The notes below the pieces were generated by a model. The model saw nothing but the letters and a program-made list of their open reading frames with translations, was not told the origin of the DNA and ran no database searches. DNA of 64,000 nt from Octopus sinensis (taxonomy: Eukaryota). This document shows, piece after piece, positions 1 through 64,000 of the stretch (the first letter of the stretch is position 1; each line of letters begins with the position of its first letter). A program made the translations under genes and the position numbers. The stretch is taken from positions 2,728,001-2,792,000 of the forward strand of contig NC_043021.1 in the NCBI RefSeq assembly GCF_006345805.1, written 5' to 3'.

Positions 1-404
1 ACATTAATTATCAGCCATAATAAATCCAGTTTAATTATGCACCAACAACTCTAAAATAAATAAATGGTAAATTCTTCACTCAAAAGAATTAAAAAAAAAA
101 ATTTGAAAATGAAAATTTCTAAACAACTGTTTAGAAAAATAATTATAAATGATTAAAAATAATTAATTTTCTTGCATACAAGATGATATAATATGTTGTG
201 TAAACACCCAAACAATGTCACTATCTTTCCAAATTCTGCTGCATTTCCCATGGAATTATTGGCCCTCCAAACTGGTCTTGGTGTACAAATTGACCAAGGT
301 TTTTTTTAGCTGTAAAATTTTGATCTGAAAAACTCAACTCAAAAGCTGGAAAAAAAATGCTAAACAAGAAGAGAAATTCATTTGACCATGTCTGATCACT
401 GTAC

Positions 405-3400
405 CTTTTTATCTTTAAAGGAAACTGTCTTAATCTCACACCAGGGAAACGATATTTTAGCTTCAAGGCGGTTATCTCTTTCATAAATATTTAAACCATG
501 AGCATCAACTCCTAACCAAAGGTCAGTTTGGCGTTTATTCTGGAAACAGATGGAAATACATAAATTATTTATTGGGTAACTTTCACTTTCTATGTAGAAA
601 AAATAAATTGCAACTGGTCGTTAAACAATGCCTTAATATAATTGTATATAAGTCTAACCTATGCGAGCATGGAAAAACAGATGCAAAACAACTGCTCACA
701 CTTTCATACCCATATATTTATGCAAATGTATACATATATTACATGAAAGGGGGGAAGAGTGGGGATGGATGTTGCTTGAGCAGAGGAGGGACAAGACAAG
801 CCAGGATAGATCGCTAGCCACTGCACATTCTTTATTTTCTCTCCTTGTTTCTTTCTGTGTTCCTTTCTGTGGAAGAGTGTAGGCTCGAAACGTTAAAGAC
901 TTTTTCATTTCCCGAGCGTTAAACTAATACATCTACTTGTTGCCTACCCCACCTATCTTCGTCTTTTGTTTTTTTGTGAATTCTCCCTATATATATATAT
1001 ATATATATATCACCGTGATCACCGTGTCCGACCAGGTTATCAGATGTTGCTACACATCGCTGGTCACAATGCGCTTTGCATTGTTTTAGCCTCCAGATGA
1101 CGCCACCCCGCTGGTTAAGCGAGCAGGCCAACAGAAGAAAGAGTGAGAGAAAGTTGGGGCGAAAGAGTACAGCAATGACCTCGCTCAAATCTTTTTACAC
1201 ATGCCACTGGCACAGGTGCCAGTAAGGCAATGTTGGTAATGATCACGCTCGAATGGTGCCCTTTTACATGCCACTGCTCTGGCGACGATCACGCTCGGAT
1301 GGTGCTCTTGGCACCCTACTAGCACGGGCACAAATACAAGTAAGGGAATGCTGGTAATGATCACGCTTGAATCGTGCCTTTTAAGTGCCACTGGCACGGA
1401 AGCTGGTTAGCCACTCTGTCAATGATAAGTTAAGTTAATTTTTTGGCTCAAAAAGCAAGGCCATGTAGGGGACATGGAGTTATGTACAGGGTGGTGTTCA
1501 TGCAAAGAGTTCAGGCCATTTCTGATCAAGAGAGACTTTGAACCGAGTGGTCGTCGGCATCTTCACTATCTCGTCCGGCAGCTTATTCCACGGATCCACA
1601 ACCCGGACGGAGAAAGCCCCTCTCCTTAGATTGATCATGCTTGTATGGTGCTCTTTGCACCCTGCTAGCACGGACTCCAGTCATCAAATTGATTCAATAA
1701 AAAATAGAAAGTGACAAAGAAAGAACTAAACAAAACAAGTTCTACCTTGATTTGAAAATAGTTTACTCCATACATCTGGAAATCTTGAACAATCTTTAAA
1801 TATTCCATCTCAGCTTCATCCCTAAAAAAATTAAGTACAAAAGGAAAAATATATATATAAGGGTGTGAGAGTGTGTTTCATTTATATATATCATTGTTAT
1901 CATCATCAACATTTTAATGTCCCTTATCCATGTCCACATGACTGGGACACAATTTGCTGGGGTGTATTATCTATGGCTGGATGCCTTTCTTGTCACCAAC
2001 CCCCACCTGTTTGCCAGGAAGGTAATACTTTCTCATTTCTTTACTGCCCACAAGGGGCTAAACATAGAGGGGACAAACAAGGACAGACAAACGGATTAAG
2101 TCGATTACATCGACCCCAGTGCATAGCTGGTACTTAGTTTATCGACCCCGAAAGGATGAAAGGCAAAATCGACCTTGGCGGAATTTGAACTCAGAACGTA
2201 GCGGCAGACGAAATACCTATGTCTTTACTACCCACAAGGGGCTAAACACAGAGGGGACAAACAAGGACAGACAAGGACAGACAAAGGGATTAAGTCGATT
2301 ACATCGACCCCAGTGCATAACTGGTACTTAATTTATCGACCCCGAAAGGATGAAAGGCAAAGTCGACCTTGGCGGAATTTGAACTCAGAACGTAGCGGCA
2401 GACGAAATACCTATGTCTTTACTACCCACAAGGGGCTAAACACAGAGGGGACAAACAAGGACAGACAAAGGGATTAAGTCGATTACATCGACCCCAGTGC
2501 ATAACTGGTACTTAATTTATCGACCCCGGAAGGATGAAAGGCAAAGTCGACCTCGGCGGAATTTGAACTCAGAACGTAGCCACAGATGGAATACCGCTGA
2601 GCATTTCGCTCGACTTGCTAGCGACTCTGCCAGGTAATACTTTCTGATGACCAGACATGTTTTCATGGAAGATTGGAAACAAAAGACACCACTTGAATAA
2701 CAGTGGTACTCGCAACTATCACGTGATGTTGAGGCAAGAACCCACAAACACACATGAAAACAGGGTTCTTTCAGTTGATGTCCACCAAATCCACTCACAG
2801 GGTTTTGGTTGGCAACGACAGCCAAGTTAATAGAATATCAGACAACCTGTCAAAACATCAACTGTTTTTGTATCTTGCTCATGTGTCTGTTGTCTGCCAC
2901 TCACTCACCTCACAGCACCCAAATCCTGCAGCTACCGAATGCAGTGAATATAATTCCACCAATACAAGTGACAACTACTTTAACCTTCAGATCATTCTGT
3001 CAAATGTAACGCATATTTATTCACATCGTTTTGAATTAATCCGACATTGTCTCATAGCTTTGAGATTTCAATGATGTGATGCTTTATTATCAGAATGTCA
3101 TTGCAGAGTAGAATTAAGAGAGGCTGGACCTGACTAGGTTGGACACAAAACAGGTAAAATATTTGGGTCAAATATGGCCAGTTTAAATGTTAAGGGGTTA
3201 AATCTGAGGAGTAGTTTGTTGACTTGTAGTTGCATGTTCAAATCCATTGAAAGAAATGTTACTGGTAATAATTTGATATCCTGCCCTTCACCTAATAAAC
3301 TACACTTTTTTTATATATATATGAAATTCTGCAGTTCGGTATTTGAGGTGGCAAGCTGGCAGAATCGTAAGCATGCCGGGCAAAATGCGTAGCCGTATTT

Positions 3401-6400
3401 CGTCTGCCGCTACATTCTGAGTTCAAATTCCGCCAAGGTCGACTTTGCCTTTCATCCTTTCGGGGTCGATAAATTAAGTACCAGTTACGCACTGGGGTCC
3501 ATGTAATCGACTTAATCCGTTTGCCTGTCCTTGTTTGTCCCCTCTGTGTTTAGCCCCTTGTGGGTAGTAAAGAAATAGAAATAGATATTTGAGGGAGTAG
3601 ATTGTGATTATGCTGATAGAAATTTAGAAAAATATCAATGTATATATATATATATATGACAAATATACAAATAAGAAATTTGTTTAATTTTATTTTAACC
3701 GCTTGGTACTTAAACGAACCATATCTGCCACAAATATTTTACCTGTTTTGTGTTCAAACCATCCACATCTGAACTTTCACACCGATCCTACAATGTCATT
3801 CTAAAAATAAGCGATCACTTCACAGAAATCTCGAAGCTACAATGTGAATAAATAAGCATTACACTTAACAGAGTAATCTAAACAGTTAAGGTAATAAGAA
3901 TTTTCCTCTGAAATCTAGGAAACTGTATGGAAGCCTGTTATATGTCTGTGTATTTTGCTGCCAGTGTTCGTGCGAGTGTATACGTATAAGTCTATGTTTA
4001 TGTTCACGCTGGCCTACAATCTGGTATTAACTGAGAGATTCAACAAAAAGAGATCAATAAAATAAGTACCAAACTGAGAAATAACCAACGGGGGTTGACA
4101 CAACCGACTAAACCTTTGCAGACGGTGCCCCAACACAGCCTTTGATTCAATGACTAAAACCAGAAAGGGAAGATACAAAAAAATGACTACGTGTACCTTG
4201 GCAATCCTCTATGATCAGCATACCATACTTTGATTCTCTCGGCCCACATTTCAGGAGTCATCTGATATTGGTCGATAACCCTCTGAGGAAGCAGATCTTC
4301 ACTGGATAACATCCCAGGTTTATAGTTCCCTTCGTCATAATCTCCTAACTGGAAAAGGAAAATGTAAAAAAAAAAAATGAAATTCAGTTATTTCTTTTTC
4401 TTTCTCCCCCAACAATTAGGTACGGACATGGATGTGTTCTTGAGAAGTTAGCTTTCTCACCCTTGTGGTTCTAGGTTCAATCCCCTTGGGCAAGAGTCCT
4501 CTACTACAGCAGGGGTCCTCAACCATTTCTGTTTTTATCTATGGACCCCTTTGATTCTTATTTTAATCGATTGGACTTCAAGAGTAATTCTATGTCTAAA
4601 AGAAATCATATTCATCACCATCATTTGATGCCCATTGTCCATACTGGTACAGGATGGACAGTTTGACCAGGGCTGGTAAGCCGAGGGGCTTCACCAGACT
4701 CCAGTCTGATTTGGCATGGCTTCTACAGCTGGATGCTCTTCCTAATACCAAACATTCAAAGAGTGTAATGGGTGCTTTCACATGCTACCGGCATGGGTGT
4801 CCCTTGTGTGACACCAGTATCTGCCACGACTACAATCTCACTTGGCTTGATGGGTCTTCCACTCAAGCACGGCAGATTGCTGAGGGGTCTTGGTTGTTTG
4901 CTGTTGCCTCCATGAGGCTCAATGTTCGAAAGGTGCTTTTTATGGGCCACCAATATTGTTAGGAACTGCATCATAAAATTGTTATAATATTTTGTGTATT
5001 TTAAAAGTGTAAGCAATTCCATCATCATCATCGTCGTCGTTTAATGTCTGCTTTCCATGCTGGCATGGGTTGGACAGTCTGACTGAGGACTGGCAAGCCA
5101 GAAGCCTGCACCAGGCTTCAATCTTGGTCTGGCAGAGTTTCTACAGCTGGATGCCCTTCCTAACACCAACCACTCTGAGAGTGTAGTGGGTGCTTTTACA
5201 TGCTACTGGCACGGGGGCCAGTCAGGCGGTTCTGGTAACGACCACGCTCAAAAGGTGTTTTTTATATGCTACCTGCATGGGGGCCAGTCCAGCAGCACTG
5301 GCAATGACCACGCTCGAATGTTATTTTTCACATGCCACTGGCACATGTGCTGGTAAGGCGACGCTGGCAACGATTGTGTAAGCAATTTATTTGCACATAA
5401 TTTTTACTACCAACAAAATCCTAAATGGACCCCCACTGAGAACCCCTGTGTAATGGCAATGGACTGACAAAGCCTCATAAGTAGATTTAGTAGACAAAAA
5501 CTGCAAGAAATACATTGTATGCATGCATGTGTGTATATATATAATACACACACACACAAAGGACCATGGCCCAGTGGTTAGGGTATTACACTGATGATTG
5601 CAAGATTGTGGTTTCAATTCCCAGACTGGGCTGTGTGTTGTGTTCTTGAGCAAGACACTTCATTTCACATTGCTCCAGTTCACTCAGCTGTAAATGGGGC
5701 CACCCCAATAAGGGACTGGTTTCCCATTCAGTGGGAAATGTTGGCCGGTCTGCCTGCCCAGCCAGGGGAGTGGCATCGTCTGAAAGTTACAACAATGAGA
5801 GGAATTGCGTTGTATATAACAACATCTGAGAGTCTGGTGGTCACCACTGTGATAGGTGTGTGTGTGTGATTATCATCATTTAATGCCCTGCTTCTGAGCC
5901 TGGCATGGGTTGGACAGTTTTGACAGGAGCTGGCAAATCAGAATGGTGTAGTGGATGCTTCTTTTTCTTGGCACCACCACTGGTGAGATTACCATTTAGC
6001 CTGCAAGACTAATGTCCTCTTTGACCTGGTGGAGCTACAGCAGAGTGGGAAGAGGCTTATGCTCAGAGACGAGGTGCGGGTGGATCAAATTAGGAAAGAA
6101 AGGACCAGAGCAGAACAAGCTTGTTGCTGTAGAGGAGATGCATGGCTATTCACATTTCAGGGAAAAGCAGACATTAAAACAAGGGTCATCATCATCATCA
6201 TCGTTTAATGTCTGCTTTCCATGCTAGCATGGGTTGGACGAATGACTGAGGGCTGGTGAACCAGATGGCTGCACCAGGCTTCAATCTTGGTCTGGCAGAG
6301 TTTCTGCAGCTGGATGCCCTTCCTAACGTCAACCACTCCAAGAGTGTAGTGGGTGCTTTTTACATGCCACCGGCTCGGGGAGGGCCAGTCAGGCGGTACT

Positions 6401-7041
6401 GGCAACGACTTCGCTCGAATCTTTTACACATGCCACCGGCACAGGTGCTAGTAAGGCAATGCTGGTAACGGTAGTTTAAAAGACAATCTGGTAGTTCCAG
6501 TTGCCGAAACAATGAGGAAAAATACTGACCTTGGCTTGGACTGCGTATGAAGCAAGAAGAACCGAAGCTTCAGGTGGACAGTAAATATCCATGTTAAGGA
6601 TTGACTGTTTGACTTGGAGGAAAAATAAATGTTGGGTGATTTCTTGGATAAGTTCTTCAGAGACATCTTCAGGAAAGAGTTTGGCAAGAAACAGAAATGG
6701 AATTGGGTTTTCTTTGGGTACATCCTGATTTAAAACCTAAATTTTAAAATAATACAAAACAAGAAATGTAAATTATGGTAGAACATGTAAAGCAATGTCT
6801 AAATATCTTAACCCTTTTATTACCGTTTCTCTTGAAATGCACTGCCTTTGTTTTAATTAATTATGAAAATACTGAAGAAGTTATTGAAATAATTTAAATA
6901 TGCGTCTGGAACTTATGTTAACAAGAAATTTCACAGTTTAAAACAGGGAATTTGTATCATAGAAATAGGGGCAGAATCTGACAGGTTTTCTCAAAAGGGT
7001 TAACACCAGCAATGCATATGTGTTTAAGTCATATGTATGTG

Positions 7042-7075
<34 letters not shown>

Positions 7076-10000
7076 AACATCATTGATGTCATGTACTTAA
7101 TATATGTGTTTTTTAAATGCTTTTAGGCTGCAGTATTTCATCCTGGGAAGGTCCCTTTAAATACATAGTGCATTAAAAAATAAACAGTATGCTTCAAAGC
7201 CATCAGCATCATTATTTTAAGGTCCACTTTTCCATGCCTGGATGGGTCAAACAAAATTCATTGAAGTACATTTTCTATGGCTGGATGCTTGTCTTGTAGC
7301 CAACCTTCAACTATTTCCAAGCAAGGTAATATTTCCCCATGGTCGGACATACTTTCGGATGATTTTGGTAAAAGTTTCTACACCTTCATGCCGTAGCTCT
7401 ATGTGATATCCTTTCTAGATTCTCTTCCAGTAAACTAACTGTTAAAAATAGACTGACGTAATCAGAGATATGTCATACAAGCAAAATCTGAATTTATTAT
7501 CAAAGAAACAAGCTGGCAGAATTGTTGAAATGCCAGATAAACTGCTAGGTGCCATTCCCTACAGTTTTATGTTTTGAGTCCAAATGTTGACTTGGCCCTT
7601 CATCTTTTTGCAGTTCATAAAATAAGGACCAACTGAGAACTAGGGTTTGATATAACTGATGAGGCCTTCCCCACATGTCTGTGTCTATACAGGCCTGTAA
7701 TTAGAACAGCGTTTTTCAACTGGGGTTCCTGGAACCCTAGGGTTCTGCAAAAGGTTCCTAAGGGTTCCGCGAGAAAGAGTGAGATAAGCTAATGCAAATT
7801 TCATGATCGTAATATATAAATATATATATCATCATCATCATCATCATCGTTTAATGTCCGTTTTCCGCGCTAGCACAGTTTGGACAGTTTGAATGGGGTC
7901 TGGGAAGTCAGAGCTGCACCAGGCTCCAGTCTCATCTGGCAGTGTTTCTACAGCTGGATGCCCTTCCTAACGCCAACCACTATATATATATATATCGATC
8001 GCCATGATAGATCACTAGCCACTACACATTCTTTATTTTCTCTCCTTGTTTCTTTCTGTGTTCCTTTCTGTGGAAGAGCGTAGGCTCGAAATGTTAAAAA
8101 CTTTTTCACTTCCCGAGTATTATACTAATGCATCTGTTTGTTGTCTACACCACCTGTCTTCGTCTTTTGTTTTTTCGTGAATTCTCCCTATATATATATA
8201 CACACACCCCACATATATGTGACATTTACCATGTGAACTATGGTGAAAAAAATATGAGAAAGATATTGTTCATAATATCTTTGTGCAGGGGCTCCTTGAA
8301 ACATGTAATTTTATTTTAAGGGTTACGCAAAGGTAAAAAAGGTTGAGAAACACTGAATTAGAACAAATAAACTATTTGTGAATAATTAAAAATATAAAAA
8401 TATTCATTACCCTTTTATCAAACTTTAGCCAGGCAACATATCCTTTGGAATCGACAAACTGTAAACCAAAGTACCAAGACTCCCGAAGACCAATCGTTCG
8501 ACACACCATTTCAAAAAGTTCTTTCCCTGTGGTTCGTGACTGCAAAACAAAGAAGGCAACAATGCAACATCTTGATAAAAATATGAGAAATGTAAAAACT
8601 GCACCACAAACAAAGCAACAACAACGTGGAGGCACAATGGCCCAGTGGATAGGGCAGCGGACTCGCGGGCGGAGGATCGCGGTTTCGATTCCCAGACCAG
8701 GCGTTATGTGTGTTTATTGAGCGAAAACATCTAAAGCTCCACGAGGCTGGTGACCCCTGTTGTACTCATTCGCTCCAACTTTCTCTCACTCTTTCTTCCT
8801 GTTTCTTGTCCCCGACTTCCTACGCAACCGCTGAGCCTGGATGCGCATTCATCCATCCGTCGATACTCTCGGTGTCGGGGGTTGACTTGCTTTCTCTTCT
8901 GCGGGTCTTACAAATAGCAAAGGACCACGTTTCGGACTTCTCTCACTACAGAAGACCGCTTCGTTCAACATCAACAAAACTGGACTGTTTGGATTCACAG
9001 AGAAATAACATTGTGTTTATGAAGAGAAATATTTGAAAGATAGAAAAACAATTGGAAATGGCATATGGGTTTATTTGAGGAATTTGGCAGACTTGTTTCA
9101 GGCTGTTCCATATTTATCAAATGAACATTTTTTTCTTATCTTTTCTTTCGTTTATTTGTTTCAGTCATTTGAATGTGGCCATGCTGGAGCACTGCCTTTA
9201 GTAAGCCTAGTACTTATTCTATTGGTCTCTTTTACCAAACCACTAAGTTACAGAAACGTAAACACACCAACATTGGTTGTCAAGTGAAGGTGGGGGGGAC
9301 AAGCACAAACACACACACACATATATATAAAAAAAACAAAAAATGGAACAAGAACATAACAAGCAAGGTTGTTTATGGAAGGCTAGCAGTCATCCATGCA
9401 TACCAGCCTCCCCTGATGTTATCCAAGGGAGAGGCCAAAGGGCTGATACAGACTTATGCCTTGGAGAGGGACTTTCTTGGTGCAATCCCAAGGTCATTCA
9501 TGGCCGAAGAGGGTAGTTACTGTTTTTAGCATGTTACATAGGATTAAATAAGAATAACAGCTTTGGTCAGCATATTTATAGCTTAAATTTCTTCGAAAAA
9601 CCTAGTGCCCTCTTAGCCCATTTGACCATTTTAATACCAACCCTCATGAAACTGCCCCTTGGTCTATGAAACAAATTTCCCCCCTTTTTTTTCTTTTTAT
9701 ATAAAGTGACCTAAATTAAAACCTTCCATCAAAGTTTCACGTTAATTTATTTAAATATCCCAAATACCAACTTAATAATAAAAAAGTTATTTTACTAAAT
9801 TTATTGTGATTTTCAAAATTAACCGAAACAAAAATATAACAGATCTATAAAAAAAAGTTAAATAATCCACCTCCACCTCCACCAAAAACACAAACAAAAA
9901 AAAAACTACATTCTGTGAACACCAGATTTGTTTTGTATATTTTGCTTTTCCACCAGTAATTGATAATCTCAGGAATTTAACCAAAACTAAGTTACACTCC

Positions 10001-13000
10001 TGTAACCTAATTCAAAACCTAGTTTACAGTTTAACATACTTTGGATCGGTCTTACTGACAAATAGCTTTATTAACGAAGATATGTGCAGTTGGCACATTT
10101 TCATCTGCGCTTTATGATAACTGAAAATATCTTCAGCATTTTACCTCACCCAGGTATCATCATCATTATCATCATTGTAGCATCCAACTTCTTCATATTT
10201 GCAGGAGTCATTTGGCATTCAGTGAGGCAGACTGTTCCATGGTCTGACACCCTTCATGTCACCAACCCTTACCTGTCTCCAAGCAAGGTAATATCTTCCT
10301 AGTCTATCAAAGGAAGAACAGCCTGGGTGGACATAGCCACATGGTAAAGAATGCCTATTTCTTTATTACCCACAAGGGGTTAAACACAGAGAGGACAAAC
10401 AAGGACAGACAAACGGATTAAGTCGATGACATTGACCCCAGTGTGTAACTGGTACTTATTTAATCGACCCCAAAAGGATGAAAGGCAAAGTCGACCTCGG
10501 CGGAATTTGAACTCAGAACGAAAAGACAAACGAAATACCTATTTGTTTACTACCCACAAGGAGCTAAACACAGAGAGGACAAACAAGGACAGACAAACGG
10601 ATTAAGTCGATTACATCGACCCCAGTGCGTAACTGGTACTTATTTAATCGACCCCGAAAGGATGAAAGGCAAAGTCGACCTTGGCCGGAATTTGAACTCA
10701 GAACGTAGCAGCAGACGAAATACCGCTAAGCATTTCACCCGGCATGCTAACGTTTCTGCCAGCTCGCCGCCGCAATGGTAAAGAATACAATCTGAGTGAA
10801 ACTTTTGCTTATAAAGATCGTGCAACATGTTAAAAAGCAAGTAAAAAGGAACAAAAAAAAAACCCCTCAAAAGAAATACAAAGTCACACAAATATACACA
10901 CACTACATCATCACCATCATTTAATGTCCCATTTTCCAGGTTTGCTTGAGTCAGGTGGAGTTTGTTTCAGACATGTTCTCTACAGCTGGATGCCCTTCTT
11001 GTCACCAACCCTCGTCTGTTTCTGAGCAAGGAGGTAACACTTCCCCCATGGCCACACACGATTGCAAAGAATGTTGAAAAGAAGGGACACTGATCGTATG
11101 ACAGTGACAATCATTTATAACTTTTGGGTGATGTCAAGAAAAGAACACACACACACACACACACACGTGTATGTATATATGCATGCATGTGCATATATAC
11201 ATATATACACATATCGCAGCCACACACGTCCAGCCCTGTTAAGAATACTCCTGATGCATCAGGTGATATGATATGCTTGAGAAGACCTGTTGAGTCAAGC
11301 AAAACCAATATCATAGCTGGAGCTGATGACCCCTGACTGGCTCCTGTGCCGATGGCATGTAAAAAGCACCATCCAAAAGTGGTCAAAGCCAGGTCTGCCT
11401 GACTGGAACCTGTGCTGGTGGCACATAAAAAGCACCATTTGAACATGATCATTGCCAGGCCCGCCTTACTGGTTCCTGTGCTGGGGGCACGTAAAAAGCA
11501 CCAACCAATCGTGACCAATGCCAGTACCCACTGACTGGCTCCCGTTCTGGTGGCACGTATAAAGCATCATCTGAATGTGACCGATGCCAGGGCCAACTGA
11601 CTGGCTCCTGTGCTGGTGCACGTAAAAAGCACCATCCGAATGTGATTGTTGCCAGGCCTGTGCCGGTGGCATGTAAAAAGCACCCACTATACTCTCGGAG
11701 TGGTTGGCATTAGGAAGGGCATCCAGCTGTAGAAACATTGCCAGATCAGATTGGAGCCTGATGCAACTGCTGGCTCTCCAGACCTCAGTCAAACCATCCA
11801 ACCCTTGCCAGCATGGAAAACAGGCATTAAACAATGATGATGATGATGATAATATACAGACACACACATACATATAGATATATGTATGTACGTATATATG
11901 TATGCATACGTGTGTGTTCTATTATTTGTTTGTCATTTGACTGTGGCCATGCTGGAGCACCACCTTTAGTTGAACAAATCGACCCCAGGAAAAAGACCTT
12001 TTGATCTCTTTCCAATGCAACATTCTGAAATTTTTCTCAAAAATTTCCAGATATTCCTAGCAGTGATATTCACCAAATTCATAATATTTACTGCACTTCA
12101 CTGCTTTTTTTTCCATGAATTCTGTAGAATAATGTAAGACTGTAGTATTTACGACCATGTGGTCTTGGATTCAGTCCTGCTACATGGCGTCTTGAGCAAG
12201 TGCCTTCTATTATAGCCCCAAGCTAATCAAACCCTTGTGAGTGGATTCCAAAAGAAAGAAGCCCAGAGTGTGTGTGTGTGTGTGTGTATACTCTCTCTCT
12301 CTTTCGGAGAGGCACAAGCACCTACACGCACATACACACACACGGCAGTAACTTCCGCCTGCCGAATTCAATCACAAAGCTTCGACTCTTGTCCGCAAAT
12401 CATGTGATGATTATAAACATGCATCACTGTCGTACACACTGTGGTGTTCATTTCCAGTCTACCATAAAAAAAACATGTCTGGTCATGGGGAAATGCTCCC
12501 TTGATTGGAAACAGATAAAGGCTGGCAACAGGATGAGCATGTGGCCCCAGAAAAATCTACCTCAATGAATCTTACCTCTGACACTGCAAGGATGGAAACA
12601 TAAGACATAAAACAGTGATGATGATGATGGTGATGATGACAGTACCGATGTACAATCATAGGGCGATGAGCTGGCAGAAATGTTAGCACGCCGGGCGAAA
12701 TGCTTAGCGGTATTTCGTCTGCTGTTACGTTCTGAGTTCAAATTCCGCCGAGGTCGACTTTGCCTTTCATCCTTTCGGGGTCGATAAATTAAGTACCAGT
12801 TTCGCACTGGGTTCGATATAATCAACTTAATCCGTTTGTCCTCTCTGTGTTTAGCCCCTTGTGGGTAGTAAAGAAATAGGTATTTCGTCTGCTGTTACGT
12901 TCTGAGTTCAAATTCCGCCGAGGTCGACTCTGCCTTTCATCCTTTCGGGGTTGATTAAATAAGTACCAGTTACGCACTGGGTTCGATATAATCGACTTAA

Positions 13001-16000
13001 TCCATGTGTCTTTCCTTGTTTGTTCCCTCTGTGTTTAGCCCCTTGTGGGTAGTAGAGAAATAGGTACTGATGTATATCTTGGCTTTCTGAATAGATACAC
13101 CATTGCCACATTGCTACATGTCATAAGAGAGGACAAACAAAGGTTTGTGACAGGAAGGACACACAGCAGTGAAACGCTGTCTCACAATGTCCTGTCCAAA
13201 TACCAGAATGGCAAACCGGACGTAGAAGCTATGCCGATGACTTCCTGTTTTATTTCTTCCAAAACATTTTAGATTTTCCATTCACATTGCCAATGTTGAT
13301 GATGATGATGACTTCAGTAAAACAAAAAAAAAACAAAACCGCTCCTTGATCATAGTTTAATTAAGTTCATGTTTAATTAAGATCATGTTTGATTAAGTTA
13401 TATTTGTTATTATTTGTAGTATTTTTAGGCTGCCACACCTGTCTATTTTGCAAAATATTTGGCTTTTTGCAGTCAAAACAGTTGTTTTTATATTTCCGCG
13501 TTCTTTTACTTTGGATCCATTACCATAAAAAGGAAAATAAGACCCTTTCTTTATGCAAATAAAATTGTTTGTAAACCCGAGACAAGCTTAATACACAGAT
13601 CTTTTATTTGTCTCAGTCATTTAACTATGGCCAAGCTGGGGCACTGCCTTGAAAATGCTAAGTTACAGGCTTCACAGGCAAGGTGACTTTCAGATGCCTG
13701 GTCAAGTAGGAGTGTGTGCCATGACGGGCATGGATGTCACGAACACAAACCCAGGTGAAGCTGACCCTTGATGCAATAACCTCGTGCACAGATATTGCTG
13801 ACATTTTGCATGGACAATGGTCAGAGAAGACCATCACTGACCATTGTCCATGCAAAATGTCAGCAATATCTGTGCACGAGGTTATTGCATCAAGGGTCAG
13901 CTTCACCTGGGTTTGCGTTCGTGACATCCATGCCCGTCATGGCGCACACTCCTACTTGACCGGGCATCTGAAAGTCACCTTGCCTGTGAAGCCTGTAACT
14001 TAGCATTTTAAGTCCAATAAAGTTTGTACAACACCTCACAGACCCCACTCCATCAATACTAACATGGTCCACAGACAAAACCAGGGCAGAGTCTATAGTA
14101 CCACCATGGGTTGCAGGCTCAGGAATGTGGAAGCACCATGATCTCAAGAGCAAACAAATGTTAAATGCCATTCCCTCCATATATGGTTTCATATCAGAGT
14201 GACCTTTTCCTAGAGACAAGCTTTAACAAAAGCTGAGGGATTCCTCACTCCCAGTGGCTTCCCAAGATGCCAAACACCAACCCAGAATTCACGAGGGGCT
14301 CTGCTATTGCTAGACAGTCATTGAACCTATACTGGGTTCCTCTGTCGTTTTCACAGGTCTTGGTTTTAGTCCAGGCAAGGTTAGTGAAGGGGCTAGTTTA
14401 GCTGCTGATGACCCAACCACACAACAGGTTGTACTGGTGGATTCCATGTTACCAGTAGCACTCATGAGAGACCTCACAAGTGACCTGACAAACACACACA
14501 CACCGTGCTTCAGCACAATTTCCATCTACCAAATTCCACTCACAAGGTATGGATCAACCTGAAGCTAGAGAAGACATCTGCCCCGGGCTGCTATTCAGAG
14601 GTATAATAATAATAATAATAATAATAATTGTGTACAGTGCTCAGGTGCACTACAACTCATCTAAAGTGTATGTATAATCAGGTGTAGTTTCGGCGGATTT
14701 CGGAAAGCATGAGGGCCTTAGTAAGATCGAACCTGAAACGTTTGTATATAAAACATAAACAAACAGAAATTGCATTGCAGTATATTAACGGGTTCCTTAG
14801 GAGATTCAGAGACTCCATAATACCAAACGATGATATGTCACCTCTAAACGAGGAAGCGGTTATAAACAGGTCGATAGTAGCGTTTTCATGTTTCCATTTA
14901 TTGATGCGAAACACCGAATAGGAACTGAAGTTGTGCAACTATTATAGAACAGCAATATTACTGAAGGGCACTGATCCAGTATGGCCGTAACCCAGCTGGC
15001 TAAAAACAAACAATAATATATGTGCCTGATAAAAGATATTTTCATCGCGTCAAATGGCTGTGTGAAATTTGGTTATCTCATATAAATAAACTTTCGTAAA
15101 TCCTTCGCTGTCGTGTCTGTCTGTATATATGTATATATGTGTGTGTATGTATGTATGTATATATGTGTGTGTGTATATATATATATATATATTATATATA
15201 TATATATATAATATGCATATACGTGTGTGTGTGTATTCCTAAAGAATAGTCGGGAATTATCTAGTGCGCCAAAAAAAAAAAACGAAAACGTAAATTCTTC
15301 AGTTGTAAATGTTTTAAGCATCGTAGATGACGATTCTACGAAAAACAAAAAGGTTTTTGTTGGCGGGGGTGTGTGTGTATGGGTGGGCAGCGGGGGTGGT
15401 GGTTCGTTCCACCCCCGCCCCGCCCCGCCCCAGCCGTTGGCCCACCTTTTCCGTAAATTTTTTTTTAGTTTTGACCTTCTTTTTTTTTTTTTCGAAAAAA
15501 AAAAAAAAAATTCCTCTTCAGATTTAAAAGCTTTAAAAAAAGTTACGCGCATAGTTTTTGGCAAAACTCGTGTTTCTCTAAAGACGTTCGAAAAAAAAAA
15601 AAAACATAGATCTGAGCAAAAATTTTTTACAAAAGGAAGTAAATAAAACTAAAAAAAAAAACTAAAAAAAATTGATAAGTTACGAGGGAAAACGAAAGGT
15701 TGGGGGGTGGGGGAGCACAACAAAAAATTCCATCCCCACCTTCCCCCCCCCGATGTTGTATTTTTTTTTTGTTGTGTTTTTTTTCCGTAACAGAATCGTC
15801 ATCTGCGATTCTTAAAACGTACACATGCGAATAAGATAGGGTCTGAGGGGAGAGAGAGATTGGGGGGCACTTAGCAATTTCCGATTCTTTTAGGAACTGT
15901 TTTACAACTTCAAAAACATGAATAAATAAAAATATATTATTTGTCATTAAATCGGCAAAAGTTACAAAATAACTCCCACAGAGACGAGAGTTTCCAGCAC

Positions 16001-16218
16001 TGGAACCAAGTGAAAACTATTTTAATAAGTTCCGATGCACAAAAACTACAGGTCCTTCTTCCGTCACTTTGGTAACGGCATTCTTTCGGTATTAGTATCA
16101 TATATGTAAGAAAGCTCCTTGTAACTTTGACAGAATAATATATATGTGTATATATATATATATATAAATATATATGTATATATATAAAATATATTATATA
16201 TATATATGTATATATATA

Positions 16219-16274
<56 letters not shown>

Positions 16275-16275
16275 G

Positions 16276-16308
<33 letters not shown>

Positions 16309-16384
16309 ATATAATATATAATATATATATATAATATATGTATATATCTATATATATATATGTATATATATGTGTGTATATATA

Positions 16385-16463
<79 letters not shown>

Positions 16464-17056
16464 TAGAAGAAATGAGGTAATCAGAAGATCGGATGGTTTA
16501 TATTTACAGATATTTATTTATATATTACATTTTTTACATATATATCATATCACTTCGATCATTAGCGCTTTCTCCCATTCTAGTGGGGTTTTCAAATCAA
16601 AATAATATATATATATATATATATATACACATACACACACATACATTTATACACACATGCAAACACAGGGCAGTTCTCAAAAGAATTGGAGAGTAAAATA
16701 CGCTAAAGAATTACAAAATTCGACTAACGAGACTAAGATTCTCGGCCGAGAAGAATCGGTAAATCTGATGAACCGACAGGAAAAACTTCGTCAAACTTAG
16801 GAAGTTTCAACTTCTATATATACGTATGGGTGTGTATATGTATGTATATACATATATATATATATATATATATTGTGTGTGTGTGTGTGTATATATATAT
16901 ATGTATGTATATATATATACATACATATATATATATATATATAATATATATATATATATACATACTACATATATATATATAATATATATGTATATATGTA
17001 TGTATATGAATGTATATATATATGTATGTGTATATATATGTATGTGTATATATATG

Positions 17057-17097
<41 letters not shown>

Positions 17098-17255
17098 TAT
17101 ATATATATGATGAGAGAGAGAGAGAGAGAGAGACAGAGGAATGGACTTACTTCGATGACAAACTGTAGCTCAGCATCCATAGTGGCCACCCTGACGGGAT
17201 AGGTTTTGGCGTTGGACGACACAGATGCCACTTTCTTCATGTTTGCGAATGGCAT
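405..17255 (-). CDS. NF2: Merlin (neurofibromin-2), FERM-domain tumour suppressor orthologue; 3'-partial, continues beyond the left edge. Coding exons: 17151-17255, 8411-8539, 6530-6736, 4197-4348, 1746-1821, 405-539
   Basis: Spliced translation: [268 protein letters not shown]. All introns are GT-AG with matching phases (0,0,0,2,0,0). The N-terminal extension, [18 protein letters not shown] and the blue-box YQMTPEM distinguish merlin from ezrin/radixin/moesin. Confidence 0.95.
806..990 (+). mobile_element. Family G interspersed repeat with a Penelope-type minimal hammerhead-like motif; second copy at 7996-8190
   Basis: Two ~185-bp copies about 90% identical, each abutting (TA)n. They contain CTTT-CTGTGGA-A-GAGYGTAGGCTC-GAAA-CG-TT-AAAG. 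Confidence 0.6.
1424..1620 (-). mobile_element. CR1-type LINE 3' fragment nested in a family C copy
   Basis: 1498-1617 on the minus strand encodes [39 protein letters not shown] (CR1/L2 C-terminal FS.RV..WN.LP motif), with a short TTAAC-repeat tail. Confidence 0.75.
2033..2631 (-). mobile_element. SINE family A tandem multimer (~3 units)
   Basis: Repeated ~180-190-bp units. TSD AGGTAATACTTTC at 2020-2032 and 2632-2644. Confidence 0.85.
6808..7003. mobile_element. Degenerate piggyBac-type MITE
   Basis: TTAACCCTTTT ... AAAAGGGTTAA. Confidence 0.6.
7707..8355. mobile_element. hAT-type MITE carrying nested family C and family G insertions
   Basis: TIR CAGCGTTTTTCAAC / GTTGAGAAACACTG. Perfect 8-bp TSD AATTAGAA (7699-7706, 8356-8363). 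Confidence 0.85.
11270..11850 (+). mobile_element. Family C (LINE 3'UTR) copy with ~6 internal tandem units
   Basis: Repeated CTGGCTCCTGTGCCGGTGGCACGTAAAAAGCACC units, then the GGAAGGGCATCCAGCTGTAGAAAC core and a (GAT)n tail. Confidence 0.8.
13652..14009. repeat. Near-perfect long inverted repeat (173-bp arms, 12-nt spacer) in NF2 intron 1
   Basis: 13652-13824 is the reverse complement of 13837-14009 at 170/173 positions (checked block by block). Spacer AGAAGACCATCA. Confidence 0.97.
14604..14722 (-). mobile_element. Short 3' tip of the same CR1/L2-type family with (TTA)n tail
   Basis: Shares TACAGTGCTCAGGTGCAC and AATCAGGTGTAGT...GAAAGCATG with 58508-58790. Reads [10 protein letters not shown]. 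Confidence 0.65.
15236..15896. mobile_element. Degenerate fold-back element with long imperfect inverted ends
   Basis: TTCCTAAAGAATAGTCGGGAATT vs the reverse complement of AATTTCCGATTCTTTTAGGAA, and GATGACGATTCT (15326) vs AGAATCGTCATC (~15790). Many long homopolymers. Confidence 0.5.
16138..16463. repeat. (TA)n/(TG)n compound microsatellite
   Basis: Direct inspection. Confidence 0.95.
16815..17135. repeat. (TA)n/(TG)n/(GA)n compound microsatellite just inside the NF2 intron-1 donor
   Basis: Direct inspection. Confidence 0.95.
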
Positions 17256-18180
17256 TTTCGTAAGGAATTCTGGAATAAATCTAAAGATAAATATCCACAC
17301 TTTGGAAATATCAAGTAAGTAACTACTACTACCCCCAGAAGCCGTTCGTTAGGTTATTCCTGAAGAGGAGTTGTGGCAGACGTAAACAGTGCGAGGTTTT
17401 CTTTCTCTTTTTGAACCCATGCAACACAGGCAACATTGGCTTCTTCTGAAGGAATTTGGAGATATATATGAGTATATATATATATATATTTATATGTAGT
17501 ATAGGGTGGGAGTTGTCGTAGAGGAGCCAGGTGATGGTGTTCTTGTGATCGAAGCAACAGGTTTAGAGGAAAGTTCCGAAGAATGGGTTTTTTTTTTTAT
17601 ATAAATAAATAAATAAATACTCAAAGACTGGAATCCGTCTTTTGGGACATTTCGGACGATATTTACAACCGCAATTAACTTCGTGTAAAGTTTGAGAAAT
17701 GTTTGGGGGAAAAAGGACAATCACAGGATGCTGAGATGATCGGGGATGAAATCTAAGAGGAATTTCCCCAACCGAGCGATCGTCAAAGCGTATAAAAATC
17801 GATCGACGAACGATCGATCGATCGACGATTGGAATCCGTCGAGAAATGGTAAAATTGTGGAGATTCCTGTCTGTCGGTTAGGTGCTGCCACACAGCGGAC
17901 ACTCACTCACAACACGCAATCAAGATAGATAACTCTAGATTTTTTTTTTCTTTTTTGGGGAAGTTTCCTCTTGTGTTATTTTATTTCATCGCTGCCACAT
18001 AGCGGCGGATATGTGCAAACAGGGGCAGATAACTTTTGGCACCAACTCGATCTTTCGCGCCATTTCTGGCTCAAGTCGATCCTTTAATTATTTGCTTTCA
18101 GAGAAACACAGAGACAGACATTGAATGATATTTTAGAGTTTATATATTATTTTAGTGTTCTTCGTTGGTATTTAAGCATC
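17256..18180. promoter_or_regulatory. Probable compact bidirectional promoter and 5'UTR region shared by NF2 and RPA1
   Basis: Divergent start codons at 17255 (-) and 18181 (+). The block is free of the repeats that fill the rest of the window and is locally CpG-rich (17720-17900, 18000-18070). Transcription start sites cannot be seen from sequence. Confidence 0.65.
18053..18065 (+). promoter_or_regulatory. E2F consensus site overlapping a YY1-like motif
   Basis: TTTCGCGC (18053-18060) matches TTTSSCGC. CGCCATTT (18058-18065) overlaps it. It lies about 120 bp upstream of the RPA1 ATG. Motif match only. Confidence 0.45.
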
Positions 18181-21100
18181 ATGAGTTACCAGTTGACCTC
18201 AGGAGCATTACAGGTATTTAGAATTAAATCAAAAACAGTTTATTTTCTATTTTCTTTCGATGTTGTCTTTGAGTGATTCAAACAAAAAACAATCTTTTGG
18301 CGAATGTTTTTGCTTTATTTTCCTCCTCAATTCTTCTCTTAAAATAAATTTCGAATTTATATAAACGTCTGCGTTAGCAACATCCACAAGCGTTTGTCGT
18401 ATTGCAAGTTCTTTTTGTGGTGACGAATGGTTTAATTTAAAACTAAACTGCGCATTCGTATTTCATGGTTACACATTTTAAAAGAAGGTACAAGTACCTT
18501 AAAAGAATTTCTAATTGTTTTAGATCAATAAAGTCTGTGTGTGTGTGTAAATATCTGAACGTCCAGTCTGGTATTTTAATTACTCCAAACTAGAAAAAAA
18601 AAAAAAATGGTTTGCAAACAAAAGCATTTGAGTTGTGAAGGAACTCGTTTGGTTCTGCCTGCTCCAGATGCGAAATCGAATCCAGTCGTGTCACAAATAA
18701 ATATTGGTAATTCTTCTCCATGATTTTCTTTCTGTGTAACTTTCTGAAAAAGAAAAGAAAAGAAATAAAGAATTTTGGTTAATGAAATTTTTGCAAAGAC
18801 ACATTTTTGTGTTGGTTACAACAACTCTTTGTTCGGTTCCTCCAGCTTTTCCGAAGATGATGAACGCCCTCTTTGATTCTGTTAATTGCTTGACATTTTC
18901 GTCAACTATTTCGTTGACGTTGTAGCATTCATTCATTGCTCAAGACCATTATTGAAATAAAGTTACTTACAACTGGGAACCAAACCTGAACTGCGGATCC
19001 ACCCCAGATCATCGCCATCGACCCTGTGGAGACAGGTTTCCATATTTCCGATCGTAAACTCGGGAAATTTATTTAATTTCAAGATAGGAACAATAATATT
19101 TCAACTATGTCTATTTTGCGTTGATGTAATTTGCCTAAAAGAACTCTCTCGAATGTGGTGCCCCAGCATGGCTACAGTCCAGTCTCTGAATCAGAAAAAG
19201 AATATAGCTTTATACTGTATTTTTTTTTTTTCCATTTTAAAAAATATACCTGTGGCATAGCCCGTGCTGTGCCACGTCTAAATGTAGAAGCCATGCCGAA
19301 GCAGACAGTTGGAGTCTGGTGCCAACTTCTGTCAAACCGCCTAACCCATGCCAGCATGGAAAACAGACGTTAAATGATGATATGCAGTGACTATGATAAT
19401 AACAGTGTTTCTTTTTTTATTTTTCTATTTTTCTTTCAGACTATAATCAATGGGGAGAATATCGAGAAGCCAATTCTTCAAATTTTGGTAAATATTTTAT
19501 TTCTGAAAATTTGAATAAATTATGAAATTAATTGCCATAAATTTTGATTGCTTCATGTATTGAGAGTCATGTTTTAGGCCATCATAGTCCATTGATTCTC
19601 AGCTTATGGACCCATCTCATTCTTGACCCTCATAGCCATTTGATGTTTTAAAAGTTTTAATATATAGGCGCAGGAGTGGCTGTGTGGTAAGTAGCTTGCT
19701 TACCAACCACATGGTTCTGGGTTCAGTCCCACTGCATGTCATCTTGGGCAAGTGTCTTCTACTATAGCCCCGGGCCGACCAATGCCTTGTGAGTGGATTT
19801 GGTAGACGGAAACTGAAAGAAGCCCGTCGTATATATGTATATATATATGTTTGTGTGTCTGTGTTTGTCTCCCTAGCATTGCTTGACAACCGATGCTGGT
19901 GTGTTTACGTCCCCGTCACTTAGCGGTTCGGCAAAAGAGACCGATAGAATAAGTACCGGGCTTACAAAAAATAAGTCCCATGGTCGATTTGCTCGACTAA
20001 AGGCGGTGCTCCAGCATGGCCGCAGTCAAATGACTGAAACAAGTAAAAGAGTATATTTTCAGGATTAAATATTATTAGGAATTGCATTAAAAATATTTGT
20101 CAAAGTATTTTCTGTATTCTACAAGTAAAATAAATTTATTGCAAATATATTTTAACAACCAAATTCTATAATGGACCCCCCTCTCCCAAGGGCAATGTGG
20201 ATCCTGGTTAAGAACCAGTGTCTTAGCTCATTTGAATAGGAAATTGTTTAATGAGAGGCATCCAAGTGTCAGAGGTTTGTCTGGTACTTCTTGAAGGAAT
20301 TTGTCCAACTACCATATATATTGGGTTGGTGCATAACTATTGCGGATTTTTTTGCAACCAATTTTATTCAACAAAAACCTATTTAAATGATTATTCCGGA
20401 GCATATTCACCATCTGCTTCAATTACTGCTTCCCATTTGCTTGGCAGACGGTCGATTTTCTAAGTTTTGTAATCTGAAAAATGAAGGGGAAAATGGATAA
20501 CATTTAGTTCTTGTGTCTAATGGTGCAAAGGCACATGGCTTAGTAGTTAGGGTGTTGCACTCGTGATCTTACAATCATGGTTTCAATTCCTGGACCATGC
20601 AGTACATTGTGTTTTTGAGCAAAATGTATCATTTCACACAGATCCAGTCTACTCAGCTGTAAATGAGTTCCAACCAGGGTTGGGAAGTTAACCCTCCAAA
20701 GGACTATCATCCCATCCAGGGATTTAAGCATCATAGGAAGTGGATTAAACTCAAGCCTTGTGAGTCCTGGGGCTCATGAAAGAAAAGAAAGAAGTATTAT
20801 GATGCACCCTTATAATCTTCAGGTTTAAGAATCTGGGGGCGGAGGATGTGTAACTTATAACAGGAGTAAATATTGTATCTCACTAAAATAACACCTTGTT
20901 TTTGTTGGTTTTCTCTCCCCTAGAGTTCGAAAAAGATCCCAAGTTCTGCTGGCGCTGAACGATATCGTCTTTTATTGTCCGATGGTCAGCTGAGTTACTC
21001 CAGTGAGTATGTTTTTTTTTGTTGTTTATATTTATGTGTGTATATGTATGTATATATATATATATATATAAGTAGGTGAATGAATTATCCTATGTTTATC

Positions 21101-24100
21101 GTCAGTATGGAAAATTCGTTTAACCGAAACCTAGGTAGCAAATTCCTGTTGAGAAGATAGCATAATGCACCCTTTATTCCTTCGGAATGAAAATATGCTG
21201 TCTTCGAAACATGTGTCAAGAGTAAAGGAATTTTGTTAACATCTTCGTTCGACTCCATTCTTTCATTTATTTATATATATATAAATATCTCGAAGTGAAT
21301 TATTGTGAACTCTTGTAAATAGATATGGTTAGTGGAAACTGAAAGAAGCCCATTGCGTGTGTGTCTGTGTTTTGATGTCTTTACAGTATAGATACAAATA
21401 AACAAGCGTTGCTGTCATACAAGTGAAATCCTTTTTCTGGAAACATTTCTGGTCATGGGGGTGGATATGACCTTCCTTTGAAAATTGGTGAAGGTTGGCA
21501 TCAGGTCTCAGAAAATCTGCCTGCCTTAGTGAATTTCATCTGACCCATGCAAGCATAGTAAAATGGACGTTAAAACACGTGATGATGATGGTATTTTTAT
21601 TGCAAGGCGGTGAGCTTGCGGAAACATTAACACGCCGGGCAAAATGCTAAGCAGTATTTCGTGTGCCGCTACGTTCTGAGTTCAAAATCTGCCAAGGTCG
21701 ACTTTGCCTTTCATCCTTTCGGGGTCGATTAAATAAGTACCAGTTATGCACTGGGGTCGACGTAATCGACTTAATCCGTTTGTCTGTCTTTGTCCCCTAT
21801 GTGTGTAGCCCCTTGTGGGCAGTAAAGAAATAAGAATCGTTAGCACGCGGGGCGAAATGCTAAGCAGTATTTCGTGTGCCGCTACGTTCTGAGTTCAAAT
21901 TCTGCCATGGTCGACTTTGCCTTTCATCTTTTCGGGGTCGATTAAATGAGTACCAGTTACGCACTGGGGTCGATATAATCGACTTAATCCGTTTGTCCTC
22001 TCTGTGCTTAGCCCCTTGTGGGTAGTAAAGAAATAAGAATCGTTAGCACGTGGGGTGAAATGCTTAGCAGTATTTCGTCTGCCCTTACGTTCTGAGTTCA
22101 AGTTCTGCCGTGGTCAACTTTGCCTTTCATCCTTTCGGGGTCGATTAAATAAGTACCAGTTACGCACTGGGGTCGATGTAATCGACTCAATCCGTTTGTC
22201 TGTCTTTGTTTGTCCTCTCTGTGTTTAGCCCCTTGTGGGTAATAAAGAAATCGGTATTTTTATTGCAAGGTGTTATGCTGGCGACTCAGCTGAACCCCAT
22301 GATGGAAGATGGTTCTCTAGACAATCTGTCGGTTATCAAGCTGAACAAGTTCTTATGTAACATCATTCAAAATGACAAGTAAGTAAACGATTGTCACAGT
22401 TTTTGAGAATGCAAAGGTTTTGTTTTTCAATGTCCCCCTTGCTTACAGTTTGCTCCTTTGCTTTCTACTTTGTCCTCGTTTTTTTATACCAAAACAGAGG
22501 CGCAATGGCCCAGCTGAGAAGCGGCGGCGCTTCCGCTTTTATTCCAAAGTATAAAAGGAATATTTCTAGAGATATACGTGCATAGTTTGGTTGGTGTGGA
22601 GGCGCAATGGCCTAGTGGTCGTAGGATCGTGGTTTCGATTCCCAGACCGGGCGTTGTGAGTGTTTATTGAGCGAAAGCACCTAAAGCTCCACGAGGCTCC
22701 GGCAGGGGATGGTGGTGATCCCTGCTGTACTCTTTCACCACAACTTTCTCTCACTCTTACTTCCTGTTTCTGTTGTACCTGTATTTCAAAAGGGCCGGCC
22801 TTGTCACTCTCTGTGTCACACTGAATATCCCCGAGAACTACGTTAAGGGTACACGTGTCTGTGGAGTGCTCAGCCACTTACGCGTTAATTTCACGAGCCG
22901 GCTGTTCCGTTGATCGGATTAACCGGAGCCCTCGTCATCGTAACCGACGGAGTGCTTCTATGATACCAAAACATCCACCATTATTACTGATGGCACAAAT
23001 ACTCCAGTCCAAAAGAAGAAAAGAAGTTCTTCCTGTCTTGCATTGAGAAAGGTTACCTTTGTCCTTTGCCATATTTTCCTCAATGCACTCCAGCTTAGAT
23101 TTCTTTTCAAACAACAGATCTTTTTCGTCGTTTTGATCTTTTAAAAGTTTGTCACTTGCAACCTGCCCAGTCTTCTTTCTCACACTTATCAGTCAATGAT
23201 TGTGCCGGTGGCACGTAAAAAGCACCATCCGATTGTGGCCGTTGCCAGTCTTGTCTGGCACCTGTGCAGGTGGCACATAAAAAGCACCCACTACACTCAC
23301 GGAGTGGTTGGCGTTAGGAATGGCATCCAGCTGTAGAAACATTGTTAGATCAGACTGGGCCTGGTGCGGCCTTCTGGCTTCCCAGACCCCAGCTGCACCG
23401 TCCAACCCATGCCAGCATGGAAAGCGGACGCTAAACAATGATGATGATGATTGATACTTTGAAAACAAAATCCCTGTTGTATTTGCCAACATTACAAGCA
23501 TTAACAACTGCTCGGTAGGAATATGAACTGATTCTTATCTCTAAGAAGCCTCTCTTGAGAAGCAAATGCTGTCTTACCTGGAATGAATGCTTCAAGTCCT
23601 GAGTATTCTACCCCTTTCGCAGACGGTCATCTTCTGATGACTGCCACAAGTGTTGTCAAGAGGAAAAAAACTTTTGTAAGAATAGCCACAGGTGTGGTTG
23701 CATGGTTAAGAAACTTGGTTCCCGATCACATGGTTTTGGGTTCAGTCCCACTGTGTGGCACCTCAGGCAGGTGTCTTCTACTATAGCCCCAGGTCGACCA
23801 AAGCCTTGTGAGTTGATTTTGTGTGTGTTTGTATGTCATGGTATCTCTGAGTCTCTTGACATAACGTGACAGTCGTAAACAAGTGTCACCGTCATACAAG
23901 CAGTGTCCTTCATCTCCAGTCTTTCACCAAAAAACATATCTGACCCTGGGGGAAACATCTTACTTGGAAACAAATAACAAATGAGGGTTGGCAACAGGAA
24001 GGGCATCTGGCCACAGAAGATTCTGTCCGACCCATGCAAGCATAAGAAAGTGGATGTTAAAATGATGGTAATGAAAATATTTTATTTTATTTTGCAACAG

Positions 24101-24703
24101 GAAAGTTATCATTTTGCTCGATCTAGAAGTGATTGCAAAAGCTTCTGAAGTTGGACAGAAGATAGGGAATCCAAAATCCTACAGAGCTGGGGAAGGTAAG
24201 TCTGGTTGATCATTGTTGTATAATAGTTTTGGTATTTTACTTTGCAGCAAGAGCACAATAGCCACAATAGCTGGAAATTGAAATCCTGGTCTTGAGTTCA
24301 ATCCTTACTACACCCATTCTGATAATCCTCCAGATCTAGTTACATAATTCTGCTGTTCCAATTTGCCTAAATGCTGGTTCTATTCTTCACCCATATTTAA
24401 AGCGGTACACTGCCGAAAGAACATATATATATATATATATATATATCACGTGACCAACCAGGCTATCAGATGTTGCTACACATCGCTGGTCACAACACGT
24501 TCGCATTGTTTTAGCCTTCGAATGACGCCACCCCGCTGGCTAAGCGAGCAGGCCAACAGAAGAAAGAGTACAGCAGGGATCACCACCCCCTGCCGGAGCC
24601 TCGTGGAGCTTTTAGGTGTTTTCGCTCAATAAACACTCACAATGCCTGGTCAGGGAATCGAAACCGCGAGTCCGCTGCCCTAACCACTGGGCCATTGCGC
24701 CTC

Positions 24704-24748
<45 letters not shown>

Positions 24749-27700
24749 CTTGTTGCATTTGATTACAAAGAAGTTTTATTTGAAACGTTTTGACTTTGAT
24801 TTTCTCTCTTTCAGCTGCACCTGCTGCTGCTGAGAACAACACAAACAGTGAGTATTTTCTTTTAAGTATTTGTTTTTCTTGTAGAGAACGTCACAAACCT
24901 TGCTTCATCTGAGATATATCCATCAATGAGTGATTAAAACTTATCAACTGTGACCAAAGAGATTATCCACCGTCCACACAAATTAGACTGATTTGAGTTC
25001 TTTTCGTACTTTCTTACCACCTGCCACTGAGAACTGAACCGAAATTCCTTCAAATGTGATGTTGGTTCCTGCAATAAGGAATTTTAGCAATCACTTCTTC
25101 GATTAACTAATCCTAAATAATCTTCCCAAAATTAATCTATTTTGATTAGATTACATGACAAACATTGAGCTTTTCTCTTCATCGTTAGAAAGAATTCAAT
25201 TATAGGCACTTGTTGATTCTTTTGTGGACACCCAAATATACCGCATTTTCTAGAATACCAGTTGAATTTTTCAAACCAAAATTTACAGCCCCTAAAATCC
25301 AAAGGTAGAATACTTGACATGTCTAAAGAAAATGTAGATTCATGTCCAACAGGGCAGCCTTTGACTTTTCCTTTCCAAAAGGGATTTTTAACCCAATATT
25401 TATTCAGTATTCTTTATTGCTTTATCTGCTTCAAAAAAAAAAAAAAAAAAAGAAGAATTTCACATTTTCTTGAAGTTTGTAGAATTTCTGTAATGTCAGC
25501 AAAAAAGGTAGGTTGACTTCTTACACCAAGACAACTTTGGAGGATCAAAAATTCCATATCAAATTCTAGGATTTGGAAGGATAATGACAGCATTTGAACA
25601 TTTACACTATCATACTATGTAAGCATCACCTCTTAAGAAATTAATTGCAAGAATTATGTTCCCAGTTATAAATTCTTAGTAGTGCTAACCTATTAATATT
25701 CAAATTATTCTGTAAAGTGTTACCTCGTTATTGTATTCAGTTTGCAAGATTTAATGAGTTGGCCCAACACCTACAGCTCTCACACAACTGGTTGGCAAAA
25801 GTTGTACTTTTACATGTCTCTGTGTTTCTCTTTGCCATTATAAACTTCTTGGCTTCTTTCCACATTTAAACCTTTCTTTATAATTTGAATTTTCTTGTTT
25901 ATCAGGTCTTCCTGCACCTTCCAAGCCTCCGTCTGTTCCCATACCAAACAGTGAGTTACATGTTTCCTTTCTGACAATTCCTTTCATTATTAAACCTCCG
26001 CCTTAGCGAAGGCATTGTTTTCAGTTGTGTTTGTTTGTCTGTGGACAAGATTATCTCAAGAATTGCTGGATAGATTGGATGAAACGTTCAGGGATGTTTG
26101 GCCTTGTGACTGGCACAAACTGATTAGATTTTGGGATCGATCTGGTAACAGACAAGGATTCTGGATTATTTTTCCCCCTTTTTTTTTTCCATTTCACTAC
26201 TTAATCTTTGAGAGCGGTCAGGTTCATTTTTAGTATTCTCGTTTGTGAGAGTAGTCGAGTTTATTTCAAATATTCTCAATTTAAAAATCATCTCCCAGGG
26301 GCATCCTGTTTTGAATTCCTCTGTGTTCAAATTCCACCAAGGTTGACTTTGCCTTTCATAGTTTCAGGATCCATAGAATACGTACCAGTTGTGCACTGGG
26401 GTCAATGTAATCTACTAATCCCTTCCCACAATGTTGCTGGCCCTGTGACAAAATTTGTAATCATTTTGTTATTATTAAGGCAGCGAGCTGGCAGAATCGT
26501 TAGCACACCATGGAAAATGCGTTGTGGCATTCCATCCATTCTTATTTTGCAAGTTCAAATTCTGCCGAGGTTGATGTTTGCCTGTCATTCTTCCGGGGTC
26601 AATAAAATAAGTACCAGTGGAGTACTGGGGTCAATGTAATCGACTTGCTCCCAAAATTCCTAGCCTTGTACCACCTCTTTTAATACTAGTCCCTCCTCAG
26701 TTGAGGGATCTTTGTTTTGCAAGTTACTTGGGACTATCTTGGTGCTTTTGCCATGTAAAAAGTCCCTATACCCTCTCTCTCTCTTTCGGAGAGGCACTGA
26801 GCAGCTATACGCACACATACACACACGGCAGTAACTTCCACCTACCGATTCAATCAAAGCTTCGGTCGACTCGAGGCTATAGCAGAAGACACCTACCCAA
26901 AGTGCCACGCAGTGGGACTGAACCCGAAACCATGTAGTTGGGAAGCAAGCTCCCTAACCACACAGCCATGCCCGATGGTTGGCATTAGGGAGGCGATCCA
27001 ATCCTAGAAACCAAGCCAAAGTAGACAGCAGAACTTGGTGTGGTCCTGTAGCTCACCAGCTCTTACCAAATCGCCCAACCCATGCCAGCATAGAAAACAG
27101 ACATTTTCAATAGTGATAGTGGTAATGATGATATTTCATTTCCTTTGGTTCTAGGGACACCTTTAGGTAGTGGCCCTGTCGTTAATAATAAACCACCTGG
27201 TCTTCCTACAACTCCAGGAGGAACTGGCAGAATTCATGCCATCGCAGGACTCTCGCTCTACCAAAATAGGTAAGTTGCCTTTTTGTTCTCCTGTTTTTAG
27301 CTTGAATGAATTGGAGTCTTTGAGAATCTAAGCATTGACATGTTTTGAACTTAGTGGAACGTCCGTTCAGATAAATATATTACAGTCAGCAGTCAATGGC
27401 AGCACAACTAGCAATGAGTCTGCGAGTCGCCCTGGGAGGCATGGGATGGAAATGCAAAGGAAGCGTGTCGCAGGACCCTAAAGTGGGTCCAGGAACGAAC
27501 GAACAACTGTTAACGATGGTGAAAGTGTAATGATGGTTGCTTCTAATAGGACCCCGAGGAGGAGGTGCCCACAGGGTCTATTCCCCACACCACCCACAAG
27601 TCTCCCTGGAATGGTGGGCAGAGGAGATGGTCAGGTGGAATGGCATTTCATTGAATCATCCTGTAGCATTCGTTGCATGCAAAAGAGAAGAATTAACCAT

Positions 27701-30700
27701 GGTTCATTGGTCTTGGAATATTCAACCTGTCAGAAGTATTTGGTGATGGCATTGATAAAGGATTGCAGAGTTTCTTCCTTATTTCAAATTGTTACTTACA
27801 TCACATCACCTGAGTGCTTTGCTCCAGTCTGGCCAATACTCCATGAGTGAATTCAAAAGATGGAAACTGTGGAAGACCATTGTATATATGTATTAATGTG
27901 TCTGTGTCTCCCACCACCACTGTTTGGTAACCAGTGTTGGTTTGTTTATATCCCCATAACTTAGCTGTTTGGCAAAAGAGACCAATAAAATAATTATGCA
28001 GTGGCTTCTATATAATAGCAGAATGAATACCAGACATCAAAATATAAAAAAAAAGAAAAAGTATTGGAGTTGATTTGTTCAATGTAAGCAGTCTGAGGTG
28101 GTGCTCCAGCATGACCACAATCCAATGGCTGAAACAATTGAAATACATATATTTCACTGTATCGACTAGACAATCAATGTTATACACCACTGATCACAGT
28201 GCACTTCCTTGCGTTGTTGTAGCTTTTGAATGATGCCACCCTGCTGGTTTGCCTGGCAGTCCCCCCCCCCTCATCGCAGGGTAGGGTTACCACCCATTTA
28301 CAGTTAAGTGGGCTAAAAATAACAAGGAAAGAAGTGTTTTGCACAAGTCCGGGAATCGAAACCGTGATTTCGCAATTGTGAGTGCAACACCCTAACCTCA
28401 AGACCACAAACCTTCACACACACACATTGTACACTACCGTCAGAAATTAATTAGCACCCTTGATTTGCTCTTCACTCAAGGTATGTGCTGTCACCTAGTG
28501 GCCATATCTCGAACTATTGCTTTGTTGCGAGTTCACTGTTGCGCAGAACGATGACGTAACTTTGTTTGCAGAGCAGTTTGAGAGTCTACAGCCTTATGAT
28601 GTTGACATAGCAGTGCAACAACAACTTGGAGTGCGGATGCAGACAAATCTTCCTTTCTTTAATAGATATAGGTAGCGCTTCGCAAGGACCGAAATCACAC
28701 CATACTAAGTTTTCTCATCGCGTAAGACGTTTTGAACAGCTCATAGGTTAATTGATTTAACCTATTTAATGTAGAAATTTGAGAAGTGCTAATTAATTTC
28801 TGACGCAAGTGTATATGCCTTAACTTTATTGTTTTCAACAGATGGAAGATTTGTGCGCGAGTGACCCATAAATCTGCTGTGAGGAACTGGAGTAACTCTC
28901 GTGGGGAGGGCAAGCTGTTCAGTGTTACGTTCCTCGATGACAGCGGTGAAATCCGGGCCACAGGATTTAATGATGCAGTTGACAAGTTCTTTGAATTTCT
29001 TCAAGTTAACAAGGTAAGTTTCACCTTCGTTTTGTTATACCTGTATCATCATCATCATCATCATCATCGTTTAACGTCCGCTTTCCATGCTAGCATGGGT
29101 TGGACGGGTCAACTGGGGTCTGTGAAGCTGGAAGGCTTCGTCAGGCCCAGTCAGATCTGGCAGTGTTTCTACGGCTGGATGCCCTTCCTAACGCCAACCA
29201 CTCCGCGAGTGTAGTGGGTGTTTTTTACGTGCCACCTGCACAGGTGCCAGACAGAGCTGGCAAACGGCCACGAACGGATGGTGCTTTTACGTGCCACCGA
29301 CATGGGGCCAGACAGAGCTGGCAAACGGACACGAACAGACGCTGCTTTTACGTGTCACCGGCACGGGGGCCAGCCGAGGCTGGCAACGAACACGAACGGA
29401 TGGTGCTTTTACGTGCCACCGACACGGTTGCCAGACAGAGCTGGGTAAATTAACTGAGTCCTGTTAATTTAATTAACTCAGCCACCATACTCTGTACCCT
29501 TGACTTCATTGTGACACCTCTTACTGTAAAAGGTTCAGAAAAGGTACAATACAGACAAGAAAGTGATATTTTGAATTTTGAACGCAGAATCAGTGTTAAA
29601 ATAGCAGAAAGATTGGGTGTTAATACTCTTACATCATCATCATCATCATCGTTTAACGTCCGTTTTCCGTGCTAGCACGGGTTGGATGGTTCGACCGGAG
29701 TCTGGGAAACCAGGAGGTTGCACCAGGCTCCAGTCTGATCTGGCAGTGTTTCTACAGCTGGATGCCCTTCCTAACGCCAACAACTCCAAGAGTGTAGTGG
29801 GTGCTTTTTTACATGCCAGGGGAGTCTGGCAACGGCCACGATCGGTTGGTGCTTTTAACGTGCCACCGGCACGGAAGCCAGCCAAGGCGGCGCTGGCATG
29901 AAAAGTTGTTAACAAACAGCCATGATACACATTCAACTGGCTCCTGTGCCGGTGGCACATAAAAGGCACCGTTCAAACATGGTTGATGCCAGTCCCACCT
30001 GACTGGTTCCCGTGCTGGTGGCACATAAAAAGCACCCACTACACTCTGGGAGTGGTTGGCATTAGGAAAGGCATCCAGCTGTAGAGTCCTTGCCAGATCA
30101 GATTGGAACCTGGTGCAGCCTTCTGGCTTTGCCAGTCCCCAGTCAAACCATCCAACCCATGCCAGCATGGGAAAACGGATGCTAAACGATGATGATGTCT
30201 ATTTATTAGTGGAGTCTCATGTAAATTAATTTTTTGTTTTAATCTTGGAATTAAATGGTTTTGATTAACTGTCAGGTGACTTTTGGCCAACCCTGTATCC
30301 ATACAACGGTTGTTTAGAGATGAGTTTTAAAGTTGACTCCTTCTTAACATTCAGTGTCCACTTTTCCATGTTTGCAGGGGTCACTTGGAATTTAAGGCAG
30401 TGCTCCAGCATGGCTACAGTCAATGTAATTTAAAGCAACCCAAACATGGGGTTTCTTTTCTTTCTTTTTTTCTTTAACCTATTCCGTTTTTCTTTGTTAT
30501 TTCAGGCTTATTACGTGAGTAGAGCCACTCTAAAGATGGCAAACAAGAAATTTAGTTCTGTGCAGAATGACTTTGAGATGACTTTCAACTCTGACACAGT
30601 CATTGAGTTGTGCACAGAGAACACAAATTTGCCCACCATCACATATGATTTTAAGCCATTGAAAGACCTGGGCCAAATTGAACCTAACACTATTATTGGT

Positions 30701-33700
30701 GAGTGAATCTTTTCTCTGTTTCTAAACTACTTGTACTAATTGTGACGACATTCACCCTAGGCAGGTTGAGTCGGCTTCTTCTACTCGTGGAAGAAGTTTC
30801 GTGGGAATATGTGGATTTCACAAGCGGTCCCCAACAATCCTGCATGTAGAGACATCCTGTTTGCCGCAGATTGTCCGCAGACGCAGGGACAGAACGACCA
30901 AGGAGCCGCCGTTTGCCGAAACAGACACTCCGAGGATTTTCACCAGAACCCTGTCTGCTGGGTTGTGGCCCTAATACCACTCGGTGTTAGACCAATCCGC
31001 CTTGGGTGGCCCTACCAGGAACCGAAGTTCACGACGGCATAGCTCTGACACTACCCGTTGCCAGCGTCCCCACCACGGTGAGGAGGGGATGGACTTGGGG
31101 GACACAAACAGACACTCCGAGGATTTTCACCAGAACCCTGTCTGCCGGGTTGTGGCCCTAATACCACTCAGTGTCAGACCAATCCGCCTTGGGTGGCCCT
31201 ACCAGGAACCGACGTTCCCGATGGCATAGCTCTGAAACTACCCGTTGCCAGCGTCCCCACCACGGTGAGGAGGGGATGGACTATGGGGGACGCTCTGTTT
31301 CTAAAAACTGTGTTTTCCAGTTGATGTATATTGTGTAACCATGCAGTGTAAACGTTCAAATATTGACAATATCTTTCCAATTCCTGATGTATTTCACAAG
31401 GAATATTCAGTCCTCCAAAGTCATTTTCGTTTATAAGTCAACCTACCATTTTTGGCAATAAATTTTGGTCTAAGAAATTCAACTTAGATTCTGGAAAATA
31501 TGGCACTGCTGCATTTTAACCCTGTAAATGTCTAACTCATCCAGTCTCTTCTTGTTTTTCTTTTCCACTTATTTGATGCTTCTTCAATTAAATTTCACAC
31601 TAGCTTATCCTTTCACTATCATATTTGTTAAAATACTCTGCAATTATTGCAAATAACTTTAAAACAACAAGGAATTTTGTAAAATAACTTTGTGGTTATT
31701 TTACTCTGGAGTTTTGAATATAAAAAGCACCCACTACACTCTTGGAGTGATTGGCATTAGTAAGGTTATCCAGCTGTAGAGACCTTGCCAGATCAGATCA
31801 GATTAAACCGTCCAACACATGCCAGCATAGAAAGCGGATTTTAAACGATAATAATGATGATTAACCCTTTCGTTACCAACCCGGCCAAAACCGGCTCTGG
31901 CTCTAGTATAAATGTCTTGTTTTCATAAGTTTTTCATTAAAATCTTCCACCAAACCTTAGTCACAATTTATGATCCTAACACTAGCTTAATGATAACCAA
32001 GTTATTTTACTAAATTCTTTGTTATCATCATCATCGTTTAACGTCCGTTCTCCATGCTAGCATGGGTTGGACGGTTCGACCGGGGATCTGGGAAGCCAGA
32101 AGGCTGCACCAGGCTCCAGTCTTATCTGGCAATGTTTCTACAGCTGGATGCCCTTCCTAACGCCAACCACTCCGTGAGTGTAGTGGGTGCTTTTTACGTG
32201 CCACCTGCACAGGTGCCAGGCGAGGCTGGCAACGGCCACGGTCGGATTGGTGTATTTTATGTGCCACCGGCACGGAAGCCGGTCGAGGCGGCACTGGCAT
32301 CGGCCACGAGTCAAAATAATTGAAAGAAGCACAGAACATCTCAAAATGAATACGGTAATGAAAGGGTTAACTCTGGCATCCTGATTACTCTGTCAAATTT
32401 CACTGTTTTCAATTACTCATGTATTAACTCATAGCTTTTGAAGTATTGATGATGTAACTGCTTAGAATGACAGTGTAGAGTAGGTGTGAGAGGTCAGATC
32501 TGGCTGGTTTGACCCGTAGAATATTCAGGACAAATATTGTGTTAGCACGCCGGGCGAAATGCTTAGCGGTATTTTGTCTGCCGTTGCGTTGTGAGTTCAA
32601 ATTCTGCCGAGGTCGACTTTGCCTTTCATCCTTTCAGGGTCGATAAATTAAGTACCAGTTACACACCGGGGTCGACGTAATCGACTTAATACCTATGTCT
32701 GTCCTTGTTTAGCCCCTTGTGGGTAATAAAGAAATAGGTATTTCGTCTGCCGTTGCGTTGTGAGTTCAAATTCTGCCGAGGCCGACTTTGCCTTTCATCC
32801 CTTCGGGGTCGATAAATTAAGTACCAGTTACACATTGGGGTCGATGCGATCGACTTAATACCTACGTCTGTCCTTGTTTGTCCCCTCTGTGTTTAGCCCC
32901 TTGTGGGTAATAAAGAAATAGGTATTTCATCTGCTGTTGCGTTGTGAGTTCAAATTCTGCCAAGGTCGACTTTGCCTTTCATCCTTTCGGGGTCGATAAA
33001 TTAAGTACCAGTTACGCACTGGGGGTCGACGTAATCGACTTAATACCTATGTCTGTCCTTGTTTGTCCCCTCTGTGTTTAGCTCCTTGTGGGTAATAAAG
33101 AAATAGGTATCAAAAGGGTCACGGTATCTGGCTTGGTGCTTTGTAACATGTCATTCGAAATGGGTTTTTTTTTGGTGGAATTATGATAATAAAACAAAGT
33201 TCCATAGACGTTATTGCATCAAGTTTGAGGCAACGATTTATAAAGGGACTAGCAGTATCACCCGGCGTTGCTCGGGTTTGTAAGGGAAATAACTATATAA
33301 GCATTTTTAGAGATGTAAAGTATAATAGCCATCTCAATATGGTTAACCACATTTTGGTTGTTACTGTAGCTTTTTACGTTCTGAGATTTAATAATAAATT
33401 TTTAGAGTTACTTCTCTTATATATGCCAAAAATGCATTAAAAATGGGAAAAATTGATGGTAAATTTTTTTTTAAATCGTAGACTCATCGTAGACGCGCAC
33501 TAATACCCAGAAGGGCTCGATATGAATCACGACTATAAGATACCCGGTTTTGGTTAAACTGCACCGCAAAGTGTGGGAGTAGTTAGGAATCTAAATCGTA
33601 GGAGACAGACACTCACACAACCTCACTTTTATATATAAAGATATGACGAAAATTTTTCTTTTAACTATGTTTTCTCATCATTTGCAGACGTAATTGGTGT

Positions 33701-36700
33701 CGTGACCAATGTTGGAGATATCACCACAGTGGTTGGACGGCAATCTAATAAGGAATTCTCAAAGCGCGACCTGCAACTTGCTGACCAGTCGGGCATGTCC
33801 GTCCGATTTACCATTTGGGGAGGCGATGTGAGTTCTAGCTTAAACCTTTTATTTTTCATCTTTTTCACTACCCCTCCCCCCGGGGTCATCTCTTGAAGAA
33901 TTGGTTGATTCATCAGTGTATGGAACCTTGCTCTGTTTCTTCTGGTTATTATCCTCATTGTTTTAACACCCACTTTTCAGTGCTTCTCTTTTATCTCTTT
34001 TACTTGTTTCAGTCATTTGACTGCGGCCATGCTGGAGCACCGCCTTTAGTCGAGCAAATCGACCCCAGGACTTATTCTTTGTAAGCCCAGTACTTATTCT
34101 ATCGGTCTCTTTTGCCGAACCGCTAAGTGACGGGGACGTAAACACACCAGCATCGGTTGTCAAGCAATGCTAGGGGGACAAACGCAGACACACAAACATA
34201 TACACACACACTTATATATATATATATACACATATACGACAGGCTTCTTTCAGTTTCCGTCTACCAAATCCACTCACAAGGCATTGGTCGGCCCGAGGCT
34301 ATAGTAGACACTTGCCCTAGGTGCCACGCAGTGGGACTGAACCCGGAACCATGTGGTTGGTAAACAAGCTACTTACCACACAGCCACTCCTGCGCCTACA
34401 TGGGTCAGACGGAATTTGTTGAGCGGAAATTTCTAGGGCTTTCAGACCCTCGCGTCCCCAATTAAAAGTAACATTTCCTTATGCCCAGACATGTTTTCTC
34501 ACAATACTCGAAACAAACAACCCCTCTTGTATAACAGTGATGCTCACTTACAACCATCACATGATGTGTCAAGGCAAGGACAGCCATGCTGGAGCACCAC
34601 CTTGAAGGATTTCAGTCAAATGAATCAATCCCAGTACTTCTCTAACTCTTAAGCCTGGTAATTATTCTATCAGTCCCTTTAGCTGAACTGTTAAGTTACA
34701 GGGACATAAACACACCAACACCGGTTATCAAGTGGTGGTAGGGGACAAACAAAAACAGACATGCATACATATACATACATACATACATACAACAGGCTTC
34801 CTTCAGTTTCCATCTACCAAATCCACTCACAAGGCTTTGATCAGCCTGGGTCTATAGAAGACATTTGTGCAAGGTGCCGTGCAGTGGGACTGAACCCAGA
34901 ACCATATGGTTGGGAAGCAAGCTTCTTCATCACAAAGCCACGCCTGCACCTGAATTGCTAATACACAATACCAGTGACCAGTGGTGGGTTGGTGGGTTTG
35001 TTATAGGGCCCCAGGTGCCTTGTGGTATTCCTTCCAAGCACTATTTGGGTTTGGGAATCATTGTCTTAATCTGTGGCCTGGTTTCATACCACCCCAACCA
35101 CCTGGTCTTTGGGGTTCCTTCAGCATTGGGCTCATGTTTGAGGATACCTTCTTCACCCCCACCACCACCAATCGTATGACGCGGTGGGGGACAGGGTTGA
35201 GATCCCTGCAAAGATAAGAACCAAGAATACACCGTCCTTTCTTCTCGTTTTTGCTAAACTATTTCTCTATCTCTGTCATCGTCATCATCATTTATTTTGT
35301 TTTTGTTTTCTTTTTCTTTGTCTTTCTTTCTCCCAGGCTGAGAGCTTCCAAGATAACAAAAACCCTGTGGTTGCAGTCAAAGGAGCCAAGGTTTCAGACT
35401 GGGGAGGTAAATTCCTTTTGAAATTGAATTTCAAAGATTTTGGATCTTTTATTTTCAGACCTGTGTTACAGTCATTTGGATGACATTAGTCTGTATCTGG
35501 TGTCGAGGGGAGAGTGGCATGATGCCTTCATCACCATTACTCCCAGCTTTGTTCTGACCCACAACAGCCCCTCCCCCATCCATCCATGGGTTAAATCGAT
35601 TTCCCAGGCTTTGGTCAGCCCAAGGTTATCACAGAAGACCCTCACCCAAGGCACCATGCAGTGGGACCGAACCTGGGCCCATGTGGTTGGGAAGCAAGCT
35701 TCTTACCATACAGCCATGCCTCCGCCTATACAAATACATAGATGTAACCTTCTACTTCTTACAGTCGTTGGACTGTGGCCATGCTGGGGCACTGCCTTGA
35801 CAGTTTCAGGCAAACAAATCAACTCCAGCCTCTTTTTTTTTTAAGCCTGATAATTATTCTATCAACTGAAGTTACTGGACCATAAACAAACCAACACCAG
35901 TTGTCAAGCGGTGTGTGTGTGTGATGGGCTTCTTTCAGTTTCTGTCTATCAGATTCACTCCCAAGACACAGATTTGCCCCAGGTCTATAGTAGATGACAC
36001 AGTGCCACACGCTGCATAAGACTGAACTCGGGATCCTGTGGTTGGGAAGCAAACTTCTTACCACACAGCCACACCTACGCCTTATCCAGACGTGTGTGTG
36101 TGTGTGTGTGTATCTTATCACGTGGCTCTGGTTTCAATCTCACTGCATGGCACCTTGAGCAAGTGTCTTCTACTATAGCCTCAGATCGACCAAAGCTCTC
36201 TGAGTGGACTTGGTAGATAGAAACTGAAAAGAAGCCCATTGTGTGTGTGTGTGTGTGTGTGTGTCCCCCCTCTGACACCTGGTGTTGGTGTGTTTATGTC
36301 ATTGTAACTTAGAAGTTTGGCAAAAACTGATAGAATAAGTCCTGGGCTTGATTCATTCAACTAGAATTCTTTGAGGCACTGCTCCTGTCTTTAGTCTAAT
36401 GTGAAACAAGAACACGGGTGTATATAAAGAGTAATGGCCTCCTTCAGTCACGAATGACCGTGGGATTGAACCCGGAAAGTTCCATTCCGAGGGAAAAATC
36501 AGGGCAAGGTTATTTATGGAAGACCACCAGTCGCTCATGCGTACCAGCCTCTCTTCTTCATGTCATAGGTGTTGTCCAAGGGAAAGAAAGGCAAAGGGGC
36601 CAATACAGCTTGGCACCAGGGACGTTGCAACTCACTTCTACGGCTGAGTAAACTGGAATAACATGAAATGAAGTGCCTTGCTCAAGAACACAAAACACAG

Positions 36701-39340
36701 CCTGATCTGGGGATTGAACTTGCTACCTCATGATTGTGAGCCCGACATGCTAACCACTGAGTCATATGAATGTGTGTGTGTGTATATATGCATGTACACA
36801 TACATGTACAAAGGGCTTCCAGAGTTTGCGTTTATCTAATTCCTCCCAAATGTTTATTGTTGCCTTTTTTTAGGAATTGCTTTTTGTCACCAATGAATAT
36901 AATTATTTTTATTTCTCTTCTTCAGGTCGCACCTTGTCTTTATTATCAAGCGGACAAATGATTCTAAACCCCGACATAAGGGAAGCCCATTTCCTTCGTG
37001 GCTGGTATGATCGAGATGGTTGTAATATGGAATTTAACACTTTTCAGGGTGATTCAGCTAGTATTAGAGGAGGTATTGTACATCTCTCTCTCACTTTCTC
37101 TCCCTCTCTTCCTCCTCTAAACCCCCCCTCTTTATCCCAACAACTTTGCTTTCAAGTCCACATAGTTTTACAAAATGGAACCTGTTGAAGTAGGCTGGAG
37201 ATTGTCATCAAACGAAACATTTGAAGGGCTGGCGTCGTATCCAGGGGAGACATGTCTCTCATCTTTACTTCACGTCTTAAAAAAATATGCCGTTGTCTCA
37301 CTGTGACAAGACCAGCTGTGATACTCCAAACTGCATCTCATTTAAGTGGATTCTCTTCATAATCAATTAGGCTTAGAATCTTTTCTTTATCCTCATCATC
37401 ATCACCATCATCATTCGACACTCGCCTTCCATGTGGCATAAGTTGGAAAGCTCCAGTTGTCTTCTATGGCTGAATGCTCTAGCATTTGTTAGCCCTCTCT
37501 CTCTTTCGGAGAGGCACTGAGCACATACACGCACACATACACACACGGCAGTAACTTCCACCTACCGAATTCAATCACAAAGCTCCGGTCGGCTCGGGGC
37601 TATAGCGGAAGACACCTACCCAAAGTGCCAAGCAGTGGGACTGAACCCGAAACCATGTAGCTAGGAAGCAAGCTCCCTAACCACACAGCCATATTGCTAT
37701 CTCCTCAACTCTAATTGGACTCAATACTGGCTCAACTCTGACCTGCAGCACACACATAACTATAACACAATCACACACACTACATAAGCTTTATTACTTT
37801 CTGTTGTTGCCAGCGCCGCCCCGACTGGCCTCCGTGCCGGTGGAATGTGAAAGGCACCCGCTCTACACTGTCGGAGTGGTTTGCGTTAGGAAGGGCATCC
37901 AGCCGTAGAAACATTGCCAGATCAGACTGGGCCTGGTGCAGCCTCCTGGCTTCCCAGACCCCAGTTGAATCGTCCAACCCATGCCAGCATGGAAAGCGGA
38001 CGTTAAATGACTAAACTATGTTACAAAGTTTGCCAATACATCAAGACAAAACTGATATGGCTTGGTTCATGGCTGAAAAAAACAACTCTAAAAAAATGAA
38101 TTCATCAACCGAATTTCATCATCATCATCATCATCATCATCATCGTTTAGCGTCCGCTTTCCATGCTAGCATGGGTTGGACGGTTCTACTGGGGTCTGTG
38201 AAGCCAGAAGGCTGCACCAGGCCCCAGTCTTATCTGGCAGTGTTTCTACAGCTGGATGCCCTTCCTTAACGCCAACCACTCCGTGAGTGTAGTGGGTGCT
38301 TTTTACGTGCCACCGGCACTGGTGCTAGACAGAGCTGGCAAACGGCCACGAACGGATGGTGCTTTTTATGTGCCACCGGCACGAGGGCCAGGCGAGGCTG
38401 GCAACGGACACGAAACGGGGCGGTGCTGGCAACGGTCGCGAAACGGAAAGTTGTTTGAAATAATTGTTTTTTGATGATGAAGATGACACTGTTAACAAAG
38501 ATGTATTTAATTCCTCTTTTATTTTCATTTCATTTAGGCAATGAGTGGAAGACATTTGAACAAGTTAAATCTGAAAAGTTAGGAGCAACAAAACCTGATT
38601 ACTTCACCTCAAAGGGAACTGTGATTTTCATAAAGAAAGGAAACTGCATGTATATGGTAGGTACAACATCAGCTTACGGTGGTTCTAACTTGTTTTGCTC
38701 TCTTTAAATACTCCAACTTCTGCAGTTATATTCTGCCAAATTTACCTATTTCTTTATTGCCCACAAGGGGCTAAACATAGAGAGGACAAACAAGGACAAG
38801 CAAACGGATTATATCGACGCCAGTGTGTAACTGGTACTTATTTAATCGACCCCGAAAGGATGAAAGGCAAAGTTGACCTCGGTGGAATTTGAATTCAGAA
38901 CGCAGCGGCGGACGAAATACCACAAAGCATTTCGCCCGGCGTGCTAACGATTCTGCCAGCTCGCCACCTTCTGCCAAAGATTACCATCATCATCATCATC
39001 AAGTCTGTTTTTCCATGCTTTTATGGATAAGACTATACAGTTGGTGCCCCAGCATGGCCACAGCTCATAAGCTGAAACTAGAATCAATCAATCAATCAAG
39101 TCGATTTGAAAGAAGATAAAAGTGACATATAGTGCTTGCTCTTTTACTTGTTTCAGTCATTTGTCTGCGGCCATGCCTGAGCACCGCCTTTAGTCAAAGC
39201 AAATCGACCCCGGGACTTATTCTTTGTAAGCCCAGTACTTATTCTATCGGTCTCTTTTGCCGAACCGCTAAGTGACGGGGACGTAAACACACCAGCATCG
39301 GTTGTCAAGCAATGCTAGGGGGACAAACACAGACATATAT

Positions 39341-39377
<37 letters not shown>

Positions 39378-42300
39378 CATATATACGACAGGCTTCTTTC
39401 AGTTTCCATCTACCAAATCCACTCACAAGGCATTGGTCAGCCCGGGGCTATAGTAGAAGACACTTGCCCAAGATGCCACGCAGTGGGACTGAACCCGGAA
39501 CCATGTGGTTGGTAAGCAAGCTACTTACCACACAGCCACTCCTAGATGTAATTTATATAAGACAAATTCACGGCTTCATACCTGATGCATGTCTGCTGTT
39601 ACAATATTACATTTGCATGCACAAAATCATACATTTTCCACTATAAAACAACTTTAAAATATTTTTCAGTAAGTGTATGATGAAACAGAATACATTTGTT
39701 CTTTCTTCAAAGTATCCTCATACAATTGGGATGCATCTGATACACTGGCAAATATGGTAATTGCATTCTGGCATTTAATTTCAGTTTCCTTCTTCATCAT
39801 TTAACATCCGCTTTCATGCTGGCATATGTTTGAGAGTTTGCCTGAGGACTGGCAAGCCAGGAGACTGCATCAGGTTCCAACCTGACCTGGCAAGGTTTCT
39901 ACAGCTAGATGCCCTTCCTAATGCCAACCACCCCAAAAGTATAGTGGGTGCTTTTTATGTGCTACTGGCACAGAAGCCAGTCAGGCAGCACTGGCATTGA
40001 CCAAGCTCATGTGGTGCTTTTTATGTGGCTCTGGTATCGACCACGCTCAAATGATGCTTTTTACGTGTCACTGGCATGCATATTTTCCAGCATACAGGTT
40101 GACATATCGTGTAAATGTGAAGTGGAAACATTTAAACGTTTTTGTCTTTCCGAATCCTGCTGCCTTTCACATTGACAATTTGGTCCTCCAAAGTCATTGT
40201 GGTGCGTCAGTCAGCCTACCTCCTTGTAGCTGTGAATTTTGGTCTGAAAAATTTTAACTTGTATATCCCAAAATCATCATCATCGTCGTTTAACGTCCGC
40301 TTTCCATGCTAGCGTGGGTTGGATGGTTTGACTGGGGTCTGGGAAGCCAGGAGGCTGCACCAGGCTCCAGCCTGATCTGGCAGTGTTTCTACGGCTGGAT
40401 GCCCTTCCTTAACGCCAACCACTCCGTGAGTGTAGTGGATGCTTTTTACGTTCCACCGGCACAGGTGCCAGGCGAGGCTGGCAACGGTCAGGATCGGTTG
40501 GTGCTTTCTATGTGCCACCGGCATGGAGGCCAGTCGAGGCAGCGCTGGCAACGGCCACGTTCTGATGGTGCTTTTACATGCCACTGGCACTATGGTACAT
40601 ATTTGAATTGTGCCAATAGTTTTCATTTTTGTTTGATGAAGTGACACAATGTAATTAACTCCCTCTAAAACCTCCCTGTTTCTTGTGTTGTTAGGCTTGT
40701 CCCAATGAAAATTGTAACAAGAAACTGATAGACCAGGGAAATAACCAATACCGATGTGAGAAGTGTGATCAAGAGTTCCCTAACTTCAAATGGCGATTGC
40801 TTTTGTTGGTAAGTTAAATATATTTTAGTTAACCCTTTTGTTACCATCCCACCTAAAATTGAACCTGGATTTGCGATACAAATTCCTGTTTTAACCCTTT
40901 AGCATTCAAGCCGGCCATTTCCGGCCGAAATATTTAACCGGTTTTTAGTTGAAACTGACCTCTCACACCAACCCTACAATGACATTCTAAAACTAAACCA
41001 TCTCATTACTGAAATCTCTAAACTACAACATAATTAATTCTAAATAACGAAAGTAAACAAATATTACTTTTGACATAGTAATAATCATCTGAATATTTAA
41101 ATGGTTAAAGTGATCGAAATTAAAACTTCGGATCTTTTCTGTTTGAACGGCAGTTTTTAACATAATTTCTAGGTAACTAAAAAATTTTAAATTTCGTATA
41201 CTGGCAGAATGTGTTTATAAAACATCTTTTTCTCTTGGCTTTATTGAGAAAATTCTATAGTTTGTAAGATATTTGCTGTTTTTTTTCTTCAATTTCTGCA
41301 ATTTCAACCAATCAATGATGTGTGTTGAGGTAAAAAAACATTCTGTGCAGTATGAAAATGTCCCTCGTTTAAGAAACAGATTGGGTTTATTTACATTTGT
41401 GAAGAAAAAAAGATACCCTTCCCCCTAACCCTAAAACAGATTGAAATGCAATAGATCGATACTAGGGTCATAATTATGAGTGACAATTTCATATGGCACT
41501 GCTAGAAAAAACTGCCGTTCAAACCGAAAAGATCCAAAACTTCCTATCAATATTTTGCGTTAATTTATGTTTCAAAGACCAGTTTTAGAATGACCATTAT
41601 TTTTCTAAATTCTTCATTGTTCTCAGAACAAGTCGATATATTTCACTAGAAATATGGTAACAAAAGGATTAATGAAATCTAATTGATGATACTTCTTTTA
41701 AAATTTCACTCAAGCCTTTACTAACGAATACATATATATCCATTTCCATTTCCTCTCGCAGACCAACATTGCTGATTATACAGGCAGCCAATGGGTTACA
41801 TGCTTCCAAGATTCTGCAGAATCCCTTCTTGGAGTCTCAGCTGATGAGCTGGGCAACTTAAAGGAAATGGTGAGGCATATTCTTTTTCTTTTCTTTTACT
41901 TGTTTCAGACTGCGGCCATGCTGGAGCACCGCCTTTAATCGAGCAACTCGACCCTGGGACTTATTCTTTTGTAAGCCCGGTACTTATTCTATCGGTCTCT
42001 TTTGTTGAACCGCTAAGTAACGGGGACATAAACACACCAGCATTGGTTGTCAAGCAATGCTAGGGGGACAAACACACACACACGCATACATATTTATACA
42101 TATATACAACGGGCTTCTTTCAGTTTCCATCTACCAAATCCACTCACAAGGCTTTGGTCGGCCCGAGGCTATAGTAGAAGACACTTGCCCAAGGTGCCTC
42201 GCAGTGGGACTGAACCCGGAACCATGTGGTTGGTAAACAAGCTACTTACCACACAGCCACTCCTGCGCCTATATATTGCTTTCTCTATTCACTTCATCAT

Positions 42301-45238
42301 CATAGTCATCCTCTTATGTCCATATTCCAACTTGGCGTGGCTTCCTTTTCTCCATTTTCATTTAAATCCTTAAAAATGTTTTAGCTCGAAGGCCGCGGCC
42401 ATGCTGGGGCACCACCGCTGGTTATTTGGTCATTTTTTTTTTCTTTCTCTCTCTAGGATGAATTTGCATTTGATCAAGTATTCCAAGAAGCCAGTTTCAA
42501 ATCCTATATTTTCAATTTGAGAGCAAAATTCGAAACCTACAATGTAAGTAGAATATTTATTATTTCGCAGATTTATTCTATAAATGCAGAACCTACGCTT
42601 CCAATTGCTTCTGTATTTTGTGTTGAATCCATTTCTTTAGACATTTTCTGTTGAATTTTCAGCCAATTTTTTATTTTTTTACTTGTTTCAGTCATTAGAC
42701 TGTGGCCATGCTAGGACACCACCGTGAATATTTAGTCGAATGAATTGACCTCAGTATTTATTTTTTAAGCCTATCGGTCTCTTTTGCTGAACCGCTAAGT
42801 TATGGAGATGTAAACACACCAACACCGGTTGTCAAGTAGTAGTGGGGAGACAGACACAACACACACAGATATATATATTTACACACTCGATGAACATCTT
42901 ACAGTTTCTATCTACCTAATCCACTGACAAAGCTTTGGTCAGCCTGAGGCCACAGTAGAAAACATTTGCCCACGGTGCCATGCTGTGAGACTGAACCTGG
43001 AACCATATGGAAGTAGACCTGCAGAGGGGCACAAACTTTTGACCCTCGGATTACCTCTAAGGTCAACTTTTAAAGGTCTGATGTTCTACTGACTGACCTA
43101 TGCAGGCAGGTTGAACATACCCACATGGGGTTCCTCTGAAGGATCTCCGAAGTAATGTTACTTGACAAAGGGCATGACTTGGAGATCAGGGTGTCTTTCC
43201 AGGTTGAGGGGATATATCTCTGCATTGACAGGTCACAGCTCTGGTAATGTGAACTTGTGATTAGGATGTTGCAAGACAGATTCTTGAAGCTGAGTCAACC
43301 AGCAGGAAATCTTAGTGTAGACCAAGAATGAAATGGTTGGATAATATCCAAAGCCTCAGTTGGTCATATAGTGGGACAGGAACCAAAACTGTGGAGTTAG
43401 GAAGCAAACTTAAATTTGTAGCCATATCTCTACCTCAAGCCATCCTATTATTTATGTTTAAGGTGGGTGAGCTGGCCAAATCGTTAGCACACTGGATGAA
43501 ATGCTTAACAGTATTTCGCCCATCGCTATGTTCTGAGTTCAAATTCTGCCGAGGTCGACTTTGCCTTTCATCCTTTCGGGGTCGATAAATTAAGTACCAG
43601 TTACACACTGGGGTCGACGTAATCGACTAGTCCCCCTCCCTCAAATTTCAGGCCTTGTGCCTATATTAGAAAGGATTATTTATGTGTAAGGTTACAGATC
43701 CTTAAAAATCTGGAAATTAAAGGTCAAATGAAAAACGATGACTTGCATATGATTCAACGGCACATGGCCTAGTGGTTAGAGCAGCGGACTCACGGTCAAG
43801 GGATCGTGGGTTCGAATCTCAGACCGGGCAGTGTGTGAGTTTATGAGCAAAACCCCTTCAGCTCCATGCAGCCTTCTCTCACTCTTTCATCCTGCAGCTC
43901 ACCTGCGACAGACCGGCGTCCTGTCAAGTGGGGAACCTGTACACCAATGAAACTGGGAAACCAGCTCTTATGAGCCAGCCGTGGCTCAAGAAGAAACTAA
44001 CAACAGGTTCAAACATAGATAAGCTAGTTGCCTGTTGTGTCACAGGCGATTATCTCCCTTTTATGACGTTCATCTGAAACAACAATGTTTTACATTGGCA
44101 TCTTCCATTCATTCTTGCAGATCCAAACACAAAATAAGCAAGTTGTTATCGACCCCTAATTTTCTCTAAGCTCTGCTGCTAGATTAATCCTCTCTCATTT
44201 TGTTGATGTGGGAAGGGTCTGAAGAGTTGACATCCCATTGGACCCTTTAGCTTTCAGATTATTCTGTGCAATTGAATGCCTTTATATTTCCATTGTTTTA
44301 AATTGCTTGTGCATTGTCTCATAGCTTTTGAACATAAAATAGGAAGGAAATTTTTATATATATATACACATACATACATGTATATATATATCATCATCAT
44401 CATCGTTTAGCGTCCGTTTTCCATGCTAGCATGGGTTGGACGGTTCGACTGGGGATCTGGGAAGCCAGAAGGCTGCACCAGGCTCCAGTCTTATCTGGCA
44501 ATGTTTCTACAGCTGGATGCCCTTCCTAACGCCAACCACTCCGTGAGTGTAGTGGGTGCTTTTTACGTGCCACCTGCACAGGTGCCAGGCGAGGCTGGCA
44601 ACGGCCACGGTCAGATTGGTGTATTTTATGTGCCACCGGCACGGAAGCCAGTCGAGGCGGCGCTGGCATCGGCCACGAGTTGGATAGTGCTTTTTACGTA
44701 CCACCAGACCAGGGATCCTGGCTGGTTCAATTCGATTTCGATTTCGCTTGCCCCAACATGTCTTCGCAAGCAAAGGGGGTTGGCATGGGTGCCTGTCGTA
44801 TGGTCGGATTGGTGTATTTTACGTGCCACCGGCACGGAAGCCAGTGGAGGCGGCGCTGGCATCGGCCACGAGTCGGATATATATATATATATATACACAA
44901 AGGCTTCTTCCCAGTTTCCCATCTACCAGATACACTTACAAAGCATTGTTTGACCTGGGGTACAATAAGAAAATACTTGCCCAACGTTCTGTGTTGTGGG
45001 CCTGAACCTGGAACCACGTGGTTGCCAAGCTTAACCACATTCCTCCTCAGCCTGCAACTCCATCCTATTTACCTTGTCTCACCTAATTAGTGAAATCATT
45101 TCTTTATTGCTTTTGTCTTTTGTCTTTTAGGATGAAACCCGTTTGAAGACGATATGCGTCAGCGCCACCCCGGTTGACTGGAAGACATATGGGCAGCGCC
45201 TGATCAAAGAAATTAATAATACTGAAACAAGGGCATAA
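18181..45238 (+). CDS. RPA1: Replication protein A 70 kDa subunit, complete (1815 nt, 604 aa). Coding exons: 18181-18213, 19440-19487, 20924-21002, 22270-22378, 24101-24195, 24815-24847, 25906-25950, 27155-27269, 28842-29013, 30506-30698, 33688-33827, 35337-35406, 36926-37072, 38538-38656, 40695-40808, 41762-41869, 42457-42543, 45131-45238
   Basis: Exons join in frame through GT-AG introns. N-terminal OB fold: [11 protein letters not shown]...[10 protein letters not shown]...[12 protein letters not shown]: [11 protein letters not shown]...[31 protein letters not shown]: DVIGVV...[11 protein letters not shown]...TIWG...[18 protein letters not shown] carries the zinc ligands CPNENCNKK...RCEKC. 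Stop TAA at 45236-45238. Confidence 0.96.
19665..20052 (+). mobile_element. tRNA-derived SINE family B, full length
   Basis: TAGGCGCAGGAGTGGCTGTGTGG (A box), GGTTCAGTCCC (B box), CORE-like CTTGGGCAAGTGTCTT, internal (TA/TG)n and tail AAGTAAAAGAG. Other copies at 33994-34398(-), 39141-39543(-), 41890-42272(-), 49805-50040(-), 51425-51800(-), 57872-58263(-) and 60889-61292(+), plus many fragments. Confidence 0.88.
21606..22252 (+). mobile_element. tRNA-derived SINE family A, trimer
   Basis: A-box-like TGGCAGAATCGTTAG and B-box GAGTTCAAATTC. Body GTCGACTTTGCCTTTCATCCTTTCGGGGTCGAT resembles the MetaSINE domain (from memory). Tail AAAGAAATA. 18-bp TSD at 21590-21607 / 22253-22270. Confidence 0.88.
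22598..22960 (+). mobile_element. tRNA-derived SINE, head E plus tail T1
   Basis: GGAGGCGCAATGGCCTAGTGG...GGTTTCGATTCCCAGACC head. The 3' half is shared with 45397-45719. Confidence 0.75.
23685..24070 (+). mobile_element. SINE family K: family-B-like head with a 3' tail homologous to the family C LINE 3' end
   Basis: Ends GGTTGGCAACAGGAAGGGCATC...ACCCATGCAAGCAT...GTGGATGTTAAAATGATG. Further copies at ~21320-21590, 46500-46760, 54935-55330, 59745-60120(-) and 62320-62530. Confidence 0.7.
28432..28811. mobile_element. Tc1/mariner-type MITE (380 bp)
   Basis: 26-bp TIR CACTACCGTCAGAAATTAATTAGCAC / CACTTGCGTCAGAAATTAATTAGCAC and TA target duplication. Confidence 0.85.
29045..29445 (-). mobile_element. 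Family C copy with 4 internal units
   Basis: (CAT)n-CGTTTAACGTCCGCTTTCCATGCTAGCATGGGTTGGAC... Other copies at ~1190-1680, 4615-4960, 5022-5380, 6188-6475, 7830-7980, 23197-23450(+), 29632-29900, 29935-30197(+), 31724-31860(+), 32025-32310, 37802-38010(+), 38117-38450, 39795-40080, 40275-40592, 45766-46100, 47640-47945, 55333-55560 and 61970-62110(+). Confidence 0.85.
30988..31105 (-). ncRNA. Candidate HDV-like self-cleaving ribozyme, copy B
   Basis: Same fold as copy A. P1 GUGUCCC/GGGACGC keeps pairing through a U-G wobble. The P4-region hairpin has a cUUCGg tetraloop. Candidate catalytic C at 30999. Confidence 0.5.
31175..31293 (-). ncRNA. Candidate HDV-like self-cleaving ribozyme, copy A
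   Basis: Manual fold: P1 GCGUCCC/GGGACGC, L3 UCACCGU, P1.1 CA/UG, GCAAC after P1.1, J4/2 GGCGGA (candidate catalytic C at 31186). P3 (CUCC/GGUG) and P2 (AGUCCA/UGGUCU) each contain a U-U mismatch. Not tested computationally. Confidence 0.55.
31861..32370. mobile_element. Same piggyBac-type MITE interrupted by a family C copy (32025-32310)
   Basis: TTAACCCTTTCGTTAC ... GTAATGAAAGGGTTAA. The internal sequence aligns by eye to 46765-46993 on both sides of the insert. Confidence 0.85.
32543..33108 (+). mobile_element. SINE family A tandem multimer (3 units)
   Basis: Units are joined by AAAGAAATAGGTATTTC. Other family A copies at 3346-3579(+), 10355-10770(-), 12661-13069(+), ~26310-26660, 38747-38968(-), ~43460-43640, 54096-54285(-), 56574-56786(-) and ~61650-61818(-). 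Confidence 0.85.
33249..33641 (-). mobile_element. Non-autonomous Helitron (393 bp)
   Basis: Minus strand starts TC and ends CTAG, with the hairpin CCCGAGCAACGCCGGG 8 nt upstream. Inserted between A and T with no TSD. Confidence 0.8.
40829..41672. mobile_element. piggyBac-type MITE hosting a second piggyBac MITE (40891-41108) and the GG-ended MITE (41130-41535)
   Basis: TTAA-CCCTTTTGTTACCAT ... ATGGTAACAAAAGGA-TTAA (14/15 TIR match). Confidence 0.75.
41130..41535. mobile_element. MITE with GG termini and 8-bp TSD (Merlin/IS1595-like; hAT is the alternative)
   Basis: 29-bp TIR GGATCTTTTC(T/G)GTTTGAACGGCAGTTTTT. TSD AAAACTTC (41122-41129, 41536-41543). Confidence 0.8.
44391..44880 (-). mobile_element. 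Family C copy, young, with internal duplication
   Basis: Nearly identical to the copies at 32025-32310 and 45766-46100. The GGTCGGATTGGTGTATTTTA...GGCCACGAGT unit is duplicated. Confidence 0.85.
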
Positions 45239-45320
45239 ATACTCGCAGCATTGCATGATATTGAGTTTGTATAAAGATTATCTGGACATTTTGTTTTTCT
45301 TTTTTATAAGTAGGGTCTTA

Positions 45321-45326
45321 AATAAA
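45321..45326 (+). terminator. Probable RPA1 polyadenylation signal
   Basis: First AATAAA after the RPA1 stop (83 nt downstream), followed by T-rich sequence. Confidence 0.5.
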
Positions 45327-45362
45327 AGAAAAATTTTTTTAATGTTTAGTCTTTTTGGTACT

Positions 45363-46251
45363 TTAACCCCTTTAGTGTTCAGATTATTCTGTCAAAGTGA
45401 GGGCGCGTGGCTTAGTGGTTCGGGCATTCGGCTCATGATCGTAAGGTTGTGAGTTCGATTCACGGCGACGCGTTGTGTCCTTGAGCAAGACACTTTATTT
45501 CACGTTGCTCCAGTCCACTCAGCTGGCAAAAATGAGTTGTACTTGTATTTCAAAGGGTCAGCCTTGTCACTCTGTGTCACGCTGATTATCCCCGAGAACT
45601 ACGTTAAGGGTACACGTGTCTGTGGAATGCTCAGCCATTTGCACGTTAATTTCACGAGCAAGCTGTTCCGTTGATCGTATCAGCTGGGACCCTCGTCGTC
45701 GTAACCGGCGGAGTCTTGCTATTCTGTCAAATGTGATGTTTGTTTATTTAAAATGGTTTGAATTCATCATCATCATCATCGTCGTTTAACGTCCGTTCTC
45801 CATGCTAGCACGGGTTGGACGGTTCGACCGGGGATCTGGGAAGCCAGAAGGCTGCACCAGGCTCCAGTCTGATCTGGCAATGTTTCTACAGCTGGATGCC
45901 CTTCCTAACGCCAACCACTCTGTGAGTGTAGTGGGTGCTTTCTACATGCCACCTGCACAGGTGCCAGGCGAGGCTGGCCACGGTCGGATTGGTGTATTTT
46001 ATGTGCCACCGGCACGGAAGCCAGTCGAGGCGGCGCTGGCATCGGCCACGAGTCGGATAGTGCTTTTTACGTACCACCAGACCAGGGATCCTGGCTGGTT
46101 TATGCATTATCTTGTAGTTTAGAGATTTCAGTGATATGATTTTTTTAATTTCTAGAATGACATTGTAGGGCTGAGGTGAGAGATGAGCTCTGGTCAGTTT
46201 CAATATAAAAGAGGTTAAATATTTTGGCCGGATTGAATGCTAAAGGGTTAA
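45363..46251. mobile_element. Second piggyBac-type MITE family, carrying a SINE (45397-45719) and a family C copy (45766-46100)
   Basis: TTAACCCCTTTAGTGTTCAGA ... TGAATGCTAAAGGGTTAA. The SINE is flanked by TATTCTGTCAAA (45385-45396, 45720-45731). Related copies at 2980-3201, ~3696-3890, ~32383-32540, 40891-41108, ~54033-54430 and ~58790-58890. Confidence 0.8.
45397..45719 (+). mobile_element. tRNA-derived SINE, head F (CORE-like) plus tail T1
   Basis: GGCTTAGTGGTT...GAGTTCGATTC...TGTGTCCTTGAGCAAGACACTT head and 12-bp TSD. Head F with other tails at 5562-5860, 20530-20790, 28190-28410(-) and 36420-36765(-). Confidence 0.75.
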
Positions 46252-46764
46252 ATGTGATATTTATTCCATCAGTCTCTTTCGTAGAACTGCTAAGTTACAG
46301 GGACATAAACACACCAACACCGATTGTCAAGTGATGGGGGACACGACACACACATACACACACGTGTCTGACTTTCTTCGACTAATCACGGCCCATCTGC
46401 TGGTAGTTTAAGAAGCAAGCATCTTACAACATAGGCAAGGGCATGGCTATGAAATATGGCAAATACAATCCTGTTCCATTGTATAGCACTTTGGGAAAGT
46501 GTTTCTAGTATAGCCCTGGGCCAAACAAGGTCTTGTGAGTAGATTGGTAGATGGAAACCGACAGAAGCCCATTGTGTGTGTTTGTATCTGGTGATCGTAA
46601 ATGAGCATCATTGTTATACAAGCGGTGTCGTTTATTAGTAGTCTTCATGAAAACCTGTCTAGTCAGGTGGAAATATCTCAACAAGTGAGGGCTGGCAACA
46701 AGAAAGGGCATCTGGCTGTAGTGAAAAATTTGCCCTGACCCATGCAAGCATAGAATCATGAACA

Positions 46765-46993
46765 TTAACCCTTTCGTTACCAACCCGGCTGAAACCGACT
46801 CTGGCTCTTTAGTACAAATGTCTTGTTTTCATAAGTTTTGAATTAAGATCTTCCACCAAACCTTAGTCACAATTTATGCTCCTAACACTAGCTGAATGAT
46901 AACTAAGTTCTTTTACTTATTTCTTTGATATATTTAAAGTAATTGAAAGAAACACAGAGCATCTCAAAATAAATACAGTAACGAAAGGGTTAA
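46765..46993. mobile_element. piggyBac-type MITE, complete (221 bp between TTAA sites)
   Basis: TTAA-CCCTTTCGTTAC ... GTAACGAAAGGG-TTAA. Confidence 0.88.
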
Positions 46994-47024
46994 AACACTG
47001 ATGGTGGTTTCTATTTGTGTAACG

Positions 47025-47204
47025 CAGTGCTTTTCAAACTTTTTGCTGGAACGGAACCCCAAGGAACCCCTGTGCAATAATTTAATAGCCTTATGCACAC
47101 ATATCTGCACAGGAGACTTAAAAATTACTGCCGATTTTAGCATTTTTGTAACTTCTTGCGGAACCCCTGGACTGGACTGGCGGAACCCTGGTTGAAAACC
47201 ACTG
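47025..47204. mobile_element. hAT-type MITE (180 bp)
   Basis: TIR CAGTGCTTTTCAA / TTGAAAACCACTG. Perfect 8-bp TSD GTGTAACG (47017-47024, 47205-47212). Confidence 0.88.
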
Positions 47205-48919
47205 GTGTAACGTTTAGGGTTTCAGATATTGTGAAACAAGTTTACTAATGAAAATATTTTAATTCCATTCTAACAATTCAAAATTTGCCATTTTATGTTC
47301 CACTCTGAAGCAGCACAAAGTTTCATTCAATTATTTTTAAGCTTCCTCATCAGACAACAATAATTTGCCACACGACAGAATCGTCTCTCAGGAATATTTA
47401 CCGTTCTACATGCACTCTTTTGGGATTCGTTATTAATCACAATGACCACAACTTAATAATGTCCACTTCTTCATACTTGCATGGATCAGACAAAATGTGT
47501 CAAACAAACCATTTTACCAATCCTATTATGCTTGGCCCACTTTAAGTGAAGTTTGACAATTTCAAATTGAGACGACCAATCATTTTTTTAGCTCCCTAAT
47601 GCTCTGCATCTCCTCCAAGTTGTTTTTACACTTCATTAATCATCATTATCGTTTAACGTCCATTTTCCATGCTAGCATGGGTTGGACGGTTCGACCGGGG
47701 TCTGGGAAGCCAGGAGGCTGCACCAGGCTCCAACCTGATCTGGCAGTGTTTCTACAGCTGGATGCCCTTCCTAACGCCAACCACTCTGAGTATAGTGGGT
47801 GCTTTTTACGTGCCACCAGCACAGGTGCCAGGTGAGGCTGGCAACGGCCACGATCGGTTGGTGGTTTTTACGTGCCACCAACACGGAAGCCAGTCGAAGC
47901 GGTGCTGGCATCGGCCACGTATGGATGGTGCTTTTTAGGTGCCGATCATCTTGATTTAATCCCTGTAGCAACTTAAATCCACTGTTTATACAGTTAATCT
48001 ATTCAGCAGTGAAGCATTCACTAACTCACAGCCATCTTTGTTTTGATTCACTTCACTGCATCAATAAAACAACTGAAAAGCATTGGAATCAAAATTTCAA
48101 ATATTTATGGTGTTTACTGATGGAAAGGATACTGGTTGTACTGGGACAGGAATTCAAAGAGATTTAAAAAAAAAAAAAAATTGTCAGAGGTAAGAAAACT
48201 AAATTCTATAATTTTCGAGAATATCCTTCCCTGCTTGAAACATTACACCATGGGACACACAAACATCTTAGTTTATGAATTTTTCTTTTGAATCTTTTCA
48301 AATTATTAGACCCTGTGCTAAATGCATGGATCGTTATCAGTTTCCTTGGAATCAGAAAAAAAAAATTTTTTTTTTTTCTGTTAAACCATCATCCAGTGCC
48401 AACCAAGTTTCAAAAACATCAAATCTCTCGACAAAAAAACAAATTTCTTGCAAACCAATGTTTTTTGCTAGTTTCATCTCTCAACTGTTTGTCTCCGACA
48501 GTTTTCATTTTCTAGAAAATCTTGTGTATTAACCAAGTGAAATTTCGTCATAGAAGACCGTAACCCATGCAGAAACAAAGTAGTTTAAATTACAAACACT
48601 GAACAAGTCATTCACTCTGTTGGTCATTTCCCCTTGACTTGTGTCCGAGACCATTGGGACGTATTAAAATTCTTTAAAACCAAATCTATCCTCACAATGT
48701 AAATACCGGAGGCATTGACTGGGAGAAAGAATTTGAATTTAAGGAGGGTTTTTTTTGTTTTCTTCTTTTTATCCCCCAAAACAATAAACACTTATTTCTA
48801 TAAATCTATTTATGTCTCTAGCAGAGAATTCATTAATACAAATATTAATTGGCAGAAGATCAGGGAATGAATAAATTATCAGAAAAAAATATGAATCATT
48901 CAAAATGGCTTCTCAATTA

Positions 48920-48955
<36 letters not shown>

Positions 48956-49092
48956 CTCATCATCTTTTATTAAACTTTTAATACATATTTAAAATAATAT
49001 AAATGAATTAATTTTATGTACTGGCTTATGTTTTTCATTGTTTGATTTGCCTAATAGTGGTTTTATCTCTAATTTAATATAATATATATATG

Positions 49093-49365
49093 TGGAGACA
49101 CAATGGCCCAGTGGTTAGGGCAGCGGACTCGCGGTTTCGATTCCCAGACTGGGCGTTGTGAGTGTTTATTGAGTGAAACACCTAAAGCTCCACGAGGCTC
49201 CGGCAGGTGGGGGGTGATCCCTGCTGTACTCTTTCGCCACAACTTTCTTCTGCTGGCCTGCCCACTTAGCCAGCGGGGTGGCGTCATTTGAAGGCTAAAA
49301 CAATGCAAAACGCATTGTGACCAGCAATGTGTAGCAACATCTGATAGCCTGGTCAGTCACGGTGA
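49093..49365 (+). mobile_element. tRNA-derived SINE, head E plus tail T2
   Basis: Same head as 22598, with tail GGCCTG...AGCCAGCGGGGTGGCGTCAT...GTCACGGTGAT. Also at 24445-24705(-) and 1011-1175(-, partial). Head E with other tails at 8628-8955 and 43755-44005. Confidence 0.75.
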
Positions 49366-49407
49366 TATATATATATATACAATTATCAAGTACTCACCCT
49401 GAATTTC

Positions 49408-49439
<32 letters not shown>

Positions 49440-50795
49440 TATACATATATACACAACTTTTCAGAACTAAATTTTTTATTAAAGGAGTGGGAAGAGGTAA
49501 ACAGAAGGCAGTAATCATTGCTAATTGTTGATTTTAAAGTACACCTTTTATGCATGCAGGCCACGAGCACACATTTTGAGTACCTAATTTAATCTACTAC
49601 TTCTACAACGGGCCCTTTGTGAAGTTACGAAGTAACTGACTCTGAAGTATATTTGATACGTAAATACCCATTTTGTAGCCAGATTACTTGATGTCACATT
49701 TGTATTTGGTATTAATTTAGGATTATACAGGGGAAATGTGTATAGCTTACTAATTAAGGATAACGTGTGGAAATCTTGCTTGGCTTCAGAATTCAAAAGA
49801 GCATACCCTTTACTCTTTTACTTGTTTCAGTCATTTGACTGCGGCCATGCTGGAGCACCGCCTTTTAGTCGAGCAAACCAACCCCGGGACTTATTCTTTG
49901 TAAACCCAGTACTTATTCTATCAGTCTCTTTTGCCGAACTGCTAAGTTACGGGGACGTAAACACACCAGCATCGGTTGTCAAGCAATGCTAGGGGACAGA
50001 CACACAAACACATACATATATACGACAGGCTTCTTTCAGCATCTAGAGGAATTTTTACTGTTTAGTTCCAGTGCCATAATGAATGTTATACAGATGAGAG
50101 ATATGATGCTGGTCTACACAGTAATAGTGTTACATAGATGAGACTGATGATGCTAGTCTTTTTATTTAGGGTAAACACTTGTGCTCAAGTGCAGGAGTCG
50201 ATGTCTTATTGGACAGTGAAGCAGCTCTATAGGTATTTCAGCAACACCAGAGCTGCCCAGGGGCCATCCACCTGCGTAAGTGACAAAACCCCCCCATACA
50301 ACAGCACAAGCTTTATCGAGTCAGATGTTGTTACCCTGGGCCAGATGGTTCTGCCACTGTCACTGCTTGCTCCCTGCTGCACCACCACCACTCAGCCTCT
50401 CTCTCTCTTGAACCAGACGTCAGCTAACATTTCCTTCATAATCTTGTATTTATTTCTCCGCAAGTAAAGCGAGACACACGAAACGACATATGCTCTACAA
50501 ATACACGAAAGCATGCAGAGGGTTTGAAATCAAGACCTCAGTTCTTCAATTCCCCAGTGAGGGTCACTCGACCTCTTAAACTGGATTATTATCACTACAA
50601 CCATTTACATTGTGAGCTCAAATCCAGTCAGAGACAACTTATTTTACACTTAAAAGTTAATTAGTTCTAAGTCATTTCGTTGCGTTGTCTCTCCCTTCTC
50701 AAATGTGTAGCCTTGTACCAATGTAAGACTTCTATTATTGAGAACAGGCAGAATCGGTAGAGCATCACACAAAATGCCTAGAGGTATTTGACTCA

Positions 50796-51025
50796 AGCGG
50801 CGAGCTGGCAGAAGCGTTAGCACACCGGGCGAAATGCTTAACGGTATTTCGTCTGCCGTTACGTTGTGAGTTCAAATTCCGCCGAGGTCGACTTTGCCTT
50901 TCATCCTTTCGGGGTCGATAAATTAAGTACCAGTTACGCACTGGGGTCGATGTAATCGACTTAATACCTATGTCTGTCCTCGTTTGTCCCCTCTATGTTT
51001 AGCCCCTTGTGGGCAATAAAGAAAT
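50796..51025 (+). mobile_element. SINE family A, single full-length copy
   Basis: Head AGCGGCGAGCTGGCAGAAG to tail AAAGAAAT. 14-bp TSD AGGTATTTGACTCA (50782-50795, 51026-51039). Confidence 0.9.
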
Positions 51026-51902
51026 AGGTATTTGACTCATTTCATTGAGTTCAAATTTTGCCATGCTCAACGAGTCAATAAACTATTAAGTACCAGTCAT
51101 GTAATCGACTACCCTGCCCCCCAAAATTTCAGATCTTGGGGCTAAAACCGAAAGAAATTACCATCATCATCATGATCATGAGTAACAGATTGTTAAGTAT
51201 GACTGGGCAATTGAATGGTTTTTATTTCTGTTGAACAGCTTCGCTTCATCCTTAGTTGCAGACAAAGTTTGTGAAGCAAAAAGAAGCGAGTAGATTGGAG
51301 AAACTTTGGAACAATTTAAAAAGGATGGAGGGGGGCAGAAAATTTAAATAAATTTATTCTAAGATGACCTCTTGTTATATGCTTACACACACACAAATAT
51401 ATATATATATCTCTTTCTCTCTCTCTCTTTTACTAGTTTCAGTCATTTGACTGCGGCCATGCTGGAGCACCGCCTTTAGTTAAGCAAATCGACCCCGGGA
51501 CTTATTCTTTGTAAGCCCAGTACTTATTCTATCGGTCTCTTTTGCCGAACCGCTAAGTGACTGGGACCTAAACACACCAGCATCGGTTGTCAAGCAATGC
51601 TAGGGGGACAAACATATATATATATATACATATATACAACAGGCTTCTTTCAGTTTCCGTCTACCAAATCCACTCACAAGGCTTTGGTCGGCCCGGGGCT
51701 ATAGCAGAAGACACTTGCCCAAGATGCAACGCAGTGGGACTGAACCCGAAACCATGTGGTTGGTAAGCAAGCTACTTACCACACAGCCACTTCTGCGCCT
51801 ATATATATATAATAATTTAATTATAGCCATGAAACGTATGTAGTTTTTACTTATTATATATTTATCATTCTTTTTATACTTTTTGGGGAAAAAAAAAATT
51901 AA

Positions 51903-51933
<31 letters not shown>

Positions 51934-51960
51934 TTATATTATTTGTTATTTATGTTTTGT

Positions 51961-52155
51961 AGGCGCGGGCATGGGTGTGTGGTTAGGGGGCTTGCTTCCT
52001 AGCTACATGGTTTCGGGTTCAGTCCCACTGCGTGGCACTTTGGGCGGGTGTCTCTACTATAGCCCCGAGTTGACCGAAGCTCTGTGATTGAATTCGGTAG
52101 GCGGAAGTTACTGCCGTGTATGTGTAGGTGCTCAGCGCCTCTCCGAAAGATAGAG
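51961..52155 (+). mobile_element. Short family-B-related SINE (B head, different body, (GA)n tail)
   Basis: Head as family B, then GAATTCGGTAGGCGGAAGTTACTGCCGTG...CCTCTCCGAAAGA. Related copies at ~12300-12400, 26780-26975(-) and 37500-37692(-). Confidence 0.7.
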
Positions 52156-52631
52156 AGGTTTTGGTTTATGTCTATCACTGTTTGAGTTGCCTAATAGTGG
52201 TTTTATCTCTAATTCATATTTCATATATATATATATATATATACATACATACACACACACACTAATTAACAGCCAAGACTTATACAAATATATAAAAACT
52301 AAATGACAGATTTCAGAAAGGAAAACATTATTTTTGAGAACAAAGACAAGAGAGAGAATGAGCTGCTTGGTAGAAATTGAACTCGGCATCAACATCACTG
52401 GAATCTCATTTGGTGTTCTGTCATTGATTTTTTTCTTTTTTTTTCCTTTTGTCCCCACATTTGAATTCTTGTCCACCGGTGCCTACCATTTCAATGGTTC
52501 GATGGCATTTACATTAAAAACAGAAAATAATTCTTACTTGATCCCATTGGCTTAAAAGTGAAAAAAAAAAAAAATTTCAACCCATATCAAAATAAAAAGG
52601 AAGGGGTTTAATGTTCGTTAGAAGTTTAGTC

Positions 52632-55600
52632 TCATGGGAGTTGTGTGGGTTCAAGGAAATTTGCATCAATGGGTGAATCAGTGTTGTATAACAATGATGG
52701 AGACGGTAATGAATTAATCTGTGGCTGCTCAGGAAGGGATTCCTGAGGTGGGGGTGGTGGTTGTTGTTGTTGTTGTTCTGTGAGAGAAACAAGTGCTACC
52801 TGTGCTGACACCTGGGATTGGATAGGGACAAGAGGAGGAGGTAACTTGTGAGTTTCCTCGCTGACTTCATCGATTTCGACTTTGACCTTACGCGGTTTGA
52901 TGGTCAGTGGGTTTCGTTCGAGAACATTCTGGATTTCCTGTTTGAAGTTCTCCTTGAACTCTTCGACGTCTCTCTGCAGTTGCATGGCTTCGGCCATCAC
53001 CTTGTCGTGCCGCTTCTGCATCTCGGTCAACCTCTGCAGGTTCTCGTACATCAAGCGCATGCCTTCGCACATGTATTCGTTGCCACGCGAGGGAGGAGTC
53101 GCTTCTCCGGACATGTAGCGTTCAAACTCCACCTGGTTCAAACTAAGTGAGTCGGCAGCAATGTTCTCAATGAATGCCACAGCACAACACTGGCAATAAA
53201 CAAAACACAAGTGTTAATATCTACACGAAAAACAGAGACACAAACAAACAATTGGATTTAATTATTATAATAATAATCCTTTCAACTAAAGGCACAAAGC
53301 CTGCAAATGGTTTTGTTTTACTGTCAGCTACTTTTAGCCAACCCTGTGTGTGTGTGTGTGTGTGTGTATACCCATGGAAAGCGGACATTAAATGATGATG
53401 ATGATATATATATATATATATGTGTGTGTGTATGTATGTATGAAAGAGAGACATACCTAATTACAGAGAAGATTTTCTAACTAGAAAGTATATGGCCTGG
53501 TCAGCCTGTAATGACATGCATAAGATCTGGTCATCAAATCTAAGTAGAGACTTCAAACTTGAAATCTTCAAAGCCACAGTCGAACCAATTCTACTATATG
53601 GCTCAGAAACCTGGACGTTATCAAAGAAGCTTGAGAGGCAGTTTAGATGGAACCTACACTCGCCTCCTTATGAGAGCTCAAAATCTCTCGTGGAGGCGCC
53701 ATCCAACTAAAATGCAAATATATGGGAAATTACCACCTGTGTCATCTCTTGTGAAAGGTAGGAGAGTCCAGTTTGCTGGACATTGTTGTAGAGCTGAAAA
53801 AGAAGTAATTTCTACTCTTCTCCTCCGGAAGCCATCTACTCGCAACACCAGAGGGCGCACACTCTCCTACCCTGATGTAATCTCCAGGGATACAGGCATC
53901 CAGCAACAGGACCTCCGTAATGCTATGATGGACCGTGAAGTCTGGCGTAGCATGGTAAATTCCATTGTCTCGACCACGGTCGAACAATGATGACGATGAC
54001 AGAGAATTATCAAAGCAAACACAGATTAATTGTTAACCGTTTAGCATTTAAACTGGCCATATCTGGCCCAAATATTGTTTTATGTTAAAGTATATTTCTT
54101 TACTAACACCGAGAGGACAGACAAATGGATTAAGTCGACTACATCGACCACAGTGCATAACTGATACTTAATTTATCGACCCCGAAAGGATGAAAGGCAA
54201 AGTCGACCTCGGCAGAATTTGAACTTGGAACGTAACGACAGACGAAATACGCCCGGCGTGCTAACGTTTCTGCCAGCTCGCCGGGCAAGGTCTGGCCTCT
54301 CACCCCTATCCTTCAGTGTCATTCTAAAAACAAACAATCACATCACTGAAGTCTCAAAGCTACAAGACAATGCACGATTAATTCAAAACTATGAATAGAG
54401 AAGCATCACATTTGACAAATGCATTGAGTGTACAGGTGGAAGTGGAGAGTATGTAGACCAAAGAAATCTCTATCAGCACAATGCTAAACGGTTAAAAAAG
54501 GTTGTTACATGGAAACCCAGATACTTACAAGGTTGGTGAAATAATAGCCAGCCTCACCACTCATAAGGCGGCTGGGGTTGGAAAACCGGGTGATGTACTG
54601 GATATTGGACTGGAGTAAAGGCGGGTTAGCCTTTAGGACAATGTAAATTAGAGCAGGCAGGAATTCATCGGCGCTGGCTGGACTGTCTTTCGATGCACGC
54701 AACACTTCAAATATATGTTTGCTGCATTTCACCAAACATGCTAATTTGTCTTGCGGTGCACGTTTCGAATTCATTTCAATAATATCTGCAATATCAGCAA
54801 ATTATTTGTTCAATTAAATTAGCATCGTTGATAAAATATAATCAGAAATAGCTAATTTAGCTCTTAGATTACTTGTTATATATAAAAAAACAGGATTTAA
54901 AAAGGGCAAGAATAATCCGGAGAGTATTCTTGCACATGTGGCTGTGTGGTCAAGTACTTTGCTTCAAAACCACTTGGTTCTGGGTTCAGTACCATGGCAT
55001 GGCACCTTGGGCAGGTATCTTCTATTATAGCCCTGTGATAACCAAATCCTGTGAGAGGATTTGGCAAACAGAAACTGAAAGAAGCTCATTACATATGTGT
55101 GTATATATACCCGTGCACGTGTGTGTTTGTCCTTCTGATAGTTGTAAACAAGTATCCCTGTCATATAAGATGTGTTGTTTGTTTACAATTTTCCATTGAA
55201 ACATGTCCAGCCACATGGAAACATTATCTTGCCTTGAAAAAAGGTGAGGTTTGGTGATAGGAAAGGCATCCAGCCATAGAAAATCTACTTCGACATATTC
55301 CAGCTGTGTACAGAAAAGGGGGGATGTTGAAATCATCGTCGTTTAGCGTCCGCTTTCCATGCTAGCATGGGTTGGACGGTTCAACTAGGGTCTGGGAAAC
55401 CAGAAGGCTGCGCCAGGCCCAGTCTGATCTGGCAGGGTTTCTACAGCTGGATGCCCTTCCTAACGCCAACCACTCCAAAAGTGTAGTGGGTGGGTGCTTT
55501 TTACGTGCCACCTGCACAGGAGCCAGACGAGGCTGGCAACAGCCACAATCGGATGGTGATGAAAGAAAGAGACTGAGGGAGAGTTATTTAACCTGCTAGA

Positions 55601-58600
55601 AATAGCAGCTAAACTATTCTCAGATAACACCTTAAGACAAACAAAAGAAAAAGGTCACATCAGCTCATATACTGAGATACTGTTTGCAAAAAAAAAAAAA
55701 AGAAAGATGGTTATGTATGGATTGTCTCTTATCAATGGTTAACCTGATCGGGGATGATGTGAAACTATTAACGAATTCATTAAAGCATTTAGTCTGATGC
55801 TTTACCATTTCTGTCAATTTACCTGTAATTGCCTGGTCCACCAGTTGTCGAACCGCAGGTTCATGTTCAGCAATAGACATGTCCAGCATCTGTGGATTGA
55901 CCCAATGGAAACTTCGAATACGAGCCTGGATGGTCAAGTCTTTCTCCTCATCATTGGTGTGTGGAGAACAGAAAACCAACCGGTACAGAGTTGTCATGAT
56001 GAATTTTTCTATGTAATCCATAAGCTGTTCTGTGGTTTCTGCAGTGCAACCTGTTGAGTATAAGGGTAGAGGATAAGGTAGAGGATAAGGGTAGAAAACA
56101 GAGGAGTGGAAAAACTGGAAGCTGGGTTAATAAGTCGGTTAGGTTACAGGGACGGTTTCTGATTCAACTGCCGGTCCCATAATTTCCAGTCATACTGAGA
56201 TAAAGAGATGAAATTAATTCTATGAATCCCTCCCACCTCTCAAAAATTGCTCTTTCTCTTCAAAGACAAAAAGTACCCCAACCATGCCCCACACCAACAA
56301 ATGATACGTCCTCTACAAAAGTTCAAGGCAGACAGCCTATAATAAAAAAACCACTCTCGTATTTTAGGACAGTGCAACTATGCAACCAATAAAAGGTCAT
56401 CCAATTGATTGGCATGAACTCCTTCACCCACAAGCTCTAACCCCTAGCTTTCCCCACACAAATGCTGTCCCTCCTCACTCAGCCTTTTCTACTGTTACTA
56501 CATTGACCACTGATCTTTGGAACTGGCCAGTCTCTAACCTCCACTCAAGCATTCCCTCACCACCCCATGTTCCATTTCTCTACTACCCACAAGGGGCCAA
56601 ACAAGGACAGACAAAGAGATCAAGTCGATTACATCGACCCCAGTGCGTAACTGGTACTTAATTTATCGACCCCGAAAGGATGAAAGGCAAAGTCGACCTC
56701 GGCGGAATTTGAACTCGGAACATAAGAACAGATGAAATACGGCTATGCATTTCGCCCAGTGTGCTAACGTTTCTGCCAGCTCGCCACCCCATGTTCTGTC
56801 CACCACTACCCTAGACCCCTGCACTAAACATAAATCCAAGTCTTTCCAGTCCAGAATATTAATTCTCTGGAATTCCGTCCTGTCCACATTTTCCCTACAG
56901 TCTTCAACTTACAACAGGAAAAAGAGTCTGGACTTTTCATAAACTGTACAACCCCATTTTTTTTTTATTATCAGAAACTAGCAGTATCGCCCGGCGTTGC
57001 TCGGGTTTGTAAGGGAAATAACTATATAAGCATTTTTAGAGAGTTACTTCCCTTATAGATGCCAATTCGGGCTTTGTTAGCCATTTCTGTTTTGGTGTCT
57101 TCAAGCCATGAAGTCGTTGTTCTAAAAGAACGCTGGTCTCCTTGACAACGCTTTACGACGTTGATTTCCTTACACTCCCTTCCCCACAGCTTCACGAGGG
57201 AGGGACGAAGGGGGAGAAGCAACACAGGTGCAGATGTGAGCATGGACGCCAACTCCGCCGCCATCGACACATGAAAAAATATGCATTAAAATGGAATAAA
57301 AAATGATGTTAAATTTTTTTTTAAATCGTAGACTCATCGTTGACGCGCGCTAATACTCAGACGGGCTCGATATGAATCACGACTATAAGATACCCGAATT
57401 TGGTTAAACTGCACCGCAAAATGTGGGAGTAGTTAGGAATCTAAATCGAAGGGGACAGACACTCACACAACTACAGTTTTATATATATATAGATATGTTT
57501 GGCATGAAACAGTTCAAACTTACTGCTATAAAGCGGGGTTCCATGGAATTGATCAGACATGCTCTGGTAGAAATCTTGCACCATTTCAGACAGTTCCTCA
57601 ATGGAATAGTCAGTGAGGTTATGGATCCGTTCATTCAAGTTTCGCACTCGTTTGGAAACGTCGAGTGCAACTGGCTTCTTTAAAGTTTGAAGGAATTCAG
57701 CAAATTCACCACCAACCTGCTGACTCTCCAGGCTAGCACGTCGCACCTCCTTCTTTCGGGTGGCCAATTGATCCGGAGAAGATTCTGGAAGAATAAGAGA
57801 AAAAAAAATGATTTAGTATTTAGAAGTGAGACAACAACAATGATTGTTACTAAAAGTCCTCTGCAATTCCTTCTCTCTTTTTACTCTTTTACTTGTTTCA
57901 GTCATTTGACTGTGGCCATGTTGGAGCACTGCCTTTAATCGAGCAACTCGACCCTGGGACTTATTCTTTTGTAAGCCCAGTACTTATTCTATCGGTCTCT
58001 TTTGCCGAACCGCTAAGTAACGGGAACATAAACACACCAGCATCGGTTGTCAAGCAATGCTAGGGGACAAACACAGACACACATATATATATACATATAT
58101 ATACGACAGGCTTCTTTCAGTTTCCGTCAACCAAATCCACTCACAAGGCTTTAGTCGGCCCGAAGCTATAGTAGAAGACACTTGCCCAAAGTGCCACGTA
58201 GTGGGACTGAACCCGGAACCATGTGGTTGGTAAACAAGCTACTTACCACACAGCCACTCCTGCATTTTTTTTTTGCAATCATTGACCGGCTTATTATTCA
58301 CTTTGATTTCATCAGAACCAGAAAGCTTTTGAAGATCATGGGCACTAAACCTCATAGACTCAGGTCTTGCATGGACCCTAGTATTGATAAGGCTTGAACT
58401 TAATCTGGTTAACATGTCATGTAAGTGACTGAGATTACAATGTTTGTCCCTATACCTAACAATGCCATTCAAAACTTAAGCAATCATATATAATATAATG
58501 AAATCATTGTATACAGTGCTCAGGTGCACCACAACTTGTCAGAGTATATGCAGTAATGTACAAATGTCTGGAAAGCGAACAATGCATGAGTCAGATACAT

Positions 58601-61536
58601 GCTTGTGTGTGTGTATGGAGGGGAGAAAATCAGGTGTAGTGTTGGCGAATCTCAGAAAGCATGGAAGTTTTGAAGGATGCAGTGCTCCGACAACTAACAA
58701 CTGATGCCGGCAGTTTGTTCAATGCTTCAGCAACTCTCAGTGTGAAAAAATGTTTCCGAAAGTCATGGGACCTGTGCTGTTTTCTGACTTTGGAATCTCA
58801 AACTTACAAGATAATGCATAATTAATTCAAATCAATGTCAATGAACATTTATTACATTTGACGGAATAATCTGAATAGTAAAGGGCTAATGTCTGTTATG
58901 CCATGCTTGGACAGGTGGGCAGCAAGGTTTTCTCCAAGACAAAAGCCAAAATTACAAGCTCAAAACGACCTTCGAACTTTAGGTCTCACCAAGGAAATGA
59001 CTAGAGACCGAGACCTATGGAAGTATGCTGTGCGTGAGAAGACCCAGCAGGACAAGTGAGACCATAACCCATGGCCTCTACCTGGGATGTAGCCAGTCGA
59101 CTTATGCATACCTTTCCTTCTTGGGACACAAAACTCCACTTGTGAAGACCTGTTGAGGCAAGTGGAAATCAGAACCAAAATCGAAGTCGATCAACATCAA
59201 TGGAAATTGCAGCTGTGATACCAGTGCCGGTGGCACGTAAGCGAACCATCCAATCGTGGCCGTTGCCAGCCTCGCCTGACCCCCGTGCCGGTGGCACGTA
59301 AAAAGCATCATCCGACCGTGGCTGTTTGCCAGCCCCGTCTGGCACCTGTGCTGGTGGCACATAAAAAGCACCCACTACACTCACGGAGTAGTTGATGTTA
59401 GGAAGGGCATCCAGCCGTAGAAACATTGCCAGATCAGACTGGGCCTGGTGCAGCCTTCTGGCTTCCCAGACCCCGGTCGAACCATCCAACCCATGCTAGC
59501 ATGGAAAGCGGACGCTAAATGATGATGATGATGGAAATAATAGTAACAAACCTTTCTGTAAGGGTCGTTTGAAGATGGATTTCACTGTGTGACTTCGTTT
59601 GTTTGTCTGTTGGGTTTTTTTCTCTTCAAACTTCGAGAAAGATGGTGGAGAGTCACCAAGTCCAGCCAGTCTGAAAGAAATAACAAAAGACATAGAAATC
59701 AAAATTCTGTAGAAAAGAACAAAAAACAGCAGTTTTAAATATTTCATCATCATTGTTTTAATGTCGACTTTTTTTATGCTGTGATGGGTCGGATAGAATT
59801 CGATGAGTGAAGTTTTCCATTGTTGCTAATCCTCACCTGTTTCCGAATAAGGTAATATTTCTCTGTGACCAGACATGTTTTTATGGAACATTGGAAACAA
59901 AGAACACAACTTGTATAACAACAACTACCATGGGATGTCAAGGCAAGGAGCCACACACACAACAGGCTTCTTTCAGTTTCTACATATCAAATCCACTCAG
60001 AGGGCTTTTGTTGATCGGAGGCTTTAGCATAAAACACTTGCCCAAGGTGTCACACTGTGGAATTGAACCCACAACCACATCATTGAGGAGCAAACTTCTT
60101 AACCACTCAGCTAAGCATAGTTTTCATTAAGCAAAATGGCTAGCATTAATGAGGTTATCTTTATATCTAATTAATCCTTTTGTTACCACATTTGGCAACG
60201 AGTACAGTGAAGAATTCCGGGTAGAGGTAGGGGTCCACCAAGGTTCAGTCCTCAGCCCCCTCCTATTTATCATAGTCCTCCAGGCAATAACGGAGGAATT
60301 CAAGACAGGATGCCCCTGGGAGCTCCTCTAAGCTGATGACCTTGCTCTAATTGCTGAGTCACTATCAGAACTAGAGGAGAAGTTTCAAGTGTGGAAACAA
60401 GGATTAGAATCGAAGGGCCTTAGAGTCAACCTAGCTAAAACCAAAGTCCTAATAAGTAGGAATGCAGGCAAACCACAAATCCCTTAAGGTAGATGGCCCT
60501 GCTCGATCTGTAGAAGAGGCGTAGGTAGAAACTCTATAAGATGTACCCAGTGTCAGCTATGGACACATAAGAGGCGCAGCAATATCAAAGGAAGGCTGAC
60601 TGGGAGGATAGCTTTCGTATGTGGCAGATGCTCGGGAGCTATAAATAACACTGAAAATGTGCAGAGAACACATTCCGCCACATTCCAGGGAGAATGTGAA
60701 GTTGCTAAGTATCTTGCAAGACAAAGAAATGAGAGGAACAGGAAAAAGGAGGAAAATGTAAAAGAAAACATCTCCTCGACTAAATGGGGGAGTGTTACTA
60801 GGTCCACTTATGTTGGAAATTACTTTAACAATAAAGAATTCCACTTCAGCGTCCTAATAATCAAATGAACTGAAATATCTTATTCAACATAGGTGCAGGA
60901 GTGGCTGTGTGGTAAGTAGCTTGCTTACCAACCGCATGGTTCCGGGTTCAGTCCCACTGCGTGGCACCTTGGGCAAGTGTCTTCTGCTATAGCCTCGGGC
61001 CAACCAAAGCCTTGTGAGTGGATTTGGTAGACGGAAACTGGAAGAAGCCTGTCGTATATATGTATATATATATATATGGATGTGTGTGTTTGTGTGTCTG
61101 TGTTTGTCCTCCCAACATTGCTTGACAACCAATGCTGGTGTGTTTACGTCCCTGTCACTTAGCGGTTCGGCAAAAGAGAACCGATAGAATAAGTACTAGG
61201 CTTACAAAGAATAAGTCCTGGGGTCGATTTGCTCGACTAAAGGCGGTGCTCCAGCATGGCCGTAGTCAAATGACTGAAACAAGTAAAAGAGTAACAATAG
61301 AGGTTTAGGTTTCAAATCTGGAGTAAAATACTGAAGAATATGATTTACCGTTTTGCCTTCTGTAAAGCATCATGCTGCACTTGGGCTTGCTTTGCCTTTT
61401 GGTAGACTTCCCGGTAGCACTTTGAACAGAACCCTTGCCAGGCTGGGTTACCGTAGTAACCGCATCCATTCTTGCAAAGCAAGTCAGACTCATCAATGTG
61501 GAAGGTCTTCTTGCTGTTTTTCTTAGTCACACTCAT
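52632..61536 (-). CDS. RABGEF1: Rab5 GDP/GTP exchange factor Rabex-5, complete CDS (1611 nt, 536 aa). Coding exons: 61349-61536, 59552-59670, 57524-57784, 55823-56050, 54529-54785, 52632-53189
   Basis: A20-type zinc finger [21 protein letters not shown], helical bundle, VPS9 domain ([15 protein letters not shown]...[19 protein letters not shown]...[19 protein letters not shown]) and C-terminal coiled coil with LPPPL. GT-AG introns with phases 2,1,1,1,0. A splice acceptor (ttccag) 6 nt upstream of the ATG implies an unlocated non-coding first exon. Confidence 0.95.
53461..54000 (+). mobile_element. 5'-truncated RTE/RTE-X-type LINE 3' end (ORF2 C-terminus), antisense in RABGEF1 intron 5
   Basis: Translates to [15 protein letters not shown]...[25 protein letters not shown], then after a frameshift at ~53641 LDGTYTRLL...[11 protein letters not shown]...DREVWRSMV...EQ*. 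Followed by a GAT/GAC tail. Confidence 0.88.
56978..57493 (-). mobile_element. Non-autonomous Helitron (516 bp), same family
   Basis: Same TC...hairpin-CTAG termini and A|T target. Shares both end regions with 33249-33641. Confidence 0.8.
58508..58790 (-). mobile_element. CR1/L2-type LINE 3' fragment
   Basis: Minus strand reads [53 protein letters not shown]. Confidence 0.75.
58961..59532 (+). mobile_element. RTE-type LINE 3' end: ORF2 C-terminus plus ~470-nt 3'UTR (working family C) with (GAT)n tail
   Basis: 58961-59059 encodes [32 protein letters not shown], matching the RTE DL..LGL...DR..W terminal motif. It continues into the family-C repeat and ends AAATGATGATGATG. Confidence 0.8.
60192..60693 (+). 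mobile_element. Decayed RTE-type reverse transcriptase fragment followed by an in-frame PHD-like Cys/His finger
   Basis: [22 protein letters not shown]...[14 protein letters not shown]...[12 protein letters not shown] (YADD mutated to stop at 60329-60331), then [29 protein letters not shown]...FVCGRC. Confidence 0.88.
60889..61292 (+). mobile_element. SINE family B, full length
   Basis: Same head, body and AAGTAAAAGAG tail as 19665-20052. Ends about 55 nt from the RABGEF1 exon-1 donor. Confidence 0.88.
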
Positions 61537-61586
61537 GTTTTCCTGGAAGAATACAAGAAACCAATGACATCACTAGGATAGGCATC

Positions 61587-61587
<1 letters not shown>

Positions 61588-61633
<46 letters not shown>

Positions 61634-61833
61634 TCTTTCTACAATAGGCACAAGGCCTGAAATTTGGGGTGCTCAAATGGTACTTAATTTATCAACCCTG
61701 AAAGGATGAAAGGCAATGTTCAACCTCGGTGGAATTTGAACTCAGGACATAAAGACAGACAAAATGCTACTAAACATTTTGCCCAGCATGCCAAAGGTTC
61801 TGCCAGTTCACCACCTTCAATAATAATAATAAT

Positions 61834-61868
<35 letters not shown>
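61588..61868. repeat. (AAT)n tracts flanking a degenerate SINE A copy
   Basis: AAT arrays at 61588-61633 and 61819-61868. Confidence 0.9.
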
Positions 61869-61870
<2 letters not shown>

Positions 61871-62936
61871 CCCTGATGCAGTACCAGGCAGTGGCTCTCA
61901 TGGCTTCTGATCTTAACTGATTGGAAGTGTTATCATGTACATTTTGACACTACAGTAACTTATATTCATTGGGCATCCAGCTGTAGAGTCCTTACCAGAT
62001 CAGACTGGAGCCTGGTGCAGCCTTCTGGCTTCCAAGACCCCGGTCGAACCGTCCAACCCATGCTAGCATGGAAAATGGACGTTAAACGATGATGATGATC
62101 ATCATCATCATCCTCATTGTTTTTACATCCACTCAGGGATTTGATGAATTAGATTTTCTACAGCTGGATGCCCTTCATGTCACCAACCATTACTCGTTTC
62201 CGAGCAAGGTAACGTGTCGCCATGGCTGTACAAATTTACACAGAAGGTTGGAATCGGAGGACACTACCCTTGAGTGATGGTGACACTTGTTTACGACTTA
62301 TTATGCAATTTTCACGATATCGTATGATAGTCGTAAACAAATGTCACTGTCACACAAGCAGAGTCGTTTATATCCGATATTCTGCTAACCACAGATCTGG
62401 CCATGGAGAAATATCACCATGCTTGGAAACGAGAGGGTTGGCAACAGGAAAGGCATCCAAACATAGAAATCTGTCTCAAGAGATTTCATCTGACCCGAGC
62501 TAACATGGAGAAGTGGACATCATGGTGGTTATTTAATGCTTAAACCAGAGAGGAGAAAGTTGATGTGAAAGAGAACAAAAATCATTTGGTTATTGGTCAG
62601 GATTCTTTCACAGATAGAGGACAAACGCTTGACCAGACAGACTGACAGACATGCTGACAAACCACTTGGAATAATCTAAAACCAAAAGAAAAAAATAACA
62701 AACAAACAATACATTTGGATCCTTCCTCTATCCAAAATATATCTGGAAGGAAATGTAAAAGTTATCAAATTTCAAGAACCTTAAAATGAAAATACACATG
62801 ACATGGAATGTGAAAATAAAAACTGTGGCCATCTTTACAGGCGTGTCTGTGGTTATGGGTTCAATCTCACTGTATGGTACCTGGGGCAAGTGTCCTCTCT
62901 TTTAATGCTAGGCTGACCAATGCCTTGATGTATATA

Positions 62937-63781
62937 CAGGGTGAGGTGAATAAACCGTCGTCTAAATTATGCAAAAAATGAAAATAACACTGACATCCCA
63001 TTTTAACAGATATATTTACCAAAATTACATAAAAATATCTTGAAATACTTAAGAGAAAATTTATTCAATAAAATCGGCATTGGCTTCAACAACGGCCTCC
63101 AGATGACTTCAGAATCTCCTGCAACTCTTCTGGGTGGTCACCTTGTTAAGTTGGTGAATGCTGGCATAATCCTTGCCTTCAGTTCATCTTCAGTGTTACA
63201 AGGAGTTTCGTTGGTCTCTCATTCAACTGTGCCCCACAAATAATAATCAAGGGGCTTGCAGCCTGGGGAGTTAGGTGGCCAGATGTTAGGGGTGATGTGG
63301 TCACAGAAATTGTCCGACAGCCATGACTGGGTTCTCCTGCTTGTGTGGCATGGTGCAGAGTCCTGTTGCCAGACACAGGATCTTATAGCAGCCACCCTCT
63401 TGACCCAGGGCAGCACTACCTCCTCCAGGCACTTGATGTAGACCTCCATGTTGAGTCTGAGGCCATGTGGGAAGATGAATGGAGGCATAGCATTGCCAAC
63501 ACTAGTGATCACTCCAAACACCATGATGCTAACTGGATGTTTGATTTTTTATCACTCTTGATACATGTCTGCTGATTGACACCCAAACACTCTGGAAAGT
63601 TCATATTGGAGCTTCCGATGTGAATGCCAAGTAGTACAGCATGTCGTTTCCAAATTTCTGGCAGAGAAAATTGCGTCATGTTGCTGTTTTTCTCATAGAC
63701 GGTGCCCAACAGACCCTACTATACTGTGTAGTTGACAAAATCAAAAAGAAGCAATGGTGACAATTTACCCATCACACCCTG
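62937..63781 (-). mobile_element. Internally deleted Tc1/mariner transposon of the DD37D (maT) type
   Basis: Transposase fragment MVFGVITS...WQQDSAPCH...WPPNSPGCKPLDYYLWG has 37 residues between the last two Asp. Imperfect TIRs CAGGGTGAGGTGAATAAACCGTC / CAGGGTGTGATGGGTAAATTGTC, with TA on both sides. Confidence 0.85.
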
Positions 63782-64000
63782 TATATATATGTATGTGTAG
63801 CTTTGTGTTTGTCTCCACCTCTGCTTCATAACTGGTGTTGATCTGTTTATGTCCCTGTAACTTAACAGGTCAGCAAAAGAAACTGATAGAATATGTACAA
63901 GACTCTAAACAAACAAAAAAAAAAAACAAGTACTGGGATTGATTTGTTTGACTAAAACCGCTTCAAGGCAGTGCCCCAGCATGGCCAAGGTCCAATCACT

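What the first reader, a model, noticed from the sequence alone, without database searches (positions are those of the whole stretch)
30714..31305. TSD-flanked non-autonomous retroelement headed by two tandem candidate HDV-like ribozymes
Seen: a 566-bp GC-rich insert 28 nt into RPA1 intron 10, flanked by CTCTGTTTCTAAA at 30714-30726 and 31293-31305. On the minus strand it starts with two ~188-nt units. Each unit can be folded by hand onto the HDV double pseudoknot: P1 GCGUCCC/GGGACGC (copy B GUGUCCC, wobble-preserving) and a 7-nt L3 UCACCGU with the conserved U, C and G. P1.1 is CA/UG, a compensatory version of the canonical CC/GG. This is followed by GCAAC, a branched P4 (cUUCGg tetraloop in copy B) and J4/2 GGCGGA versus GGCGAA in HDV. 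The predicted cleavage G1 of copy A (31293) falls on the element's 5' boundary, within 1 nt of TSD ambiguity. The 3' part has a stem-loop, an AGTACAAGTAG end and a degenerate ...NLRQT...W..LVKST reading like an RTE ORF2 terminus. Established: HDV-like ribozymes process the 5' ends of RTE and R2 non-LTR retrotransposons. Inference: this is a ribozyme-headed, Pol-III-independent SINE-like RTE parasite. Two active copies would also excise a ~188-nt RNA. It is antisense to RPA1, so it would not cut the pre-mRNA. Weakness: P2 and P3 each contain a U-U mismatch and the A77 position is G.
Basis: partly seen in the sequence, partly recalled or inferred. Interest (0 to 1): 0.85.

Follow-up and report, generated by a model that had tools for sequence, protein, structure and literature searches.

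The report
Octopus retroelement with HDV-like ribozyme head
A 566-bp non-coding jumping element sits in an intron of the octopus RPA1 gene, and its first ~120 bases fit the fold of a hepatitis-delta-type self-cutting RNA, a known way for such elements to trim their own 5' end that has not been proven here.

Summary
The window is Octopus sinensis CM016883.1. A 566-bp GC-rich insert (30727-31292, sense on the minus strand) lies 28 nt into an RPA1 intron and is flanked by a perfect 13-nt duplication.

O. bimaculoides has the empty site. O. vulgaris has the same insertion with only one 187-nt head unit. So this is a true retroposition, and the "two tandem ribozymes" are specific to O. sinensis.

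The head fits a published HDV-ribozyme descriptor: G1-C, a 7-bp P1, L3 UCACCGU, P1.1 C-G/A-U and J4/2 CGGA. G1 falls on the element's first base. A descriptor just loose enough to admit it hits ~6e-7 of positions in random sequence. In about 146 kb of real octopod sequence, both strands (about 290 kb scanned), it hits only these copies.

The fold fails the strict descriptor because P2 and P3 each carry a U-U and a 4-nt spacer separates them. It scores 11.5 bits against Rfam's threshold of 44. No covariation is available, because only three near-identical copies could be reached.

The 3' modules, including a stem-loop kept by compensatory changes, recur in other Argonauta non-autonomous elements. 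An RTE origin is not supported.

Verdict: a probable new member of a known kind, a ribozyme-headed non-autonomous non-LTR element.

The parts
30714..30726 (.). Target-site duplication, copy next to the element's 3' end (CTCTGTTTCTAAA on +)
   Evidence: Exact 13-nt direct repeat. O. bimaculoides has a single copy at the empty site.
31293..31305 (.). Target-site duplication, copy next to the element's 5' end. Base 31293 (G on the minus strand) is ambiguous between the TSD and element nucleotide G1.
   Evidence: Unit B carries the equivalent G at 31105.
30727..31292 (-). Whole 566-bp non-autonomous, non-coding retroelement
   Evidence: Absent in O. bimaculoides (L006), present in O. vulgaris (L001). 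No TIR, no Pfam domain, no tRNA.
31106..31293 (-). Head unit A (188 nt counting G31293)
   Evidence: TRF and alignment.
30919..31105 (-). Head unit B (187 nt). Its last ~26 nt already belong to central module 1.
31175..31293 (-). Candidate HDV-like ribozyme A, in 5'-to-3' order on the minus strand: P1 (7 bp, 5' strand 31287-31293, 3' strand 31251-31257); J1/2; P2 5' strand AGUCCA (31277-31282); 4-nt spacer; P3 (4 positions with a U-U); L3 UCACCGU; P1.1; P4 (~54 nt, branched); J4/2 CGGA with C31186; P2 3' strand UGGUCU
   Evidence: Descriptor scan hit at G1 = 31293. Pair table. Rfam RF02682 alignment starts at 31293.
30988..31105 (-). Candidate HDV-like ribozyme B (P1 GUGUCCC with G-U; cUUCGg loop in P4; candidate catalytic C30999)
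   Evidence: Descriptor scan hit at 31105. Pair table.
30848..30956 (-). Central module 1 (AAAATCC..GGTCGT..CTGCGTCTGCGGA..). It is shared with (TGA)n-tailed non-autonomous elements in Argonauta hians.
   Evidence: blastn and nhmmer hits in L002: 1355-1456, 11909-12006, 12323-12405, 14250-14356, 17615-17800.
30727..30847 (-). 3' module 2 (GGGGACCGCTTGTGAA..CATATTCCC..stem-loop..CTCAACC..GGTGAATG..AGTACAAGTAG). This is the presumed recognition tail for the partner reverse transcriptase.
   Evidence: Shared with Argonauta copies b and f, which have different upstream bodies.
30775..30796 (-). 3' stem-loop CUUCUUC-CACGAGUA-GAAGAAG
   Evidence: Inverted repeat I3. The same hairpin with different inner pairs occurs in Argonauta b (CUUCUAGC/GCUGGAAG) and f (CUUCACC/GGUGGAG).

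Best explanation
This is a fossil copy of a short, non-coding, non-LTR (target-primed) retroelement built from three modules.

- A ~160-nt 5' head folds as an HDV-like double-pseudoknot self-cleaving ribozyme.
- A central module is shared with other octopod non-autonomous elements.
- A 3' module carries a conserved stem-loop.

Proposed mechanism:
1. The element has no recognisable Pol III promoter, so it is transcribed as part of a longer read-through or host transcript (inferred).
2. The ribozyme cuts immediately 5' of G1, which defines the RNA's 5' end (inferred from the fold and from the element beginning at that base).
3. The reverse transcriptase of a still unidentified partner LINE recognises the 3' stem-loop module. 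It copies the RNA into a nicked target, producing the 13-bp duplication. The insertion and duplication are shown; the partner is inferred.

The copy entered the RPA1 intron, antisense, after the O. bimaculoides split and before the O. sinensis / O. vulgaris split, and it has since drifted neutrally.

The head is duplicated only in O. sinensis. The duplicated block starts exactly at the element's first nucleotide. That fits a reverse-transcriptase template jump at the processed 5' end with later collapse in O. vulgaris. A later DNA-level duplication is not excluded.
For: Insertion:
- Perfect 13-nt TSD.
- Empty site in O. bimaculoides and orthologous filled site in O. vulgaris.
- No TIRs, no coding domain, no tRNA, 5S or 7SL match.

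Ribozyme:
- The head matches the published descriptor elements G1-Y, 7-bp P1, L3 U-C-N-N-C-G-N, two-pair P1.1 and J4/2 CRRA.
- The P1.1 change is two-sided relative to the canonical pair: C-G becomes A-U.
- My scanner, relaxed only enough to admit the candidate, hits G31293 and G31105 in the window, the O. vulgaris copy in L001 and nothing in L002.
- The same scanner hits 5 of 8 million positions in composition-matched random sequence. Given a P1 hairpin, the conditional rate is 3e-5.
- The hit begins at the TSD-defined 5' end.
- RF02682 aligns from G31293 in the same register. It scores 11.5 bits, the only ribozyme family among 4227 listed at E <= 10.
- P1 forms with probability 0.95-0.98 in the O. 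vulgaris copy.

Tail:
- Modules 1 and 2 recur in Argonauta elements with other heads or tails.
- The stem-loop is kept with compensatory pairs.

Precedent: ribozyme-bearing 5' ends are retained by 'bipartite' non-autonomous LINEs of RTE, Ingi and R2 (PMC5786205), by NARTc/SIDER (PMC4035085) and by R2 SIDEs (PMC3414825).
Against: - The strict literature descriptor is not met. P3 and P2 each contain a U-U. P2 and P3 are separated by 4 nt instead of being contiguous. P2 is weak at -3 kcal/mol.
- No Rfam HDV-type family comes near its threshold.
- Unit folding energies are no better than shuffles, with z = -0.52 and +1.08.
- Local hairpins CCCCUCC/GGUGGGG and GGCCA/UGGUC compete with P1 and P2. 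P1 probability is only 0.07 in unit B.
- Only three near-identical copies exist (A, B and O. vulgaris), so there is no covariation. Their differences look neutral.
- A very loose descriptor is non-specific, hitting 1.6-4.5e-4 of positions.
- No second head copy was found in the roughly 220 kb of fetched DNA, about 185 kb of it octopod.
- No partner LINE was found.
Confidence: 0.58

Rival explanations
1. The insert is a genuine non-autonomous retroelement, but its head is not a ribozyme. It would be a GC-rich structured 5' module, for example a LINE 5'-UTR or promoter monomer of the kind that often occurs as tandem repeats. On this reading the HDV-like fit comes from hand-fitting with tolerated mismatches. 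The 5' end would then be a transcription start or the end of reverse transcription.
For: - Rfam scores are far below threshold.
- Folding energies are not significant.
- P2 and P3 each carry a U-U and a non-canonical spacer separates them.
- Better local alternative hairpins exist.
- There is no covariation.
- Loose descriptors hit real sequence at chance rates, with 23 hits in the window.
Against: - Every conserved nucleotide of the published descriptor is in place, plus a two-sided P1.1 change.
- The tailored descriptor hits 6e-7 of positions, or 3e-5 given a P1 hairpin.
- The match starts exactly at the independently defined 5' end.
- The CM alignment falls in the same register.
Confidence: 0.3
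2. It is an RTE-dependent SINE-like parasite. The tail would be the degenerate end of an RTE ORF2 plus its 3' UTR, and the head would be an RTE 5' ribozyme.
For: - RTE is one of the clades known to carry 5' HDV-like ribozymes and to spawn bipartite non-autonomous derivatives.
- An RTE fragment lies in the same window at 53.5-54.0 kb.
- Central module 1 occurs in Argonauta elements that end in (TGA)n, like the local RTE.
- The frame ..GR..R.TG..M.D.W..LV.S.. loosely parallels the RTE C-terminus.
Against: - BLASTP gave E = 9.2.
- The RTE C-terminus profile finds nothing on the element or on Argonauta module 1.
- Protein database searches return no reverse transcriptase.
- The element shows no nucleotide similarity to the RTE fragment.
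- The tail ends AGTACAAGTAG with a stem-loop, not a (TGA)n-type end.
Confidence: 0.12
3. It is a conventional Pol III SINE (tRNA-, 5S- or 7SL-derived), or a DNA transposon or MITE.
For: - Its size and module sharing with an abundant octopod SINE core family resemble SINE 'jigsaw' evolution.
- A weak A-box-like AGTGG and a GGTTC..AATCC lie in the 3' half of the unit (direct reading of the sequence).
Against: - ARAGORN finds no tRNA.
- Rfam finds no tRNA, 5S or 7SL even at E <= 10.
- There are no terminal inverted repeats.
- A 13-bp TSD is atypical for cut-and-paste elements.
Confidence: 0.04

Closest known systems
HDV-like (drz) self-cleaving ribozymes at the 5' ends of non-LTR retrotransposons (R2, RTE, LOA/Baggins, L1Tc/ingi)
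   Same: - Position at the very 5' end of the element, with the cut predicted immediately 5' of G1.
- Nested double-pseudoknot order P1-P2-P3-L3-P3'-P1'-P1.1-P4-J4/2-P2'.
- A G1-Y pair.
- L3 with U, C and G in the conserved places.
- A C in a CRRA J4/2.
- A long, dispensable P4.
   Different: - P1.1 is C-G/A-U rather than two C-G pairs.
- P2 and P3 each have a U-U.
- P2 and P3 are separated by 4 nt.
- No significant Rfam score.
- Activity untested.
- The host clade (cephalopods) is, as far as my literature searches show, not reported.
Ribozyme-headed non-autonomous derivatives: NARTc/SIDER (trypanosomatids), R2 SIDEs (Drosophila) and 'bipartite non-autonomous LINEs' (Kojima 2018)
   Same: A short non-coding element that keeps a 5' ribozyme-type module and a 3' recognition module, relying on a LINE reverse transcriptase in trans. 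SIDER2 also carries two head signatures.
   Different: - The parent LINE is not identified here, so derivation by internal deletion is unproven.
- The central and 3' modules are shared with other non-autonomous elements, including one with an abundant SINE core. This points to module shuffling rather than simple deletion.
Mollusc 'jigsaw' SINE superfamilies with shared central domains
   Same: Central module 1 and tail module 2 are reused in different combinations in Octopus and Argonauta elements.
   Different: There is no Pol III-type head. The head is a candidate ribozyme.
Retrozymes (tandem hammerhead-ribozyme repeats giving circular RNAs)
   Same: In O. sinensis only, two tandem candidate ribozymes would release a ~188-nt RNA with 5'-OH and cyclic-phosphate ends.
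   Different: - A different ribozyme class.
- The tandem arrangement is a single-locus, single-species duplication.
- No LTR-like or satellite organisation.

Membership tests
HDV-like self-cleaving ribozyme | Nested double pseudoknot with P1 (7 bp), P1.1, P2, P3 and P4 in canonical order | tested here: inconclusive
   The order and all helices can be drawn, and the candidate passes a relaxed descriptor. The strict descriptor fails because of a U-U in P3, a U-U in P2 and a 4-nt P2-P3 spacer.
HDV-like self-cleaving ribozyme | G1 paired to a pyrimidine at the base of P1, at the cleavage site | tested here: met
   G1-C in A, B and the O. vulgaris copy. The descriptor allows G1-Y (PMC6326823).
HDV-like self-cleaving ribozyme | L3 with conserved U, C and G (U-C-C-N-C-G), and a two-pair P1.1 to the nucleotides 3' of P1 | tested here: met
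   L3 is UCACCGU. P1.1 is C-G plus A-U, where the canonical pair is C-G, a change on both sides.
HDV-like self-cleaving ribozyme | Catalytic C in J4/2 (CRRA) | tested here: met
   CGGA, with C at 31186 (A) and 30999 (B).
HDV-like self-cleaving ribozyme | Covariation supporting the helices across family members | tested here: inconclusive
   Only three copies 95-98% alike could be reached. The one informative change is C2-to-U2 in P1, which keeps a G-U. No other copy was found in the roughly 220 kb fetched.
HDV-like self-cleaving ribozyme | Match to a curated HDV-type covariance model at its gathering score | tested here: not met
   Best hit is RF02682 at 11.5 bits against a gathering score of 44, though in the predicted register. 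Nothing for the other HDV-type families. These models are known to miss divergent members.
HDV-like self-cleaving ribozyme | Divalent-metal-dependent self-cleavage 5' of G1 | not testable with these tools
   Needs in vitro transcription and cleavage assays.
Non-autonomous non-LTR retroelement (SIDE / bipartite non-autonomous LINE type) | Insertion with a target-site duplication, demonstrable by an empty site | tested here: met
   13-nt TSD. Empty site in O. bimaculoides and filled site in O. vulgaris.
Non-autonomous non-LTR retroelement (SIDE / bipartite non-autonomous LINE type) | No coding capacity, no LTRs or TIRs | tested here: met
   No Pfam hits on any long frame. No protein homologues. 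No terminal repeats.
Non-autonomous non-LTR retroelement (SIDE / bipartite non-autonomous LINE type) | 5' and 3' ends shared with an autonomous parent or partner LINE | tested here: inconclusive
   The 3' module is shared with other non-autonomous elements, with a covarying stem-loop. No autonomous LINE carrying it was found, and no genome-wide eukaryotic DNA search was available.
RTE-dependent element | 3' end homologous to an RTE ORF2 terminus and 3' UTR | tested here: not met
   BLASTP E = 9.2. The RTE C-terminus HMM found nothing. No nucleotide match to the RTE copy in the window.
Canonical SINE | Head derived from tRNA, 5S or 7SL with an internal Pol III promoter | tested here: not met
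   ARAGORN found none. Rfam at E <= 10 found none.

The most novel reading that the evidence does not exclude
Octopods harbour a so far undescribed class of SINE-like elements. They would replace the Pol III head with an HDV-like ribozyme, so that processing from read-through transcripts stands in for a promoter. They would exchange central and tail modules with the abundant Pol III SINEs. Where the head is tandemly repeated, as in O. sinensis, double cleavage would release a ~188-nt RNA with ligatable ends, an HDV-ribozyme analogue of retrozyme circular RNAs.
Probability: 0.1. Interest if true: 0.7.

Novelty: new member of a known kind. Interest (0 to 1): 0.42.

Why it matters
If the head cleaves, it would extend HDV-like ribozymes to cephalopod mobile elements. 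I found no report of this in the literature I could search.

It would also add a clean example of a promoter-less, ribozyme-processed non-autonomous element whose modules are swapped with ordinary SINEs. The three-species series gives a dated, well-controlled locus for testing 5'-end definition by self-cleavage:
- empty site in O. bimaculoides
- monomer in O. vulgaris
- dimer in O. sinensis

For RPA1 itself nothing is expected. The element is intronic, antisense and evolving neutrally.

Tried and rejected
Searches for further family copies:
- Protein-space searches with two element frames found nothing.
- A full HMMER scan of 1.84 billion representatives with the tail frame gave 5 hits, 4 of them tandem-repeat translations (P0001-P0004) and one a long FG-GAP-type repeat protein (P0005); none is a reverse transcriptase.
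- Exact or gapped DNA scans of JGI metagenomes (two), GTDB genomes and IMG/VR with head and tail motifs gave 0 hits.
- A covariance model of the head, run over about 180 kb (window, L001-L004), found only the three known copies. L006 was checked with nhmmer and blastn only.
- ENA contigs fetched through RTE-like proteins (L003, L004) share no repeats with Octopus and were useless.
- A literature search for the sequence strings gave 0 papers.

Other checks:
- Rfam at gathering and at permissive thresholds gave no significant family.
- The Argonauta intron is not alignable at the insertion site because of satellite sequence.
- I tried to fold the head of the Argonauta (TGA)n-tailed relative 'a' as an HDV-like ribozyme. 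Apart from a GGCGGA-like motif and a possible P2, it does not fit (hand inspection of the sequence and scanner).
- The RTE origin of the tail was rejected for lack of any significant similarity.
- I could not confirm a tRNA-type head for Argonauta copy f.
Full report
**Where the window comes from.** The window is an exact match to Octopus sinensis GCA_006345805.1, chromosome record CM016883.1, at about 2,728,001-2,792,000. RPA1 runs on the + strand, with exons from ~19.4 to 45.2 kb. The exon before the finding ends at 30698, and the insert starts 28 nt into the following intron. By my tblastn count this is intron 9 or 10.

**Checking the observation.**
- CTCTGTTTCTAAA is present at 30714-30726 and 31293-31305.
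- It brackets a 566-bp block of 55-60% GC in ~35% GC surroundings.
- On the minus strand the block opens with two tandem units (TRF: period 187, 95% identity, no indels).
- In the correct register the units are 188 nt (G31293-T31106) and 187 nt (G31105-T30919). They differ at eight substitutions and one 1-nt indel.

**It is a real insertion.** I fetched the RPA1 loci of three other octopods.
- O. bimaculoides (L006) has the empty site...gaatcttttCTCTATTTTTAAAaccgttttccag..., with one copy of the 13-nt target (11 of 13 bases identical) and no insert.
- O. vulgaris (L001) has the same insert at the same place with the same duplication (12 of 13 on one side).
- In Argonauta hians (L002) the intron is a satellite and cannot be aligned.

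The element therefore integrated after the O. bimaculoides split and before the O. sinensis / O. vulgaris split. It has no terminal inverted repeats, no tRNA, no Rfam small-RNA match, no Pfam domain in any long frame and no protein homologues. A variable-length TSD without TIRs or LTRs is the signature of target-primed reverse transcription. That last point is established knowledge of non-LTR elements, not something I tested.

**The tandem head is lineage-specific.**
- The O. vulgaris copy carries one unit, not two.
- At each of the eight sites where A and B differ, the O. vulgaris unit agrees with one of them in an interleaved pattern. It therefore looks ancestral rather than an A/B recombinant.
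- A-B divergence (8-9 differences) is about as large as either unit's divergence from O. vulgaris (6-7 differences).
- The duplicated block is exactly G31293-T31106, so its left edge is the element's first nucleotide, within the 1-nt TSD ambiguity.
- Its right edge lies inside central module 1.
- A random genomic duplication would rarely start at the element boundary. A reverse-transcriptase jump from the RNA's 5' end to an internal site of a second template, with later collapse in O. vulgaris, would explain the coincidence.
- That model would also mean unit B records an RNA 5' end at G1. This is inference, and a post-insertion duplication remains possible.

**The 3' two-thirds are shared modules.** In the 36-kb Argonauta locus, blastn and nhmmer find six partial relatives.
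- Module 1 (window 30848-30956) occurs in four Argonauta elements that continue into a different tail ending in (TGA)n.
- Module 2 (30727-30847) occurs in copy b together with module 1 and ~40 nt of the unit's 3' end. It also occurs in copy f.
- The body of copy f is the abundant octopod SINE core CTCGGGCCGACCAAAGCCTTGTG, which has 8 copies in this window against 0 expected.
- Within module 2 a hairpin is kept with different inner pairs: CUUCUUC/GAAGAAG in Octopus, CUUCUAGC/GCUGGAAG in copy b and CUUCACC/GGUGGAG in copy f.
- This is the behaviour expected of a 3' recognition stem-loop for a LINE reverse transcriptase.
- It also fixes the element's orientation as the minus strand.

**The RTE claim.** A 5'-truncated RTE copy lies at ~53.43-54.0 kb and ends in TGA/TGACGA repeats. 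The element shows no link to it.
- It has no nucleotide similarity to that copy.
- The tail frame ..[21 protein letters not shown].. aligns to the RTE C-terminus only at E = 9.2.
- A profile built from 33 RTE C-termini finds the RTE fragment at 1e-61 and nothing on the element or on Argonauta module 1.
- The full HMMER scan returns five repeat-type proteins and no reverse transcriptase.

RTE dependence is therefore unsupported, and the partner is unknown.

**What fits the HDV-like fold.** A published descriptor (PMC6326823) requires the features below, and the head supplies each of them.

| Descriptor element | In the head |
|---|---|
| P1 of 7 bp with G1-Y | GCGUCCC/GGGACGC with G1-C |
| L3 U-C-C-N-C-G | UCACCGU |
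| P1.1 of two pairs to the bases 3' of P1 | C-G and A-U; the second is changed on both sides relative to the canonical C-G |
| J4/2 CRRA | CGGA |

**What deviates from the descriptor.**
- P3 is CUCC/GGUG with a U-U.
- P2 is AGUCCA/UGGUCU with a U-U.
- Four nucleotides separate P2 from P3.
- A longer alternative pairing, AGUCCAUCC with GGAU(U)GGUCU, is possible but would consume J4/2.

**Descriptor statistics.**
- My strict scanner finds nothing anywhere.
- The scanner relaxed only as far as needed to admit the candidate finds G31293 and G31105 in the window, the O. vulgaris copy in L001 and nothing in L002.
- In 8 Mb of first-order Markov sequence with the element's composition it finds 5 start positions, a rate of 6e-7. 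With window composition the rate is 1e-7. Given a P1 hairpin, the conditional rate is 3e-5.
- A deliberately very loose scanner is non-specific, at 1.6-4.5e-4 per position with 23 hits in the window.
- The chance of a match starting at the independently defined 5' end therefore lies between about 1e-6 and 1e-3, depending on how much post-hoc freedom one grants.

**Rfam.** No family reaches its threshold. In a 125-nt search the only ribozyme family listed is HDV-F-prausnitzii (RF02682), at 11.5 bits and E = 5 over 4227 families. The alignment then loses the 3' part, because the model's P4 is 15 nt and this one is ~54 nt.

**Thermodynamics does not help.**
- Unit folding energies are no better than shuffles.
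- P1 probability is 0.95-0.98 in the O. vulgaris copy, 0.56-0.72 in A and 0.07 in B.
- P2 is worth only -3 kcal/mol.
- Local hairpins compete with P1 and P2.

**No covariation could be obtained.**
- Only three copies 95-98% alike exist in what I could reach.
- Their differences are compatible with neutral drift.
- One change, C2 to U2, keeps a P1 pair as G-U.

[quoted passage not shown] Non-autonomous derivatives that keep the ribozyme-bearing 5' end are also known.
- NARTc and SIDER; SIDER2 even carries two head signatures.
- R2 SIDEs.
- 'Bipartite non-autonomous LINEs'.

If the ribozyme is real, this element works like those. I found no report of such ribozymes in cephalopods. The module sharing with SINE-core elements is a modest twist.

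**Verdict.**
- The retroelement is certain.
- The HDV-like head is probable, about 0.6, but unproven.
- The tandem arrangement is a local accident.
- The RTE link is unsupported.
- This is a new member of a known kind and of moderate interest. It is testable by a genome-wide family alignment and a simple cleavage assay.

**Main limitation.** No tool allowed a DNA search of whole cephalopod genomes. The decisive tests, family covariation and 5'-end pile-up, could therefore not be run.

Noticed in passing
window 29100-30170, 32150-32310, 38330-38480, 40306-40650, 44423-45090, 47770-47950, 59150-59340: Many copies of a GC-rich repeat built from ~72-nt tandem subunits (GTGCTTTTTACGTGCCACCGGCACGG..GGCGAGGCTGGCAACGGCCACG). 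It shares a GCTGGCAACGG motif with the ribozyme candidate by chance. It produces long spurious ORFs.
   Followed up: partly
window 53430-54000 (+): A 5'-truncated RTE-type LINE fragment covering the C-terminal ~170 aa of ORF2, with one frameshift. It ends right after the stop codon in TGA/TGACGA repeats. Its relatives in the protein database are mostly on short ENA contigs.
   Followed up: yes
window 31195-31223 (+), and the equivalent in unit B: A weak Rfam hit to CDKN2B-AS_2 (20.6 bits, E = 0.013 in a 125-nt search), driven by a 17-nt identity GGCCCUACCAGGAACCG on the strand opposite the candidate P4. It is probably chance.
   Followed up: no
window 19769, 23788, 34275, 39424, 42145, 51675, 58142, 60994: Eight copies of the octopod SINE core CTCGGGCCGACCAAAGCCTTGTG. 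In Argonauta (L002 ~24800-25011) the same core is joined to this element's tail module 2.
   Followed up: partly
L002 1301-1478, 11882-12433, 14081-14379 (Argonauta hians RPA1 locus): Non-autonomous elements ending in GTTAAAC(TGA)n carry this element's central module 1. One has an internal ~90-nt duplication and another has a tandemly triplicated ~63-nt segment.
   Followed up: partly
L001 ~22364-22380 (O. vulgaris), equivalent to window 30735-30745: The O. vulgaris ortholog lacks 9 nt near the element's 3' end (GTCGCC---------ACAAGTAG against GTCGTCACAATTAGTACAAGTAG).
   Followed up: no
proteins P0001-P0003 (hits to window 30729-30980, minus frame): Predicted 'proteins' made of repeats NLQMVGCVFLSQNWAPLVKK resemble the frame [21 protein letters not shown] of the element's tail (E = 3.7e-13, inflated by repetition). 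Their source organism is unknown. They could be translations of a related repeat or a coincidence.
   Followed up: no
L002 17650-18010 (Argonauta RPA1 intron upstream of the orthologous exon): A long (CTACCTAC)n-type microsatellite directly precedes the 5'-truncated family copy b. The next intron, orthologous to the insertion site, is filled with a CATTC-type satellite.
   Followed up: no
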